A DNA stretch of 63,321 nt, counting the filler, from Nemertoderma westbladi (Eukaryota; Animalia; Xenacoelomorpha): the NCBI GenBank assembly GCA_032718475.1. It is 3 parts of 3 records of this genome, joined end to end, with 100 filler letters (N's around TTAATTAATTAA, not from the genome) between each part and the next. Parts side by side here need not be neighbours in the genome. Positions count along the whole stretch, not along the records: positions 30,013 to 58,407 come from JAUCBJ010003583.1; 2 more parts are not named here. One strand, given 5' to 3'. The notes under the pieces are model-generated. The model was not told the origin of the DNA, ran no database searches, and worked only from the letters and a program-made list of their open reading frames with translations. Of this stretch, positions 1 to 63,321 are shown one piece after another; within the stretch, counting starts at the first letter, position 1, and each line of letters begins with the position of its first letter. The position numbers and the translations under genes are program-made.

Positions 1-2060
1 AGTATTTACCGATATTCTTAAAAAGACAATTGTCATAGAATTAAGGATCTTGTGTCCCCAGACATGTTCTGGAATCCAAATATGTCCATTTAATTATCAA
101 ATAATAAAATTTCAGGGAATAAATTTAAATTCATGTCTTTTAATGAATTTAATAAATTGCCATTTTACGCAATTTATAACATTCCCAAAATTCCATTAAT
201 TAATAGATCAAGGGAGCGGAGATTTATATTATTATGCGTATGCGTGTACGAAAGTCTCCCAAACATAGTCAATAGCCGATAAAATTCATAAAGTCATGTA
301 TAAAAACAGGACATTGACTATTAAAGAATACTATTAAATAACATCCCAGATCTGTATGCATTGGAACTACCCTAATTCTACCGCTAGCTTTGCATAATGT
401 CACCATAGCAACAACCACACTAGAATTAGAATTGAGTTAAAAGAACAATAGAAAGCTTGTCCCATTGAATAGCATAGGGAATAAATAGTGCACTGATAGT
501 ATCCAAGGATACATAATAATACAGTGACATTCTGGAAGGCATTGACTAACGGACAAGTGACCCGAGTGTGTGTAATTTGTGACAAGTTGTGTGTGTGGTA
601 TTTGTGAGTTTATAGGTGAATGTTACTGCTAAGGTGTGTTTACAGTAGCTAGTCGCAATCGTAAAAGTAACCTAACTCTCCAAGGAAACCTGAAGTACAT
701 CTAAGCCTTTGGGACGGACAGTTGAGTGACTTGTGCCGGTTGTCGTTGTCGTTGTGCGGCTACGTCGTTGGCGAAAGTACAGCGGCTACGACACATCAGC
801 GCTGAGGATCTCGTACTGTCCGGGGTTGATTGGGGTAGGCAGCGACGCCCGCTCGCCTAAATATAAACTCATTATAATATGGATAAACTCATATATAGCA
901 GATATGACGGAGTTGATAGAAGATGGTCTTGTCATCCTATCGATTTACACAATACGGACTATGTCGACTATATATCCTGCCCAGCGGAGTCGGAACCATA
1001 AACAGAAATTCGAATGCGAAAATTCTATTCGAAATCGACTCGAAAGAAAAGACACTTAAGAAACAAATGGATGCGGTAACTCCAACGTATATTTGGAATT
1101 CTTGATAGAAGCATTGTAACAACAAATAAATATCACCCGCGTTTACCCTACCAGACGTGCGTCTTTGGTATTATTACGATAAATGCCCTAGACCCAACTA
1201 ATAAACGGAAAGACATAAACATCCACGTAAACCGAAACTTGTTGACGTATCACCTATGCTCACTCGGCTCGAACGATCCTGGAGTAAACCTACGATCAGA
1301 GTCCCGGAATACATCGGTCAAACCTCCTCATTCCTTGGTTGGGCCTCAGACCTGCGATCTTGGTGGTGTCGCGGATCCTCGCGGACTGTATTCACTGTTC
1401 AAAGATCTAGTGCTACCCTAACAATTAATCGGTAACACTCCGACAGTGATTTCTAGCTAGCCGCCCATCTTACCTAGCCGGATTGTGACGCGGACACCTA
1501 ATATCACTATCCAACCGTATGGTCGTCCACGCTTAACGCGATACAACCCCTCATCAAGGTGAAGGAGAGCGTTGTACGAAATGAGTTAAGCGCTATTTTA
1601 TAAAGATCGGGGAGGAAACCTGCGTTTGTTCAGATAAACGTAAGTTATCACAGTGAGTCCAATCGATACACGAATTGGCCTTATCTCAATTCGATTGGGA
1701 AATCCAGAATCTCCAAGAAGTTATCGAACTTGGACGATCCTATTTTCTGCGAGAGTTTTTGGATGAACGTATCCAGCTACGAGCGGAGGAAAATCAGCTC
1801 GAGGAGAAGCATATCGAAACGGCAGATACCTCGACCACAATCCTACACCTTCTGATGCAATCATATTGCACCCTTCATCCAGGAGTTATGGCCCTCCTAG
1901 TAAAGTGGCTCCCCCCAAAGAGAAAAAGACTCTTGCTAGCCTCAAAAAACTGCGTAAACGCCGTCTGCGTAAGAAAGACTAACTGTTTAGAGTATCTTTA
2001 TGTTTTAGAAACTGTGATTTTTATATTTTATAGACTGAAAATCCCATTTTCTGGGAGCGG

Positions 2061-2763
2061 TGTAAAAGCCTTTGCTGAATTGCCCCGTTATTTTTATTAT
2101 CTTTTACATTAAAATACTCTGTAGTTGATTTAATAAGTGTAAGAGACCGTATTATTGCTGTATCAGTGTTTTTAGAGGATCTAAGACCTATTTCCTCCGT
2201 ATGTGTACTGTGAAAGGCATATTTTATGATTCTATGGCAATTCGTGACGCAAAAGGGTGATAGCTACTCTTGAACAGTAGTTACTATGACTACGGTTAAC
2301 AGCTGACATTCATACGTGTTGATTTCCTTTGTTCTACGGCGTCTCTCAGTTCAGTCAGCCAATGAGAGCGTTTTTGTGGCTCCTTGTACAGAAAATTTCC
2401 GAGAAATGACGCAATGCCTATGTGCAGTGTTTACATTCAGTCTTGAGCCAAAGAAAGAACGGCTTGGAAGTATTTTGTGCTGTACTGCTTTTTAGTCGTA
2501 CACTAGTAGGTTTAATTATAAAGGGCATATATCCTTTAACTGCAATTTAACATACCTAACGACTACTGCTGACTGATGATCATACATGCTGACTGCTGAA
2601 ACATTGCAAACTCATAACAATCAGTGTTCAGTAGTTATTTTATACTGCTATTTACCGTCAGTTCTTCATAATATGGTTGATGAATTATTATATTTGGAAT
2701 AACGATAAACAACCCCGAAACCCAATGTTCTTGATATACCGAAGGTAAGAGAGAAGGGTTACA
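2061..2763 (+). mobile_element. Putative 3' LTR of an upstream LTR retrotransposon (1-2060 would be its 3' internal region)
   Basis: Purine-rich GGGAGCGG directly before TGTAA (2061). Ends TTACA (2763), giving 5-bp inverted termini. Internal CCAAT and TCAGT-type motifs. No partner LTR in the window. Confidence 0.45.
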
Positions 2764-3372
2764 GATAAACGATTGTGACTTATGTTAAAGTGGTTTGAAG
2801 TGAATCTAATGTTATTTGATAGACCCTACATGAGTCAGCCTGTGTTCCTTTTATATGTGACTAAAATCAGTGAAGATTGGCAGATTAGTGTGCAGTATTG
2901 TGCAGCATTGTGTATGAGTGAGTCTGTTAAAGAAGCAATTCCTAAAGAATGCGCCATATATGTGAATTATAATTAAGCCATATCGTTGTGAGTAGTTTAA
3001 GTCATAACTCTGTTTATATAGGTAAAGCGCCACGTCCTAAAGGAACTGTTAATATTCCCGAAGGTAAATAATATTGTCAGAGATTATATAATACTGTCAG
3101 TCGAATAATACATTAGGCTTACATAGCAATAAAATTAAACCGTCGAACCCAATCTCCCGGGAATATCCAGCGGGTGAATGGTCGCGCACGGATTGGTTTC
3201 GACTAGTGTAGTGAATCAAATAGGCCTACTTGTCATAGACTAAAAACAGATTTAATATCTAGAAGACATCTTAATTTGGTGGGTTAAACTGCCAAAGGTC
3301 TGAAAGCGCGAACATAATTGATTTAGAGGATTTAATTGATTTAACAGATAATACTGGTATTGGTGCTATTAA

Positions 3373-5968
3373 TATGAACGTGGTGGACGTGCATAGCCCG
3401 TCAAAAGAGGGCATGGTAGGCCATGCAGTCAGTAGGCAGGAGATGGGGGGATGAGAGGCCCCAGTGAGGGCCTGGTAGGCCACGTAGTTAGTAGGCAGGA
3501 AGTGGCGGGGTTGAGTCAACCCAGTGAGGGCCTGGTAGGCCACATAGTTAGTAGGCAGGAAGTGGAGGGCCTGGTAGGCCACACAGTAGCAGAGGGAGAG
3601 GCGGGGGTGAATAGACCCAGCCGCAGTGGGGTTAGTGTGTCGACTAGAGAGGGGTGTAGAAGCGAAGTGAGAGATAGTGAAGTAATAGGTGGCGAGTGGG
3701 GGGGGGGGGGGCTACAGGAGCCCCACAACGAGAGATTAGCGGCGAGCAGGTTGGGGGGGGGGGGGCAAAAGAGTGTCCCACAGGCGTCGGCGGATAATGC
3801 GCGGGGCGAATTAGGTGAACCGCAGCACCCGGCGATGGAGAATAGTAGGGGGAGTGCGAGTATCCCCAGTGGCGTGCGATCGAGCAGAGAGAGACAGGTT
3901 GATGTCGCGAGAGGGCGAGCAATGAGACGTCGAGCCCGATCAGAAGAGGGAAGAAGAACAGTGGAGTTTAACCGGGAGGTCGACGAGAGATCTCACGAAC
4001 GGGAACACTGCACTACAGAGAGAAGAAGGGAAGAGAGTAGAAGAAGTGTCGTTGTGAACGACAGGAGAGCGAGGACGGACAGCGAGCCGTCGGTAGTAGA
4101 GATGGAGACGGAGAGTCAGTGTGGTCGAGTTCCAGGAGATTGCCGTCGTCCCGGGGAGACGCGACCTGACGAGGCGTGTTACGCGCAGGGAGAGGGGTAC
4201 AGGATGTACCGGCATGAGGACGAGAGCAGTAGAGGGGATGGAAGAGAAACTCCCCGACGGGATATACCTACCGATCGAGAATACGGTAGCCGCGGGGAGG
4301 ATTATTCGAGAAGGTTGAACTTTGATCCCGAGCGACACATACAGACTGCAGGACATACTGTAGGCCTCACTGCACATACCATAGGCCATGCTGGGAGAGA
4401 TAATGTAGGCGATAGGATAGCATGAATGACGGGATTAAACCCGGAAGTCGCGGAGTACATACCGGCAGGTAGGCCAGAAGTGGATAGGCCTATACCGGTA
4501 CCAGCACAGCAGTATGACTACAGCATGCAAGGACACAACATATATCCAGGGGAGGGGAGAGTTATTGCGGATAGGTGCATGTGCCCCAATATATTAACAT
4601 CAACCCCAGTATCAAACATACCGGTGGGGGGGGGGGGGGCAGGGTGACATTCCCCCATCACAATATCAACAATATACCCCAGTAGGAATAAGATCATCAA
4701 ACCCCTTGGACGAGAATAGATCGTGCGACACTGAAATATGGAGGGGGCCGCTACCCCCAATGATATATCCAAGTCAAAGGAAAGCGGCAGACAGGACGAA
4801 CGGACCGCATCCGACAGGAGAATCTATACAGCATCCATCGAACCCATTGAAAGCACAAGCCATGGGGATGGCCACGTTAATCGATGCATTAAAAACTAGG
4901 ATCGAGTTACCACCCGTGGAACCGTTAAAATTCGATGGAAGTAGGCCGGAAGAATACCTACAGTTTCGGCGCATGTATAGCAATGAGATACTAACGAAGA
5001 ACTTGACACAAGCGGAGTGCCTAAAGTATCTGCAAGTATATACAGGAGGCCAAGCATACGTCATCGTGAGGCAATACCAGGGTATCGAGGGTGGCTTCAC
5101 AACAGCATGGTGGGCACTAGACAGGGAGTACGGGCACCCGGCCAAGATCATCCGGCAGACCCTGAGAGGTATAACCTCGGGTGGCCTACAGGATAACCCC
5201 GTTAGCATAAAGACGTTCGCTAACAAAGTCGAGAAAGCACTAATCGTGCTAAAGACACTGGACGCACCATACAAACTTAATGCATCCAACAACATCACCA
5301 CGATAGCGCAGGCACTGCCGATATGGTTGCGCAATAAGTGGAGAAAGATCGCTTTCTCCACAAGAGACAGGAAGGGTGCGGAACCGGGTTTAGAAGAGAT
5401 GTCGAGCTTCTTGAACTATGAAGCCGAATTAATAACAGACCCAGTCTATAGCGAGGATAGCCTGGGAAAGGCACCAAAGATCGATTACCACAGGCCGAAA
5501 CCAGAACACAACGCATCGAACGCATTACCAAAGCTCAGACAGTCACTGCCGTACGCAGCAACGCAGGGGACTGCCAGTCCACAAGTAGCCGGGGGTAAGA
5601 CCACATCATGGAGCGGACAGGGGAAAAATAACAACACAAATAAACATAACCCCAGCACGCCCAGTAGGCCGAACCCAAACAATAAGAATAGTAGGGACTT
5701 TGGTACGAACATAAGTGCGATATGCAATGCACTTTATAAGGATGGCTACAACCCAAAGAGCAAATGCCAATTACATACAAATGCACTTCATCAGACCATG
5801 AACTGCAGATACTGGCAAGCACTACCCAGGGAAGATCAGGTAGAATACGCGAGAAAAAATGAAATCTGCTCACTATGTGTGATGAGTGGACATAGAGCTA
5901 ACCAATGCAAGGAAACGCCAATCAAGTTGGTCAAAGTAAAGGTCAGACGATGCAAACAAGCACCGTAG
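3373..5968 (+). pseudogene. gag: BEL/Pao gag (broken by a stop at 4423 and frameshifts in G runs)
   Basis: LPPVEPLKFDG..EYLQF..LKYLQVYTGGQA..AWWALDREYG is the BEL gag core. Zn knuckles CQLH..H..C and CSLCVMSGHRANQC. The N-terminus has ~60-bp repeats (EGLVGHxVSRQE). Confidence 0.85.
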
Positions 5969-6309
5969 TGGTGAAGAAAAGAGGAACGGTACTATTAGGG
6001 GTAGTACCAGTAAGGATAATCGGGGAAGGCAAGTCATCAGTAACCACACTGATGCTGGTCGACAGTGGAGCAGCCTTCACCTTGGTCGAGGATTGGGTGG
6101 CCAAAGAGATAGGATTGAGAACGAGGCCAAGTAGAATGGCGGTAACAACCATCTCCAGCAAAGATGAGGTCCTGGAGATGAGGACCGGACGGTGCGCGAT
6201 AGCAGCGATAGCACTGGGATGCGACTATGGGGCGACCATCGACCCCATCCAGGTGATAGAGTCGATAAATATCAATGCCAGGCGGCCCACCAACATCGAG
6301 GTCGAATAG
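5905..6309 (+). pseudogene. BEL/Pao aspartic protease
   Basis: VLLGVVPVRI...LVDSGA active-site motif directly after the gag knuckles. Confidence 0.85.
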
Positions 6310-6348
6310 TACAAATTCCTGGACAGTATCGACTTCTCAATCCCAGAG

Positions 6349-7420
6349 GTGGACGTTAGGAAAGTATCCATTATAGTAGGAATGGACTGTCCGACGGCCC
6401 ACGAGAGAATGCAAACGGTCTTCGGCGAAGACAGGCAGTGTGACCCGGTGGCGATTTTAATCGAAAGCAAGACGGTGGCGAAAGAAGACAAACAGGCTCT
6501 AGAGAGCGTAAAGGAGTCGATGAGATGCGACGAGGGGCGGTATACCATAGGGATAGTATGGAAGCTACCGAAGCTACCGCTACCCGACAATAAGAATGAG
6601 TACATTCATAAGACGATCAAGAAGTATGTTGAGAAAGGATGGGCCGTAGAACTACCGGTCGACGAACCAAACATGGACAGGACCTATTACCTGCCACTCC
6701 ATGTGGCTCTAGACCCGAAGAAAGGTAAACTGCGGATGGTAGTTGACGCATCGGCTAAAACCAACAGCAAATGCCTAAACGATTATCTGCTGGAGGGTCC
6801 CAATATCTACAACTCAGGGATTGAGGTCCTACTCAGATTCAGGAGTAGGAAACACGCTTTTACCTGCGACATCGAAGGCATGTTCAACCAAGTCCGTGTA
6901 ACGGAAGAGGATAGCGACAGTCAGAGCTTCCTATGGTACGACGGCGACGAGGAACCGTCGACCATACCGATGTATAAGATGGTAGTACAGAATATGGGAG
7001 CCAAGTCGTCTTCGTTTACGATGACTGTGGCCGTAAGAGACACAGTGGAGGGGAAGGAAGATAAATATAGCGCCGAAGCCGTCGACATGATTCGACGCGG
7101 CTTCTATGTAGACGATGGGATGGAGACACGGTGGAAACACGGTTAAGAAACTACTGGATATGGGGCACGAGGTTCGCGACATCCTAAAAGGATCCGGGTT
7201 TAACCTAACCAAGTTCCAATCCAGCTCGCAAGAGTTCATGAAAGCTATAGAGGACAGGAGGCCAGAGTCGACCATGGATAATCCCACGACAGCTAAGGGA
7301 CAGGACATGGCGAACAAAAGAGTAGAGTCCCAACAGAAGGCACTAGGGATCGTGTGGAACCGAGAGACAGATGAGTTGAAATACCAGTTGAGCCAGGAGG
7401 GCGCAGACATCCACACAAAA
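6349..7420 (+). pseudogene. pol: BEL/Pao reverse transcriptase, frameshifted near 7130
   Basis: YYLPLH..KLRMVVDAS..CLNDYLLEGP..LLRFR..DIEGMFNQV..FYVDD..GFNLTKF..KALGIVWN..TKR. Confidence 0.92.
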
Positions 7421-7903
7421 AGGGGCTATGTGTCAAAGTGTGAGGGTATCATTAATAGCAGACCGCTATATCCAGAAAATGATGACCCTGAGTCATTAGA
7501 TGTGCTGACGCCCAGTCATTTTCTAATGGAAAGGCCAGCAACCATCGACATGCGGGGTGTAGACCCAGACAACATACACTCCCACCAGAGTTGGAAAGTC
7601 GCTAAGGCGATAAGCGCAGAGTATTGGAGGAGGTGGGTCGAGGAGTATCTACCCACGCTTCATAGGAGAAGCAAGTAGAGAAATACAAACAGGGAGTTAA
7701 AGGAGGGTGATCTGGTGATCGTCCCGGACGATACCATCATCAACAACCAGTGGCGGTTGGCGAGAGTTGTGGGCACTTACTCCGATGAGGACGGAAGAGT
7801 CCAATCGGTAGAAGTGTGGATAGGTGGCAAGATAGGAGCGAAAGATAGGAAGACCTACAGGAGAGCTGTAGGGAAGTGTTGCCTCTTAGAGGGAGCACCT
7901 TAG
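7421..7903 (+). pseudogene. BEL/Pao integrase C-terminal remnant
   Basis: EGIINSRPL..LTPSHFL..YWRRWVEEYL..RSK*(W)..GDLV..WRLARVV..DGRVQSVEV. RNase H and the integrase N-terminus/core are missing. Confidence 0.88.
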
Positions 7904-8039
7904 TCGAGTAGAGTTTAGTCGTCCAAGCATTGGACTGAGGGGGGTGGGATTGAGGGTGAGACGCCCTTCCCACACATAAAAATAAAAAAAAATAAAAAAT
8001 AGTACATAATAGGTACGCAGTAAGTAGGCAGATAGAAGT

Positions 8040-8665
8040 TAGTTAGTGGAGTTAGTTAAGTAGTAAGAGGGTACATAGTACCGTTAGTTAGATAGTGGAG
8101 TCAGTCAAGTAGTAAGAGGGTACGTAGCACCGTTAGTTAGTTAGTGGAGTTAGAGGTTAGTAAGAGGGTACGTAGTACCGTTAGTTAGTTAGTGGAGTTA
8201 GAGGTTAGTAAGAGGGTACATAGTACCGTTAGTTAGTTAGTGGGAGTTAGAGATCAGTAAGAGGGTACGTAGTACCATTAGTTAGTTAGTGGGAGTTAGA
8301 GGTCAGTAAGAGGGTACGTAGTACCGATTAGTAAGAGTTAGTTAGAGGTCAGTAAGAGGGTACGTAGTACTGATTAGTAAGAGTTAGTTAGAAGTTAGTA
8401 AGAGGGTACGTAGTACCGATTAGTAAAAGTTAGTTAGAAGTTAGTAAGAGGGTACGTAGTACCGATTAGTAAGAGTTAGTTAGAGGTCAGTAAGAGGGTA
8501 CATAGTACCGATTAGTAAGAGTTAGTTAGAAGTTAGTAAGAGGGTACGTAGGACCGATTAGTAAGAGTTAGTTAGAGGTCAGTAAGAGGGTACGTAGTAC
8601 CAATTAGTAAGAGTTAGTTAGAGGTCAGTAAGAGGGTACGTAGTACCGATTAGTAAGAGTTAGTG
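8040..8665 (+). repeat. ~46-49-bp tandem repeat (13 copies) inside the BEL element
   Basis: Unit agtaagagggtacgtagtaccgattagtaagagttagttagaggtc, with an internal GGTAC-RTA-GTACC hairpin. Confidence 0.95.
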
Positions 8666-9138
8666 GTAGAAGGGTATGTATAATATAAATATTAATTAGT
8701 AGCGAGTAGCGAGAGGGGGGCACGTGAGTACAGCTGGATAGATCGTGTAGGCCACGCGACGCATACTGCTGTACTGCACTAGCCCGCAGAGTAGGCCAGA
8801 ATGTGGATTATAAAGTAGAATAATCCATTGGCAGAAGTAGTAGCACAGTAGTAGGATTAGATTAAATATTACAAATAGAATAGGGCTAGAAAATTAACAA
8901 ATTATGGTAACAGTAGAGAAAATATTCTGGAACATAATTAAAGTAACGGACAAAATTGCAATTTAGGGTACAATTTGACAGTTTAGAAATTATGTAGTGT
9001 AAATTAGGCTATAACTCAGAAATTCTGCGAGTGATAGGCCATTTTCGAACTGATTAAAACATCCTAACTTTATCACTCATCCGTAAAGTGCCTTGGCAAG
9101 GCACCACCTAACGGGTGAGCGATTGGGGAGAGTTTGAG

Positions 9139-11674
9139 ATGGCGGAGAGACTTGTCCGAAAGAGAAAGGCGGGGCTAGGAGGAAAGGAGATACTGGTGGA
9201 TTTCACCGAGAGGCATCTGGAAGAGAAGACCCGGGGATACTACGAACGGTTGGAGAGGGGTCACGAAGCGCGACCGCTGCAGGACCATTTCAGAGAGATG
9301 CACGAACAGCGACTGGTTGGGACCTACGGGACACCGTCGCTAGACAACGCCATCTTCGAGCATTTCCACTACGTAGTGAAAGGAGACGAAGCGAAGTTCG
9401 GGATTCCGAAGTACGCAAGAGAGCCACCGAGAAAGGATTGGAAGAGGTTCGTAGAGTCCATCAGCAGAGGAGGATATATGGTCCTAGATGATGAGGGGAC
9501 CGTGAAAGACGAGGAGGGTTCGAGGAGAGGATCGGCAGGGTCGGCCAGAACCATACTCCTACATTTGGCCGCGCCAAATGGGGATATATTCCTATTCGAT
9601 CTAGGGACGTATGGAAAGAAGGATGGGCCGAAGTTGAACCGGTTGCCGAAGGCGGTGCAAACCCTTGTGAGGGAGAAGTCGACGACGAAAGTGGGATCGG
9701 CGATTCGCGACGATGCGGAGAGAATCATCGGTCCGGACACCCCCAACCTCCTGGACATGCAGACGGTCTACATGGCTATGACAGCACCAGACGGGTTGGG
9801 ACTAGTGGAGAACTCAGGCCATTGCGGAGCGGTGCCAATGGGCCAGCTAATGGGGCTCGTGTGTCACAAACCAATGGACTGGAGTAAGTTCAGAGAGGAG
9901 TACGGAGCGGAGTTGGCGAACTCGCTGAAGTGGGGAGCGAGGCTAGGGAAACAAGAGGTGTATCAATTCTGGAGAGGAGCGGTAAAGGTATATCAGAAGC
10001 AATATATCCTGCAGGAGGACTGGATAATGATAGGTTTGCTTAACCTATTCATGACCGTCATCATTGAGAAAGAACCGATGGCATTCCTGCTATCGGGATC
10101 ACCCCTGAGCTACAGAAGAGCCTTCAAGACGGCTTTCGAGGGTCTTGTAGACCACCCAGGGCTGAAGGGCGAGTCGGTGTACTATAACCACCGACATCTG
10201 GTAGACAGGGAGGTAGATACGCCGTATCAGAGATGGGAGCAGCTAGAGGCGGATAGACGAGAAGCGAAGCGATTGGAAGAAATCGCTAGACAGGAGAGGA
10301 GAGAAGCAGAAGAAAGGGAGGAGGAAGCTAGGGCGCAGAGTTACAGCTTCGAGGAACAGGCGGCCTTAGACGAACTTCGTTGGACATAGTCAGGGAGTTC
10401 GGGGGAGTCTCTAGGGCGAGAATTAGGGTGGACGGTGGGATCACCGAAACAGTCGACATCGGGATTGCAGACAACGCCCATACCAGCGGGCACCGAGGGC
10501 GATCACCCTCTAAGGAGGCTAGGGGAGCTGGAAGGATGGAAAGTCACGAGCGAGAGCCAAGGTGGGAAGGGACACAGTGGGTCCACCGGGATACCGGGGT
10601 TGGAACCACTCCCGGAGGAGGACGAGGATGACGACGAGTTCGGAGAGATGCTGCCCATCGGGAGGATAGGCCACTCGGACACGGACTAGGTTGGCGGGAG
10701 GGTGGTGATGGCCAGTGGGGCGAGAGCCTTCTGGGACAAACCCGGCAAGCGGGCCTGGGTGCACGAGGAGCCGGCGATGGATTTCGTGGGGAGCACTATC
10801 AGGTTGGGCGAGCAACCGGGGACAGCACCACGGGTAGTATTCGGGGAGACGATGCCCGGAAGGGGCGAGGAGATCGACGTGGACAGGGACGCTAACGTCC
10901 AGAAGTTCGCTTACCAGTGACTCCACAGACCGCGGAGATCGCTTGGGACGAAAGACGACGTGGGGTGGGAGACAGACCCACCAGGAAAGAAGCTGTTTGT
11001 ACCGGTTCCAGAAAGGAACTAGTCGTCTCTACTGCCGCGAGTCGAGCCACAGGATGGGGGCGTGTCCATGGTTGCACAACCGGTGTTTGAAGTGCAACTT
11101 CCGGGGGCACTACGGACGCCAGTGCGACTGGATGGACGATGAAGAGAAGTTTAGGATCTTCGAGGAGTGGGCCGATGTCGGGGCCATGACTCGGCAACGT
11201 ATGAAGGCCCAGGAGTTCCGGTTGGGCTTCTTTAATATCAATCAGGAGGCCCACTTGGAGATCATCAAATGGAGACTTCCGTTTACCTACCAGGAAGTAG
11301 CGACGGCGGCGTCGTATGCCGGGGTGATAAATACGCAGAGGTATTTGGACAGGTGGACGCCACAGAACAGAGGGGAGTTCAGAGATTTCTTGACGGAGCA
11401 TGTGCCGCGGGCGATGAAAGTGATCCTATGGGACGCCACCAGGGGGAGACAACAGGGCCACTCGGAGGGGCCACCCGCGAAGCGATACCAGGAGCTAATA
11501 ACACCAGCGCCCAAGGAGTCGATAACCGGGATTAGTAGAGAGGTGGCGGCGAGGGTCAGGAGCCTGAAGGGAGATAAGACCAAAGGAGCGGCAGCGGCCA
11601 GGAAGCGACCAAGGGAGGAGGACGACAGAGGGAAAGAGTTGAGATGGTTCCCAAAGTCAGGAGGAACGAACTAG
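9139..11674 (+). pseudogene. Extra retroelement ORF: DEDDy-type 3'-5' exonuclease + coiled coil + CCHC zinc knuckles
   Basis: ExoI VLDDEG, LLHLA..IFLFD, LPKAVQTLV..KVGSAIRDD (ExoII), LLDMQ and QKQYILQED (ExoIII-like). ORFs 9115, 10435 and 10702 share a frame across two TAG stops. After a frameshift near 10920: (R)LYCRESSHRMGAC and CLKCNFRGHYGRQC. Confidence 0.75.
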
Positions 11675-12375
11675 ACTTCGATGCAACATGCCTGGAAGGC
11701 ACCACGTGAGACGTGCGAACTCCTAAGTACAAATTCAAATAATTTAAATAATTGAAAAGTGCAATTAGTATGTACGTACGTAAAAGATCATTAAGTAAAT
11801 ATAAACGAAGTAAGTACTATAGTCATGCGCCCTTTCTCAATTAGCTACTGGGTTCAATCTACTGGCTACAATCTACTAATTGACTATGACAGACAAGACA
11901 TTGGACGACATCACACTTCTTGAGTGCGACGGCACAGGAGGGGGGTGAGACTCGTTGGGAGTAAATAGGCTGAGATGAGGGTTGAGTAATAGTGCGGAGA
12001 GAGTGTGGGTGCAATTCAAGTGTGGGGGGGGGGGAGAGGCAAGAGGCAGAGTGAGGGACGAAGAGGTCTGAGAGTACGGGAGAGTTAGAGTGGAAGTGGA
12101 ACGGAGTTAGAGTGGTGTGAGTATTGGGGAAACAAAAGTCGTGTGAGAGAAGCGCACGATCGGCCCAACATGGGACGCCAGATGTCTTGATACAAGATAG
12201 GTAGAGTTGTACCAAGACGGGGTAGCAATATCATACCCATAGGGAGCGGCCTGGAAAGCCGGCTCTGAGAAAAATAGCCCCACCCCACACCCGATGGTAG
12301 ATCGGGATCCAGCGGAATTGTAGCGCACTATAGGTGGATGCTATCTTTTCACCGGGAAGATAGCATGGGGGGGAG

Positions 12376-12942
12376 TGTTAGCGAATTCAATTCCGCTAGT
12401 CACCCCATAACGTGAGCTTTAAGCAATATTGGAACTACAAGTTTGATTACCAATCAACCTTGTATCACCCCAATAAGCGGGGCGACAAACCCCAAAGGGA
12501 CACACACAGCGGGGATCAGAGGTTACACCTCCGGGAGGGAGAGAGTGACAGTAGCGGGGGGAAGCACTCCCAGAGAGATGGGAGGGCGAGAAGTGAGTTA
12601 TTAGCCAATGGGGGGAAGGCATCCACTGAGTAATGTAATACGGCCAACCAGTGCAATATATATTACCAGTTACTATGTCATTTCATTTACTTTAGTTAGT
12701 CAGTTCAGTTAGGGTAGTACGGTAACTCTTAACACAGTCTACTGCCGCCATCATTCACTTTACTTTAGTTAATCAATTACCATCTGACTGTGTCTACACT
12801 TTATCCATTTAACGTTTATATTATACATATATTGGAGAATTAACAACATCAGAACTCTCAAACGATCCTTTCACATACACACGGCGGGGACGCGTAGTTA
12901 AGATAACCGGATAAATCGGGATCCTTGGTGGATCCCGTCACA
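12376..12942 (+). mobile_element. 3' LTR of the BEL/Pao element
   Basis: PPT GGGGGGGAG (12367-12375) then TGTTAG. Ends ...GTCACA before an abrupt switch to AT-rich DNA. An alternative end is TAACA at 12845. Confidence 0.65.
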
Positions 12943-13256
12943 AGTTTGTTTTTTATGTTTATGTTATATGATAACTATTATTTTCGTGTCGGCGTGAAAT
13001 AATAGGCCATAAAAAAAAGTAAATTGAATGCTGGGCTACAGAGTACTATTTTTTACGAAATGAAGTACCACTATCAATAACAATCTAAAAATCACTAACT
13101 TTTGCCACAATTCTGTATACAGCCCAGCCCCAGTGTACCATTATTATAAACTAACGTTTTGAACCAAATAAATAATGTTTCTATAATAAATATAGAGTTC
13201 CTGGTAATTATCTCAATGAATTTATGGGAAGAGAAAATCAAAATCAAAAGCTATAA

Positions 13257-15436
13257 TTATACAAAAGTTAAAATCAATTCGTCGCGCCTTGATGTATCCC
13301 CTTGAATGATGTTTACAATAGGATCGTTATTGGCATTCTCAAAATCATTAGTTACCAGAGTATCGACGATTTCGTGGCGGGGTGAAATTATCCAATTGAG
13401 CAAATTAGCACACGCTTTCACAATTTCACCTGCAAGTGCTGGATTCTTTACCGTAAGGTATCGTAGACACTGAAAACGGCTCTTCAAAATACCAAACGTA
13501 CACTCTATCATTCTACGCATTCTCTTGTGGTGCACATTGAAACGATTCTAGGCATCGGAGGTAGTGTTGATAAGGTAAGGAAGGAAGCAGGACAATTCGG
13601 TCCCGGACAATTCGGTCCAGACAATTCGGTCCCGGACAATTTGGTCCTGAACAATTCGTTCCCATTAATTTTGTGTTTTGGGACCGAATTGTCCGGGACC
13701 TAATTGTCTGGGACCGAATTGTTCGGGACCGAATTGTCCGGATACTGATAAGGACAATTCGGTCCCAAAACATGCATATTAATGGGACCGAATTGTCCGG
13801 GACCGAATTGTCCAGGACCGAATTGTCTGGGACAGAATTGTCCGGTGCCGAATTGTCCGGGACCGAATTGTCCGGGACCGAATTGTCCGGGACCGAATAG
13901 TCCGGGACCGAATTGTCCGGGACCGAATAATCCGGGACCGAATTGTCCGGGACCAAATTTAATTGGTACCGGTACTATATAATGGTGAATATTCTAGAAC
14001 CTTAAAAGATATTACTATATGGTAGCTAGTGTTTTTTTTTTACTAACTAGTATTTTTTTTAAGATAAAAAAACAACTTTACTTATTATTAGTTATGGTAG
14101 CTATGGTGTTTTTATGGTGCTGGTGAATTATTTACAGTGCAGGCCACCAGAAAACGCAGATTTGTTCAAATGTGAACACATTTGATCAAATGTGTACCAG
14201 TGTAATGTAATGTTGTTGAACGGGACAATTGAACATAATTGAACATATTTGATTGGCAAGAACCAAAATTTTTTCGCCAAAGGATACATTTGAATACTTT
14301 TGAAACAATTTGTAATCTGGAAACTCTCTGCAGTTTGCCGCGAACTGTCACTCACTGCAGCTGGAAATGCGATAAGGATTTTGTTTACCTTTATAGTGTG
14401 CGGTTAATAGTGTCTAGAAGGTCTATGGTCTATAGTTTGTGATGTTAAGGCATCTTCTGGTGTTTCTCTGTGCCCTCTCGGTGTCAGACTAATGGCGCGA
14501 CATCTCTCTGCACTAAATTATTTATGCAAAGGTCTAGGCTCCTCCATCCATATACCCACCCACTCCCATACACTCCCATACATTCCATGAATCTCCATGT
14601 GGTCTTGTATGTAGTTCTATCTCTACCAATACAGCCCATGTAGGGGCTCTCTTATCTACCTGATATCAGGCATACAGGCGCACCGCACACAAAGCTTTAG
14701 TCTGTCCCAGCAAGTCAGCCTCCTGCCGTGTGAGGTACTAGTGTGTTATAGGTACACCCCCCCCCCCCCCCCTCAAATTTTTTTTACTAGCTGTGTTAAG
14801 ACTACTGTTAGTCAATACGCGCGAATAGTGGGCTTTTCCAGGCCAGCGAGCAGATACGTAGTTTATCTTGTAATCCACAAACCATTAGCGCGTTCATGGA
14901 ATGCTGCCTAGTGCCTATATGGCGGTATGGCGGTACTGGGTGCCACTATTGGGATGGGTGTTCCAACGGCACAGCCACATACCGATGGCACTTGGGAATG
15001 GGTAATATTCTGGAATTTCTGAGCCAGACTAAGTCTGGCAGCACTTTCTTCGGGCCAGTCAACAAATTCAGTGAACAGCTGTTCCACTATGACTTTGGTG
15101 ACTGGCCACAAAGCGGCTAACTGTTGATTTCGATGGTCCATTGGAATCAGCGATTGTCAGCATGTTGTAACCAGTTGAATAATAGCGTAAAGCTATGAGA
15201 ACCTGTTGCCGCGACAACAGGGCATAGTTGCGGTAAGTGGGGTGGTTCAAGTATGCTCCAATTCTTTCGATGAGATTATTCAATTGTTGGCCAGTCAAAT
15301 GGAATCGCTTCATGAAATTAGATTCAGGGACGAACTGGGCGGCACATCGAATGCTAAGTGCCTCCTCCTCATTCCAAGATTTTTCATCGTCACTAGAAGA
15401 GCCTTGCAAAAAGTCGGTGGAACTATCTAAATTCAT
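13257..15436 (-). pseudogene. PIF/Harbinger (HARBI1-like DDE) transposase, fragmented and interrupted at ~13575-14780
   Basis: FMKRFHLT..QQVLIALRYYSTG..SKSTVSR; VCGCAVGTPIPI (decayed GCIDGTHI); HSMNALMVC..ARWPGKAHYSRVL; FNVHHKRMRRMIECTFGILKSRFQCL. Confidence 0.85.
13583..13955. repeat. Foldback-type array of 15-bp repeats in alternating orientation
   Basis: Blocks of (ggacaattcggtccc)n and (gggaccgaattgtcc)n, inserted in the Harbinger ORF. Confidence 0.85.
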
Positions 15437-16924
15437 TGTAAATTTGATTGTAATTACAGTATTATTAGTAAAATTTTTATCTTGAATAAAAAAATGTTAT
15501 TAATTAATGTTTAAGTTCTGCATCCGTGATATTATTCTAAAAGTAGATGAAAATGAAATAAAATATTTAAATTAATTCTTACCGGCATTTATCCTCACGA
15601 ATAATGCAACAAACAGCATCAGGTTTAGTAATAACATTTTTGTTATGAAAGGTTCATCGATACGTTACGATCAAACGTTAGGTTGCCCCTCAATTATTGC
15701 GTTGAGTTGTTGCGGGTTGCGGATTGTCGAGCCTGCAAATTAGTAATTGTTATTTAATTTAAAGTATTTGGCTTTTAATTGTCTCTGTTTGAATAACTTC
15801 CACACTATATGAACTATAAGTGCGATACTTTCCTTCAACAACCCAGACTGGCCTACACTAACCCAGACTGAACCATATCAACACAGACTGACCTCTACAC
15901 GAACCCCAGACTAACGTTCACCAACCCCAGAGCAACACCTACTCTAAAGCCAGATTAACTACACAAACAACGCGATGCACATACGAATATTCCAATGCCA
16001 GGATGCCAACCCATAATGACCTATGTACACTTACCAGACTAACACCAACTAACACAAACCAACCCGAAAAGATTAGGGGAATCTATAGATTCCGTTTCTG
16101 GCTAAAATTATCGACCCTGGCATTTCGTTAGCAGATTTCACAAATATAAAATCAAGCGGATAGGTATATTCAACCGCAATATTCTCAGATTAACTTTCAG
16201 AGAACACATAATGTTGTGTAGCGTCCTAACAATGTAATACTACAGAAAAACCACGTTGGAGTATCTAAAGCACAATTATTACTGTAGCATGTCAGGTGTT
16301 GTATAGGTGCGTGTATTTAACGTATTGATTAATAATGTGAACCAGCGGTCATTTAATATTTAGGGCGGATAATGACGTGGTACCAATGCCAATGCCTAAT
16401 GACGATTGTAACAATGCCTATTGTGTATATCTATCTAGTGTTGTAATAGAAAAATACTAACCTCGTAGGAAAGCTAAATAACGTTAGTTGTGATCCACGA
16501 AATTTTGGAAATGAATTCAATCTACGCTATACAGCTTTCTTTTACTGGAGGAAAGTCTTACACTGCAGCTCCTCCTAAAATATTAACCAATAACGAAGCT
16601 GGCCATCATTGTTAGGAAAACGTATGCTGCATCCTTATTGGTTGTGTCGAAAATGAATAATACAGTACTACACAATTCAACAACTTTTCTGCCACGTGTC
16701 ATCAAATGTAAAATGGAACAGCCAAAGATTTCATGGAACATCAAGGAACCGCAGCATAGAGTTAGCTTTTTAAATTTTATATAGAAACAATTTTTTTGTT
16801 TTTAGTTTTCTGTTCCACTGTCCAATGCAAAGCAGCAGCTTGATCGATAGCTGACAATCCTGGGGGAATTTCCAATTAAGAAGCCCTCACCCCTGGTTCG
16901 TGTGGCAGCATCGTTTGGGCATAG

Positions 16925-16970
16925 AGTCCTTGCTTTCATCCTTCAGTGGTCGATAAATTGGAACCAAGGC
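16925..16970 (+). mobile_element. Possible SINE central-domain fragment
   Basis: ctttcatccttcagtggtcgataaattg resembles, from memory, a conserved SINE body motif. Short match. Confidence 0.3.
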
Positions 16971-17364
16971 AACTTGGAAAACAGAGTAGAAAGGTTTACT
17001 GTGGAAGATCACCCGTGGTGGTGAACAGGCATTCCTTGGCTTAAAGCCTAGATTCTCCCATTCAATTTCAAGTTTTTGAATTGTGGTTACTTATCTTCCA
17101 AGTACACTTTCACTTTCACGTCACGCCACCACGGACGCATTTTCAGGTACTAAAAAGTTGTACAGTGATATTTGTATATTTACATTTTAACTTTAAATTT
17201 ACATCTAATAAAATGTACAACATTATAGGCTCATTCAGTTAAAGTCCTAGAACAAAAGAACAAAAGTTTAGAACAAAAGTTCTAAACTGAGGACTGCTGA
17301 GGACAACTAACAAGTCTCAGGATGGCACGTAAACTTTATGTTACATTGGGTTCACTGTGTGAAG

Positions 17365-17597
17365 TGCAAAACGCACAATGAGACAGTCAATCAGACACTA
17401 TATAACATTGGAGGTGTCCATTAGTCTCCCCTAGCTTGACACTAGAACAAAATCGCCTCCGCTTTGCAGGACATTGCTTTCGCCGTGAGGACCAGCCAGT
17501 GCATAATCTTGTACTTTGGCGGCCTCATGGAGTGAATAAACATGGTGGACAGCCCATGACTTTCTTGAGACGCATCTTAAAGGACACTGGTCTTCAG
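17365..17597 (+). mobile_element. RTE-clade LINE 3' fragment
   Basis: Near-identical to the reverse complement of ~61055-61285 (RLRFAGHCFRREDQPVHNLVLW). Confidence 0.85.
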
Positions 17598-17693
17598 GGC
17601 TCCTAGCTGTGGCGGTATAATAAATTATTGTATAAGTGTACTGTGTCCCTGTTCATTATGAAGGGAATATATGCGAAGCGACATTTGGACATT

Positions 17694-17733
<40 letters not shown>

Positions 17734-17869
17734 TAGAAAACCAGGATTGGTTTAATTTTACATATTTAAAAACATTAACATTTCAATAGACTAGGCCCTA
17801 CAGGGTGTCGAGTCGAAGCACAATATCCACTACTCCCTACCCCCCTCCCCTCCACCAATACCAATCATT

Positions 17870-18996
17870 GGTGTTCGGACACTTCCCCCCCCGGACACTT
17901 CCCCCCCGGACAGTTCCCCCCCGCTCAAGTAGGACACTTCCCCCCCCGGACACTTCCCCCCAGACACTTCCCCCCCGCGCGGACACTTCCCCCCCGACTG
18001 TTCTTAACTCTCGCACATTCGTATTTTTCATTTTGTAAGGTAAACGGACCCGTTTGTATCCAGATAAGTTGTATCCAATTTTCCTTTCGTAGCTCAGAAA
18101 GTGTGATTTTTTGCATCCCGATTTTACATTTTATATCCAAGTTTTATTTATGGGTTTTATCAATGCAATTACATCGTATTGTTTGCTAATCTTTAAACAA
18201 TTAATTATATTAGATGACCTATAAATTCCATCCCCGGAATGATATACTGTTTTTATTCACTATAGAATTATAATAATTAATTGCTTTAATATAGGTATTA
18301 TTATGTAATAGTCTTCTTCAAATTGTAGCAGATGGGGATGAATTTTATTGTTGCTAATCAAAATTACCTCTCCAGGGTAAAATCGACATGCGTCGACCTG
18401 TATTCTGTGTTCAGCATTACATATTGATATACATATTACTACTATACATACTATATAGATATTATACACACTACATATTAAATTTCCTGGTTACTTGCAA
18501 TATTTTTAATATGATTTTGTTGAATTATATAATATTGTAGTAATTTATATATTAAATTGTTTAACATTCAATACAGCTCCTACTTTAGGCTTAGTCAATT
18601 TATTATCAGATGATACAAACATGAATTAATTATTTCAAAGTGGTCTTAAGTCTTTCACCACGTTTGGGGGCGGCAGCCCCCAAGAAAAGAAGCGGGGGGT
18701 TTGGGGGCGGCAGCCCCCAACAAAAGAAGCGGGGGTTTGGGGGCTGCCGCCCCCAATTAAAAGAAATTAAAAGAATTAAAGGAATTAAAAGAAAAATAAA
18801 CAAATTTTGACTATAAAAATGTTTCTTTTATAATTTTGAAAAACTTGCCTAGATACAACTTGTCCTGTAACCATCTTTAACTTTTGTTTATTGCTTTGAT
18901 GCACCCAGATTTATTTTAACACTTTAACTGGGGGGGAAGTGTCCGGGGGGCAAGTGTCCGGGGGGGAAGTGTCCGGGGGGGAAGTGTCCTAGATCC
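17870..18996. mobile_element. Non-autonomous foldback DNA transposon (MULE- or Merlin-like) with TSD
   Basis: Ends are built of (ggacacttccccccc)n and its inverse, with GG...CC termini. CAATCATT is directly repeated at 17862-17869 and 18997-19004. Confidence 0.85.
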
Positions 18997-20085
18997 CAAT
19001 CATTTGCTGAATAATGTAATATTTAAATTTTATTGGTGCGTAAGTGAAAAGGAGTAGCTAAAATTTTAATTTAGCGACTCCAAATGTTTGTTATTATTTT
19101 TTGTCCCAAAGGTTATACAAAATACTGTACCTTATCGAACAATTTTTCAATCTGTGTTTCATTCAGTGTAATTTTTTTTTATGAATCGGTTCAAATAATT
19201 ATTATATCCAGTGCCACACAAAGCAATGTTGGCTGAAATTGACCTTCGGCCATTTTATGCACAGAAATGTTCAAAAAGCGCCGTTTTCTGATAACAGTCA
19301 GAATTGTTTAAGAAATAGAAATAGATTGTGAGAACAATGGGTTTAACGATGAAGGAAAAATAGAGATAATAGGATCTTCATGTTTCAACAATAACTTTAA
19401 ACTTTGTCAAAAATGATTGTAATTGAATGAAATTTTTCATCATTCTAAAAATATACCTAATAAAACAACCTTTTTTTAGCAATTTTAATTATATATTTCT
19501 TTACCTTGGGAGCCTTTCTGATGAAATGGCCTTAAACAATTGAAAAATGCGTGTAGAGTTTTAAATCTCCATTAAATTCGGCACAGGATATGATCATAAA
19601 AAATTTTTAAATTTCCAAAATACGGGGCCCGACCCCCCCCCCCCCCCCCCCCCCCCAGCCTCCCATCCACCCCCCTCTCTCTTAAAATTGGCTGCGTTAT
19701 TTTGACCCATATGCGTTTTTATTTTGTTGAGCACCGGTGGGAGCCCTGCTGGTCATGAAGATGCGGATAATCAAAAGAATAGGGCAGTTTTTGTATGGGG
19801 CAGTTGTGTCGACAAGCCGGCAAAACATTGCTAACGCACATTGTATTACAGCATGACAAATTGGTTTGCATATGATAGTGGCACATATTTTTTGTTGGGA
19901 CAGCATATAATCTCAATATGCAGCTGTAATACAGCAGGCTGATTATAGTTGCTAAACATGAGTATTGAGTATATCGCCTTCCAATGAAATGAATTTCAAA
20001 CTGATGGCGAAAAATGATGATACACAAAAATAATAAAATAAACAAAAATAAAATAAAATATAAACCGTATTAAAGATATCCGCTA

Positions 20086-20180
20086 GCTCGCTAGCTGAAT
20101 GATTAGAGCGTCAGACTTAAAACTCGGAGGTCACAAGTTCGACCCCACCTGGACGTCATTGCTGACTTTGGAAAATCTGT
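20086..20180 (+). mobile_element. tRNA-derived SINE head or tRNA pseudogene
   Basis: A-box-like TAGCTGAATGATTAGAGCG and B-box-like AGTTCGACCC with tRNA spacing. Stems are imperfect. Followed by CORE-like gctgactttggaaaa. Confidence 0.5.
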
Positions 20181-20877
20181 GCCCAACAAAATATTATAAT
20201 AATATGAAACCACTCATTCACCCATATTTAACACCAATAATAAATTATAAATATAAAGTGGAAAGAAAAGTACAGCGTTCAGTAGATGTCAGACCAAGTC
20301 GTCAGCAATGAGCCGACCTTACAACAATGCTCCATAGTGATATCATACACAAAAAGTCCGATTATACGCCATACATACATTCTATACGGAACGCTATACA
20401 TCCGGTAAAGTGTATCCAGATGTACCACCCAGCGGACATGGTGACTCGGGTGGCGACAAGTACGATGGTAAACCCCCGAAGAAACATCAAAATTCCTCAA
20501 AATCCAAAAAAAAACACCTAGTGAAAGAAAGTCAAGGAAACCGCCTCCTACACCAGACCTCAACCGGACCCTTCACCGGATCAGTCGGAGTCAGTTCGTC
20601 GGAGTCTGTTCATCGGAGTCGGTTCGTCGGAGTGACTCGTTAGAAGACTCAAGTTCAGACAAAGTTATGAGCAACATAATAACATGTCTGACTGTATATG
20701 TATGTTGCCTGTTAAATGTTCTCTGTCTAAATAAAATATTTATAGTCAATATACTTAGAATGACCGCATATGAATCACGTGGTATTCTTATTTTGACCGT
20801 TAAATTTTACTGAAACTAAAAGTTTGTTCAGTTCAAACCCGGTGTGCAAATCTACCATAAGTATGCGTGGGCCCAAG

Positions 20878-21449
20878 TCACTGGTGGTATCATAATGATA
20901 AAATATTATTGCAGAAATGGGGGATCTTTTCTAAGTGACTGCTGCAGCTATATCTTGATGAAGGTTCGGTAAAGAGAATTAACGAGTCAATGATGTTGCG
21001 TTACGTATAACTAAGTTTTCAGAATCTTTCAATAAATAAAGTTACAATAATATTTCACCCAGGTCTTTATCAAATTGCATGGAATCTACTTACAAACAGG
21101 GAAGCTACAGGGAATCGACGTAGCTAGGCCTCTTTACGAATTACCGGTTCATTGTTCATTGTGCTAACAGTCGATTGGGTAGGTACTGTAGTAGTACGGT
21201 ACTGTGGTATGTACGTAGCTTCACTCTTTGTAAGTAGATTCCATGCAATTTGTTGAAGCCCTGTTGGGTGAAATATTATTGAAGGGCCTAACAATTAAAT
21301 AAGGGTAAATTTAGTTATACGTGTACGTAACGAAACATCATTGACTCGTTAATTTTCTTTACCGAACCTTCCATCAAGATATAGCTGCAACAGTCACTTA
21401 GAAAAGATTCCCATCCCTACAATATTTTATCATTTTAAAGCCAAGTGAT
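20878..21449. mobile_element. Long imperfect inverted repeat (MITE-like)
   Basis: ~20878-21095 is the reverse complement of ~21227-21449 (e.g. cttttctaagtgactg/cagtcacttagaaaag; aaattgcatggaatctacttacaaa/tttgtaagtagattccatgcaattt). Confidence 0.8.
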
Positions 21450-22511
21450 ACTCTTCCAATTATTGTTCATTCCCGCCCACCATCCGATTTTCTATCATTG
21501 CGCATATGGTGGCGTTTTTAAAGATTTTTTTCATTCAATAATTTTCAACTATTTTCGTTTTAGATAAGGACATACGTCCGAGAATAGACCTTTGAATCAC
21601 CGCGATTCTCACCACCCACTCTAGAAATTTTATTGATTTCATTAGAGCCGTTATTGCCGTTAGTAGTCAGATATTATTCTTACAGTAAATGTTAACCGTA
21701 ATAATCGTAAATTGTATTATATGAGGCTGCAATCTGTGACTTTGGTCGATTCTACTGTGTAGTTACTGCCCTAACAAACTCCGAGGAGCTATATAATAGC
21801 CTTTATTACGTAATAAAATATAATATGTTGAGCTAAATATTACCGTCAGCTGTTGTTTTATTGCTTTTCATCTGTATGTCCAACCATACGTCGAATGTAT
21901 TACCGATAACGCACTACAAATGTTCTGGATGCAGTAGTATCCAGTAGATAGGTCTGCAATTTATTTGCCGACAGCAGTAACCGACGGCGGACAACTGACA
22001 TCCTACTGCATACAACCGACAGCAGAACAGAAAACCGTTATCAGACAACTGATGACAGACATCAGACAGGCAACAGCTATCAGGAAATTAACCGAAATAT
22101 TAATTATAATATTACTATTTTTTAATAATGTGTCAAATTTTACTGTACAGCCTTACATGCAATGAGGATTCCCAGTCCCCGACTAACAACATCATTTCAA
22201 ACCTCACAAAAAATTGCGCAAGCAGCTGTTTTTAATTTGAGGAGGATGAACAAAAGAACATAAGCCTAAAGAGTAATGAAAGAAATTGATCATCATGACT
22301 TCTCATAATCAAAGATCATGATCATGATCATGGTCATGATCAAGATGACTTCGCTTCGCTTCGCTCGCATTTCACTTTACATTAACTTCATGTTTATGTT
22401 GAATTGAGATTCTTTACCGACAATTTTAGTATAATTATTTACATTACTGATAATAATATAATAGTAGTACCTGGGTGGTTTTGTGTTTTTGTGACGTGTA
22501 CTTTGGTAATT

Positions 22512-23205
22512 CAGTGTCTGCACCAAGTCTCTGCACCAGTAGTGTCTGCACCATATTTCTGTACCAGTGTCTGCACCAATATCTGCACCAATCTCCGCTC
22601 CAGTGACTGCACTATATTTCTGTAAGAGTTTCTAGACCAATGTCTGCACCAGTGTATGCACTAATGTCTGCTCCAATGACTGCAGCAGGTCTCTGCACCA
22701 GTGTCTGCACTATATTTCTGTAACAGTGTTTAGACCAATGTCTGTACCAGTGTCTACACCAATGGGTGCTCCGCAGTGTCTGCACCATTGTCTGAACCAA
22801 TGTCTGCTACAGTATCTGCACCAGGTGTCGGCACCAGTATTTGCATCAATGTCTGCACCAATATCAATGTCCAGGACATTGCTTTCGCCGTGAGGACCAG
22901 CCAGTGCATAATCTTGTACTTTGGCAGCCTCATGGAGTGAATAAGCATGGTGGACAGCCCATGACTTTCTTGAGACGCATCTTAAAGGACACTGGCCTTA
23001 AAGATGCGGATGATCTAGCAAATGTCATGGGTGATAGGGAGTTGTGGCGGTGCAATTTTGTTGACAAGCCGGCACAGCTTTCTTAAAAATGCAGCTACAA
23101 TGCAGCATGCCGATCCCAATAGCACCAGTGTCTGCACCATTGTCTGCACCAATGTCTGCACAAATGTCTGCTCCGCAGTGTCTGTACCAGACAGTGTCTG
23201 TCCTA
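22512..23205 (+). repeat. Degenerate ~12-bp minisatellite (gtgtctgcacca), interrupted by an RTE fragment
   Basis: Recurring tgtctgcacca units on both sides of 22873-23117. Confidence 0.85.
22873..23117 (+). mobile_element. RTE-clade LINE 3' end
   Basis: GHCFRREDQPVHNLVLWQP..DRELWR plus a 3' UTR matching the 60924-61843 copy. Confidence 0.88.
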
Positions 23206-23224
23206 GGCTCCTGTTATCAGCAAT

Positions 23225-24180
23225 TATTGACAAAAATAATATCTGGAATAAATGATGATGATCTAAGAGAGAACAATTTCTAAACTTATGATGATCCGAC
23301 ACCAGATGACATTTTAAAAGTGTGTCGGGCACGTGAGCAGTCGCCCCGCGATGCAACTGGAGCGGAGCTGCATCCAAAACTAACAAAATTACCAGTTGGC
23401 ATTCCGGTACCAATAACCAGCCTACTAGCGCACAACACCGTGGCAGACAAAAATACTATTCCCGTCCTCGGGGCAACAATTCACGGACCCCTTCAAAGAA
23501 CCGTGAACAATCTACATCTAGGACATCATACCCAAGATGTTTTACCAGCCACCCCCACAGTGAGTGCCCACATCGTAATAGCACTTGCCATGGCTGTGGT
23601 AGTAAGGGTCATATAACCCCAGTGTGTGGAAAAAAATGCTCGGGTTCTATAAACCAATCCTTCACCCACTCCCTTAAGTCAGGTTCCGATTGCGATAGCT
23701 CCATTGCGACAGAATTCTATTCCTCCCAAGGAAACTTTTCCATCCCAAACAAACATAGTTCGTCATGATGAACCCAGCTCATTTATTTACACAATGGGCA
23801 CTGAAATCTTTTATACGGCTTCCCCAAAGCCACCACGATTGCATGTATCTATCTCCTGCCATGGAATTATTTTTTCATGTCCCACCATTGCTGATACAGG
23901 AGCCGATGATACCACAATATCATCTAATATAGTTGAAATTCATGGTTTAACCAAATATGTTGATCCTAATGACAAAATTCCACTAATTGCTGCCAACAGC
24001 ACCCCTATGAAGTGCACCGGATCAAACTCCATCCATATCATAAATATCAGCTATTTTGAACGTTTGATACATACAGTGGCTTATGGGACACCTGATTTCT
24101 CAGTGGATTCCTAATGTCTTTTGATGTTTGTAGACAACATGGACTCACAGCACCAGAATTCCCAATTCCTGACTATATTA
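23225..24180 (+). pseudogene. Ty3/gypsy-like gag-protease relic
   Basis: GINDDDLR gag-like motif, knuckle CHGCGSKGHITPVC at ~23587, protease IADTGAD..PLIAANSTPMKCTG. Frameshifted. Confidence 0.65.
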
Positions 24181-24279
24181 CTGCCCGTAAGGGGCACACA
24201 CGCATTGTTAAATATACTCCGAGTCATTTTTCTTAGTTTAGTTTATACGTACTTATGCTACGGGATCATTGTATGGGGA

Positions 24280-24797
24280 AGTTTCCTAAGGTGGTTCTGA
24301 TTGTGTGCTACTCTCCAACTAGTGTTGCCCCTGTAGAGGAGGTGGAAAATTTCTACCACAATCTACAAGCAGCTACTGATGGAGTGGATCAGCATGCATT
24401 CTTAACATTCCTGGGAGACTTTAATGCAAGTCTGCATCAATCACCTACATCGCCCTGGGTCTATAGCAATAGTGTTAACCGAAATTCTGTCCATCTTCAG
24501 GATTTTATCTCTGGAAATGGATTGGTTTCGGCTGGAACCCAGTTCAAGAAGCGAACTGGAAAGCTATGGACTCATAGTGGACCCAGTGGTCACAAGTCCC
24601 AGATAGACCATATTCTGTTTCGCAGGAAATACAGGAGCTCTATACAAGACTGTAATGCATTTACACTTCGACCCTTCTCCAGTGATCACCGCCTTATTGT
24701 GGCCAAGGTAAGACTTAGTCTGCGTGCTAGCAGAGCAACGAAATCTGCCTTGCCGCGGCATGACTGGTCCTCTCTGTTGCAACAGCCAAGTGTAAGA
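24280..24797 (+). pseudogene. Non-LTR retrotransposon AP endonuclease fragment (RTE-like)
   Basis: CYSPT..FY..LGDFNA..N..WT..SQIDHIL..SDHRL. Truncated by the satellite. Confidence 0.88.
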
Positions 24798-27700
24798 GGC
24801 GTTTGGTACAGATGGGATAGTGAATGGGACAGTTGGTAGGCATTTGGTACAGGGATAGTGTATGGGACAATTGCTAGGCGTTTGGTACAGAAGGGATAGT
24901 GTGTGGGACAGTTGGTAGGCGTTTGGTACAGATGGGATAGTGTGTGTGACAGTTGGTAGGCATTTGGTACATGGATAGTGTATGGGGCACGTGGTTGGCG
25001 TTTGGTTCAGTTGGGATATTGTAAGGGGCAATTGGTTTGCGTTTGGTTCAGATGGTTTATTGTATGAGGCACTTTTTGGGCGTGCGTTTAGTACAGACGT
25101 GATATTGTATGGGGCAATTTGTGGGCGTTTGATTCAGTAGGTATATTGTATGGGGCAATTGGTGAGCGTTTGGTACAGATGGAATGTTGTATGGGGCACT
25201 TGGTTGGCGTTTGGTACAGATGGGATATTGTATGGGGCAATTGGTGGGCGTTTGGTACAGATGGTATATTGTATGGGGCACTTGGTGGGCGTTTGGTACA
25301 GATGGGATAGTATGTGGGACAGTTGGTAGGCGTTTGGTACAGATGGGATAGTGAATGGGACAGTTGGTAGGCGTTTGGCACAGGGATAGTGTATGGGGCA
25401 CTTGGTTTGAGTTTGGTTCAGTTGGCATATTGTATGGGGCAATTGGTGGGCGTTTGGTACAGGGATAGTGGGTGGGACAGTTTGTAGGCATTTGGTACAT
25501 GGATAGTGTATGGGGCACTTGGTTGGCGTTTGGTTCAGTTGGGATATTGTATGGGACAGTTGGTAGGTGTTTGGTACAGATGGGATAGTGTATGGTACAT
25601 TTGGTAGGCGTTTGGTACAGATGGGATATTGTATGGGATAGGTGGTAGGCGTTTGGTACAGATGGGATAGTGTATGGGACAGTTGGTAGGCGTTGGGCAC
25701 AGGGATAGTGTATGGGGCACTTGGTTTGAGTTTGGTTCAGTTGGCATATTGTATGGGGCAATTGGTGGGCGTTTGGTACAGGGATAGTGTGTGGGACAGT
25801 TTGTAGGCGTTTGGTACAATGATAGTGTGTGGGACAGTTGGTAGGCGTTTGGTACATGGATAGTATGTGGGACAGTTGGTAGGCGTTTGGTACAGATGGG
25901 ATATTGTGTGGGACAGTTGGTAGGCGTTTGGTACAGATGGGATAGTATGTGGGACAGTTGGTAGGCGTTTGGTACAGATGGGATAGTGAATGGGACAGTT
26001 GGTAGGCATTTGGTACAGGGATAGTGTATGGGACAATTGCTAGGCGTCTGGTACAGAAGGGATAGTGTGTGGGACAGTTGGTAGGCGTTTGGTACAGATG
26101 GGATAGTGTGTGGGACAGTTGGTAGGCATTTGGTACATGGATAGTGTATGGGGCACGTGGTTGGCGTTTGGTTCAGTTGGGATATTGTAAGGGGCAATTG
26201 GTTTGCGTTTGGTTCAGATGGTTTATTGTATGAGGCACTTTTTGGGCGTGCGTTTAGTACAGACGTGATATTGTATGGGGCAATTGGTGGGCGTTTGATT
26301 CAGTAGGTATATTGTATGGGGCAATTGGTGAGCGTTTGGTACAGATGGGATGTTGTATGGGGCACTTGGTTGGCGTTTGGTACAGATGGGATATTGTATG
26401 GGGCAATTGGTGGGCGTTTGGTACAGATGGTATATTGTATGGGGCACTTGGTGGGCGTTTGGTACATATGGTATAATGTATGGGGCACATGGTGGGCGTT
26501 TAGTACAGATGGGATATTTAATGGGGCAATTGGTGTGCGTTTGGTACAGATGGTATATTGTATGGGGCACTTGGTGGGCGTTTGGTAAAGATGGGATATT
26601 GTTTGGGTCAATTGATGGGCGTTTGTTACAGGCGGGGTAGTATATGGTAGAGTTGGTAGGCGTTTGGAACAGATGAGATAGTGTATGGGGCAATTGGTGG
26701 GCGTTTGGTGCAGGTGGGGAAGTATATGGTACAGTTGTTGCGCGTTTGGTACAGATGGTATATTGTATGGGGCACTTGGTGGGCGATTGGTAAAGATGGT
26801 ATATTGTATGGGGCAATTGGTGGGCGTTTGGTTCAGATGGGATATTGTAAGGGGCAATTGGTTGGCGTTTGGTTCAGATGGTTTATTGTATGGGGCACTT
26901 TTTGGGCGTGCGTTTAGTACAGACGGGATATTGAATGGGGCAATTGGTGGGCGTTTGATTCAGTAGGTATATTGTATGGGGCAATTGGTGAGCGTTTGGT
27001 ACAGATGGGATATTGTATGGGGCACTTGGTTGGCGTTTGGTACAGATGGGATATTGTATGGGGCAATTGGTGGGCGTTTGGTACAGATGGTATATTGTAT
27101 GGGGCACTTGGTGGGCGTTTGGTACATATGGTATAATGTATGGGGCACATGGTGGGCGTTTAGTACAGATGGGATATTTTATGGGGCAATTGATGTGCGT
27201 TTGGTACAGATGGTATATTGTATGGGGCACTTGGTGGGCGTTTGGTAAAGATGGGATATTGTTTGGGTCAATTGATAGGCGTTTGTTACAGGCGGGGTAG
27301 TATATGGTAGAGTTGGTAGGCGTTTGGTACAGATGAGATAGTGTATGGGGCAATTGGTGGGCGTTTGGTGCAGGTGGGGAAGTATATGGTACAGTTGTTG
27401 CGCGTTTGGTACAGATGGTATATTGTATGGGGCACTTGGTGGGCGTTTGTACATATAGGATATTGTATGGGGCACATGGTGGGCGTTTCGTACAGATGGG
27501 ATATTTTATGGGGCAATTGGTGTGCGTTTGGTACAGATGGTATATTGTATGGGGCACTTGGTGGGCGATTGGTAAAGATGGTATATTGTATGGGGCAATT
27601 GGTGGGCGTTTGGTTCAGATGGGATATTGTATGGGGCAATTGGTGGGCGTTTGGTACAGATGGTATATTGTATGGGGCACTTGGTGGGAGTTTGGTATAG

Positions 27701-28641
27701 ACTTGATATTGTATGGGGCACTTGGTGGGCGTTTGGCACAGATGGGATATTGTATGGGGCAATTGATTGGCGTTTGTTACCGATGGTATATTATATGGGG
27801 CACTTGGTGGGCATTTGGTGCAGATGGGATATTGTTTGGGTCAATTGGTGGGCGTTTGTTACAGGTGGGGTAGTATATGTTAGAGTTGGTAGGCGTTTGG
27901 TACAGATGAGATAGTGTATGGGGCAATTGGTGGGCGTTTGGTGCAGGTGGGGTAGTATATGGTACAGTTGGTGCGCGTTTGGTACAGATGGTATATTGTA
28001 TGGGGCACTTGGTGGGCGTTTGTACATATGGGATATTGTATGGGGCACATGGTGGGCGTTTCGTACAGATGGGATATTTTATGGGGCAATTGGTGTGCGT
28101 TTGGTACAGATGGTATATTGTATGGGGCACTTGGTGGGCGATTGGTAAAGATGGTATATTGTATGGGGCAATTGGTGGGCGTTTGGTTCAGATGGGATAT
28201 TGTATGGGGCAATTGGTGGGCGTTTGGTACAGATGGTATATTGTATGGGGCACTTGGTTGGAGTTTGGTATAGACTTGATATTGTATGGGGCACTTGGTG
28301 GGCGTTTGGCACAGATGGGATATTGTATGGGGCAATTGATTGGCGTTTGTTACAGATGGTATATTATATGGGGCACTTGGTGGGCATTTGGTGCAGATGG
28401 GATATTGTTTGGGTCAATTGGTGGGCGTTTGGTACATATGGTATAATGTATGGGGCACATGGTGGGCGTTTGTTACAGGTGGGGTAGTATATGTTAGAGT
28501 TGGTAGGCGTTTGGTACATATGAGATAGTGTATGGGGCAATTGGTGGGCGTTTGGTGCAGGTGGGGTAGTATATGGTACAGTTGGTGCGCGTTTGGTACA
28601 GATGGTATATTGTATGGGGCACTTGGTGGGCGCTTGGTACA
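24798..28641 (+). repeat. 41-bp GT-rich satellite (~94 units) with block duplications
   Basis: Unit ggcgtttggtacagatgggatattgtatggggcaattggtg. Larger blocks recur at offsets 1166, 660 and 573 bp. Confidence 0.95.
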
Positions 28642-29912
28642 GTAGGGTGGTGCGTTTTTTACTTTTTTTCGATTTCGTTGTTCTACCGGTGCGCAGAATT
28701 TGCCATATGGTAAAAAATTAAGGCAAAAAAAATTTCTCTAAATTTCATCGATATCTTGACGGATCCCAAGGGGGTTGAAATTTTGAGCCTTCACAATGCA
28801 CCACAATTAAAATTATAACAATATAACACATTAATGAAAGATCATTAATGAAAGAACTTCCTGCATGCATCAAATGTCATCAAATGGGTCCAAACTTAGT
28901 TAGATACCAAAATTTTAATTTTTGGATCAAGGGAACTTAGTGCCACGAGCACATGGACAGAACCTACCATTTGGCGCAAGTGGTGATAATTCTCAATTTT
29001 CGCGATAGCCAACTTTGAGTTCTCGTACTGCATTAATATTATGCTCATTAGAACCGCAAATTCCGATTTAGTGGGGGTAGACAACTTCAAAACAAACGTA
29101 GAGCGAATAGTTCTTGAGATATTGCAGAAAATGTGAAGTCTGGCACAAGTCTACATTATTACCGCCTTGATGCGATATGGACAAATCCTCAAAAAATTTT
29201 ATTTTGAATTATCTCAAGGAATCAAGAATATACACATCACAGAAATGATCGATGTGGTGGGTGTAGACGCCTTTAAAATAAGAGTAGAGTCATTAGTTCT
29301 TGAGTTATTTTACAAAATGTCAAGACTATATCCACCAATTCATACTTGATATTGAGTTGTCCCATTCCACACATTTTGTACAAAAACTATAATGAATTAA
29401 TCACTACTCTTTAACTTTGAAGGTTTCTGTATACACTAAATCAATTTGTTGCAGCGATGTATAATAATAATATTAATTGTTTTTATGTTATACTACTGTA
29501 TAACATGTTGATAACATGTCTATGTTTGCCATGTTGATTTACCTTAGGCTTTTTGTCTAATCGTTAGAAAAATAAACATTCATATTTGTTTAACCCCAAA
29601 AAGACCAAGGGGTGCGGGTGCTAGGGGAGGGAGGGTGGTAGACAGAGAGGAGGGGGGGGTGGGGGGGGAGGGGGGGAGGGTCGGTATAGAAACGGAGGAA
29701 TAGAAAAGCCAGCAGCAATAGAGGAAAATCAGCCTCTCCCACCTCTCTTGATACTCCCCAAATACTTACACAAATATCGCATTACTGTATTAGTACATAG
29801 AACCACACTCATGTCTGCCAGTCCATGTTACTGTGTTAGTCTTAGTAGTAGTCTCAAATTTCCCGCCTTGTAACGTCAGTTTGCGGTGGCTTAATTAACT
29901 CTTCATAATTTC

Positions 29913-30012
29913 NNNNNNNNNNNNNNNNNNNNNNNNNNNNNNNNNNNNNNNNNNNNTTAATTAATTAANNNNNNNNNNNNNNNNNNNNNNNNNNNNNNNN
30001 NNNNNNNNNNNN
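29913..30012. other. Artificial contig spacer
   Basis: N44 + TTAATTAATTAA (stops in all six frames) + N44 = 100 bp. Confidence 0.97.
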
Positions 30013-31118
30013 TGCGAGGGGACATTGGCTGCAGATGGAACGCCAGGTGCAGGTCGGATCCATGCGAGGGGACACTGGCTGCAGATGGAACGCCAGGTGC
30101 AGGTCGGATCCATGCGAGGGGACACTGGCTGCAGATGGAACGCCAGGTGCAGGTCGGATCCATGCGAGGGGACATTGGCTGCAGATGGAACGCCAGGTGC
30201 ACGTCGGATCCATGCGAGGGGACACTGGCTGCAGATGGAACGCCCGGTGCATTTCGGATCCGGATCCATGCGAGGGGACACTGGCTGCAGATGGAACGCC
30301 AGGTGCAGGTCGGATCCATGTGAGGGGACACTGGCTGCAGATGGAACGCCAGGTGCAGGTCGGATCCATGCGAGGGGACACTGGCTGCAGATGGAACGCC
30401 AGGTGCAGGTAGGATCCATGCGAGGGGACACTGGCTGCAGATGGAACGCCAGGTGCAGTTCGGATCCATGCGAGGGGACACTGGCTGCAGATGGAACGCC
30501 AGGTGCAGGTCGGATCCATGCGAGGGGACACTGGCTGCAGATGGAACGCCCGGTGCAGTTCGGATCCATGCGAGGGGACACTGGCTGCAGATGGAACGCC
30601 AGGTGCAGGTCGGATCCATGCGAGGGGACACTGGCTGCAGATGGAACGCCAGTTGCAGGTCGGATCCATGCGAGGGGACACTGGCTGCAGATGGAACGCC
30701 AGGTGCAGGTCGGATCCATGCGAGGGGACACTGGCTGCAGATGGAACGCCAGGTGCAGGTAGGATCCATGCGAGGGGACACTGGCTGCAGATGGAACGCC
30801 AAGTGCAGTTCGGATCCATGCGAGGGGACACTGGCTGCAGATGGAACGCCAGGTGCAGGTCGGATCCATGCGAGGGGACACTGGCTGCAGATGGAACGCC
30901 CGGTGCAGTTCGGATCCATGCGAGGGGACACTGGCTGCAGATGGAACGCCAGGTGCAGGTCGGATCCATGCGAGGGGACACTGGCTGCAGATGGAACGCC
31001 AGGTGCAGGTCGGATCCATGCGAGGGGACACTGGCTGCAGATGGAACGCCAGGTGCAGGTAGGACCCATGCGAGGGGACACTGGCTGCAGATGGAACGCC
31101 AGGTGCAGGTCGGATCCA
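30013..31118 (+). repeat. 50-bp GC-rich minisatellite (~22 copies, open at the gap)
   Basis: Unit tgcgaggggacactggctgcagatggaacgccaggtgcaggtcggatcca. Confidence 0.97.
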
Positions 31119-31404
31119 CGTATAGTATAGTATAATATTGTATAGTATAATAAGTGAAATTTTGCAGAAGTCATGTCCAATAGGTGCGTGCTTCCTATGG
31201 GGTGTCGACAGAATTTTGTCATTCTAGAAGTAATTTCACTGTTGCTAGGCAACCAACAGGTCCATCGCAACCAAAACCTTGCATACACAACTAGGTCCGA
31301 TAATGAACCTATCATCAAAGTTACATCCAATTCCATCAACATTAAGTGCAAGAAGTTGTGTGTACAAACACACAAACAAACAAACACGTGTGTGAGAAAT
31401 AAGG

Positions 31405-31646
31405 ACATCCATGATGGATCGGTCCAACATCGATGATGGATCCGTCCAACATCCATGATGGATCCGTCCAACATCGATGATGGATCCGTCCAACATCCAT
31501 GATGGATCCGTCCAACATCCATGATGGATCCGTCCAACATCGATGATGGATCCGTCCAACATCCATGATGGATCCGTCCAACATCCATGATGGATCCGTC
31601 CAACATCCATGATGGATCCGTCCAACATCGATGATGGATCCCTCCA
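31405..31646 (+). repeat. 22-bp minisatellite (~11 copies)
   Basis: Unit gatggatccgtccaacatccat. Confidence 0.95.
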
Positions 31647-31838
31647 ATTATCATTACAAAAGAAAAAGGTTAGTACTGTTGTAGTACGTAAGCCCTATAT
31701 GGTAAGCTCTCCTAAACAAAAACAATCAGAAACTACAGTATACCATCGCTTAACCCTAGAGGGGTCCTACTTGTGACCAGGGGTCCATGCCCCTCTTGTC
31801 TCCAGGGGGACACGAGCCGCACATTGTATTCGCCCTTT

Positions 31839-31875
31839 GATTGGTTGTTTCAATTTTAAATTTATGGGCGGGAAA
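31839..31875 (+). promoter_or_regulatory. Candidate promoter motifs (reverse CCAAT, E2F site) upstream of the ANK-BRCT ORF
   Basis: GATTGG at 31839 and GGCGGGAAA at 31867, ~450 bp before the ATG. Motif match only. Confidence 0.3.
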
Positions 31876-32318
31876 ATATAACCATTTGGTTTTAATTATA
31901 TTCTTCTTACAGTCTTATGTCTGTATTGCTTAGCCTACCTACAGCCCTGGGCCTACCGCTGAATACTACTGTACTAGTAGACCTACAACAGTGCTGTACT
32001 GCTAAATAAATACTGCAGTACACAGTACTGCAGTACTGGGTGCTGCTATGCTATAGGCCTAGCCTTCATATACCTGTTTACAATGTATGTAATTATTTTG
32101 TACCGGTATCTGTTACAGTCTTAGAATAACAATTGTATCGGTTGACCTTAACACCTTTTCAGCCATTACAATGTCAATCGGTAACTAATCCAATCCCTGT
32201 CAATAGAACAGTCCCTAGAATACTGGAATAGTACCGGTACCGACAGACTGCAGGACTGGTGCCGATAGTTTATATCTCAGGAGGTGATACGATTCGCGAT
32301 CGCTTATCAGAATATTGA

Positions 32319-34073
32319 ATGGAGGTGGATAAAGTTATCAATGAAGAACAAACTGCTAGTCGAGTTATTCGGGATTCCGGTACACCATCGGATGGCTTTA
32401 CAAAAAATCATGGCGGTTCCAATACCAAACATATTCCACATGGTCGTGGCCGTGGTAGGGGTAGGGGTAGGCCTCCCGGATCAAAAAAGGTTTTTCCCGC
32501 CGTGATGAAACAAAAATACATTCGAAAATCCGTTCTGCCGGTAGAAAATGTAGAGAAACAAGGCTCGTTGCGCAGTAGAATGAAAGCGCATCGGACTGAG
32601 ACGTACCCGTTGGTGTCGGCGTGGAAGTCTGGCGATAGCGAGTTAATGGAACGGTTATCGGCTTTGGGATATCGGAAGGACACAGTGACATCGACGGGTG
32701 AGACGGCCCTGCATGAGGCAGTCCGGTCGGGCTGTGTGGACACACTGCGGTGGTTGCTCGGAGTTGAGCTGGAACCTACTTCCGGTACCGTCGGACCTAC
32801 TTCCGGTACCATCGGACCTCCATCAGGTACCGTCGGAGCTACTTCCGGTACCGTCGGACCCACTTCAGGTACCGTCGGAGCTACTTCCGGTACCGTCGGA
32901 CCTACTTCGGGTGCCGCAGGACCTACTTCCGGTACTGTTGGATCTACTTCCGGTACAGTCGGACCTACTTCCGGTACCGTCGGACCTATTTCCGGTACTG
33001 TCGGACCTCCTACCGGTACTGTCGGACCTTCTTCCAGTACCGTCGGACCTTCTTCCGGTACCGTCGGACCTACTTCCGGTACCGTCGGACCTACTTCCGG
33101 TACCGTCGGACCTCATACCGGTACTGTCGGACCTTCTTCCGGTACCGTCGGACCTACTTCGGGTGCCGCAGGACCTACTTCCGGTACTGTTGGACCTACT
33201 TCCGGTAAAGTCGGACCTACTTCAGGTACCGTCGGACCTATTTCCGGTACCATCGGACCTCCTTCAGGTACCGTCGGAGGTACTTCCGGTACCGTCGGAC
33301 CTACTTCGGGTGCCGCAGGACCTACTTCCGGTACTGTCGGACCTACTTCCGGTTCCGTTACCGTCGGACCTCCTCCCGGTACCGCCGGACATCCTTCCGG
33401 TACCGTCGGACCTCATACCGGTACTATCGGACCTACTTCCGGTTCCGTTACCGTCGGACCTCCTCCCGGTACCGTCGGACCCCGCTTCCTCCACCTAGAC
33501 GCGCGGTCCGACACCCACGGTTCCACGGCTCTCCATCTCGCCGCCACCCGCCCCCTCCCCGCCGCAGTGGCGCTGTTGCTACACAACGGTTCGGACCCCC
33601 GACTCGCCGACACGGCCGGACTCACAGCCTACCAACTGGCCGCCGACCCCACCGTGGGGAAAATTATCGACAAGTTCCTAACGCGAGTCGCCATGGGGAA
33701 GCGAGCGGGGGGGAGGGTAGTTACGTTCACAGGGGGGTTTAATATGTCGCAAGTTAATACCATGGTAGCGGAGGGAGGAAGACTGCGGCCGGCGTGTAAG
33801 TTCGTAGCAGACTGGAGCAGTCAGGTGACGCATCTCGTGGTCAGGGGCTGCGGTTACCAGAACCAGCAGGCCGTCCGTACAGTCAAGTACATAGCGGCGG
33901 TGGAGGCTGGGGTCTGGGTGCTGGACGCTGGTTGGTTGAGGGAGTGTTGTAGGATTGGACGTTGGGTGGATGAGACGGGGTACGAGATACGCGGGACTGT
34001 AAACCACCCGGAATCAGAGGAACCGCGGATAGCCAGAGAGCGACAGAAACTCGATCCCATTGGATCTACATAA
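32319..34073 (+). CDS. Ankyrin-repeat + BRCT protein (BARD1 C-terminus-like, no RING), 584 aa, with AT-hook-like motif and internal heptad repeat
   Basis: RGRGRPPGSKK; ANK TGETALHEAVRSG..LRWLL; ANK HGSTALHLAA..LLLHNGSDP..AGLTAYQLA; BRCT VTHLVV..RTVKYIAAVEAGVWVLDAGWLREC..WVDETGYEI. Uninterrupted frame. Confidence 0.8.
   Translation: MEVDKVINEEQTASRVIRDSGTPSDGFTKNHGGSNTKHIPHGRGRGRGRGRPPGSKKVFPAVMKQKYIRKSVLPVENVEKQGSLRSRMKAHRTETYPLVSAWKSGDSELMERLSALGYRKDTVTSTGETALHEAVRSGCVDTLRWLLGVELEPTSGTVGPTSGTIGPPSGTVGATSGTVGPTSGTVGATSGTVGPTSGAAGPTSGTVGSTSGTVGPTSGTVGPISGTVGPPTGTVGPSSSTVGPSSGTVGPTSGTVGPTSGTVGPHTGTVGPSSGTVGPTSGAAGPTSGTVGPTSGKVGPTSGTVGPISGTIGPPSGTVGGTSGTVGPTSGAAGPTSGTVGPTSGSVTVGPPPGTAGHPSGTVGPHTGTIGPTSGSVTVGPPPGTVGPRFLHLDARSDTHGSTALHLAATRPLPAAVALLLHNGSDPRLADTAGLTAYQLAADPTVGKIIDKFLTRVAMGKRAGGRVVTFTGGFNMSQVNTMVAEGGRLRPACKFVADWSSQVTHLVVRGCGYQNQQAVRTVKYIAAVEAGVWVLDAGWLRECCRIGRWVDETGYEIRGTVNHPESEEPRIARERQKLDPIGST
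32773..33483 (+). repeat. 21-bp in-frame repeat (GPTSGTV, ~33 copies)
   Basis: Unit ggacctacttccggtaccgtc. The length variants (+6 bp) keep the frame. Confidence 0.95.
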
Positions 34074-34295
34074 ACCTTTTTTAATTATATTTAAAAAGTG
34101 AAACTTTCGTTCGGGTCTACTTACAGTAATTTTTAGTTTATCATTTTTAATATCAACTATTAAATTCCATGAAAAAAAGAAAACATTTTATAGCTGTTAT
34201 GAGGTATTTTAACAGGTCGATTATTTCTCACCAACTGGCTTCATAATGTTTATGATTTCCTAAAATATGATTTCGACCCAATAGATCAACAATTA

Positions 34296-35495
34296 ACTCA
34301 GATACTTGCGCTACGGAGACTGATTAAGTCAAAGTAATCTCCCCGCAGTCATGACTTTTGTGGACTTCAAGAAGGCATTCGGCTCCATCCATAGAGGTAA
34401 AATGCTTGAAATCCTAAGAGCTTATGGAATACCAGAAGTAATTGTTGCTGGCATTGGATTGTTATATTGTGACACAGAAGCACAGGTACTCTCACCAGAT
34501 GGTGAAACTGAGTTTTTCTCAATCCTGGCTGGCGTACTGCAAGGTGACACATTAGCACCATTACTATTTGTAATTGTGCTGGATTACGCAATGAGGACGG
34601 CCACAAAAGGTGAAGATCTGGGATTCACACTTCAAGAGCGCAGAAGTAGTAGATATCCGGCAACTACAATCACAGAGACAGACTTTGCGGATGACATCGC
34701 CCTGCTCTCTAATACCCTAGCATATGCACAGCTTCTACTAAATAAAGTGGAGAGGGCTGCTAAGGAGGTTGGATTGCATATAAATGCTACCAAGACCGAA
34801 TTCATGACCTTTAATGTTGATGGAAACTTAACAACCATTGATAATAATCAAAAAAAGGAAGGTCGATGACTTCCAGTTCCTTGGATCATGGATAGAAGAG
34901 AGTAGCAAAAAGGACATAGAAGTTAGGAAAGCAAAGGCTTGGGTAGCTCTATCAAAAATGGATACCATCTGGAAATCAGATCTCTCCAGGCAACTGAAGA
35001 CTAAGTTCTTTCGAGCCACAGTGGAAAGTGTATTTTTATACGGGGGTGAGACCTGGACACTGACTAAATCACTTGAACAACGAATTGATGGTTGCTACAC
35101 AAGACAACTAAGGGCAGCCCTAAACATCAGCTGGAGACAACACATGACAAACGCCGAGCTTTATGGTACACTACCACCTGTATCAACCACCCTCCGTGAA
35201 CGCAGATTAAGATTCAGTGGCCACTGCTGGCGAAGTAAAGACGAGGTCATACCAGATCTACTTCTCTGGCAACCAACTCATGGAAAGCGTAGTCGTGGAC
35301 GACCTGCCATAACATATATAGATCAACTTGAAAGGGATACTGAACTTGGGAGAAACGAAATTGCGACAACTATGGAGAATCGGGAAGCCTGGAAGGATCT
35401 CATTTCCACTGTCCGAGTTCGCTCGACCTAGTAGTAGTTGGAGAATCGGGAAGCCTGGAAGGATCTCATTTCCACTGTCTGAGTTCGCTCGACTA
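34296..35495 (+). mobile_element. 5'-truncated RTE-clade LINE (RT), one frameshift, duplicated 3' end
   Basis: FVDFKKAF, GVLQGDTLAPLLF, FADDIAL, FQFLGS, RRLRFSGH; (TAG)n tail. ~66 bp at 35373-35438 is repeated immediately after. Confidence 0.92.
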
Positions 35496-35588
35496 TGCAG
35501 TAGTACAAACTCAGTGTCCCAGTGGGCGGTAGTCAAGTAACTATTGGTGGCTGTTAATAACTTTAAAGACTATGTATTGTACACTCAC

Positions 35589-35807
35589 CTAGGACGCAGC
35601 ACAGTTTAGCAGCCAACCTCAACCCTTCCAGACATAGATTTATATTCTCTCGATCCTTTAGACTAGACTCCTTGGCGCCCTCCATCCCGAGAATTAACGC
35701 GATACATCCAAGAGTTGGTGTCGAGGTCCGTCTCCGAAGTGGACGAGCCAGGATCTCTAGTATCCGAGGCCACGATTGTATAAATATCTTCCGAGACAGT
35801 AGAATAC
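35589..35807 (-). CDS. ARFGEF3: ARFGEF3/BIG3 internal exon C
   Basis: poly-C cag acceptor and gtgagt donor; 219 nt, phase 1-1. ILLSRKIFIQSWPRILEILARPL..LILGMEGAKE..CLEGLRLAAKLCCVLG resembles BIG3 as recalled (..FILGAEGIKE..SLDGLRKAARLSCALG). Confidence 0.85.
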
Positions 35808-35869
35808 CTGCGGGGGGGGGGGGGAGGTAGTTACATAACCGCACGGTTAGTCTTTGTCTCGACTTGTCC

Positions 35870-38800
35870 CGGTTAGTAAACAACCCAACACTTACTAGCT
35901 CTGTTTCTCTGACTGCTATCCTTTTCTTTTAGTCTCACATTATATTGTTTCGGTTAGTAAACAACCCAACACTTACTAGCTCTGTTTCTCTGACTGCTAT
36001 CCTTTTCTTTTAGTCTCACATTATATTGTTTCGGTTAGTAAACAACCCAACACTTACTGGCTCTGTTTCTCGGACTGCTATCCTTTTCTTTTAGTCTCAC
36101 ATTATATTGTTTCGGTTAGTAAACAACCCAACACTTACTGGCTCTGTTTCTCGGACTGCTATCCTTTTCTTTAACTCTCACATTATATTGTTTCGGTTAG
36201 TAAACAACCCAACACTTACTGGCTCTGTTTCTCGGACTGCTATCCTTTTCTTTTAGTCTCACATTATATTGTTTCGGTTAGTAAACAACCCAACACTTAC
36301 TGGCTCTGTTTCTCGGACTGCTATCCTTTTCTTTAACTCTCACATTATATTGTTTCGGTTAGTAAACAACCCAACACTTACTGGCTCTGTTTCTCGGACT
36401 GCTATCCTTTTCTTTAACTCTCACATTATATTGTTTCGGTTAGTAAACAACCCAACACTTACTGGCTCTGTTTCTCGGACTGCTATCCTTTTCTTTAACT
36501 CTCACATTATATTGTTTAGGTTAGTAAACAACCCAACACTTACTGGCTCTGTTTCTCGGACTGCTATCCTTTTCTTTAACTCTCACATTATATTGTTTCG
36601 GTTAGTAAACAACCCAACACTTACTGGCTCTGTTTCTCGGACTGCTATCCTTTTCATTTAGTCTCACATTATATTGTTTCGGTTAGTAAACAACCCAACA
36701 CTTACTGGCTCTGTTTCTCGGACTGCTATCCTTTTCATTTAGTCTCACATTATATTGTTTCGGTTAGTAAACAACCCAACACTTACTGGCTCTGTTTCTC
36801 GGACTGCTATCCTTTTCTTTAACTCTCACATTATATTGTTTCGGTTAGTAAACAACCCAACACTTACTGGCTCTGTTTCTCGGACTGCTATCCTTTTCTT
36901 TAACTCTCACATTATATTGTTTCGGTTAGTAAACAACCCAACACTTACTGGCTCTGTTTCTCGGACTGCTATCCTTTTCTTTAACTCTCACATTATATTG
37001 TTTCGGTTAGTAAACAACCCAACACTTACTGGCTCTGTTTCTCGGACTGCTATCCTTTTCTTTAACTCTCACATTATATTGTTTCGGTTAGTAAACAACC
37101 CAACACTTACTGGCTCTGTTTCTCGGACTGCTATCCTTTTCTTTAACTCTCACATTATATTGTTTCGGTTAGTAAACAACCCAACACTTACTGGCTCTGT
37201 TTCTCGGACTGCTATCCTTTTCTTTAACTCTCACATTATATTGTTTCGGTTAGTAAACAACCCAACACTTACTGGCTCTGTTTCTCGGACTGCTATCCTT
37301 TTCTTTTACTCTCACATTATATTGTTTCGGTTAGTAAACAACCCAACACTTACTGGCTCTGTTTCTCGGACTGCTATCCTTTTCTTTAACTCTCACATTA
37401 TATTGTTTCGGTTAGTAAACAACCCAACACTTACTGGCTCTGTTTCTCGGACTGCTATCCTTTTCTTTTACTCTCACATTATATTGTTTCGGTTAGTAAA
37501 CAACCCAACACTTACTGGCTCTGTTTCTCGGACTGCTATCCTTTTCTTTTAGTCTCACATTATATTGTTTAGGTTAGTAAACAACCCAACACTAACTGGC
37601 TCTGTTTCTCGGACTGCTATCCCTTTCTTTTAGTCTCACATTATATTGTTTCGGTTAGTAAACAACCCAACACTTACTGGCTCTGTTTCTCGGACTGCTA
37701 TCCCTTTCTTTTACTCTCACATTATATTGTTTCGGTTAGTAAACAACCCAACACTTACTGGCTCTGTTTCTCGGACTGCTATCCTTTTCTTTAACTCTCA
37801 CATTATATTGTTTCGGTTAGTAAACAACCCAACACTTACTGGCTCTGTTTCTCGGACTGCTATCCTTTTCATTTAGTCTCACATTATATTGTTTCGGTTA
37901 GTAAACAACCCAACACTTACTGGCTCTGTTTCTCGGACTGCTATCCCTTTCTTTTACTCTCACATTATATTGTTTCGGTTAGTAAACAACCCAACACTTA
38001 CTGGCTCTGTTTCTCGGACTGCTATCCTTTTCTTTTACTCTCACATTATATTGTTTCGGTTAGTAAACAACCCAACACTTACTGGCTCTGTTTCTCGGAC
38101 TGCTATCCTTTTCTTTTAGTCTCACATTATATTGTTTAGGTTAGTAAACAACCCAACACTAACTGGCTCTGTTTCTCGGACTGCTATCCCTTTCTTTTAG
38201 TCTCACATTATATTGTTTCGGTTAGTAAACAACCCAACACTTACTGGCTCTGTTTCTCGGACTGCTATCCTTTTCTTTAACTCTCACATTATATTGTTTC
38301 GGTTAGTAAACAACCCAACACTTACTGGCTCTGTTTCTCGGACTGCTATCCTTTTCTTTTAGTCTCACATTATATTGTTTCGGTTAGTAAACAACCCAAC
38401 ACTTACTGGCTCTGTTTCTCGGACTGCTATCCTTTTCTTTAACTCTCACATTATATTGTTTCGGTTAGTAAACAACCCAACACTTACTGGCTCTGTTTCT
38501 CGGACTGCTATCCTTTTCATTTAGTCTCACATTATATTGTTTCGGTTAGTAAACAACCCAACACTTACTGGCTCTGTTTCTCGGACTGCTATCCTTTTCT
38601 TTTACTCTCACATTATATTGTTTCGGTTAGTAAACAACCCAACACTTACTGGCTCTGTTTCTCGGACTGCTATCCTTTTCTTTTAGTCTCACATTATATT
38701 GTTTCGGTTAGTAAACAACCCAACACTTACTGGCTCTGTTTCTCGGACTGCTATCCCTTTCTTTTAGTCTCACATTATATTGTTTCGGTTAGTAAACAAC

Positions 38801-41800
38801 CCAACACTTACTGGCTCTGTTTCTCGGACTGCTATCCTTTTCTTTAACTCTCACATTATATTGTTTCGGTTAGTAAACAACCCAACACTTACTGGCTCTG
38901 TTTCTCGGACTGCTATCCTTTTCTTTTACTCTCACATTATATTGTTTCGGTTAGTAAACAACCCAACACTTACTGGCTCTGTTTCTCGGACTGCTATCCT
39001 TTTCTTTAACTCTCACATTATATTGTTTCGGTTAGTAAACAACCCAACACTTACTGGCTCTGTTTCTCGGACTGCTATCCTTTTCTTTAACTCTCACATT
39101 ATATTGTTTCGGTTAGTAAACAACCCAACACTTACTGGCTCTGTTTCTCGGACTGCTATCCTTTTCTTTAACTCTCACATTATATTGTTTCGGTTAGTAA
39201 ACAACCCAACACTTACTGGCTCTGTTTCTCGGACTGCTATCCTTTTCTTTAACTCTCACATTATATTGTTTCGGTTAGTAAACAACCCAACACTTACTGG
39301 CTCTGTTTCTCGGACTGCTATCCTTTTCTTTAACTCTCACATTATATTGTTTCGGTTAGTAAACAACCCAACACTTACTGGCTCTGTTTCTCGGACTGCT
39401 ATCCTTTTCTTTAACTCTCACATTATATTGTTTCGGTTAGTAAACAACCCAACACTTACTGGCTCTGTTTCTCGGACTGCTATCCTTTTCTTTAACTCTC
39501 ACATTATATTGTTTCGGTTAGTAAACAACCCAACACTTACTGGCTCTGTTTCTCGGACTGCTATCCTTTTCTTTAACTCTCACATTATATTGTTTCGGTT
39601 AGTAAACAACCCAACACTTACTGGCTCTGTTTCTCGGACTGCTATCCTTTTCTTTAACTCTCACATTATATTGTTTCGGTTAGTAAACAACCCAACACTT
39701 ACTGGCTCTGTTTCTCGGACTGCTATCCTTTTCTTTAACTCTCACATTATATTGTTTCGGTTAGTAAACAACCCAACACTTACTGGCTCTGTTTCTCGGA
39801 CTGCTATCCTTTTCTTTAACTCTCACATTATATTGTTTCGGTTAGTAAACAACCCAACACTTACTGGCTCTGTTTCTCGGACTGCTATCCTTTTCTTTAA
39901 CTCTCACATTATATTGTTTCGGTTAGTAAACAACCCAACACTTACTGGCTCTGTTTCTCGGACTGCTATCCTTTTCTTTAACTCTCACATTATATTGTTT
40001 CGGTTAGTAAACAACCCAACACTTACTGGCTCTGTTTCTCGGACTGCTATCCTTTTCTTTTAGTCTCACATTATATTGTTTCGGTTAGTAAACAACCCAA
40101 CACTTACTGGCTCTGTTTCTCGGACTGCTATCCTTTTCTTTAACTCTCACATTATATTGTTTCGGTTAGTAAACAACCCAACACTTACTGGCTCTGTTTC
40201 TCGGACTGCTATCCTTTTCTTTAACTCTCACATTATATTGTTTCGGTTAGTAAACAACCCAACACTTACTGGCTCTGTTTCTCGGACTGCTATCCTTTTC
40301 TTTAACTCTCACATTATATTGTTTCGGTTAGTAAACAACCCAACACTTACTGGCTCTGTTTCTCGGACTGCTATCCTTTTCTTTTAGTTTCACATTATAT
40401 TGTTTCGGTTAGTAAACAACCCAACACTTACTGGCTCTGTTTCTCGGACTGCTATCCTTTTCTTTTAGTTTCACATTATATTGTTTCGGTTAGTAAACAA
40501 CCCAACACTTACTGGCTCTGTTTCTCGGACTGCTATCCTTTTCTTTAACTCTCACATTATATCGTTTCGGTTAGTAAACAACCCAACACTTACTGGCTCT
40601 GTTTCTCGGACTGCTATCCTTTTCTTTAACTCTCACATTATATTGTTTCGGTTAGTAAACAACCCAACACTTACTGACTCTGTTTCTCGGACTGCTATCC
40701 TTTTCTTTTAGTTTCACATTATATTGTTTCGGTTAGTAAACAACCCAACACTTACTGGCTCTGTTTCTCGGACTGCTATCCTTTTCTTTTAGTTTCACAT
40801 TATATTGTTTCGGTTAGTAAACAACCCAACACTTACTGGCTCTGTTTCTCGGACTGCTATCCTTTTCTTTAACTCTCACATTATATCGTTTCGGTTAGTA
40901 AACAACCCAACACTTACTGGCTCTGTTTCTCGGACTGCTATCCTTTTCTTTAACTCTCACATTATATTGTTTCGGTTAGTAAACAACCCAACACTTACTG
41001 ACTCTGTTTCTCGGACTGCTATCCTTTTCTTTTAGTTTCACATTATATTGTTTCGGTTAGTAAACAACCCAACACTTACTGGCTCTGTTTCTCGGACTGC
41101 TATCCTTTTCTTTAACTCTCACATTATATTGTTTCGGTTAGTAAACAACCCAACACTTACTGACTCTGTTTCTCGGACTGCTATCCTTTTCTTTTAGTTT
41201 CACATTATATTGTTTCGGTTAGTAAACAACCCAACACTTACTGGCTCTGTTTCTCGGACTGCTATCCTTTTCTTTTAGTTTCACATTATATTGTTTCGGT
41301 TAGTAAACAACCCAACACTTACTGGCTCTGTTTCTCGGACTGCTATCCTTTTCTTTAACTCTCACATTATATCGTTTCGGTTAGTAAACAACCCAACACT
41401 TACTGGCTCTGTTTCTCGGACTGCTATCCTTTTCTTTAACTCTCACATTATATTGTTTCGGTTAGTAAACAACCCAACACTTACTGACTCTGTTTCTCGG
41501 ACTGCTATCCTTTTCTTTTAGTTTCACATTATATTGTTTCGGTTAGTAAACAACCCAACACTTACTGGCTCTGTTTCTCGGACTGCTATCCTTTTCTTTA
41601 ACTCTCACATTATATTGTTTCGGTTAGTAAACAACCCAACACTTACTGGCTCTGTTTCTCGGACTGCTATCCTTTTCTTTAACTCTCACATTATATCGTT
41701 TCGGTTAGTAAACAACCCAACACTTACTGGCTCTGTTGATCGGACTGCTATCCTTTTCTTTAACTCTCACATTATATTGTTTCGGTTAGTAAACAACCCA

Positions 41801-44800
41801 ACACTTACTGGCTCTGTTTCTCGGACTGCTATCCTTTTCTTTAACTCTCACATTATATTGTTTCGGTTAGTAAACAACCCAACACTTACTGGCTCTGTTT
41901 CTCGGACTGCTATCCTTTTCTTTAACTCTCACATTATATCGTTTCGGTTAGTAAACAACCCAACACTTACTGGCTCTGTTGATCGGACTGCTATCCTTTT
42001 CTTTAACTCTCACATTATATTGTTTCGGTTAGTAAACAACCCAACACTTACTGGCTCTGTTTCTCGGACTGCTATCCTTTTCTTTAACTCTCACATTATA
42101 TCGTTTCGGTTAGTAAACAACCCAACACTTACTGGCTCTGTTGATCGGACTGCTATCCTTTTCTTTAACTCTCACATTATATTGTTTCGGTTAGTAAACA
42201 ACCCAACACTTACTGGCTCTGTTTCTCGGACTGCTATCCTTTTCTTTAACTCTCACATTATATTGTTTCGGTTAGTAAACAACCCAACACTTACTGACTC
42301 TGTTTCTCGGACTGCTATCCTTTTCTTTTAGTTTCACATTATATTGTTTCGGTTAGTAAACAACCCAACACTTACTGGCTCTGTTTCTCGGACTGCTATC
42401 CTTTTCTTTAACTCTCACATTATATTGTTTCGGTTAGTAAACAACCCAACACTTACTGGCTCTGTTTCTCGGACTGCTATCCTTTTCTTTTAGTCTCACA
42501 TTATATTGTTTCGGTTAGTAAACAACCCAACACTTACTGGCTCTGTTTCTCGGACTGCTATCCTTTTCTTTTAGTTTCACATTATATTGTTTCGGTTAGT
42601 AAACAACCCAACACTTACTGGCTCTGTTTCTCGGACTGCTATCCTTTTCTTTAACTCTCACATTATATTGTTTCGGTTAGTAAACAACCCAACACTTACT
42701 GGCTCTGTTTCTCGGACTGCTATCCTTTTCTTTAACTCTCACATTATATTGTTTCGGTTAGTAAACAACCCAACACTTACTGACTCTGTTTCTCGGACTG
42801 CTATCCTTTTCTTTTAGTTTCACATTATATTGTTTCGGTTAGTAAACAACCCAACACTTACTGGCTCTGTTTCTCGGACTGCTATCCTTTTCTTTTAGTT
42901 TCACATTATATTGTTTCGGTTAGTAAACAACCCAACACTTACTGGCTCTGTTTCTCGGACTGCTATCCTTTTCTTTAACTCTCACATTATATTGTTTCGG
43001 TTAGTAAACAACCCAACACTTACTGACTCTGTTTCTCGGACTGCTATCCTTTTCTTTTAGTTTCACATTATATTGTTTCGGTTAGTAAACAACCCAACAC
43101 TTACTGGCTCTGTTTCTCGGACTGCTATCCTTTTCTTTAACTCTCACATTATATTGTTTCGGTTAGTAAACAACCCAACACTTACTGGCTCTGTTTCTCG
43201 GACTGCTATCCTTTTCTTTAACTCTCACATTATATTGTTTCGGTTAGTAAACAACCCAACACTTACTGGCTCTGTTTCTCGGACTGCTATCCTTTTCTTT
43301 TAGTTTCACATTATATTGTTTCGGTTAGTAAACAACCCAACACTTACTGGCTCTGTTTCTCGGACTGCTATCCTTTTCTTTAACTCTCACATTATATTGT
43401 TTCGGTTAGTAAACAACCCAACACTTACTGACTCTGTTTCTCGGACTGCTATCCTTTTCTTTTAGTTTCACATTATATTGTTTCGGTTAGTAAACAACCC
43501 AACACTTACTGGCTCTGTTTCTCGGACTGCTATCCTTTTCTTTAACTCTCACATTATATTGTTTCGGTTAGTAAACAACCCAACACTTACTGGCTCTGTT
43601 TCTCGGACTGCTATCCTTTTCTTTAACTCTCACATTATATTGTTTCGGTTAGTAAACAACCCAACACTTACTGGCTCTGTTTCTCGGACTGCTATCCTTT
43701 TCTTATAGTCTCACATTATAATATTGTTTCGGTTAGTAAACAACCCAACACTTACTGGCTCTGTTTCTCGGACTGCTATCCTTTTCTTTAACTCTCACAT
43801 TATATTGTTTCGGTTAGTAAACAACCCAACACTTACTGGCTCTGTTTCTCGGACTGCTATACTTTTCTTATAGTCTCACATTATAATATTGTTTCGGTTA
43901 GTAAACAACCCAACACTTACTGGCTCTGTTTCTCGGACTGCTATCCTTTTCTTTAACTCTCACATTATATCGTTTCGGTTAGTAAACAACCCAACACTTA
44001 CTGGCTCTGTTTCTCGGACTGCTATCTTTTTCTTATAGTCTCACATTATATTGTTACGGTTAGTAAACAACCCAACACTTACTGGCTCTGTTTCTCGGAC
44101 TGCTATCCTTTTCTTTAACTCTCACATTATATTGTTTCGGTTAGTAAACAACCCAACACTTACTGACTCTGTTTCTCGGACTGCTATCCTTTTCTTTAAC
44201 TCTCACATTATATTGTTACGGTTAGTAAACAACCCAACACTTACTGGCTCTGTTTCTCGGACTGCTATCCTTTTCTTTAACTCTCACATTATATTGTTTC
44301 GGTTAGTAAACAACCCAACACTTACTGGCTCTGTTCCTCGGACTGCTACCCTTTTCTTTAACTCTCACATTATATTGTTTCGGTTAGTAAACAACCCAAC
44401 ACTTACTGGCTCTGTTTCTCGGACTGCTACCCTTTTCTTTAACTCTCACATTATATTGTTTCGGTTAGTAAACAAACCAACACTTACTGGCTCTGTTTCT
44501 CGGACTGCTATCCTTTTCTTTTAGTCTCACATTATATTGTTACGGTTAGTAAACAACCCAACACTTACTGGCTCTGTTCCTCGGACTGCTATCCTTTTCT
44601 TTAACTCTCACATTATATTGTTTCGGTTAGTAAACAACCCAACACTTACTGGCTCTGTTCCTCGGACTGCTATCCTTTTCTTTAACTCTCACATTATATT
44701 GTTTCGGTTAGTAAACAACCCAACACTTACTGGCTCTGTTCCTCGGACTGCTACCCTTTTCTTTAACTCTCACATTATATTGTTTCGGTTAGTAAACAAC

Positions 44801-47800
44801 CCAACACTTACTGGCTCTGTTTCTCGGACTGCTACCCTTTTCTTTAACTCTCACATTATATTGTTTCGGTTAGTAAACAACCCAACACTTACTGGATCTG
44901 TTCCTCGGACTGCTACCCTTTTCTTTAACTCTCACATTATATTGTTTCGGTTAGTAAACAACCCAACACTTACTGGCTCTGTTTCTCGGACTGCTACCCT
45001 TTTCTTTAACTCTCACATTATATTGTTTCGGTTAGTAAACAACCCAACACTTACTGGCTCTGTTCCTCGGACTGCTATCCTTTTCTTTAACTCTCACATT
45101 ATATTGTTTCGGTTAGTAAACAACCCAACACTTACTGGCTCTGTTTCTCGGACTGCTACCCTTTTCTTTAACTCTCACATTATATTGTTTCGGTTAGTAA
45201 ACAACCCAACACTTACTGGCTCTGTTTCTCGGACTGCTACCCTTTTCTTTAACTCTCACATTATATTGTTTCGGTTAGTAAACAACCCAACACTTACTGG
45301 CTCTGTTTCTCGGACTGCTACCCTTTTCTTTAACTCTCACATTATATTGTTTCGGTTAGTAAACAACCCAACACTTACTGGCTCTGTTTCTCGGACTGCT
45401 ATCCTTTTCTTTAACTCTCACATTATATTGTTTCGGTTAGTAAACAACCCAACACTTACTGGCTCTGTTCCTCGGACTGCTATCCTTTTCTTTAACTCTC
45501 ACATTATATTGTTTCGGTTAGTAAACAACCCAACACTTACTGGCTCTGTTCCTCGGACTGCTACCCTTTTCTTTAACTCTCACATTATATTGTTTCGGTT
45601 AGTAAACAACCCAACACTTACTGGCTCTGTTTCTCGGACTGCTATCCTTTTCTTTAACTCTCACATTATATTGTTTCGGTTAGTAAACAACCCAACACTT
45701 ACTGGCTCTGTTTCTCGGACTGCTATCCTTTTCTTTAACTCTCACATTATATTGTTTCGGTTAGTAAACAACCCAACACTTACTGGCTCTGTTTCTCGGA
45801 CTGCTACCCTTTTCTTTAACTCTCACATTATATTGTTTCGGTTAGTAAACAACCCAACACTTACTGGCTCTGTTTCTCGGACTGCTATCCTTTTCTTTAA
45901 CTCTCACATTATATTGTTTCGGTTAGTAAACAACCCAACACTTACTGGCTCTGTTTCTCGGACTGCTACCCTTTTCTTTAACTCTCACATTATATTGTTT
46001 CGGTTAGTAAACAACCCAACACTTACTGGCTCTGTTTCTCGGACTGCTATCCTTTTCTTTAACTCTCACATTATATTGTTTCGGTTAGTAAACAACCCAA
46101 CACTTACTGGCTCTGTTTCTCGGACTGCTATCCTTTTCTTTAACTCTCACATTATATTGTTTCGGTTAGTAAACAACCCAACACTTACTGGCTCTGTTTC
46201 TCGGACTGCTATCCTTTTCTTTAACTCTCACATTATATTGTTTCGGTTAGTAAACAACCCAACACTTACTGGCTCTGTTTCTCGGACTGCTATCCTTTTC
46301 TTTAACTCTCACATTATATTGTTTCGGTTAGTAAACAACCCAACACTTACTGGCTCTGTTTCTCGGACTGCTATCCTTTTCTTTAACTCTCACATTATAT
46401 TGTTTCGGTTAGTAAACAACCCAACACTTACTGGCTCTGTTTCTCGGACTGCTATCCTTTTCTTTAACTCTCACATTATATTGTTTCGGTTAGTAAACAA
46501 CCCAACACTTACTGGCTCTGTTTCTCGGACTGCTATCCTTTTCTTTAACTCTCACATTATATTGTTTCGGTTAGTAAACAACCCAACACTTACTGGCTCT
46601 GTTTCTCGGACTGCTATCCTTTTCTTTAACTCTCACATTATATTGTTTCGGTTAGTAAACAACCCAACACTTACTGGCTCTGTTTCTCGGACTGCTATCC
46701 TTTTCTTTAACTCTCACATTATATTGTTTCGGTTAGTAAACAACCCAACACTTACTGGCTCTGTTTCTCGGACTGCTATCCTTTTCTTTAACTCTCACAT
46801 TATATTGTTTCGGTTAGTAAACAACCCAACACTTACTGGCTCTGTTTCTCGGACTGCTATCCTTTTCTTTAACTCTCACATTATATTGTTTCGGTTAGTA
46901 AACAACCCAACACTTACTGGCTCTGTTTCTCGGACTGCTATCCTTTTCTTTAACTCTCACATTATATTGTTTCGGTTAGTAAACAACCCAACACTTACTG
47001 GCTCTGTTTCTCGGACTGCTATCCTTTTCTTTAACTCTCACATTATATTGTTTCGGTTAGTAAACAACCCAACACTTACTGGCTCTGTTTCTCGGACTGC
47101 TATCCTTTTCTTTAACTCTCACATTATATTGTTTCGGTTAGTAAACAACCCAACACTTACTGGCTCTGTTTCTCGGACTGCTATCCTTTTCTTTAACTCT
47201 CACATTATATTGTTTCGGTTAGTAAACAACCCAACACTTACTGGCTCTGTTTCTCGGACTGCTACCCTTTTCTTTAACTCTCACATTATATTGTTTCGGT
47301 TAGTAAACAACCCAACACTTACTGGCTCTGTTTCTCGGACTGCTACCCTTTTCTTTAACTCTCACATTATATTGTTTCGGTTAGTAAACAACCCAACACT
47401 TACTGGCTCTGTTTCTCGGACTGCTATCCTTTTCTTTAACTCTCACATTATATTGTTTCGGTTAGTAAACAACCCAACACTTACTGGCTCTGTTTCTCGG
47501 ACTGCTACCCTTTTCTTTAACTCTCACATTATATTGTTTCGGTTAGTAAACAACCCAACACTTACTGGCTCTGTTTCTCGGACTGCTATCCTTTTCTTTA
47601 ACTCTCACATTATATTGTTTCGGTTAGTAAACAACCCAACACTTACTGGCTCTGTTTCTCGGACTGCTACCCTTTTCTTTAACTCTCACATTATATTGTT
47701 TCGGTTAGTAAACAACCCAACACTTACTGGCTCTGTTTCTCGGACTGCTACCCTTTTCTTTAACTCTCACATTATATTGTTTCGGTTAGTAAACAACCCA

Positions 47801-50800
47801 ACACTTACTGGCTCTGTTTCTCGGACTGCTATCCTTTTCTTTAACTCTCACATTATATTGTTTCGGTTAGTAAACAACCCAACACTTACTGGCTCTGTTT
47901 CTCGGACTGCTACCCTTTTCTTTAACTCTCACATTATATTGTTTCGGTTAGTAAACAACCCAACACTTACTGGCTCTGTTTCTCGGACTGCTACCCTTTT
48001 CTTTAACTCTCACATTATATTGTTTCGGTTAGTAAACAACCCAACACTTACTGGCTCTGTTTCTCGGACTGCTACCCTTTTCTTTAACTCTCACATTATA
48101 TTGTTTCGGTTAGTAAACAACCCAACACTTACTGGCTCTGTTTCTCGGACTGCTATCCTTTTCTTTTAGTCTCACATTATATTGTTTCGGTTAGTAAACA
48201 ACCCAACACTTACTGGCTCTGTTTCTCGGACTGCTATCCTTTTCTTATAGTCTCACATTAATATTGTTTCGGTTAGTAAACAACCCAACACTTACTGGCT
48301 CTGTTCCTCGGACTGCTATCCTTTTCTTTAACTCTCACATTATATTGTTTCGGTTAGTAAACAACCCAACACTTACTGGCTCTGTTCCTCGGACTGCTAT
48401 CCTTTTCTTTAACTCTCACATTATATTGTTTCGGTTAGTAAACAACCCAACACTTACTGGCTCTGTTCCTCGGACTGCTATCCTTTTCTTTAACTCTCAC
48501 ATTATATTGTTTCGGTTAGTAAACAACCCAACACTTACTGGCTCTGTTTCTCGGACTGCTATCCTTTTCTTTAACTCTCACATTATATTGTTTCGGTTAG
48601 TAAACAACCCAACACTTACTGGCTCTGTTTCTCGGACTGCTATCCTTTTCTTTAACTCTCACATTATATTGTTTCGGTTAGTAAACAACCCAACACTTAC
48701 TGGCTCTGTTTCTCGGACTGCTATCCTTTTCTTTAACTCTCACATTATATTGTTTCGGTTAGTAAACAACCCAACACTTACTGGCTCTGTTTCTCGGACT
48801 GCTATCCTTTTCTTATAGTCTCACATTATAATATTGTTTCGGTTAGTAAACAACCCAACACTTACTGGCTCTGTTTCTCGGACTGCTATCCTTTTCTTTA
48901 ACTCTCACATTATATTGTTTCGGTTAGTCAACAACCCAACACTTACTGGCTCTGTTTCTCGGACTGCTATCCTTTTCTTATAGTCTCACATTATATTGTT
49001 TCGGTTAGTAAACAACCCAACACTTACTGGCTCTGTTTCTCGGACTGCTATACTTTTCTTATAGTCTCACATTATAATATTGTTTCGGTTAGTAAACAAC
49101 CCAACACTTACTGGCTCTGTTTCTCGGACTGCTATCCTTTTCTTTAACTCTCACATTATATTGTTTCGGTTAGTAAACAACCCAACACTTACTGACTCTG
49201 TTTCTCGGACTGCTATCCTTTTCTTTAACTCTCACATTATATTGTTTCGGTTAGTAAACAACCCAACACTTACTAGCTCTGTTTCTCGGACTGCTATCCT
49301 TTTCTTTAACTCTCACATTATATTGTTTCGGTTAGTAAACAACCCAACCCTTACTGACTCTGTTTCTCGGACTGCTATCCTTTTCTTTAACTGTCACATT
49401 ATATTGTTTCGGTTAGTAAACAACCCAACACTTACTGGCTCTGTTCCTCGGACTGCTATCCTTTTCTTTAACTCTCACATTATATTGTTTCGGTTAGTAA
49501 ACAACCCAACACTTACTGGCTCTGTTCCTCGGACTGCTATCCTTTTCTTTAACTCTCACATTATATTGTTTCGGTTAGTAAACAACCCAACACTTACTAG
49601 CTCTGTTTCTCGGACTGCTATCCTTTTCTTTAACTCTCACATTATATTGTTTCGGTTAGTAAACAACCCAACACTTACTGACTCTGTTTCTCGGACTGCT
49701 ATCCTTTTCTTTAACTCTCACATTATATTGTTTCGGTTAGTAAACAACCCAACACTTACTAGCTCTGTTTCTCGGACTGCTATCCTTTTCTTTAACTCTC
49801 ACATTATATTGTTTCGGTTAGTAAACAACCCAACACTTACTGACTCTGTTTCTCGGACTGCTATCCTTTTCTTTAACTCTCACATTATATTGTTTCGGTT
49901 AGTAAACAACCCAACACTTACTGACTCTGTTTCTCGGACTGCTATCCTTTTCTTTAAGGCTCACATTATATTGTTTCGGTTAGTAAACAACCCCAACACT
50001 TACTGGCTCTGTTTCTCGGACTGCTATCCTTTTCTTTTAGTCTCACATTATATTGTTTCGGTTAGTAAACAACCCAACACTTACTGGCTCTGTTTCTCGG
50101 ACTGCTATCCTTTTCTTTAACTCTCACATTATATTGTTTCGGTTAGTAAACAACCCAACACTTACTGGCTCTGTTTCTCGGACTGCTATCCTTTTCTTTA
50201 ACTCTCACATTATATCGTTTCGGTTAGTAAACAACCCAACACTTACTGACTCTGTTTCTCGGACTGCTACCCTTTTCTTTAACTCTCACATTATATCGTT
50301 TCGGTTAGTAAACAACCCAACACTTACTGACTCTGTTTCTCGGACTGCTATCCTTTTCTTTTAGTCTCACATTATATTGTTTCGGTTAGTAAACAACCCA
50401 ACACTTACTGGCTCTGTTTCTCGGACTGCTACCCTTTTCTTTAACTCTCACATTATATCGTTTCGGTTAGTAAACAACCCAACACTTACTGACTCTGTTT
50501 CTCGGACTGCTATCCTTTTCTTTAACTCTCACATTATATTGTTTCGGTTAGTAAACAACCCAACCCTTACTGGCTCTGTTTCTCGGACTGCTATCCTTTT
50601 CTTTTAGTCTCACATTATATTGTTTCGGTTAGTAAACAACCCAACACTTACTGGCTCTGTTTCTCGGACTGCTACCCTTTTCTTTAACTCTCACATTATA
50701 TCGTTTCGGTTAGTAAACAACCCAACACTTACTGACTCTGTTTCTCGGACTGCTATCCTTTTCTTTAACTCTCACATTATATCGTTTCGGTTAGTAAACA

Positions 50801-53800
50801 ACCCAACACTTACTGACTCTGTTTCTCGGACTGCTATCCTTTTCTTTAACTCTCACATTATATTGTTTCGGTTAGTAAACAACCCAACACTTACTGGCTC
50901 TGTTTCTCGGACTGCTATCCTTTTCTTTAACTCTCACATTATATTGTTTCGGTTAGTAAACAACCCAACCCTTACTGGCTCTGTTTCTCGGACTGCTATC
51001 CTTTTCTTTTAGACTCACATTATATTGTTTCGGTTAGTAAACAACCCAACACTTACTGGCTCTGTTTCTCGGACTGCTATCCTTTTCTTTAACTCTCACA
51101 TTATATTGTTTCGGTTAGTAAACAACCCAACACTTACTGACTCTGTTTCTCGGACTGCTATCCTTTTCTTTAACTCTCACATTATATTGTTTCGGTTAGT
51201 AAACAACCCAACACTTACTGGCTCTGTTTCTCGGACTGCTACCCTTTTCTTTAACTCTCACATTATATCGTTTCGGTTAGTAAACAACCCAACACTTACT
51301 GACTCTGTTTCTCGGACTGCTATCCTTTTCTTTAACTCTCACATTATATTGTTTCGGTTAGTAAACAACCCAACCCTTACTGGCTCTGTTTCTCGGACTG
51401 CTATCCTTTTCTTTTAGTCTCACATTATATTGTTTCGGTTAGTAAACAACCCAACACTTACTGGCTCTGTTTCTCGGACTGCTACCCTTTTCTTTAACTC
51501 TCACATTATATCGTTTCGGTTAGTAAACAACCCAACACTTACTGACTCTGTTTCTCGGACTGCTATCCTTTTCTTTAACTCTCACATTATATTGTTTCGG
51601 TTAGTAAACAACCCAACACTTACTGGCTCTGTTTCTCGGACTGCTATCCTTTTCTTATAGTCTCACATTATATTGTTTCGGTTAGTAAACAACCCAACAC
51701 TTACTGGCTCTGTTTCTCGGACTGCTATACTTTTCTTATAGTCTCACATTATAATATTGTTTCGGTTAGTAAACAACCCAACACTTACTGGCTCTGTTTC
51801 TCGGACTGCTATCCTTTTCTTTAACTCTCACATTATATTGTTTCGGTTAGTAAACAACCCAACACTTACTGGCTCTGTTTCTCGGACTGCTATCCTTTTC
51901 TTTAACTCTCACATTATATTGTTTCGGTTAGTAAACAACCCAACACTTACTGGCTCTGTTTCTCGGACTGCTATCCTTTTCTTTAACTCTCACATTATAT
52001 TGTTTCGGTTAGTAAACAACCCAACACTTACTGGCTCTGTTTCTCGGACTGCTATCCTTTTCTTTAACTCTCACATTATATTGTTTCGGTTAGTAAACAA
52101 CCCAACACTTACTGACTCTGTTTCTCGGACTGCTACCCTTTTCTTTAACTCTCACATTATATCGTTTCGGTTAGTAAACAACCCAACACTTACTGACTCT
52201 GTTTCTCGGACTGCTATCCTTTTCTTTTAGTCTCACATTATATTGTTTCGGTTAGTAAACAACCCAACACTTACTGGCTCTGTTTCTCGGACTGCTACCC
52301 TTTTCTTTAACTCTCACATTATATCGTTTCGGTTAGTAAACAACCCAACACTTACTGACTCTGTTTCTCGGACTGCTATCCTTTTCTTTAACTCTCACAT
52401 TATATTGTTTCGGTTAGTAAACAACCCAACCCTTACTGGCTCTGTTTCTCGGACTGCTATCCTTTTCTTTTAGTCTCACATTATATTGTTTCGGTTAGTA
52501 AACAACCCAACACTTACTGGCTCTGTTTCTCGGACTGCTATCCTTTTCTTTAACTCTCACATTATATTGTTTCGGTTAGTAAACAACCCAACACTTACTG
52601 GCTCTGTTTCTCGGACTGCTATCCTTTTCTTTAACTCTCACATTATATCGTTTCGGTTAGTAAACAACCCAACACTTACTGACTCTGTTTCTCGGACTGC
52701 TATCCTTTTCTTTAACTCTCACATTATATTGTTTCGGTTAGTAAACAACCCAACCCTTACTGGCTCTGTTTCTCGGACTGCTATCCTTTTCTTTTAGACT
52801 CACATTATATTGTTTCGGTTAGTAAACAACCCAACACTTACTGGCTCTGTTTCTCGGACTGCTACCCTTTTCTTTAACTCTCACATTATATTGTTTCGGT
52901 TAGTAAACAACCCAACCCTTACTGGCTCTGTTTCTCGGACTGCTATCCTTTTCTTTTAGACTCACATTATATTGTTTCGGTTAGTAAACAACCCAACCCT
53001 TACTGGCTCTGTTTCTCGGACTGCTATCCTTTTCTTTTAGACTCACATTATATTGTTTCGGTTAGTAAACAACCCAACCCTTACTGGCTCTGTTTCTCGG
53101 ACTGCTATCCTTTTCTTTAACTCTCACATTATATCGTTTCGGTTAGTAAACAACCCAACACTTACTGACTCTGTTTCTCGGACTGCTATCCTTTTCTTTA
53201 ACTCTCACATTATATTGTTTCGGTTAGTAAACAACCCAACCCTTACTGGCTCTGTTTCTCGGACTGCTATCCTTTTCTTTTAGACTCACATTATATTGTT
53301 TCGGTTAGTAAACAACCCAACCCTTACTGGCTCTGTTTCTCGGACTGCTATCCTTTTCTTTTAGACTCACATTATATTGTTTCGGTTAGTAAACAACCCA
53401 ACACTTACTGGCTCTGTTTCTCGGACTGCTATCCTTTTCTTTAACTCTCACATTATATCGTTTCGGTTAGTAAACAACCCAACCCTTACTGGCTCTGTTT
53501 CTCGGACTGCTATCCTTTTCTTTTAGACTCACATTATATTGTTTCGGTTAGTAAACAACCCAACACTTACTGACTCTGTTTCTCGGACTGCTATCCTTTT
53601 CTTTAACTCTCACATTATATTGTTTCGGTTAGTAAACAACCCAACACTTACTGGCTCTGTTTCTCGGACTGCTATCCTTTTCTTTAACTCTCACATTATA
53701 TTGTTTCGGTTAGTAAACAACCCAACCCTTACTGGCTCTGTTTCTCGGACTGCTATCCTTTTCTTTTAGACTCACATTATATTGTTTCGGTTAGTAAACA

Positions 53801-54365
53801 ACCAAACCCTTACTGGCTCTGTTTCTCGGACTGCTATCCTTTTCTTTTAGACTCACATTATATTGTTTCGGTTAGTAAACAACCCAACACTTACTGGCTC
53901 TGTTTCTCGGACTGCTATCCTTTTCTTTTAGACTCACATTATATTGTTTCGGTTAGTAAACAACCCAACACTTACTGGCTCTGTTTCTCGGACTGCTATC
54001 CTTTTCTTTAACTCTCACATTATATTGTTTCGGTTAGTAAACAACCCAACACTTACTAGCTCTGTTTCTCGGACTGCTACCCTTTTCTTTAACTCTCACA
54101 TTATATTGTTTCGGTTAGTAAACAACCCAACACTTACTGGCTCTGTTTCTCGGACTGCTATCCTTTTCTTTAACTCTCACATTATATTGTTTCGGTTAGT
54201 AAACAACCCAACCCTTACTGGCTCTGTTTCTCGGACTGCTATCCTTTTCTTTAACTCTCACATTATATTGTTTCGGTTAGTAAACAACCCAACACTTACT
54301 GGCTCTGTTTCTCGGACTGCTATCCTTTTCTTTAAGGCTCACATTATATTGTTTCGGTTTGTAAA
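35870..54365 (-). repeat. 81-bp tandem array (~228 units) derived from the BIG3 exon B / intron junction
   Basis: Minus-strand unit cgaaacaatataatgtgagagttaaagaaaaggatagcagtccgagaaacagagcca|GTAAGTgttgggttgttTACTAAC. 18485 bp / 81 = ~228. The first copy in transcript order is the coding end of exon B. Confidence 0.97.
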
Positions 54366-54425
54366 GGTCTCCGGCATTGTGCATTAGTTTCCCGTCGTCA
54401 TTAAGATTTGGAATGCCTTCAATAT
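54300..54425 (-). CDS. ARFGEF3: ARFGEF3/BIG3 internal exon B (absent from the ORF track)
   Basis: tttattttggtag acceptor and gtaagt donor; 126 nt, phase 1-1. Encodes DIEGIPNLNDDGKLMHNAGDLYKPKQYNVSLKEKDSSPRNRA and joins exons A and C in frame (LLT|DIEG matches BIG3 MLTDIDG). Confidence 0.82.
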
Positions 54426-54750
54426 CTACCAAAATAAAGTAATTATTATTAATTTCATGTCCGTTGAGACACAGACAATAACGAAAGATTAAGATTAACC
54501 TACTAACTACATATTAGTTTGTGGTTCCAGTAACAATAAATCTTTTTATTGTCACAATAGAAATTGATGAACATTACTTGCTTCATGTCACTTTTACAAA
54601 ACAATCCATAGATTCACCATGACATCATTCGCCATGCATAATCACACAATTTTTAGGTCCGCGTAGCGAGACCTATATGGTAAACACTCAGTTGGTGTTG
54701 TTGGTGTTGTTGTAGGAACTGTCTGAGAATAAGGATAATAAATAACGCAC

Positions 54751-54913
54751 CTGTTAGTAATTGAATGAGAGTGCAGTTGCTATAACGACCGTGGGAGTAT
54801 CCACCCTGAGACAGTAAATCGGTAGACATAACAAAATCATAGACTTGGCTCAACCACGTGGTAGACAGGTATATAAGAACACCACTAGAGTGAACCTCCT
54901 CCACAAATTCTTG
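54751..54913 (-). CDS. ARFGEF3: ARFGEF3/BIG3 internal exon A
   Basis: tttctacag acceptor and gtgcgt donor; 163 nt. QEFVEEVHSSGVLIYLSTTWLSQVY..LLSQGGY..LIQLLT resembles BIG3 (VQTSGVLMVFSQAWIEELY..LITMLT). Confidence 0.85.
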
Positions 54914-55376
54914 CTGTAGAAATACAAAAATAACAGATAAACAAATAAATAAAAACTTTGACGTTAAAATATTCCCTTTTTTGTCCGCAAAAGTGGACAA
55001 AATAATTATTTATTACTTGGGGAAAAAAATTATTTTTTATCACTATTTTCGAAGTATAAAATATACGGAGCTTCAGCGAGTTTACTATTGATAAAATATT
55101 CACGATTTTTACCCATGTAGGTAGTAATGGTATACCCTACTATACCATTACTACTCATGTAGGCCGAATTGAACATAATCTTAAATTGTTATTTTTTGTC
55201 GCTTAAGGGGGGGGGGGGGGGGGGGGTATCGTTCAATTTTGGCTAAAAATTATTTGGGGCCATTTTCGAGCGAAAGCCCTCAAAACGGCCTTTTTGGGTC
55301 TTTTTGTGTATAATGGTCCCAGCTCAATTTCAGCCAAAATTTCTCGATAGCATTGGATGCAACCATGAATTGAACG

Positions 55377-58300
55377 ACTTATAATACCCATGCACTCCCC
55401 CCAACCTGTGTCGCAGTGTCCCGTTCTAGGACTTATAATACCCATGCACTCCCCCCAACCTGTAGTCCCGTTCTAGGACTTATAATACCCATGCACTCCC
55501 CCCAACCTGTGTCCCGATCTAGGACTTATAATACCCATGCACTCCCCCCAACCTGTGTCCCGTTCTAGGACTTATAATACCCATGCACCCCCCCCCAACC
55601 AGTGTCCCGTTCTAGGACTTATAATACCCATGCACTCCCCCCAACCTGTGTCCCGTTCTAGGACTTATAATACCCATGCACTCCCCCCAACCTGTGTCCC
55701 GTTCTAGGACTTATAATACCCATGCACTCCCCCCAACCTGTGTCCCGTTCTAGGACTTATAATACCCATGCACTCCCCCCAACCTGTGCCCCAGTGTCCC
55801 GTTCTAGGACTTATAATACCCATGCACTCCCCCCAACCTGTGTCCCGTTCTCGGACTTATAATACCCATGCACTCCCCCCAACCTGTGTCCCAGTGTCCC
55901 GTTCTAGGACTTATAATACCCATGCACTCCCCCCAACCTCCCAGTGTCCCGTTCTAGGACTTACAATACCCATGCACTCCCCCCAACCTGTGTCCCGTTC
56001 TCGGACTTATAATACCCATGCACTCCCCCCAACCTGTGTCCCGTTCTAGGACTTATAATACCCATGCACTCCCCCCAACCTGTGTCCCGTTCTAGGACTT
56101 ATAATACCCATGCACTCCCCCCAACCTGTGTCCCGTTCTAGGACTTATAATACCCATGCACTCCCCCCAACCTGTGTCCAGTGTCCCGTTCTAGGACTTA
56201 TAATACCCATGCACCCCCCCCAACCTGTGTCCCGTTCTAGGACTTATAATACCCATGCACTCCCCCCAACCTGTGTCCCGTTCTAGGACTTATAATACCC
56301 ATGCACTCCCCCCAACCTGTGTCCCAGTGTCCCGTTCTAGGACTTATAATACCCATGCACTCCCCCCCAACCAGTGTCCCGTTTTCGGACTTATAATACC
56401 CATGCACTCCCCCCAACCTGTGTCCCGTTCTAGGACTTATAATACCCATGCACTCCCCCAACCTGTGTCCCGTTCTAGGACTTATAATACCCATGCACTC
56501 CCCCCAACCTGTGCCCCAGTGTCCCGTTCTAGGACTTATAATACCCATGCACTCTCCCAACCTGTGTCCCAGTGTCCCGTTCTAGGTCTTATAATACCCA
56601 TGCACTCCCCCCAACCTGTGTCCCGTTTTCGGACTTACAATACCCATGCACTCCCCCCAACCTGTGTCCCAGTGTCCCGTTCTAGGACTTATAATACCCA
56701 TGCACTCCCCCCAACCAGTGTCCCGTTTTCGGACTTACAATACCCATGCACTCCCCCCAACCTGTGTCCCGTTTTCGGACTTATAATACCCATGCACTCC
56801 CCCCAACCTGTGTCCCGTTTTCGGACTTATAATACCCATGCACTCCCCCCAACCTGTGTCCCGTTCTAGGACTTATAATACCCATGCACTCCCCCCAACC
56901 TGTGCCCCAGTGTCCCGTTCTAGGACTTATAATACCCATGCACTCTCCCAACCTGTGTCCCAGTGTCCCGTTCTAGGTCTTATAATACCCATGCACTCCC
57001 CCCAACCAGTGTCCCGTTTTCGGACTTACAATACCCATGCACTCCCCCCAACCTGTGTCCCAGTGTCCCGTTCTAGGACTTACAATACCCATGCACTCCC
57101 CCCAACCTGTGTCCCGTTTTCGGACTTATAATACCCATGCACTCCCCCCAACCTGTGTCCCGTTCTAGGACTTATAATACCCATGCACTCCCCCCAACCT
57201 GTGTCCCGTTCTAGGACTTATAATACCCATGCACTCCCCCCAACCTGTGTCCCGTTCTAGGACTTATAATACCCATGCACTCCCCCCAACCTGTGTCCCA
57301 GTGTCCCGTTCTAGGACTTATAATACCCATGCACTCCCCCCAACCAGTGTCCCGTTCTCACTCCCCCCAACCTGTGTCCCGTTCTAGGACTTATAATACC
57401 CATGCACTCCCCCCAACCTGTGTCCCGTTCTAGGACTTATAATACCCATGCACTCCCCCCAACCTGTGTCCCAGTGTCCCGTTCTAGGACTTATAATACC
57501 CATGCACTCCCCCCACCTGTCCCCAACCATGTGTCCCGTTTTCGGACTTACAATACCCATGCACTCCCCCCAACCTGTGTCCCAGTGTCCCGTTCTAGGA
57601 CTTATAATACCCATGCACTCCCCCCAACCTGTGTCCCGTTTTCGGACTTATAATACCCATGCACTCCCCCCAACCTGTGTCCCGTTCTAGGACTTATAAT
57701 ACCCATGCACTCCCCCCAACCTGTGTCCCGTTCTAGGACTTATAATACCCATGCACCCCCCCCCTCCCCCACCAACCTGTGTCCCGTTCTAGGACTTATA
57801 ATACCCATGCACTCCCCCCAACCTGTGTCCCGTTCTAGGACTTATAATACCCATGCACTCCCCCCAACCTGTGTCCAGTGCCCGTTCTAGGACTTATAAT
57901 ACCCATGCACTCCCCCCCAACCTGTGTCCCGTTCTAGGACTTATAATACCCATGCACTCCCCCCAACCTGTGTCCCGTTCTAGGACTTATAATACCCATG
58001 CACTCCCCCCAACCTGTGTCCCAGTGTCCCGTTCTAGGACTTATAATACCCATGCACTCCCCCCAACCAGTGTCCCGTTCCATTCTCACTCCCCCCAACC
58101 TGTGTCCCGTTCTAGGACTTATAATACCCATGCACTCCCCCCAACCTGTGTCCCGTTCTAGGACTTATAATACCCATGCACTCCCCCCAACCTGTGCTCC
58201 CGTTCTAGGACTTATAATACCCATGCACTCCCCCCAACCTGTGTCCCAGTGTCCCGTTCTAGGACTTATAATACCCATGCACTCCCCCCAACCAGTGTCC

Positions 58301-58407
58301 CGTTTTCGGACTTACAATACCCATGCACTCCCCCCAACCTGTGTCCCAGTGTCCCGTTCTAGGACTTATAATACCCATGCACTCCCCCCAACCAGTGTCC
58401 CGTTTTC
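55377..58407 (+). repeat. 46/54-bp C-rich minisatellite (~3 kb, open at the gap)
   Basis: Unit ttctaggacttataatacccatgcactccccccaacctgtgtcccg, with an optional 8-bp ccagtgtc insert. Confidence 0.97.
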
Positions 58408-58507
58408 NNNNNNNNNNNNNNNNNNNNNNNNNNNNNNNNNNNNNNNNNNNNTTAATTAATTAANNNNNNNNNNNNNNNNNNNNNNNNNNNNNNNNNNNNN
58501 NNNNNNN
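58408..58507. other. Artificial contig spacer
   Basis: N44 + TTAATTAATTAA + N44. Confidence 0.97.
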
Positions 58508-59003
58508 ATATATTAAAATTACTATTCCTGTATTCGGCTGCCCGGACTATCCTCCAAAACTTCAGGGGTGGGTTGCTGGACGCCCTACTTAACCCCTCCC
58601 TATTAGTTAAAAGCGCTTTTCAAAAACTTTAAATAACGCTATTAGCTTAATAAGGTTGCTTGACACCCTTTTAACCTAAAAGCACTTTTAGTCTGCTAAA
58701 AGCGCTTTTACAGTAGTAAGACAACTATTTTCTATGGAGCCACTAATAGGGGTTAAAAGTTACTTTGAAGCACCTTTTAGTTGCTATTAAAGGCTATAAC
58801 AATAATGCATTATATATTTTTGTACCATAACATCATTAATATCGTGTCATTTTTTGTGGCCACAGCAAAAGAACACATAGAAATATATTATTTCGTATTA
58901 ATTTTGTTTTTATTTCTGTATCTTAGACATTATAAGTTTATATTTTATTATGTCAGTGCATTTGATGTTGATGCTTGACAACATAACGCAAATGCAGTTA
59001 AAT

Positions 59004-59126
59004 CGTGAGCGCGTATTATGAAGTAAAGACAACCCATTTGAGGTTTTCAGTGACAAAGAACTTATCCAAAGGTTTCGGTTTGATAAATCAAAATCAGCTA
59101 TTATACACATTTCAGATATAGTCCAG
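59004..59126 (+). pseudogene. Harbinger transposase N-terminal fragment
   Basis: RERVL*SKDNPFEVFSDKELIQRFRFDK..AIIHISDIV resembles HARBI1-like N-termini. Ends at the next element's TIR. Confidence 0.5.
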
Positions 59127-62116
59127 TAGACGCTCAATAGAGCTCAAGGGAGGACCGTGAACTTGGGTCATCACGCAATTTTATTTTCTCAATGTCTTCC
59201 CTGATAATAATAATGTAAATATTCACCGGGTGCCAGTTGGGATACCTTGGGGAATTTTTTTTACAGCATAAAATACAACTACAAATTAGTCAACCTATTC
59301 CAAAAATTACATTAAATTAAAAACGTTTGTTACTGGAGTAATTAAATTAAGTGTTCTAGAACAGAGATAAACAACTACGTATATCTGTATATGTTTAGAT
59401 CTGAATATACTGTAATTGCAGTATACTTAGCTATGATATGAAAGCTTTGATTACCCATATTTTGCAAATCGTTTAACGGTATGTAGGCCTACGCCTATGC
59501 TCGTTTATTTTATTTATTGTTCACCCCCGTTTCGTTAACCGCTTCGTTTATATATTGCAATTGTAATTTAACTTGGTTTACACACACACTTTATTGGTGA
59601 TTAGTCTTATTTATTGAAATTGATATAGCTAGTATTTTTATGGCAGCATACAGCGGCACATTTATTCATAAAATCAAAAAATACTATTACGTAACTTGTT
59701 TTGTATTTTACATAAGCTAGTGTTTTTATGGTTGGTAGCAGTTTTAGTTGTGTTGAATATGAATTTAGCTAAATTGAAATTTCTAAAATATTCCAGAATA
59801 ATATGCAAAAAGTGTAAATAAAATATTTTGGTTTTTTGATAAATAAGAATAGAATAAAAAATATTATAGAATGTTGATTATGTTCTAGAAAATAATATAT
59901 AAAAATCAAAGAAGCTTTAGCTCGTGGAAAACAATTGGATGGGGGTTTCGACATGACAAACTAGTACCCTATTTACGTTTCAAAAGACGAAATATTTATC
60001 ATAATAGGACGATCGAAGGTGAAACATCACAACATCATGTACTGTTATTTAATCGGCGCTAAATGATGGATGATTCTTGTCTGTTTTGCCGAAAAACATC
60101 TGGAACACTAATCACTGCAGGACCTATTCGCCAGAAATTATTCGCAAGAACTTGTCAGAAATTACAAGAGACCGAGCAATACAGTCCACTAGCAAAAATC
60201 TACTAAGTCTAATTTCCAAATTAGTTTCTAATGGAGAAGAAACCAAACAATCTATACTGTGCAGTCTATACAGGCACTAATGCAAAGTACAAACCTGTAT
60301 CCTTGGCGCAGTCTATACAGGCACTAATAACTGGAGTGTATAACCAGACAACACTTGGGATGGCTATAAAGCTTCATTATCTATTTGGAAGCCGGGAACT
60401 TATAGATTTCTTGCATTCACTAGGATATATTCCAGCTATGATGAAGTGCTACGTTGTAGAAAGTCTGCTGCAAAATTTACTGGAGAACGTGGTTTTTCAT
60501 CTGGCGATATTTTGGATGATTTTAACAAAAACCATCAACCAATTAGCGCGTTGATTGATAACTTTGACCTAAATAAAATATTTACCCCAAATGGTCTTCG
60601 TGACTCCCACTCAACAGCTATGGAGTTACTGCAGACGTCCACAGGGAGCTCTGGAGGAGTTCCGAATAATTGAATCACACACAATCAATTGGCACATTGA
60701 ATCTACTGTACCTATTTTCTGTAATCGTTGGATAGATAAACGTCAAAATTTGCATTTGAAAGGAGAAAACTAACTCATCTAATTAAATGAAAAACTAAAT
60801 GTGATTAATAACCCCCCAATGATGATAATTGTTTGCTTTTATAAATAGTTACATAAATAATCTAAAGTTTAATAGTTGGCATATCTTAATAAACATCCAA
60901 AAGGCCAAAATTTATGATTAATACTACTACTGTACTAGGATCGGCATGCTGCATTGCAGCTGCATTTTTAAGAATGCTGTGCCGGCTTATTGACAAAATT
61001 GCACCGCCACAACTCCCTATCACCCATGACATTTGCTAGATCATCCGCATCTTCAAGGCCAGTGTCCTTTAAGATGCGTCTCAAGAAAGTCATGGGCTGT
61101 CCACCATGCTTATTCACTCCATGAGGCTGCCAAAGTACAAGATTATGCACTGGCTGGTCCTCACGGCGAAAGCAATGTCCCGCAAAGCGGAGGCGATTTT
61201 GTTCTAGTGTCAAGCTCGGGGAACCAATGAGACACCTCCAATGTTGTATAGTGTCTGGTTGGAGATGTGTGCATTGTACTTGACACAATGAACCCAGCGT
61301 AGCATTCTTGTGAATGTGCCTTCCAGAGATTTGGTGTCCCAGCATGGACTCCCATAGAGGAGTACTGTAACTACTGCTGCTCTAAATAATCGGACCTTAA
61401 GTTTCCGATTAATTCTCGGTGACTTCCAAATCCTGGAAAGCCTATTCAAGGCTGCCCATGCCTTTCCCTTACGTATTCGAAGGTCCTCACCTGACTTCCG
61501 TATCCATGATCCCAGGTAACAGAAGTCATCCACATGCTCAAGCATACCATCTTTTGAGCTTATGCTCATCCGATCAGAGACTTGCTGAGGACTTTCAAAG
61601 TTAACTGTCAAAATTTTGGTCTTTCTGGAGTTAATAAAAAGACCAACACTAGAAGCAGCATGTTCTAATGAGCTGAGGAGCGGTTGGGCTCCCTCTAGTG
61701 ATTCTGAGAGTACTCCTAAGTCATCAGTAAAGTCTAGATCAGTTAGGTACTTGGCAGGATTTCCTCGACTTCTGGAGCCAGTAGGTGGAGTTATCATCAC
61801 CCCATCATCATTATGATGATCTAAGGACATGCGTAGAACATGATATGATTAATAATGTTGCTATGGGAACTAATCTTCTAGAAATCTCATTCAGAATAAT
61901 TAACAAGAGCTGTGGCAATAGGTGCAAGGTCGCAGATTACCTCAAAATAAACATTGTATGCCGGTTGCTATGGAAACTTAGGTTAAGTGCTTTATAAAAA
62001 GTTCCCCAAAGGTGCCGAAGTGGCACCCGACGGATTTTGATTACTCTAAGGTCCGACTAAAGTTTAAGCAAATAAAAATGCGTGATGACCCAAAGTTTGG
62101 ACCCCTCTATCTACTG
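59124..62116 (+). mobile_element. Internally deleted Academ-like DNA transposon
   Basis: Imperfect TIRs (cagtaga..ttgggtcatcacgca..cgggtgcca..ttggggaa, inverse at ~61998-62116). Relic ORF ~60230-60670: LHYLFGSRELIDFLHSLG..SYDEVLR..KSAA..DNFD..TPNG..SH. Superfamily assignment is from memory. Confidence 0.55.
60924..61843 (-). mobile_element. 5'-truncated RTE-clade LINE with 11-bp TSD
   Basis: DLDFTDDL, FCYLGSW, RLRFAGHC; TAG-repeat tail. TATGATTAATA at 60913-60923 and 61844-61854. Confidence 0.92.
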
Positions 62117-62135
62117 TATGGAGGTCACGACTAAC

Positions 62136-62431
62136 TGTGGAGCCGGAATAATGTCGGGCGTATAATATACAGGTAGTGCAGTGACCACACAAGTACAAAC
62201 AACAACAATGCTGTGCTGGGCCGTCTGTCTGGCAGTGCGCCCTATGACTGGAGACCTAACTGTACTGATTACTGGACTAGCTAACTGCTGTCTATCGGTC
62301 GGTGGTATCCTGAGTCTGTGTCAGGCCATAGTCTCTGAATCCTCGTGAGTCATCCCTACAGTACCGCAGTCCCTGAGTATCTGCTGGCATATGGGGCGAG
62401 CCATGTAGTGTGGCGAGTTTGTATCACTACA
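62136..62431 (-). mobile_element. 3' LTR of a Ty3/gypsy element
   Basis: Minus-strand PPT AGAAGGGGGG then TGTAG...CCACA, just after the integrase stop. Confidence 0.75.
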
Positions 62432-62466
62432 CCCCCCTTCTAGTTCGTTGCGGGGTCAACGAACTC

Positions 62467-63321
62467 TCAGAATCTGTTGGGGGGACGCCTCACGCGGGAG
62501 GGGTAGGCTCTACGAGGCCGATCGGGTTGTTGAGTGGGGGGAGTGTCAGCCCAGTGTACGCGCTTCGGTGGCGTTGCAGGTGATCTTGGGCCGTTGTCCC
62601 TCGGTATCCCGATGGCTGTTGGTGTGAGTGGGGTGCACTCTCGTGTGCCGGTAGCGGCGGTGTCCCGGATGAGGTGGCGGCGGTTCCAGGTGAGGCATCG
62701 ACCGGAAGGGGTACGTACGGTGTACTTCCGGTTGGGTCTTGTTTCCGTGACAGTCCCAGTGCGGTCCCATCGCTTCGAGACTGGGTTTTGAATTCGGACC
62801 GGGTCCCCTACAGCGAATGGAATAAGGGGTTTGGCTCCGCGATTGTAGGCAGCCATCTGGGTGCCGTGGAGCGAGGGCAGTGCCTCGTCGAGCTCCGCGC
62901 GGGTCAGTTGGTGTTCCCGGAGGAAAGCGCGGCTGTGCATTGGCACTCGCGACCGTATGGGGTGCCCAAAGAGAATCTGGGCCGGCGACATTCCATGGGC
63001 GCGGGGGGAATTTCTGAGTTCTAGGAGTCCTTCCTGGAAAGCATCTGAGTTCATTTTCCCCCCGGTCTTGGTGAGCAATGCCTTGAGTGCCTTCACGGCA
63101 GACTCCGCGTGGCCATTGCTCTGGGGATATTCGGGAGATGATACGACGGGATCGACCCCCCAGACCTGGAGGAAGTCGGTAAAATTCTTTCCAGCGAATT
63201 GTGGACCGCCGTCGGAAGCGAAACGTAAGGGGGCGCCAAAACGCGTAAATACATCCCTCGCATGCGTAGCGGTAGAAGCAGAGGTTGGGGGATTCCCGCA
63301 TTTGTAGACTTCGGGCCAACC
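62467..63321 (-). CDS. Ty3/gypsy integrase core and C-terminus (partial, runs off the window)
   Basis: GWPEV..FTRFGAP..SDGGPQF..SSPEYPQSNGHAESAVK..LLELRNSP..SPAQILFG..WNRRHL. Open frame. Confidence 0.92.
   Translation of the reverse strand, partial: GWPEVYKCGNPPTSASTATHARDVFTRFGAPLRFASDGGPQFAGKNFTDFLQVWGVDPVVSSPEYPQSNGHAESAVKALKALLTKTGGKMNSDAFQEGLLELRNSPRAHGMSPAQILFGHPIRSRVPMHSRAFLREHQLTRAELDEALPSLHGTQMAAYNRGAKPLIPFAVGDPVRIQNPVSKRWDRTGTVTETRPNRKYTVRTPSGRCLTWNRRHLIRDTAATGTRECTPLTPTAIGIPRDNGPRSPATPPKRVHWADTPPTQQPDRPRRAYPSRVRRPPNRF

Follow-up and report, generated by a model that had tools for sequence, protein, structure and literature searches.

In the genome of the xenacoelomorph Nemertoderma westbladi (GCA_032718475.1), a BEL/Pao retrotransposon carries, between pol and the polypurine tract, a third open reading frame (ORF3) predicted to encode a DEDD-type exonuclease-like domain followed by two zinc knuckles, and other copies of this abundant family keep ORF3 as one long coding frame across the first two stops seen here. 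The element lies in the window, i.e., the whole stretch of 63,321 nucleotides that was analysed, and its features are collected in Table 1. The type of cargo is itself known from DNA transposons and from the Gypsy-like elements of rotifers, and BEL/Pao is added here as a further host; also new are the added knuckles and the selection acting on the frame.

The BEL/Pao element and its borders

The preliminary description named BEL/Pao as the host element, and this identity is supported by the order of domains along the element, DUF1759, protease, reverse transcriptase (RT), and DUF5641, which is the BEL/Pao gag-pol order minus the deleted parts; we take DUF1759 and DUF5641 to be marks of BEL/Pao. 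Pfam matches in pol comprise the protease (PF13650, E 1.4e-6), PF18701 (E 3.5e-9 and 2.3e-5), and a weak RVT_1 (E 0.04-0.07). In addition, three of the six RT and integrase motifs taken from the window, LLRFR, DIEGMF, and INSRPL, occur 126, 6, and 102 times, respectively, in a domain file that contains BEL/Pao only, with no Gypsy or Copia control (PMC3118150). A search for gag homologues among longer proteins gave no match. BEL/Pao elements have a primer-binding site for tRNA-Arg or tRNA-Gly, and the TGG stretch at 3277 is a candidate for such a site.

This copy is dead, since it has lost RNase H and the integrase core near 7435 and its pol carries stops and one frameshift, which, together with deletions, fall in the RT. 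Apparent internal deletions of gag-pol are seen at ~5925, ~6460, and ~7435, and a contig from the public DNA run X5 matches only 5927-6460, with different sequence on either side. Conceivably, ORF3 persists in a deleted, non-autonomous subfamily.

Past pol, the order is the purine run at 7937, the 46-bp array, an AT-rich spacer, ORF3, a 3' region, the polypurine tract, and TGT. The ORF had been described as preceding a polypurine tract and an LTR; the tract is present, whereas the label LTR at 12376 is presumptive because the window holds no second LTR copy. Neither is there a second copy of 1-3268 within the window. Contig depth nevertheless suggests LTR parts at both ends of the element. Summed contig depth in run X1, which does not equal copy number, is 3.3e5-1.4e6 over 1-3600, far above gag-pol, and 29 X1 records among the contigs placed on 1-13500 overrun the stretch ends. 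In X1-X3, every depth bin (450 bases) up to 13050 is at least 6,772 deep; depth climbs in the bin 12151-12600 and drops to the single-copy level of 9-33 beyond 13050, with unique contigs starting at 12913. This depth pattern suggests that a long 5' LTR may close with 1-3268 and that a truncated 3' LTR may begin at 12376. If so, the LTR would exceed 3.3 kb, and its depth, 10-30 times that of the internal region, would resemble many solo LTRs. A short 3' LTR at 12376-12734 (359 bp, TGTTA...TAACA) would be a tenable alternative. Placement of ORF3 inside an LTR is ruled out, its depth being under that of gag-pol rather than over it.

Table 1 Features of the BEL/Pao element (all coordinates are positions in the window).
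Feature	Position	Strand	Remarks
High-copy repeat with terminal ACA	1..3268	+	Putative 3' portion of a long 5' LTR beginning before the window
Primer-binding-site-like TGG stretch	3277..3294	+	Candidate tRNA primer site, from sequence
gag remains	3436..5968	+	Low-complexity N-terminus; DUF1759 (PF03564, E 1e-9); CCHC knuckle at 5867
pol remains	5902..7882	+	Aspartic protease, RT, integrase C-terminal DUF5641
First purine run	7937..7949	+	Directly after pol; possibly an ancestral polypurine tract
46-bp tandem array, 13.2 copies	8049..8664	+	pol-ORF3 spacer; TRF
ORF3, 845 codons	9139..11674	+	Broken by stops at 10387, 10687, and 10918, plus a frameshift near 11000-11060
DEDDy-like 3'-5' exonuclease domain, WRN/EXD type (predicted)	9424..10098	+	D117, E119, D192, Y289, E293
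E/R-rich charged segment	10219..10353	+	51% E+R+K over aa 361-405; putative helix/coiled coil
Low-complexity linker	10390..11019	+	ORF3 frame; codon-level constraint in the family
Tandem CX2CX4HX4C zinc knuckles	11024..11125	+	Spacing of six residues; knuckle 1 is without its first Cys in this copy
Polypurine tract	12367..12375	+	From sequence; TGT next at 12376
Presumed 3' LTR start (TGT...)	12376..12942	+	Probably truncated; repeat DNA stops near 12942

The ORF3 reading frame in this copy and in the family

A sense-strand ORF of about 845 residues between pol and the polypurine tract had been proposed, and the span from the ATG at 9139 to the stop at 11674 indeed amounts to 845.3 codons. In this copy, the frame starting at 9139 is open for 416 residues before the first of its three stops. 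The zinc knuckles sit one frame over, in a stretch open from 10838 to 11674 that has no ATG upstream of them. A codon model trained on the first ORF3 piece, gag, and RT favours the first frame to about 11020, including across the linker, and the second from about 11065, placing the switch near 11000-11060. The purine fraction is 0.62-0.64 in ORF3, 0.59-0.61 in gag and pol, and 0.50 in the flank, and the bias of the + strand begins at the primer-binding-site-like stretch. While these values agree with the earlier statement that the purine bias of the ORF matches gag-pol, the bias is a mark of the element and not of coding, because the non-coding spacer and 3' region are equally biased. At ~9442 (ORF3 aa 101), an X5 contig departs from this copy with 86 letters remaining, and the alignment to the WRN-type profile described below has a gap of 15 residues at the same place; possibly, a small in-frame deletion lies there in this copy.

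Contigs of four public DNA runs were placed on positions 1-13500 (X1 and X3 represent one sample; three studies), and the ORF is present in five of the six public runs listed. The summed contig depth in X1, again not a measure of copy number, is 14,156-45,003 over ORF3 vs 33,031-83,002 over gag-pol, with 21 in the flank. ORF3 reaches only about half the depth of gag-pol, so that part of the family may have no ORF3 or a divergent version of it. Contigs that differ from this copy by about 10%, and therefore represent other copies, lead from the spacer into the beginning of ORF3 (8732-8942, 8783-9017, and 8959-9172), and a divergent contig at 11494-11821 crosses the ORF3 end into the 3' region. 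Short joints from 8047 to 8627 (X2 and X3) and from 8188 to 8750 (X3), with 22-24 letters on the short side, connect the pol side with the spacer, and the 46-bp array is mostly skipped in other copies. No single contig covers pol through ORF3 among the mapped runs, and the linkage between them is thus a chain of pieces.

These data support that ORF3 belongs to the BEL/Pao family, being part of a high-copy repeat that runs from pol to the element end. The preliminary description had made its reading depend on finding the ORF in other family copies, and the high depth over ORF3 and the divergent contigs at its two ends, along with the rarity of its first two stops, bear this out. It is highly improbable that ORF3 is a separate high-copy element, or a host-gene fragment, inserted into this one copy. 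Such an insertion would agree with a window without paired LTRs and with pol and ORF3 never sharing a contig; the 450-base depth bins might mask a junction of two repeats, and a purine tract is already present after pol. Yet, the strand and purine bias of the segment agree with the element, no terminal repeats, transposase, or RT were found in the segment, and the divergent multi-copy contigs and the joints bridge both spacers.

In each of X1, X2, and X3, ~99% of depth is free of the stops at 10387 and 10687. A survey of variants over 9990-10930 in these three runs gave 80 variant places, 40 of which are listed. Among those listed, 22 of the 40 fall at the third codon position vs 11.7 expected after adjustment for base and CpG context (p 5e-4). 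The listed places that vary between other copies show this pattern (17 of 26 at the third position, p 1.3e-4), while the changes private to this copy do not (5 of 14, p 0.37). It is the linker that drives the signal, with 12 of its 15 listed polymorphic places at the third position (p 7e-5); before the first stop the count is 5 of 11, which is not significant (p 0.21), in a survey that starts past most of the nuclease core. Two contigs run without gaps through 10825-10930; the third stop lies at the edge of the surveyed stretch and the frameshift beyond it. The near absence of the first two stops from other copies and the third-position variation, mostly in the linker, indicate that a single long coding frame is maintained across these stops in the family. 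Probably, its product is a single fused protein that includes the knuckles.

The exonuclease-like domain and the zinc knuckles

Sequence searches found no homologue of ORF3. Pfam gave no domain match even at E 10, leaving ORF3 below the PF01612 cut-off, and a PDB sequence search gave none. No relatives were found in 5.8 billion proteins, nor among 1.84 billion representatives, where the one match, of 33 residues to a bacterial TPR protein, is due to chance. Metagenome and viral contigs held no homologue, and the prokaryote genomes yielded only an 18-residue match to the charged helix. In the ESM Atlas (recognition 2418), the best scores, 0.93 and 0.92, belong to two unnamed basidiomycete clusters. 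The best named cluster scores 0.92 with 171 shared features; its commonest taxon is Rotifera, and PF01612 is carried by only 19% of its members. Overall, 24 of the 30 Atlas matches fall in the PF01612 set. The Atlas features (0.92) are independent support for an RNase H-like DEDD fold.

Profiles built from bacterial PF01612 members were compared with ORF3. A first one, from 40 frames of an NrnC and RNase D mix of which many were in the wrong frame, scored -1.1 bits, and a two-sequence WRN-type profile scored -0.2 bits. The third one tried, a WRN-type profile picked for the KVG motif that it shares with ORF3, was built from 48 of 50 loci, two being dropped for stops, and its seed matches WRN exonuclease (E 3e-11). 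This profile gave 7.8 bits against ORF3 (E 1.2e-4), ranking first of 1002 in a set that included 1000 shuffles and the reversed protein. In hhalign, the score was 28.9 over 69 columns, and none of 113 shuffles scored as high. A global alignment control was not significant: ORF3 matched 8 of the 16 invariant columns, a count that 15 of 150 shuffles also reached; one of the eight, W278, is probably private to this copy, as nearly all other copies differ at its place (9970).

Exo I, II, and III align in order with the bacterial columns, and D117, E119, and D192, which provide the Exo I D-x-E and the Exo II D, as well as K184, Q286, and Y289, fall on invariant columns, while identity to the bacterial members is 14-23%. 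The motifs named in the preliminary description, DxE, KVG..I.DD, D.Q, and Q..Y, are found as D117-x-E119 (9487), KVGSAIRDD (9688-9714), DMQ (9754), and Q286..Y289. The last part of that series, Y...D, is off by one: Exo III reads Y289-x3-E293 with Asp at 294, as read from this copy. The domain is classed as DEDDy-like because the strict Y-x3-D is lacking. The earlier label DEDDy exonuclease is partly supported, for the DEDD type by the Atlas and the WRN-type profile, and not for the strict signature, as the fourth acidic residue here is Glu.

A structural check by AlphaFold had also been proposed. The single-sequence model gave no usable fold (pLDDT 35.7). A model guided by bacterial exonuclease rows reached pLDDT 70 and pTM 0.67, and the PDB matches listed for it are all DEDD nucleases: trypanosome RNase D, Egalitarian, Nibbler, EXD2, and EXD1. 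Giant-virus exonucleases match it as well. As the model used exonuclease rows, these matches are circular and show compatibility only. Very probably, the N-terminal domain has a WRN/EXD-type exonuclease (DEDD) fold, and the strength of the DEDD assignment is moderate, not strong.

That ORF3 is a real accessory gene whose exonuclease likeness is due to chance or only partial, or that nuclease and knuckles are two genes, appears improbable. The lack of database homologues and the non-significant global control speak for this reading, and the third stop and the frameshift may be family-wide. It is opposed by the Atlas and two profile tests, which converge on one family, by the frame preserved across the first two stops, and by the knuckle frame, which has no upstream ATG. 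Catalytic activity with Glu as the fourth ligand is somewhat more probable than inactivity. An RNA-binding adaptor without catalytic activity, comparable to EXD1 or Egalitarian, which would route the element RNA uncut, e.g., to the germline, seems rather unlikely: the Glu in place of Asp and the very low identity to active enzymes would suit it, and Egl is reported to carry HeT-A particles in Drosophila (PMC6114517), but an acidic residue is retained at each of the four metal-ligand positions, as is the Tyr, and rotifer ORF3s with one Asp replaced by Glu are considered intact (PMC5408684).

At the C-terminal end, one intact and one decayed knuckle had been reported, as is the case here: the CX2CX4HX4C at 11084 is intact, and its partner at 11024 misses the first Cys, at a place where 100% of depth in all four runs is unlike this copy. 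Intact CX2CX4HX4C motifs occur only three times in the 69,996 six-frame codons of 1-35000, the other two being in gag (5867) and in the remnant of another element. In the ESM Atlas, the C-terminal piece matched zf-CCHC (0.84), which is a lead only. Retroviral-type knuckles bind single-stranded RNA, and the knuckles of ORF3 are predicted to do so as well. The E/R-rich stretch noted earlier is likewise present between nuclease and linker (Table 1). No membrane anchor was seen in ORF3, where the top 19-residue hydropathy, 1.47, lies inside the last helix of the nuclease, and there are no NxS/T N-glycosylation sites across the ORF3 pieces. On these two grounds, an env role for ORF3 is ruled out.

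Known systems and possible functions

That DEDDy cargo occurs in retroelements of bdelloid rotifers, as had been noted, agrees with PMC5408684: there, the LTR retrotransposons Juno and Vesta carry a DEDDy ORF3 in which DEDD has become DEED, shared with Terminons and proposed to act in 3'-end processing. DEDDy domains of Athena/Terminons are also described in PMC6431247. Like these, the ORF3 described here is a sense-strand third ORF that follows pol and replaces env, is RNase D/WRN-like, has one Asp replaced by Glu, and has a mostly rotifer cluster as its nearest named Atlas match. In contrast, the rotifer elements are Gypsy-like and the host element here is BEL/Pao, and the substitution is DEED there and DEDE here, a comparison made by description and not by sequence. 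Also, ORF3 here has ~845 codons with a charged helix, a linker, and two knuckles, whereas the accessible part of the rotifer paper describes the DEDDy ORFs as lacking coiled-coil and TM domains and makes no mention of tandem CX2CX4HX4C (PMC5408684). Two DNA transposons likewise bear a DEDD exonuclease for proposed 3'-end processing: Dada of Laccaria and Ectocarpus, with a DEDDy domain within the transposase and all four DEDD residues present (PMC3706591), and KolobokD, with a DEDDh-type exonuclease (PMC9587614). As the nearest Atlas clusters are mostly from rotifers and basidiomycetes, taxa with reported transposon-borne DEDDy domains, the data suggest that ORF3 may stem from a pool of DEDD domains shared by transposons. 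Capture of the domain from a host EXD or Nibbler gene is conjectural.

Within BEL/Pao, env is the sole third gene given in the ICTV Belpaoviridae profile (PMC8742986) and the only one in the accessible part of PMC3118150, where the word exonuclease is absent. The element shares with env-bearing Belpaoviridae the order of gag, pol, and a third gene ahead of the polypurine tract, and differs in a third gene without membrane segment or glycosylation site. It is also larger: the stated sizes are 4.2-10 kb for the element and 0.2-1.2 kb for the LTR (PMC8742986), whereas 12.4 kb separate the window start from the 3' LTR with pol partly missing, and the LTR would be oversize if 1-3268 is one. No BEL/Pao element with exonuclease cargo, and no DEDDy cargo with tandem knuckles, was found in the literature searched; such a family may be recorded in sources beyond it (Repbase, GyDB, subscription journals, or bioRxiv supplements). 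With the cellular PF01612 proteins WRN-exo, EXD2, Nibbler (mut-7), EXD1, and Egalitarian, ORF3 shares the motif order DxE, L(Q/H)LA, KxG...D, and Q..Y, yet it differs in falling below Pfam detection, in ~30 additional residues between Exo II and Exo III, and in being knuckle-fused and mobile.

The ORF3 of sister copies, which is under codon-level selection, probably gives one protein with a WRN/EXD-type 3'-5' exonuclease in front and two knuckles further back. Through the knuckles, the nuclease would be tethered to the RNA of its own element, and the tethered nuclease would trim the 3' ends of element RNA or new cDNA inside the ribonucleoprotein or particle of the element. Such RNA-tethered trimming is our tentative preference, held with less than even confidence; it is the simplest reading because the nuclease is joined via a long conserved linker to two RNA-binding-type knuckles. 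The tandem knuckles hint at an RNA-tethered enzyme, and the N-terminal domain, being free of stops, makes the question of the substrate testable.

It appears quite improbable that the enzyme serves in cDNA proofreading, with an unusually large BEL/Pao lineage packaging an exonuclease and nucleocapsid-like knuckles and editing the nascent 3' end of the cDNA. If true, ORF3 would assist reverse transcriptase by proofreading or end repair, like the zinc-finger ExoN of nidoviruses, which allowed nidovirus genomes to grow.

A less probable alternative to tethered trimming is that the exonuclease-knuckle protein works in trans, attacking small RNAs of the host or the precursors of these (piRNA or siRNA 3' ends), and so weakens the silencing of the family. 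The family is very abundant, the long linker held in frame is scaffold-like, and Nibbler, EXD1, and Egalitarian are among the solved folds nearest to the guided model, in a comparison that is circular. However, 2'-O-methylation makes mature piRNAs resistant to trimming at the 3' end. Arenavirus ExoN is reported to suppress innate immunity (PMC7968707), which favours an action on host silencing, but rotifer ORF3 type has no clear relation to copy number (PMC5408684).

The abundance of a family under frame selection also matters in view of the rotifer study, which reports neutral variation in the sequenced env and GDSL ORF3s and could not show selection for its ORF3s (PMC5408684). Repeated independent uptake of DEDD nucleases by retroelements points to an unsolved step of their life cycle, which may be the processing of 3' ends, the editing of cDNA, or escape from silencing by small RNAs.

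Several other sequences surround the element in the window. Remains of a Harbinger-like transposase (DDE_Tnp_4, E 1e-7) lie on the - strand at 13260-13547 and 15071-15496 and are split by an element whose 15-bp repeats form inverted arrays at 13590-13959. At 32319-34073, a frame of 584 residues combines ankyrin repeats and BRCT, split by a long 7-residue Gly/Pro/Thr repeat, presumably a BARD1-like layout. About 228 copies of an 81-bp satellite, 94-100% alike, extend from 35777 to ~54400. The stretches 29913-30012 and 58408-58507, each consisting of 44 N, TTAATTAATTAA, and 44 N, are artefactual joining filler. Finally, four fragments of other retroelements, labelled by eye, are found at 23586-24114, 24237-24839, 34324-35431, and 61210-61848, and comprise a knuckle with a protease-like frame as well as endonuclease- and RT-like frames of non-LTR type.

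Follow-up and report, generated by a model that had tools for sequence, protein, structure and literature searches.

In the genome of Nemertoderma westbladi, an 18.5-kb intron of the ARFGEF3 (BIG3) gene consists to more than 99% of tandem copies of an 81-bp unit that carries the end of the preceding exon together with its 5′ splice site. The array was found in a window of 63,321 nucleotides (the whole stretch of DNA analysed, filler included; assembly GCA_032718475.1), where a contig of 28.4 kb (JAUCBJ010003583.1), set between two N-linkers, encloses it completely. We consider it very probable that this is a donor-spanning minisatellite which began with a duplication, likely primed by microhomology, and expanded, likely neutrally, to 228 copies, with the first donor predicted to be the one used. 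Coordinates are collected in Table 1.

Table 1. Features of the BIG3 locus, in window positions
Feature	Position	Strand	Description and basis
BIG3 exon A, 163 nt	54751-54913	(-)	acceptor TACAG, donor CAG/GTGCGT; tblastn, profile
Intron A-B, 325 nt, unique	54426-54750	(-)	sequence; bridged by one exact 676-bp contig, run X2
BIG3 exon B, 126 nt, phase 1-1	54300-54425	(-)	last 55-66 nt form the exon-derived part of the unit
Microhomology, exonic copy, 11 nt	54355-54365	(-)	TTTACAAACCG; start of unit 1
Minisatellite	35870-54365	(-)	228 x 81 bp, 43 unit types, 227 pseudo-donors
Authentic 5′ splice site CCA/GTAAGT, donor 1 of 228	54294-54299	(-)	sole frame-keeping donor; use in RNA predicted
In-frame TAA, taken in by every donor past the first	54277-54279	(-)	58 nt upstream of donor 2
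Microhomology, intronic copy, 11 nt	35870-35880	(-)	TTTACTAACCG; end of array
Unique intron tail, 62 nt	35808-35869	(-)	branch-point candidates, C-rich tract, CAG acceptor (sequence)
BIG3 exon C, 219 nt	35589-35807	(-)	donor TAG/GTGAGT; 36 relatives at E ≤ 0.001

Analysis of the array with TRF gave a period of 81, 228.1 copies and 97% matches, and splitting it yielded 228 units of 81 nt (221 units), 84 nt (5) or 82 nt (2), in agreement with the roughly 228 copies of the initial annotation. Copy 1 is the true BIG3 exon end with its donor at 54299. The last donor lies at 35895, and the array is followed by 62 nt of unique intron, close to the 60 nt first estimated, and by the exon C acceptor, which is preceded by pyrimidines at 16 of 16 positions. 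The unit had been described as about 57 nt of exon plus 24 nt of intron; the composition stands, but an 11-nt microhomology leaves the exact unit boundary undecided, giving 55-66 nt for the exon-derived part and 15-26 nt for that from the intron. Tandem repeats make up 83% of the contig, with other tandem arrays at both of its ends. A dispersed element was rejected as the identity of the array, the unit having no loose ends in the public sequencing runs X1 and X2; the loose-end motif of run X3 was absent from the window, and a search of 53800-55400 against Rfam returned no matches.

Homology indicates that the interrupted gene is BIG3/ARFGEF3, as initially annotated. Eight of the exon C relatives were looked up, and six of the eight clusters are named BIG3 or BIG3-like; full-length relatives carry DCB, HDS and BIG2_C domains. 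Exon A was 35-48% identical to named BIG3 proteins (tblastn) and scored 56.4 bits on the BIG3 profile. When joined, exons A, B and C form one open frame of 169 codons, which scored 148.8 bits as a single stretch, against 121.7 bits in two pieces without B. The sequence of the region following the degenerate Sec7 domain agrees with BIG3 orthologs in both order and spacing. In the ortholog locus L001, which lacks the array-bearing intron, the exon B stretch is contiguous with exon C, confirming the B-C join; together with the open frame, this bears out the earlier placement of the real exon end in copy 1. These were the only three BIG3 exons found within the window, and the domains are visible on the relatives. 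Pfam returned no families for the three exons, proteins shorter than 2000 aa included no homolog of exon C or A (full-length BIG3 has about 2200 aa), and a PDB sequence search gave two chance matches only. The top Atlas score was 0.87, and Sec7-like HDS/HUS clusters at 0.83-0.85 are leads only.

The ends of the array suggest how it began. The exonic and intronic copies of the microhomology are identical at 10 of 11 positions and lie exactly 81 nt apart, forming the best 11-mer pair in a 214-nt single-unit reconstruction, though part of this similarity could come from later boundary conversion. One unit plus the tail reconstructs an ancestral intron of 88 nt, within the 85-90 nt predicted at the outset; metagenome contigs contained no close relative and one distant locus, and so no sister-species intron. 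By slippage or unequal exchange, the two near-copies would have caused 81 bp of the ~88-nt intron and exon end to be duplicated, and the usual turnover of minisatellites in a region rich in repeats would have amplified the product. Such turnover is consistent with the local homogenisation of the array, in which unit similarity drops with distance: units 2-5 apart diverge by 1.81 nt, compared with 2.20 nt (SD 0.035) in shuffles, and those more than 120 apart by 2.50 nt. The first unit and the last two are types of their own.

The copies look unconstrained. Distinct substitutions in the exon-derived part comprised 4 synonymous, 14 non-synonymous and 2 stop changes, and 4 of 9 positions from -3 to +6 were variable, against 23 of 81 overall. 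No selection for or against donors was seen in the array variants, and neither U1 decoying nor copy-number-tuned expression, both raised initially, found support. A coding tandem repeat, or a set of duplicated exons, was also rejected: an in-frame TAA precedes every later unit, no acceptor is present, and the alleles include the 14 non-synonymous and 2 stop changes.

The donors are alike in sequence. A GT is kept in 228 of 228 units, as GTAAGT (211), GTAAGG (15) or GTTAGT (2), the same three forms as first listed, and 210 other donors are at least as strong as donor 1 (-7.5 kcal/mol against the U1 end). The description of some 228 near-equivalent donors does not extend to position, however, since exons of 126-288 nt, counted from the exon B acceptor, arise with donors 1-3 alone (207 and 288 nt for donors 2 and 3). 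The statement that most donors lie nearer the acceptor was right in direction but too modest, as all 227 later donors lie nearer than the true one. The frame is open into exon C from donor 1 only, each of the 227 later donors bringing in the TAA. Unit positions 29-30 read CC in the true exon, against AG alleles in the array, and CC recurs in a single one of the 227 later copies. The unit offers no acceptor: there were no YAG/GT sites and no pyrimidine runs of at least 8 across the array, on which grounds a recursive-splicing (ratchet point) intron was rejected, and in the consensus unit the 16 positions before any AG contain at best 6 pyrimidines, compared with 11-16 at the three real acceptors. 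On this analysis, donor 1 is probably the one in use.

The BIG3 array belongs to a known class of donor-spanning minisatellites, or mirages, in which the first unit spans a real boundary and the donor is reiterated in the intron. In the 37-bp VNTR of human F7 intron 7 (Borensztajn et al. 2006, PMC1557585), the first unit likewise spans the exon-intron boundary, which places identical donors after the true one; use of the most upstream donor was demonstrated with about 50 constructs. F7 has 5-9 copies with 4 exonic nt, whereas the BIG3 array has 228 with about 60, and donor use demonstrated for F7 is predicted for BIG3. The same paper summarises four further donor-spanning minisatellites: 6-16 (25 pseudo-sites), CBS intron 13 (15-20 copies), LMNB2 (10-15 copies of 100 bp) and PDGF intron 4 (16-18 copies of 81 bp, the unit length found here). 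According to this summary, LMNB2 and PDGF use the true donor only, while 6-16 and CBS use the next two as well. These arrays have about tenfold fewer copies than BIG3, and their transcripts were examined. Among invertebrates, the lancelet mirages in Adh3, globins, troponin C and PGBD5 (PMC3087553, PMC3902484) are described as minisatellite-like tandem duplications of exon-intron boundaries that, like the BIG3 array, evolve in concert except for their boundary units. The globin mirages have 3-6 units, and in mirages either boundary can be duplicated, in contrast to 228 units on the donor side only in BIG3; length instability is reported for the mirages. In human segmental duplications, boundary minisatellite expansion similarly alters gene structure (PMC2812944), but these variable internal tandem repeats have a mean of 4 units of 30 bp and are able to give rise to new introns, whereas the BIG3 intron predates its array, whose unit lacks an acceptor. 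A literature search, from which subscription journals were mostly absent, found no larger invertebrate case and no report on BIG3.

Reading frame and precedent make first-come donor choice the likely mechanism, as had been suggested, although the "natural experiment" proposed with it falls in a class already named and studied on 5-26 donors (PMC1557585, PMC3087553). Donor 1 would win by being transcribed first and by lying 126 nt from the exon B acceptor, through exon definition and 5′-to-3′ scanning (cf. human F7), while none of the units brings an acceptor. Leakage to donors 2-3 would introduce a premature stop and lead to nonsense-mediated decay. We propose that removal of leaked transcripts with a premature stop makes the array tolerable and spares its donors from being purged. 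Since published cases have 5-26 donors, and 6-16 and CBS leak, donor behaviour at 228 is an extrapolation.

A regulatory array, in which 227 U1 sites and Quaking/STAR (or SF1) motifs tune exon B inclusion or copy-number-dependent decay, is unlikely. Unit junctions read ACTAAC followed, mostly 10 nt later, by TAAY, and all 227 match by sequence the bipartite Quaking response element, an NACUAAY core with a UAAY half-site within 20 nt (PMC9786888). Among 20000 shuffled units, 171 contained such a motif. At the site where every copy has ACTAAC the true exon has ACAAAC, and it is without the motif; under the position rule in PMC9786888, a STAR protein would thus bind within the pseudo-exons, where it represses, but near the real exon only on the downstream side, where it activates. 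The 10 positions of core and half-site were invariant in 220 scored 81-nt copies (p = 0.028, chosen post hoc), a weak hint of constraint. However, a short intron can be expected to contain a word resembling a branch point, and one such motif is present even in the single-unit intron; one seed unit copied 228 times represents 1 event rather than 227 observations, and the other variants look neutral. It is less likely still that one duplication, turning ACAAAC into ACUAAC, made a rheostat of 227 U1 and STAR sites whose copy number would set BIG3 delay, exon B skipping and decay. If it did, bound STAR proteins would keep the pseudo-exons silent while activating the true exon, a control made from the gene's own splice site.

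There is a similarly slight chance that the array impairs splicing, with exon B often skipped or this gene copy dying. Skipping exon B would keep the frame because the exon is 126 nt long with phase 1-1, and the A+C join is open over 127 codons. Exon B alone gave no significant score on the BIG3 profile, and F7 constructs are described as showing more exon skipping once upstream donors were lost (PMC1557585). Against this, exon B is intact, has the conserved DIxG motif at its start and, at 43 residues, fills the spacing seen in orthologs (37-40), exons A, B and C are all open with canonical splice sites, and lancelet mirages are reported to leave splicing undisturbed (PMC3087553, PMC3902484).

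The array itself looks real. Its units form a mosaic of 43 types, in which the longest identical stretch with at least two variant units is 7 units, and 275 of 282 substitutions are alleles common to at least two units. In run X2, three unit contigs had depths of 29.9, 31.1 and 30.2 per assembled copy, compared with 35.4 at exon C, and word depth fits about 200-250 copies. In X1, from another study, unit depths summed to ~1,900-12,400, some 70-450 times the depth of 27 on exons A/B; overlaps of 30 nt between adjacent contigs keep this sum from being read as a copy number. At exon C, run X3 carries a different haplotype; its units include variants and its coverage is uneven. The runs also differed in depth on exons A/B: 27 in X1, 4.2 in X2 and no cover in X3. 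Of six runs listed, two contain the stretch and none is recorded as RNA, which carries no information about expression. Runs X4 and X5 do not cover the exons, and gaps in cover prove nothing. Inflation of a short array by the assembler is very improbable: the contig is only 28.4 kb and starts and ends in other tandem arrays, no read or contig was seen across the full array, and unit depth in X3 is only ~15-fold (325 vs 21.7), but the shared-allele mosaic, the per-copy depth in X2 and the summed depth in the thousands in X1 argue against it.

The BIG3 array raises no new question. It extends a known oddity about tenfold past the published cases considered (5-26 donors), to an intron built almost wholly from its own donor. 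Its origin and donor use can be read easily from a clean microhomology and a diagnostic allele specific to the exon. If donor 1 still wins in RNA, this short intron turned very long would be a strong stress test of first-come choice and exon definition.

On the minus strand, the array comprised 228 units of 43 types, 221 of them 81 nt long, five 84 nt and two 82 nt, and a donor-like site was present in all 228. The site read CCA|GTAAGT in 178 units, TCA|GTAAGT in 27 and CTA|GTAAGT in six, with GTAAGG in 15 and GTTAGT in two. The first unit spans the end of exon B and its donor, and the last is followed by 62 unique nt of intron, in which a C-rich tract precedes the CAG at 35808. The array described in the initial annotation is real, and its anatomy was correctly given. 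It lies whole within one contig (30013–58407) flanked by two 100-nt linkers, and no match to the unit was found elsewhere in the window. The linkers are identical, with a 12-nt word carrying stops in all frames between two runs of 44 N; the order of the three contigs that they join is not assured. A second donor-like word, AAT|GTGAG, occurs at 54342 and at the equivalent place in each unit, 43 nt 5′ of the main donor; it reads GTGAGT in 10 copies, and its use within exon B would shift the frame. In the array, 203 units contain the weak poly(A)-signal variant AATATA about 50 nt 5′ of a GU-rich tract, and the U1 site falls between these two elements.

Coordinates of features in the window
Feature	Position	Strand	Detail
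Exon A	54913–54751	−	
Exon B	54425–54300	−	
Exon C	35807–35589	−	
Minisatellite (array)	35870–54365	−	TRF: period 81, 228.1 copies, 97% matches
First donor	54299	−	unit splitting
Last donor	35895	−	unit splitting
Other minisatellite	55416–58407		46-bp unit; intron flanking exons A and C
Other minisatellite	30013–31118		50-bp unit; intron flanking exons A and C
Other minisatellite	31405–31647		22-bp unit; intron flanking exons A and C
Other minisatellite	32774–33481		21-bp unit; intron flanking exons A and C
Other minisatellite	24798–28642		41-bp unit
Other minisatellite	8049–8664		46-bp unit
Linker	29913–30012		
Linker	58408–58507		
High-copy repeat	35300–35490		
Broken mobile-element ORFs	about 3400–7900	+	
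Broken mobile-element ORFs	about 9100–11700	+	
Broken mobile-element ORFs	about 13260–15500	−	
Broken mobile-element ORFs	about 34300–34900	+	
Broken mobile-element ORFs	about 60970–61820	−	
Broken mobile-element ORFs	about 62500–63320	−	

A search of 1.84 billion representatives at E ≤ 0.001 gave 36 relatives of exon C. Pfam placed DCB in five of the six longest, with HDS and BIG2_C in addition in the three full-length ones, and six of eight relatives looked up belong to clusters called BIG3 or BIG3-like (one other was unnamed and one without a name). Exon A showed 35–48% identity to proteins matching exon C, directly upstream of their exon C match. On a BIG3 profile built from seven orthologs, the joined A+B+C scored 148.8 bits in a single stretch and A+C without B 121.7 bits in two pieces; exon B on its own was not significant on this profile. 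The exon B span has 43 residues, against 37–40 in orthologs (seven of nine measured by pattern). In L001, an orthologous locus from a distant animal, the B and C stretches lie in one exon with 40 residues in the exon B span, confirming the B–C join independently of splice-site guesses. This locus (L001:1406–1738) has no B–C intron, yet carries an acceptor where the A–B intron sits. No BIG3 exons beyond A, B and C were found within the window.

In the variant map of the array, the units form a mosaic in which variants cluster by region. Identical stretches that include two or more variant units reach seven units at most, and 275 of 282 substitutions are alleles present in two or more units, a pattern at odds with assembler inflation or read error. 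The locus was present in two public DNA runs from two studies. In run X2, three unit contigs had depths of 4043, 5727 and 4585, or 29.9, 31.1 and 30.2 per assembled copy (depth over 31-mer occurrence in the array), against 35.4 at exon C and 19–39 for five of the six flanking long contigs listed. Word depth in X2 gives about 200–250 copies, a value that checks the assembly and not the population, as this run is possibly the assembly's source. In run X1, depth was 27 on exons A and B and 14.4 at exon C, and the summed depth of about 1,900–12,400 on the unit fixes the order of magnitude only. No reads spanning the array were seen in the public runs. Run X3, from the same sample filing as X1, carries another haplotype at exon C, with a depth of 325 on the unit against 21.7 at exon C. 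Over exons A and B (54360–54990), X2 depth was 4.2 on the exon A/B contig and X3 gave no cover; these depths, with the other haplotype in X3, were counted against a clean picture of the length. GATC is absent from the A/B stretch and occurs four times in the array and twice in the exon C stretch, so a restriction-based library might explain the X3 pattern. At 54266–54365, X3 also holds a variant unit with five extra nt, its intron part continuing into 42 unrelated letters absent from the window (depth 100 against 21.7). These letters are pyrimidine-rich and then read CAG on the sense strand; this may reflect an insertion that multiplied along with the array and supplies an acceptor-like site.

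U1 pairing was equal at 211 of the 228 sites (−7.5 kcal/mol), so donor 1 is no stronger than 210 of the others. It would be distinguished by position, being transcribed first and lying 126 nt from the exon B acceptor; use of donor 2 or 3 would extend the exon to 207 or 288 nt, and use of those further on to between 369 nt and 18.5 kb. An exon ending at any of the 227 later donors would contain the TAA at 54279–54277, which lies 58 nt 5′ of donor 2, just past the 50–55 nt of the nonsense-mediated decay rule. Leakage to these donors would thus reduce output without making a faulty protein. Donor 1 is likely the site used, and the first-come choice proposed at the outset is likely right, but has already been shown elsewhere, in F7.

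Each unit junction carries ACTAAC followed, mostly after 10 nt, by TAAY, the layout of the bipartite Quaking motif in the available text of PMC9786888, where Quaking bound within an exon is said to promote skipping of that exon, and Quaking bound downstream of it to promote inclusion. The motif matched at all 227 junctions and in 171 of 20000 shuffled units, and exon B has none; its 10 positions are invariant (p = 0.028, chosen after the fact). The single-unit intron already holds one such motif and the array copies one seed many times, making this a weak lead to possible STAR control. Copy-number control of expression, also suggested initially, was unsupported: the distinct variants in the copies (four synonymous, 14 non-synonymous, two stops) look free of constraint, and the donor positions are no less variable than the remainder of the unit. 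Canonical recursive splicing is unlikely, as the units hold no YAG|GT and no pyrimidine run of eight, with no more than 6 pyrimidines in the 16 nt preceding any AG of the consensus unit, against 11–16 at the real acceptors, and without an acceptor the copies cannot define their own exons.

With all units but one removed, the reconstructed intron measured 88 nt, in agreement with the ancestral length of ~85–90 nt predicted earlier. The best 11-mer pair in this reconstruction, at spacings of 30–149 nt, was TTTACAAACCG (exon) and TTTACTAACCG (intron), alike at 10 of 11 positions, exactly 81 nt apart and forming the two ends of the array. Slippage or unequal exchange between these copies would likely have seeded it. 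Unit differences were 1.81 at 2–5 units apart and 2.50 beyond 120, against 2.20 in shuffles; resemblance declines with separation, the pattern usual in minisatellite turnover. At two neighbouring positions the true exon copy departs from the majority unit, and only one other copy shares this difference. Most of 23 short ORFs listed from other animals become unrelated immediately ahead of a conserved glycine, so the position of the B–C intron is likely shared with vertebrates and older than the array. Three ORFs from other animals (P0003, P0032 and P0033) carry tandem peptide repeats immediately before their exon C match, a hint that the acceptor end of this BIG3 intron holds minisatellites in those animals. 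Tandem repeats make up 83% of the contig (TRF intervals), and the introns on both sides carry further arrays; a donor in every unit was found in none of the six other minisatellites of the window. Just 3′ of exon C, beside a LINE fragment, lies a very high-copy repeat with a summed X1 depth near one million. By eye, the broken mobile-element ORFs resemble a BEL/Pao LTR element, an element bearing a zinc-knuckle-like motif, pieces of PIF/Harbinger transposase and of RTE-type LINEs, and one piece of an integrase.

The available text on human F7 (PMC1557585) describes the same donor-spanning arrangement, with the most upstream working donor shown by ~50 constructs to be chosen, even against stronger downstream donors. 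Donor choice in F7 was shown by constructs, whereas that in BIG3 is predicted from sequence. The same text lists 6-16, CBS, LMNB2 and PDGF, with leakage to the next two donors in 6-16 and CBS; PDGF also has an 81-bp unit, in 16–18 copies against 228 in BIG3. Excerpts of further reports describe lancelet exon–intron boundary duplications, named mirages, that leave splicing undisturbed (PMC3087553, PMC3902484), and boundary repeats in human duplicated genes (PMC2812944). In literature lying mostly outside subscription journals, no BIG3 report of such an array and no published case this large was found. The BIG3 array is a large further example of an already known class.
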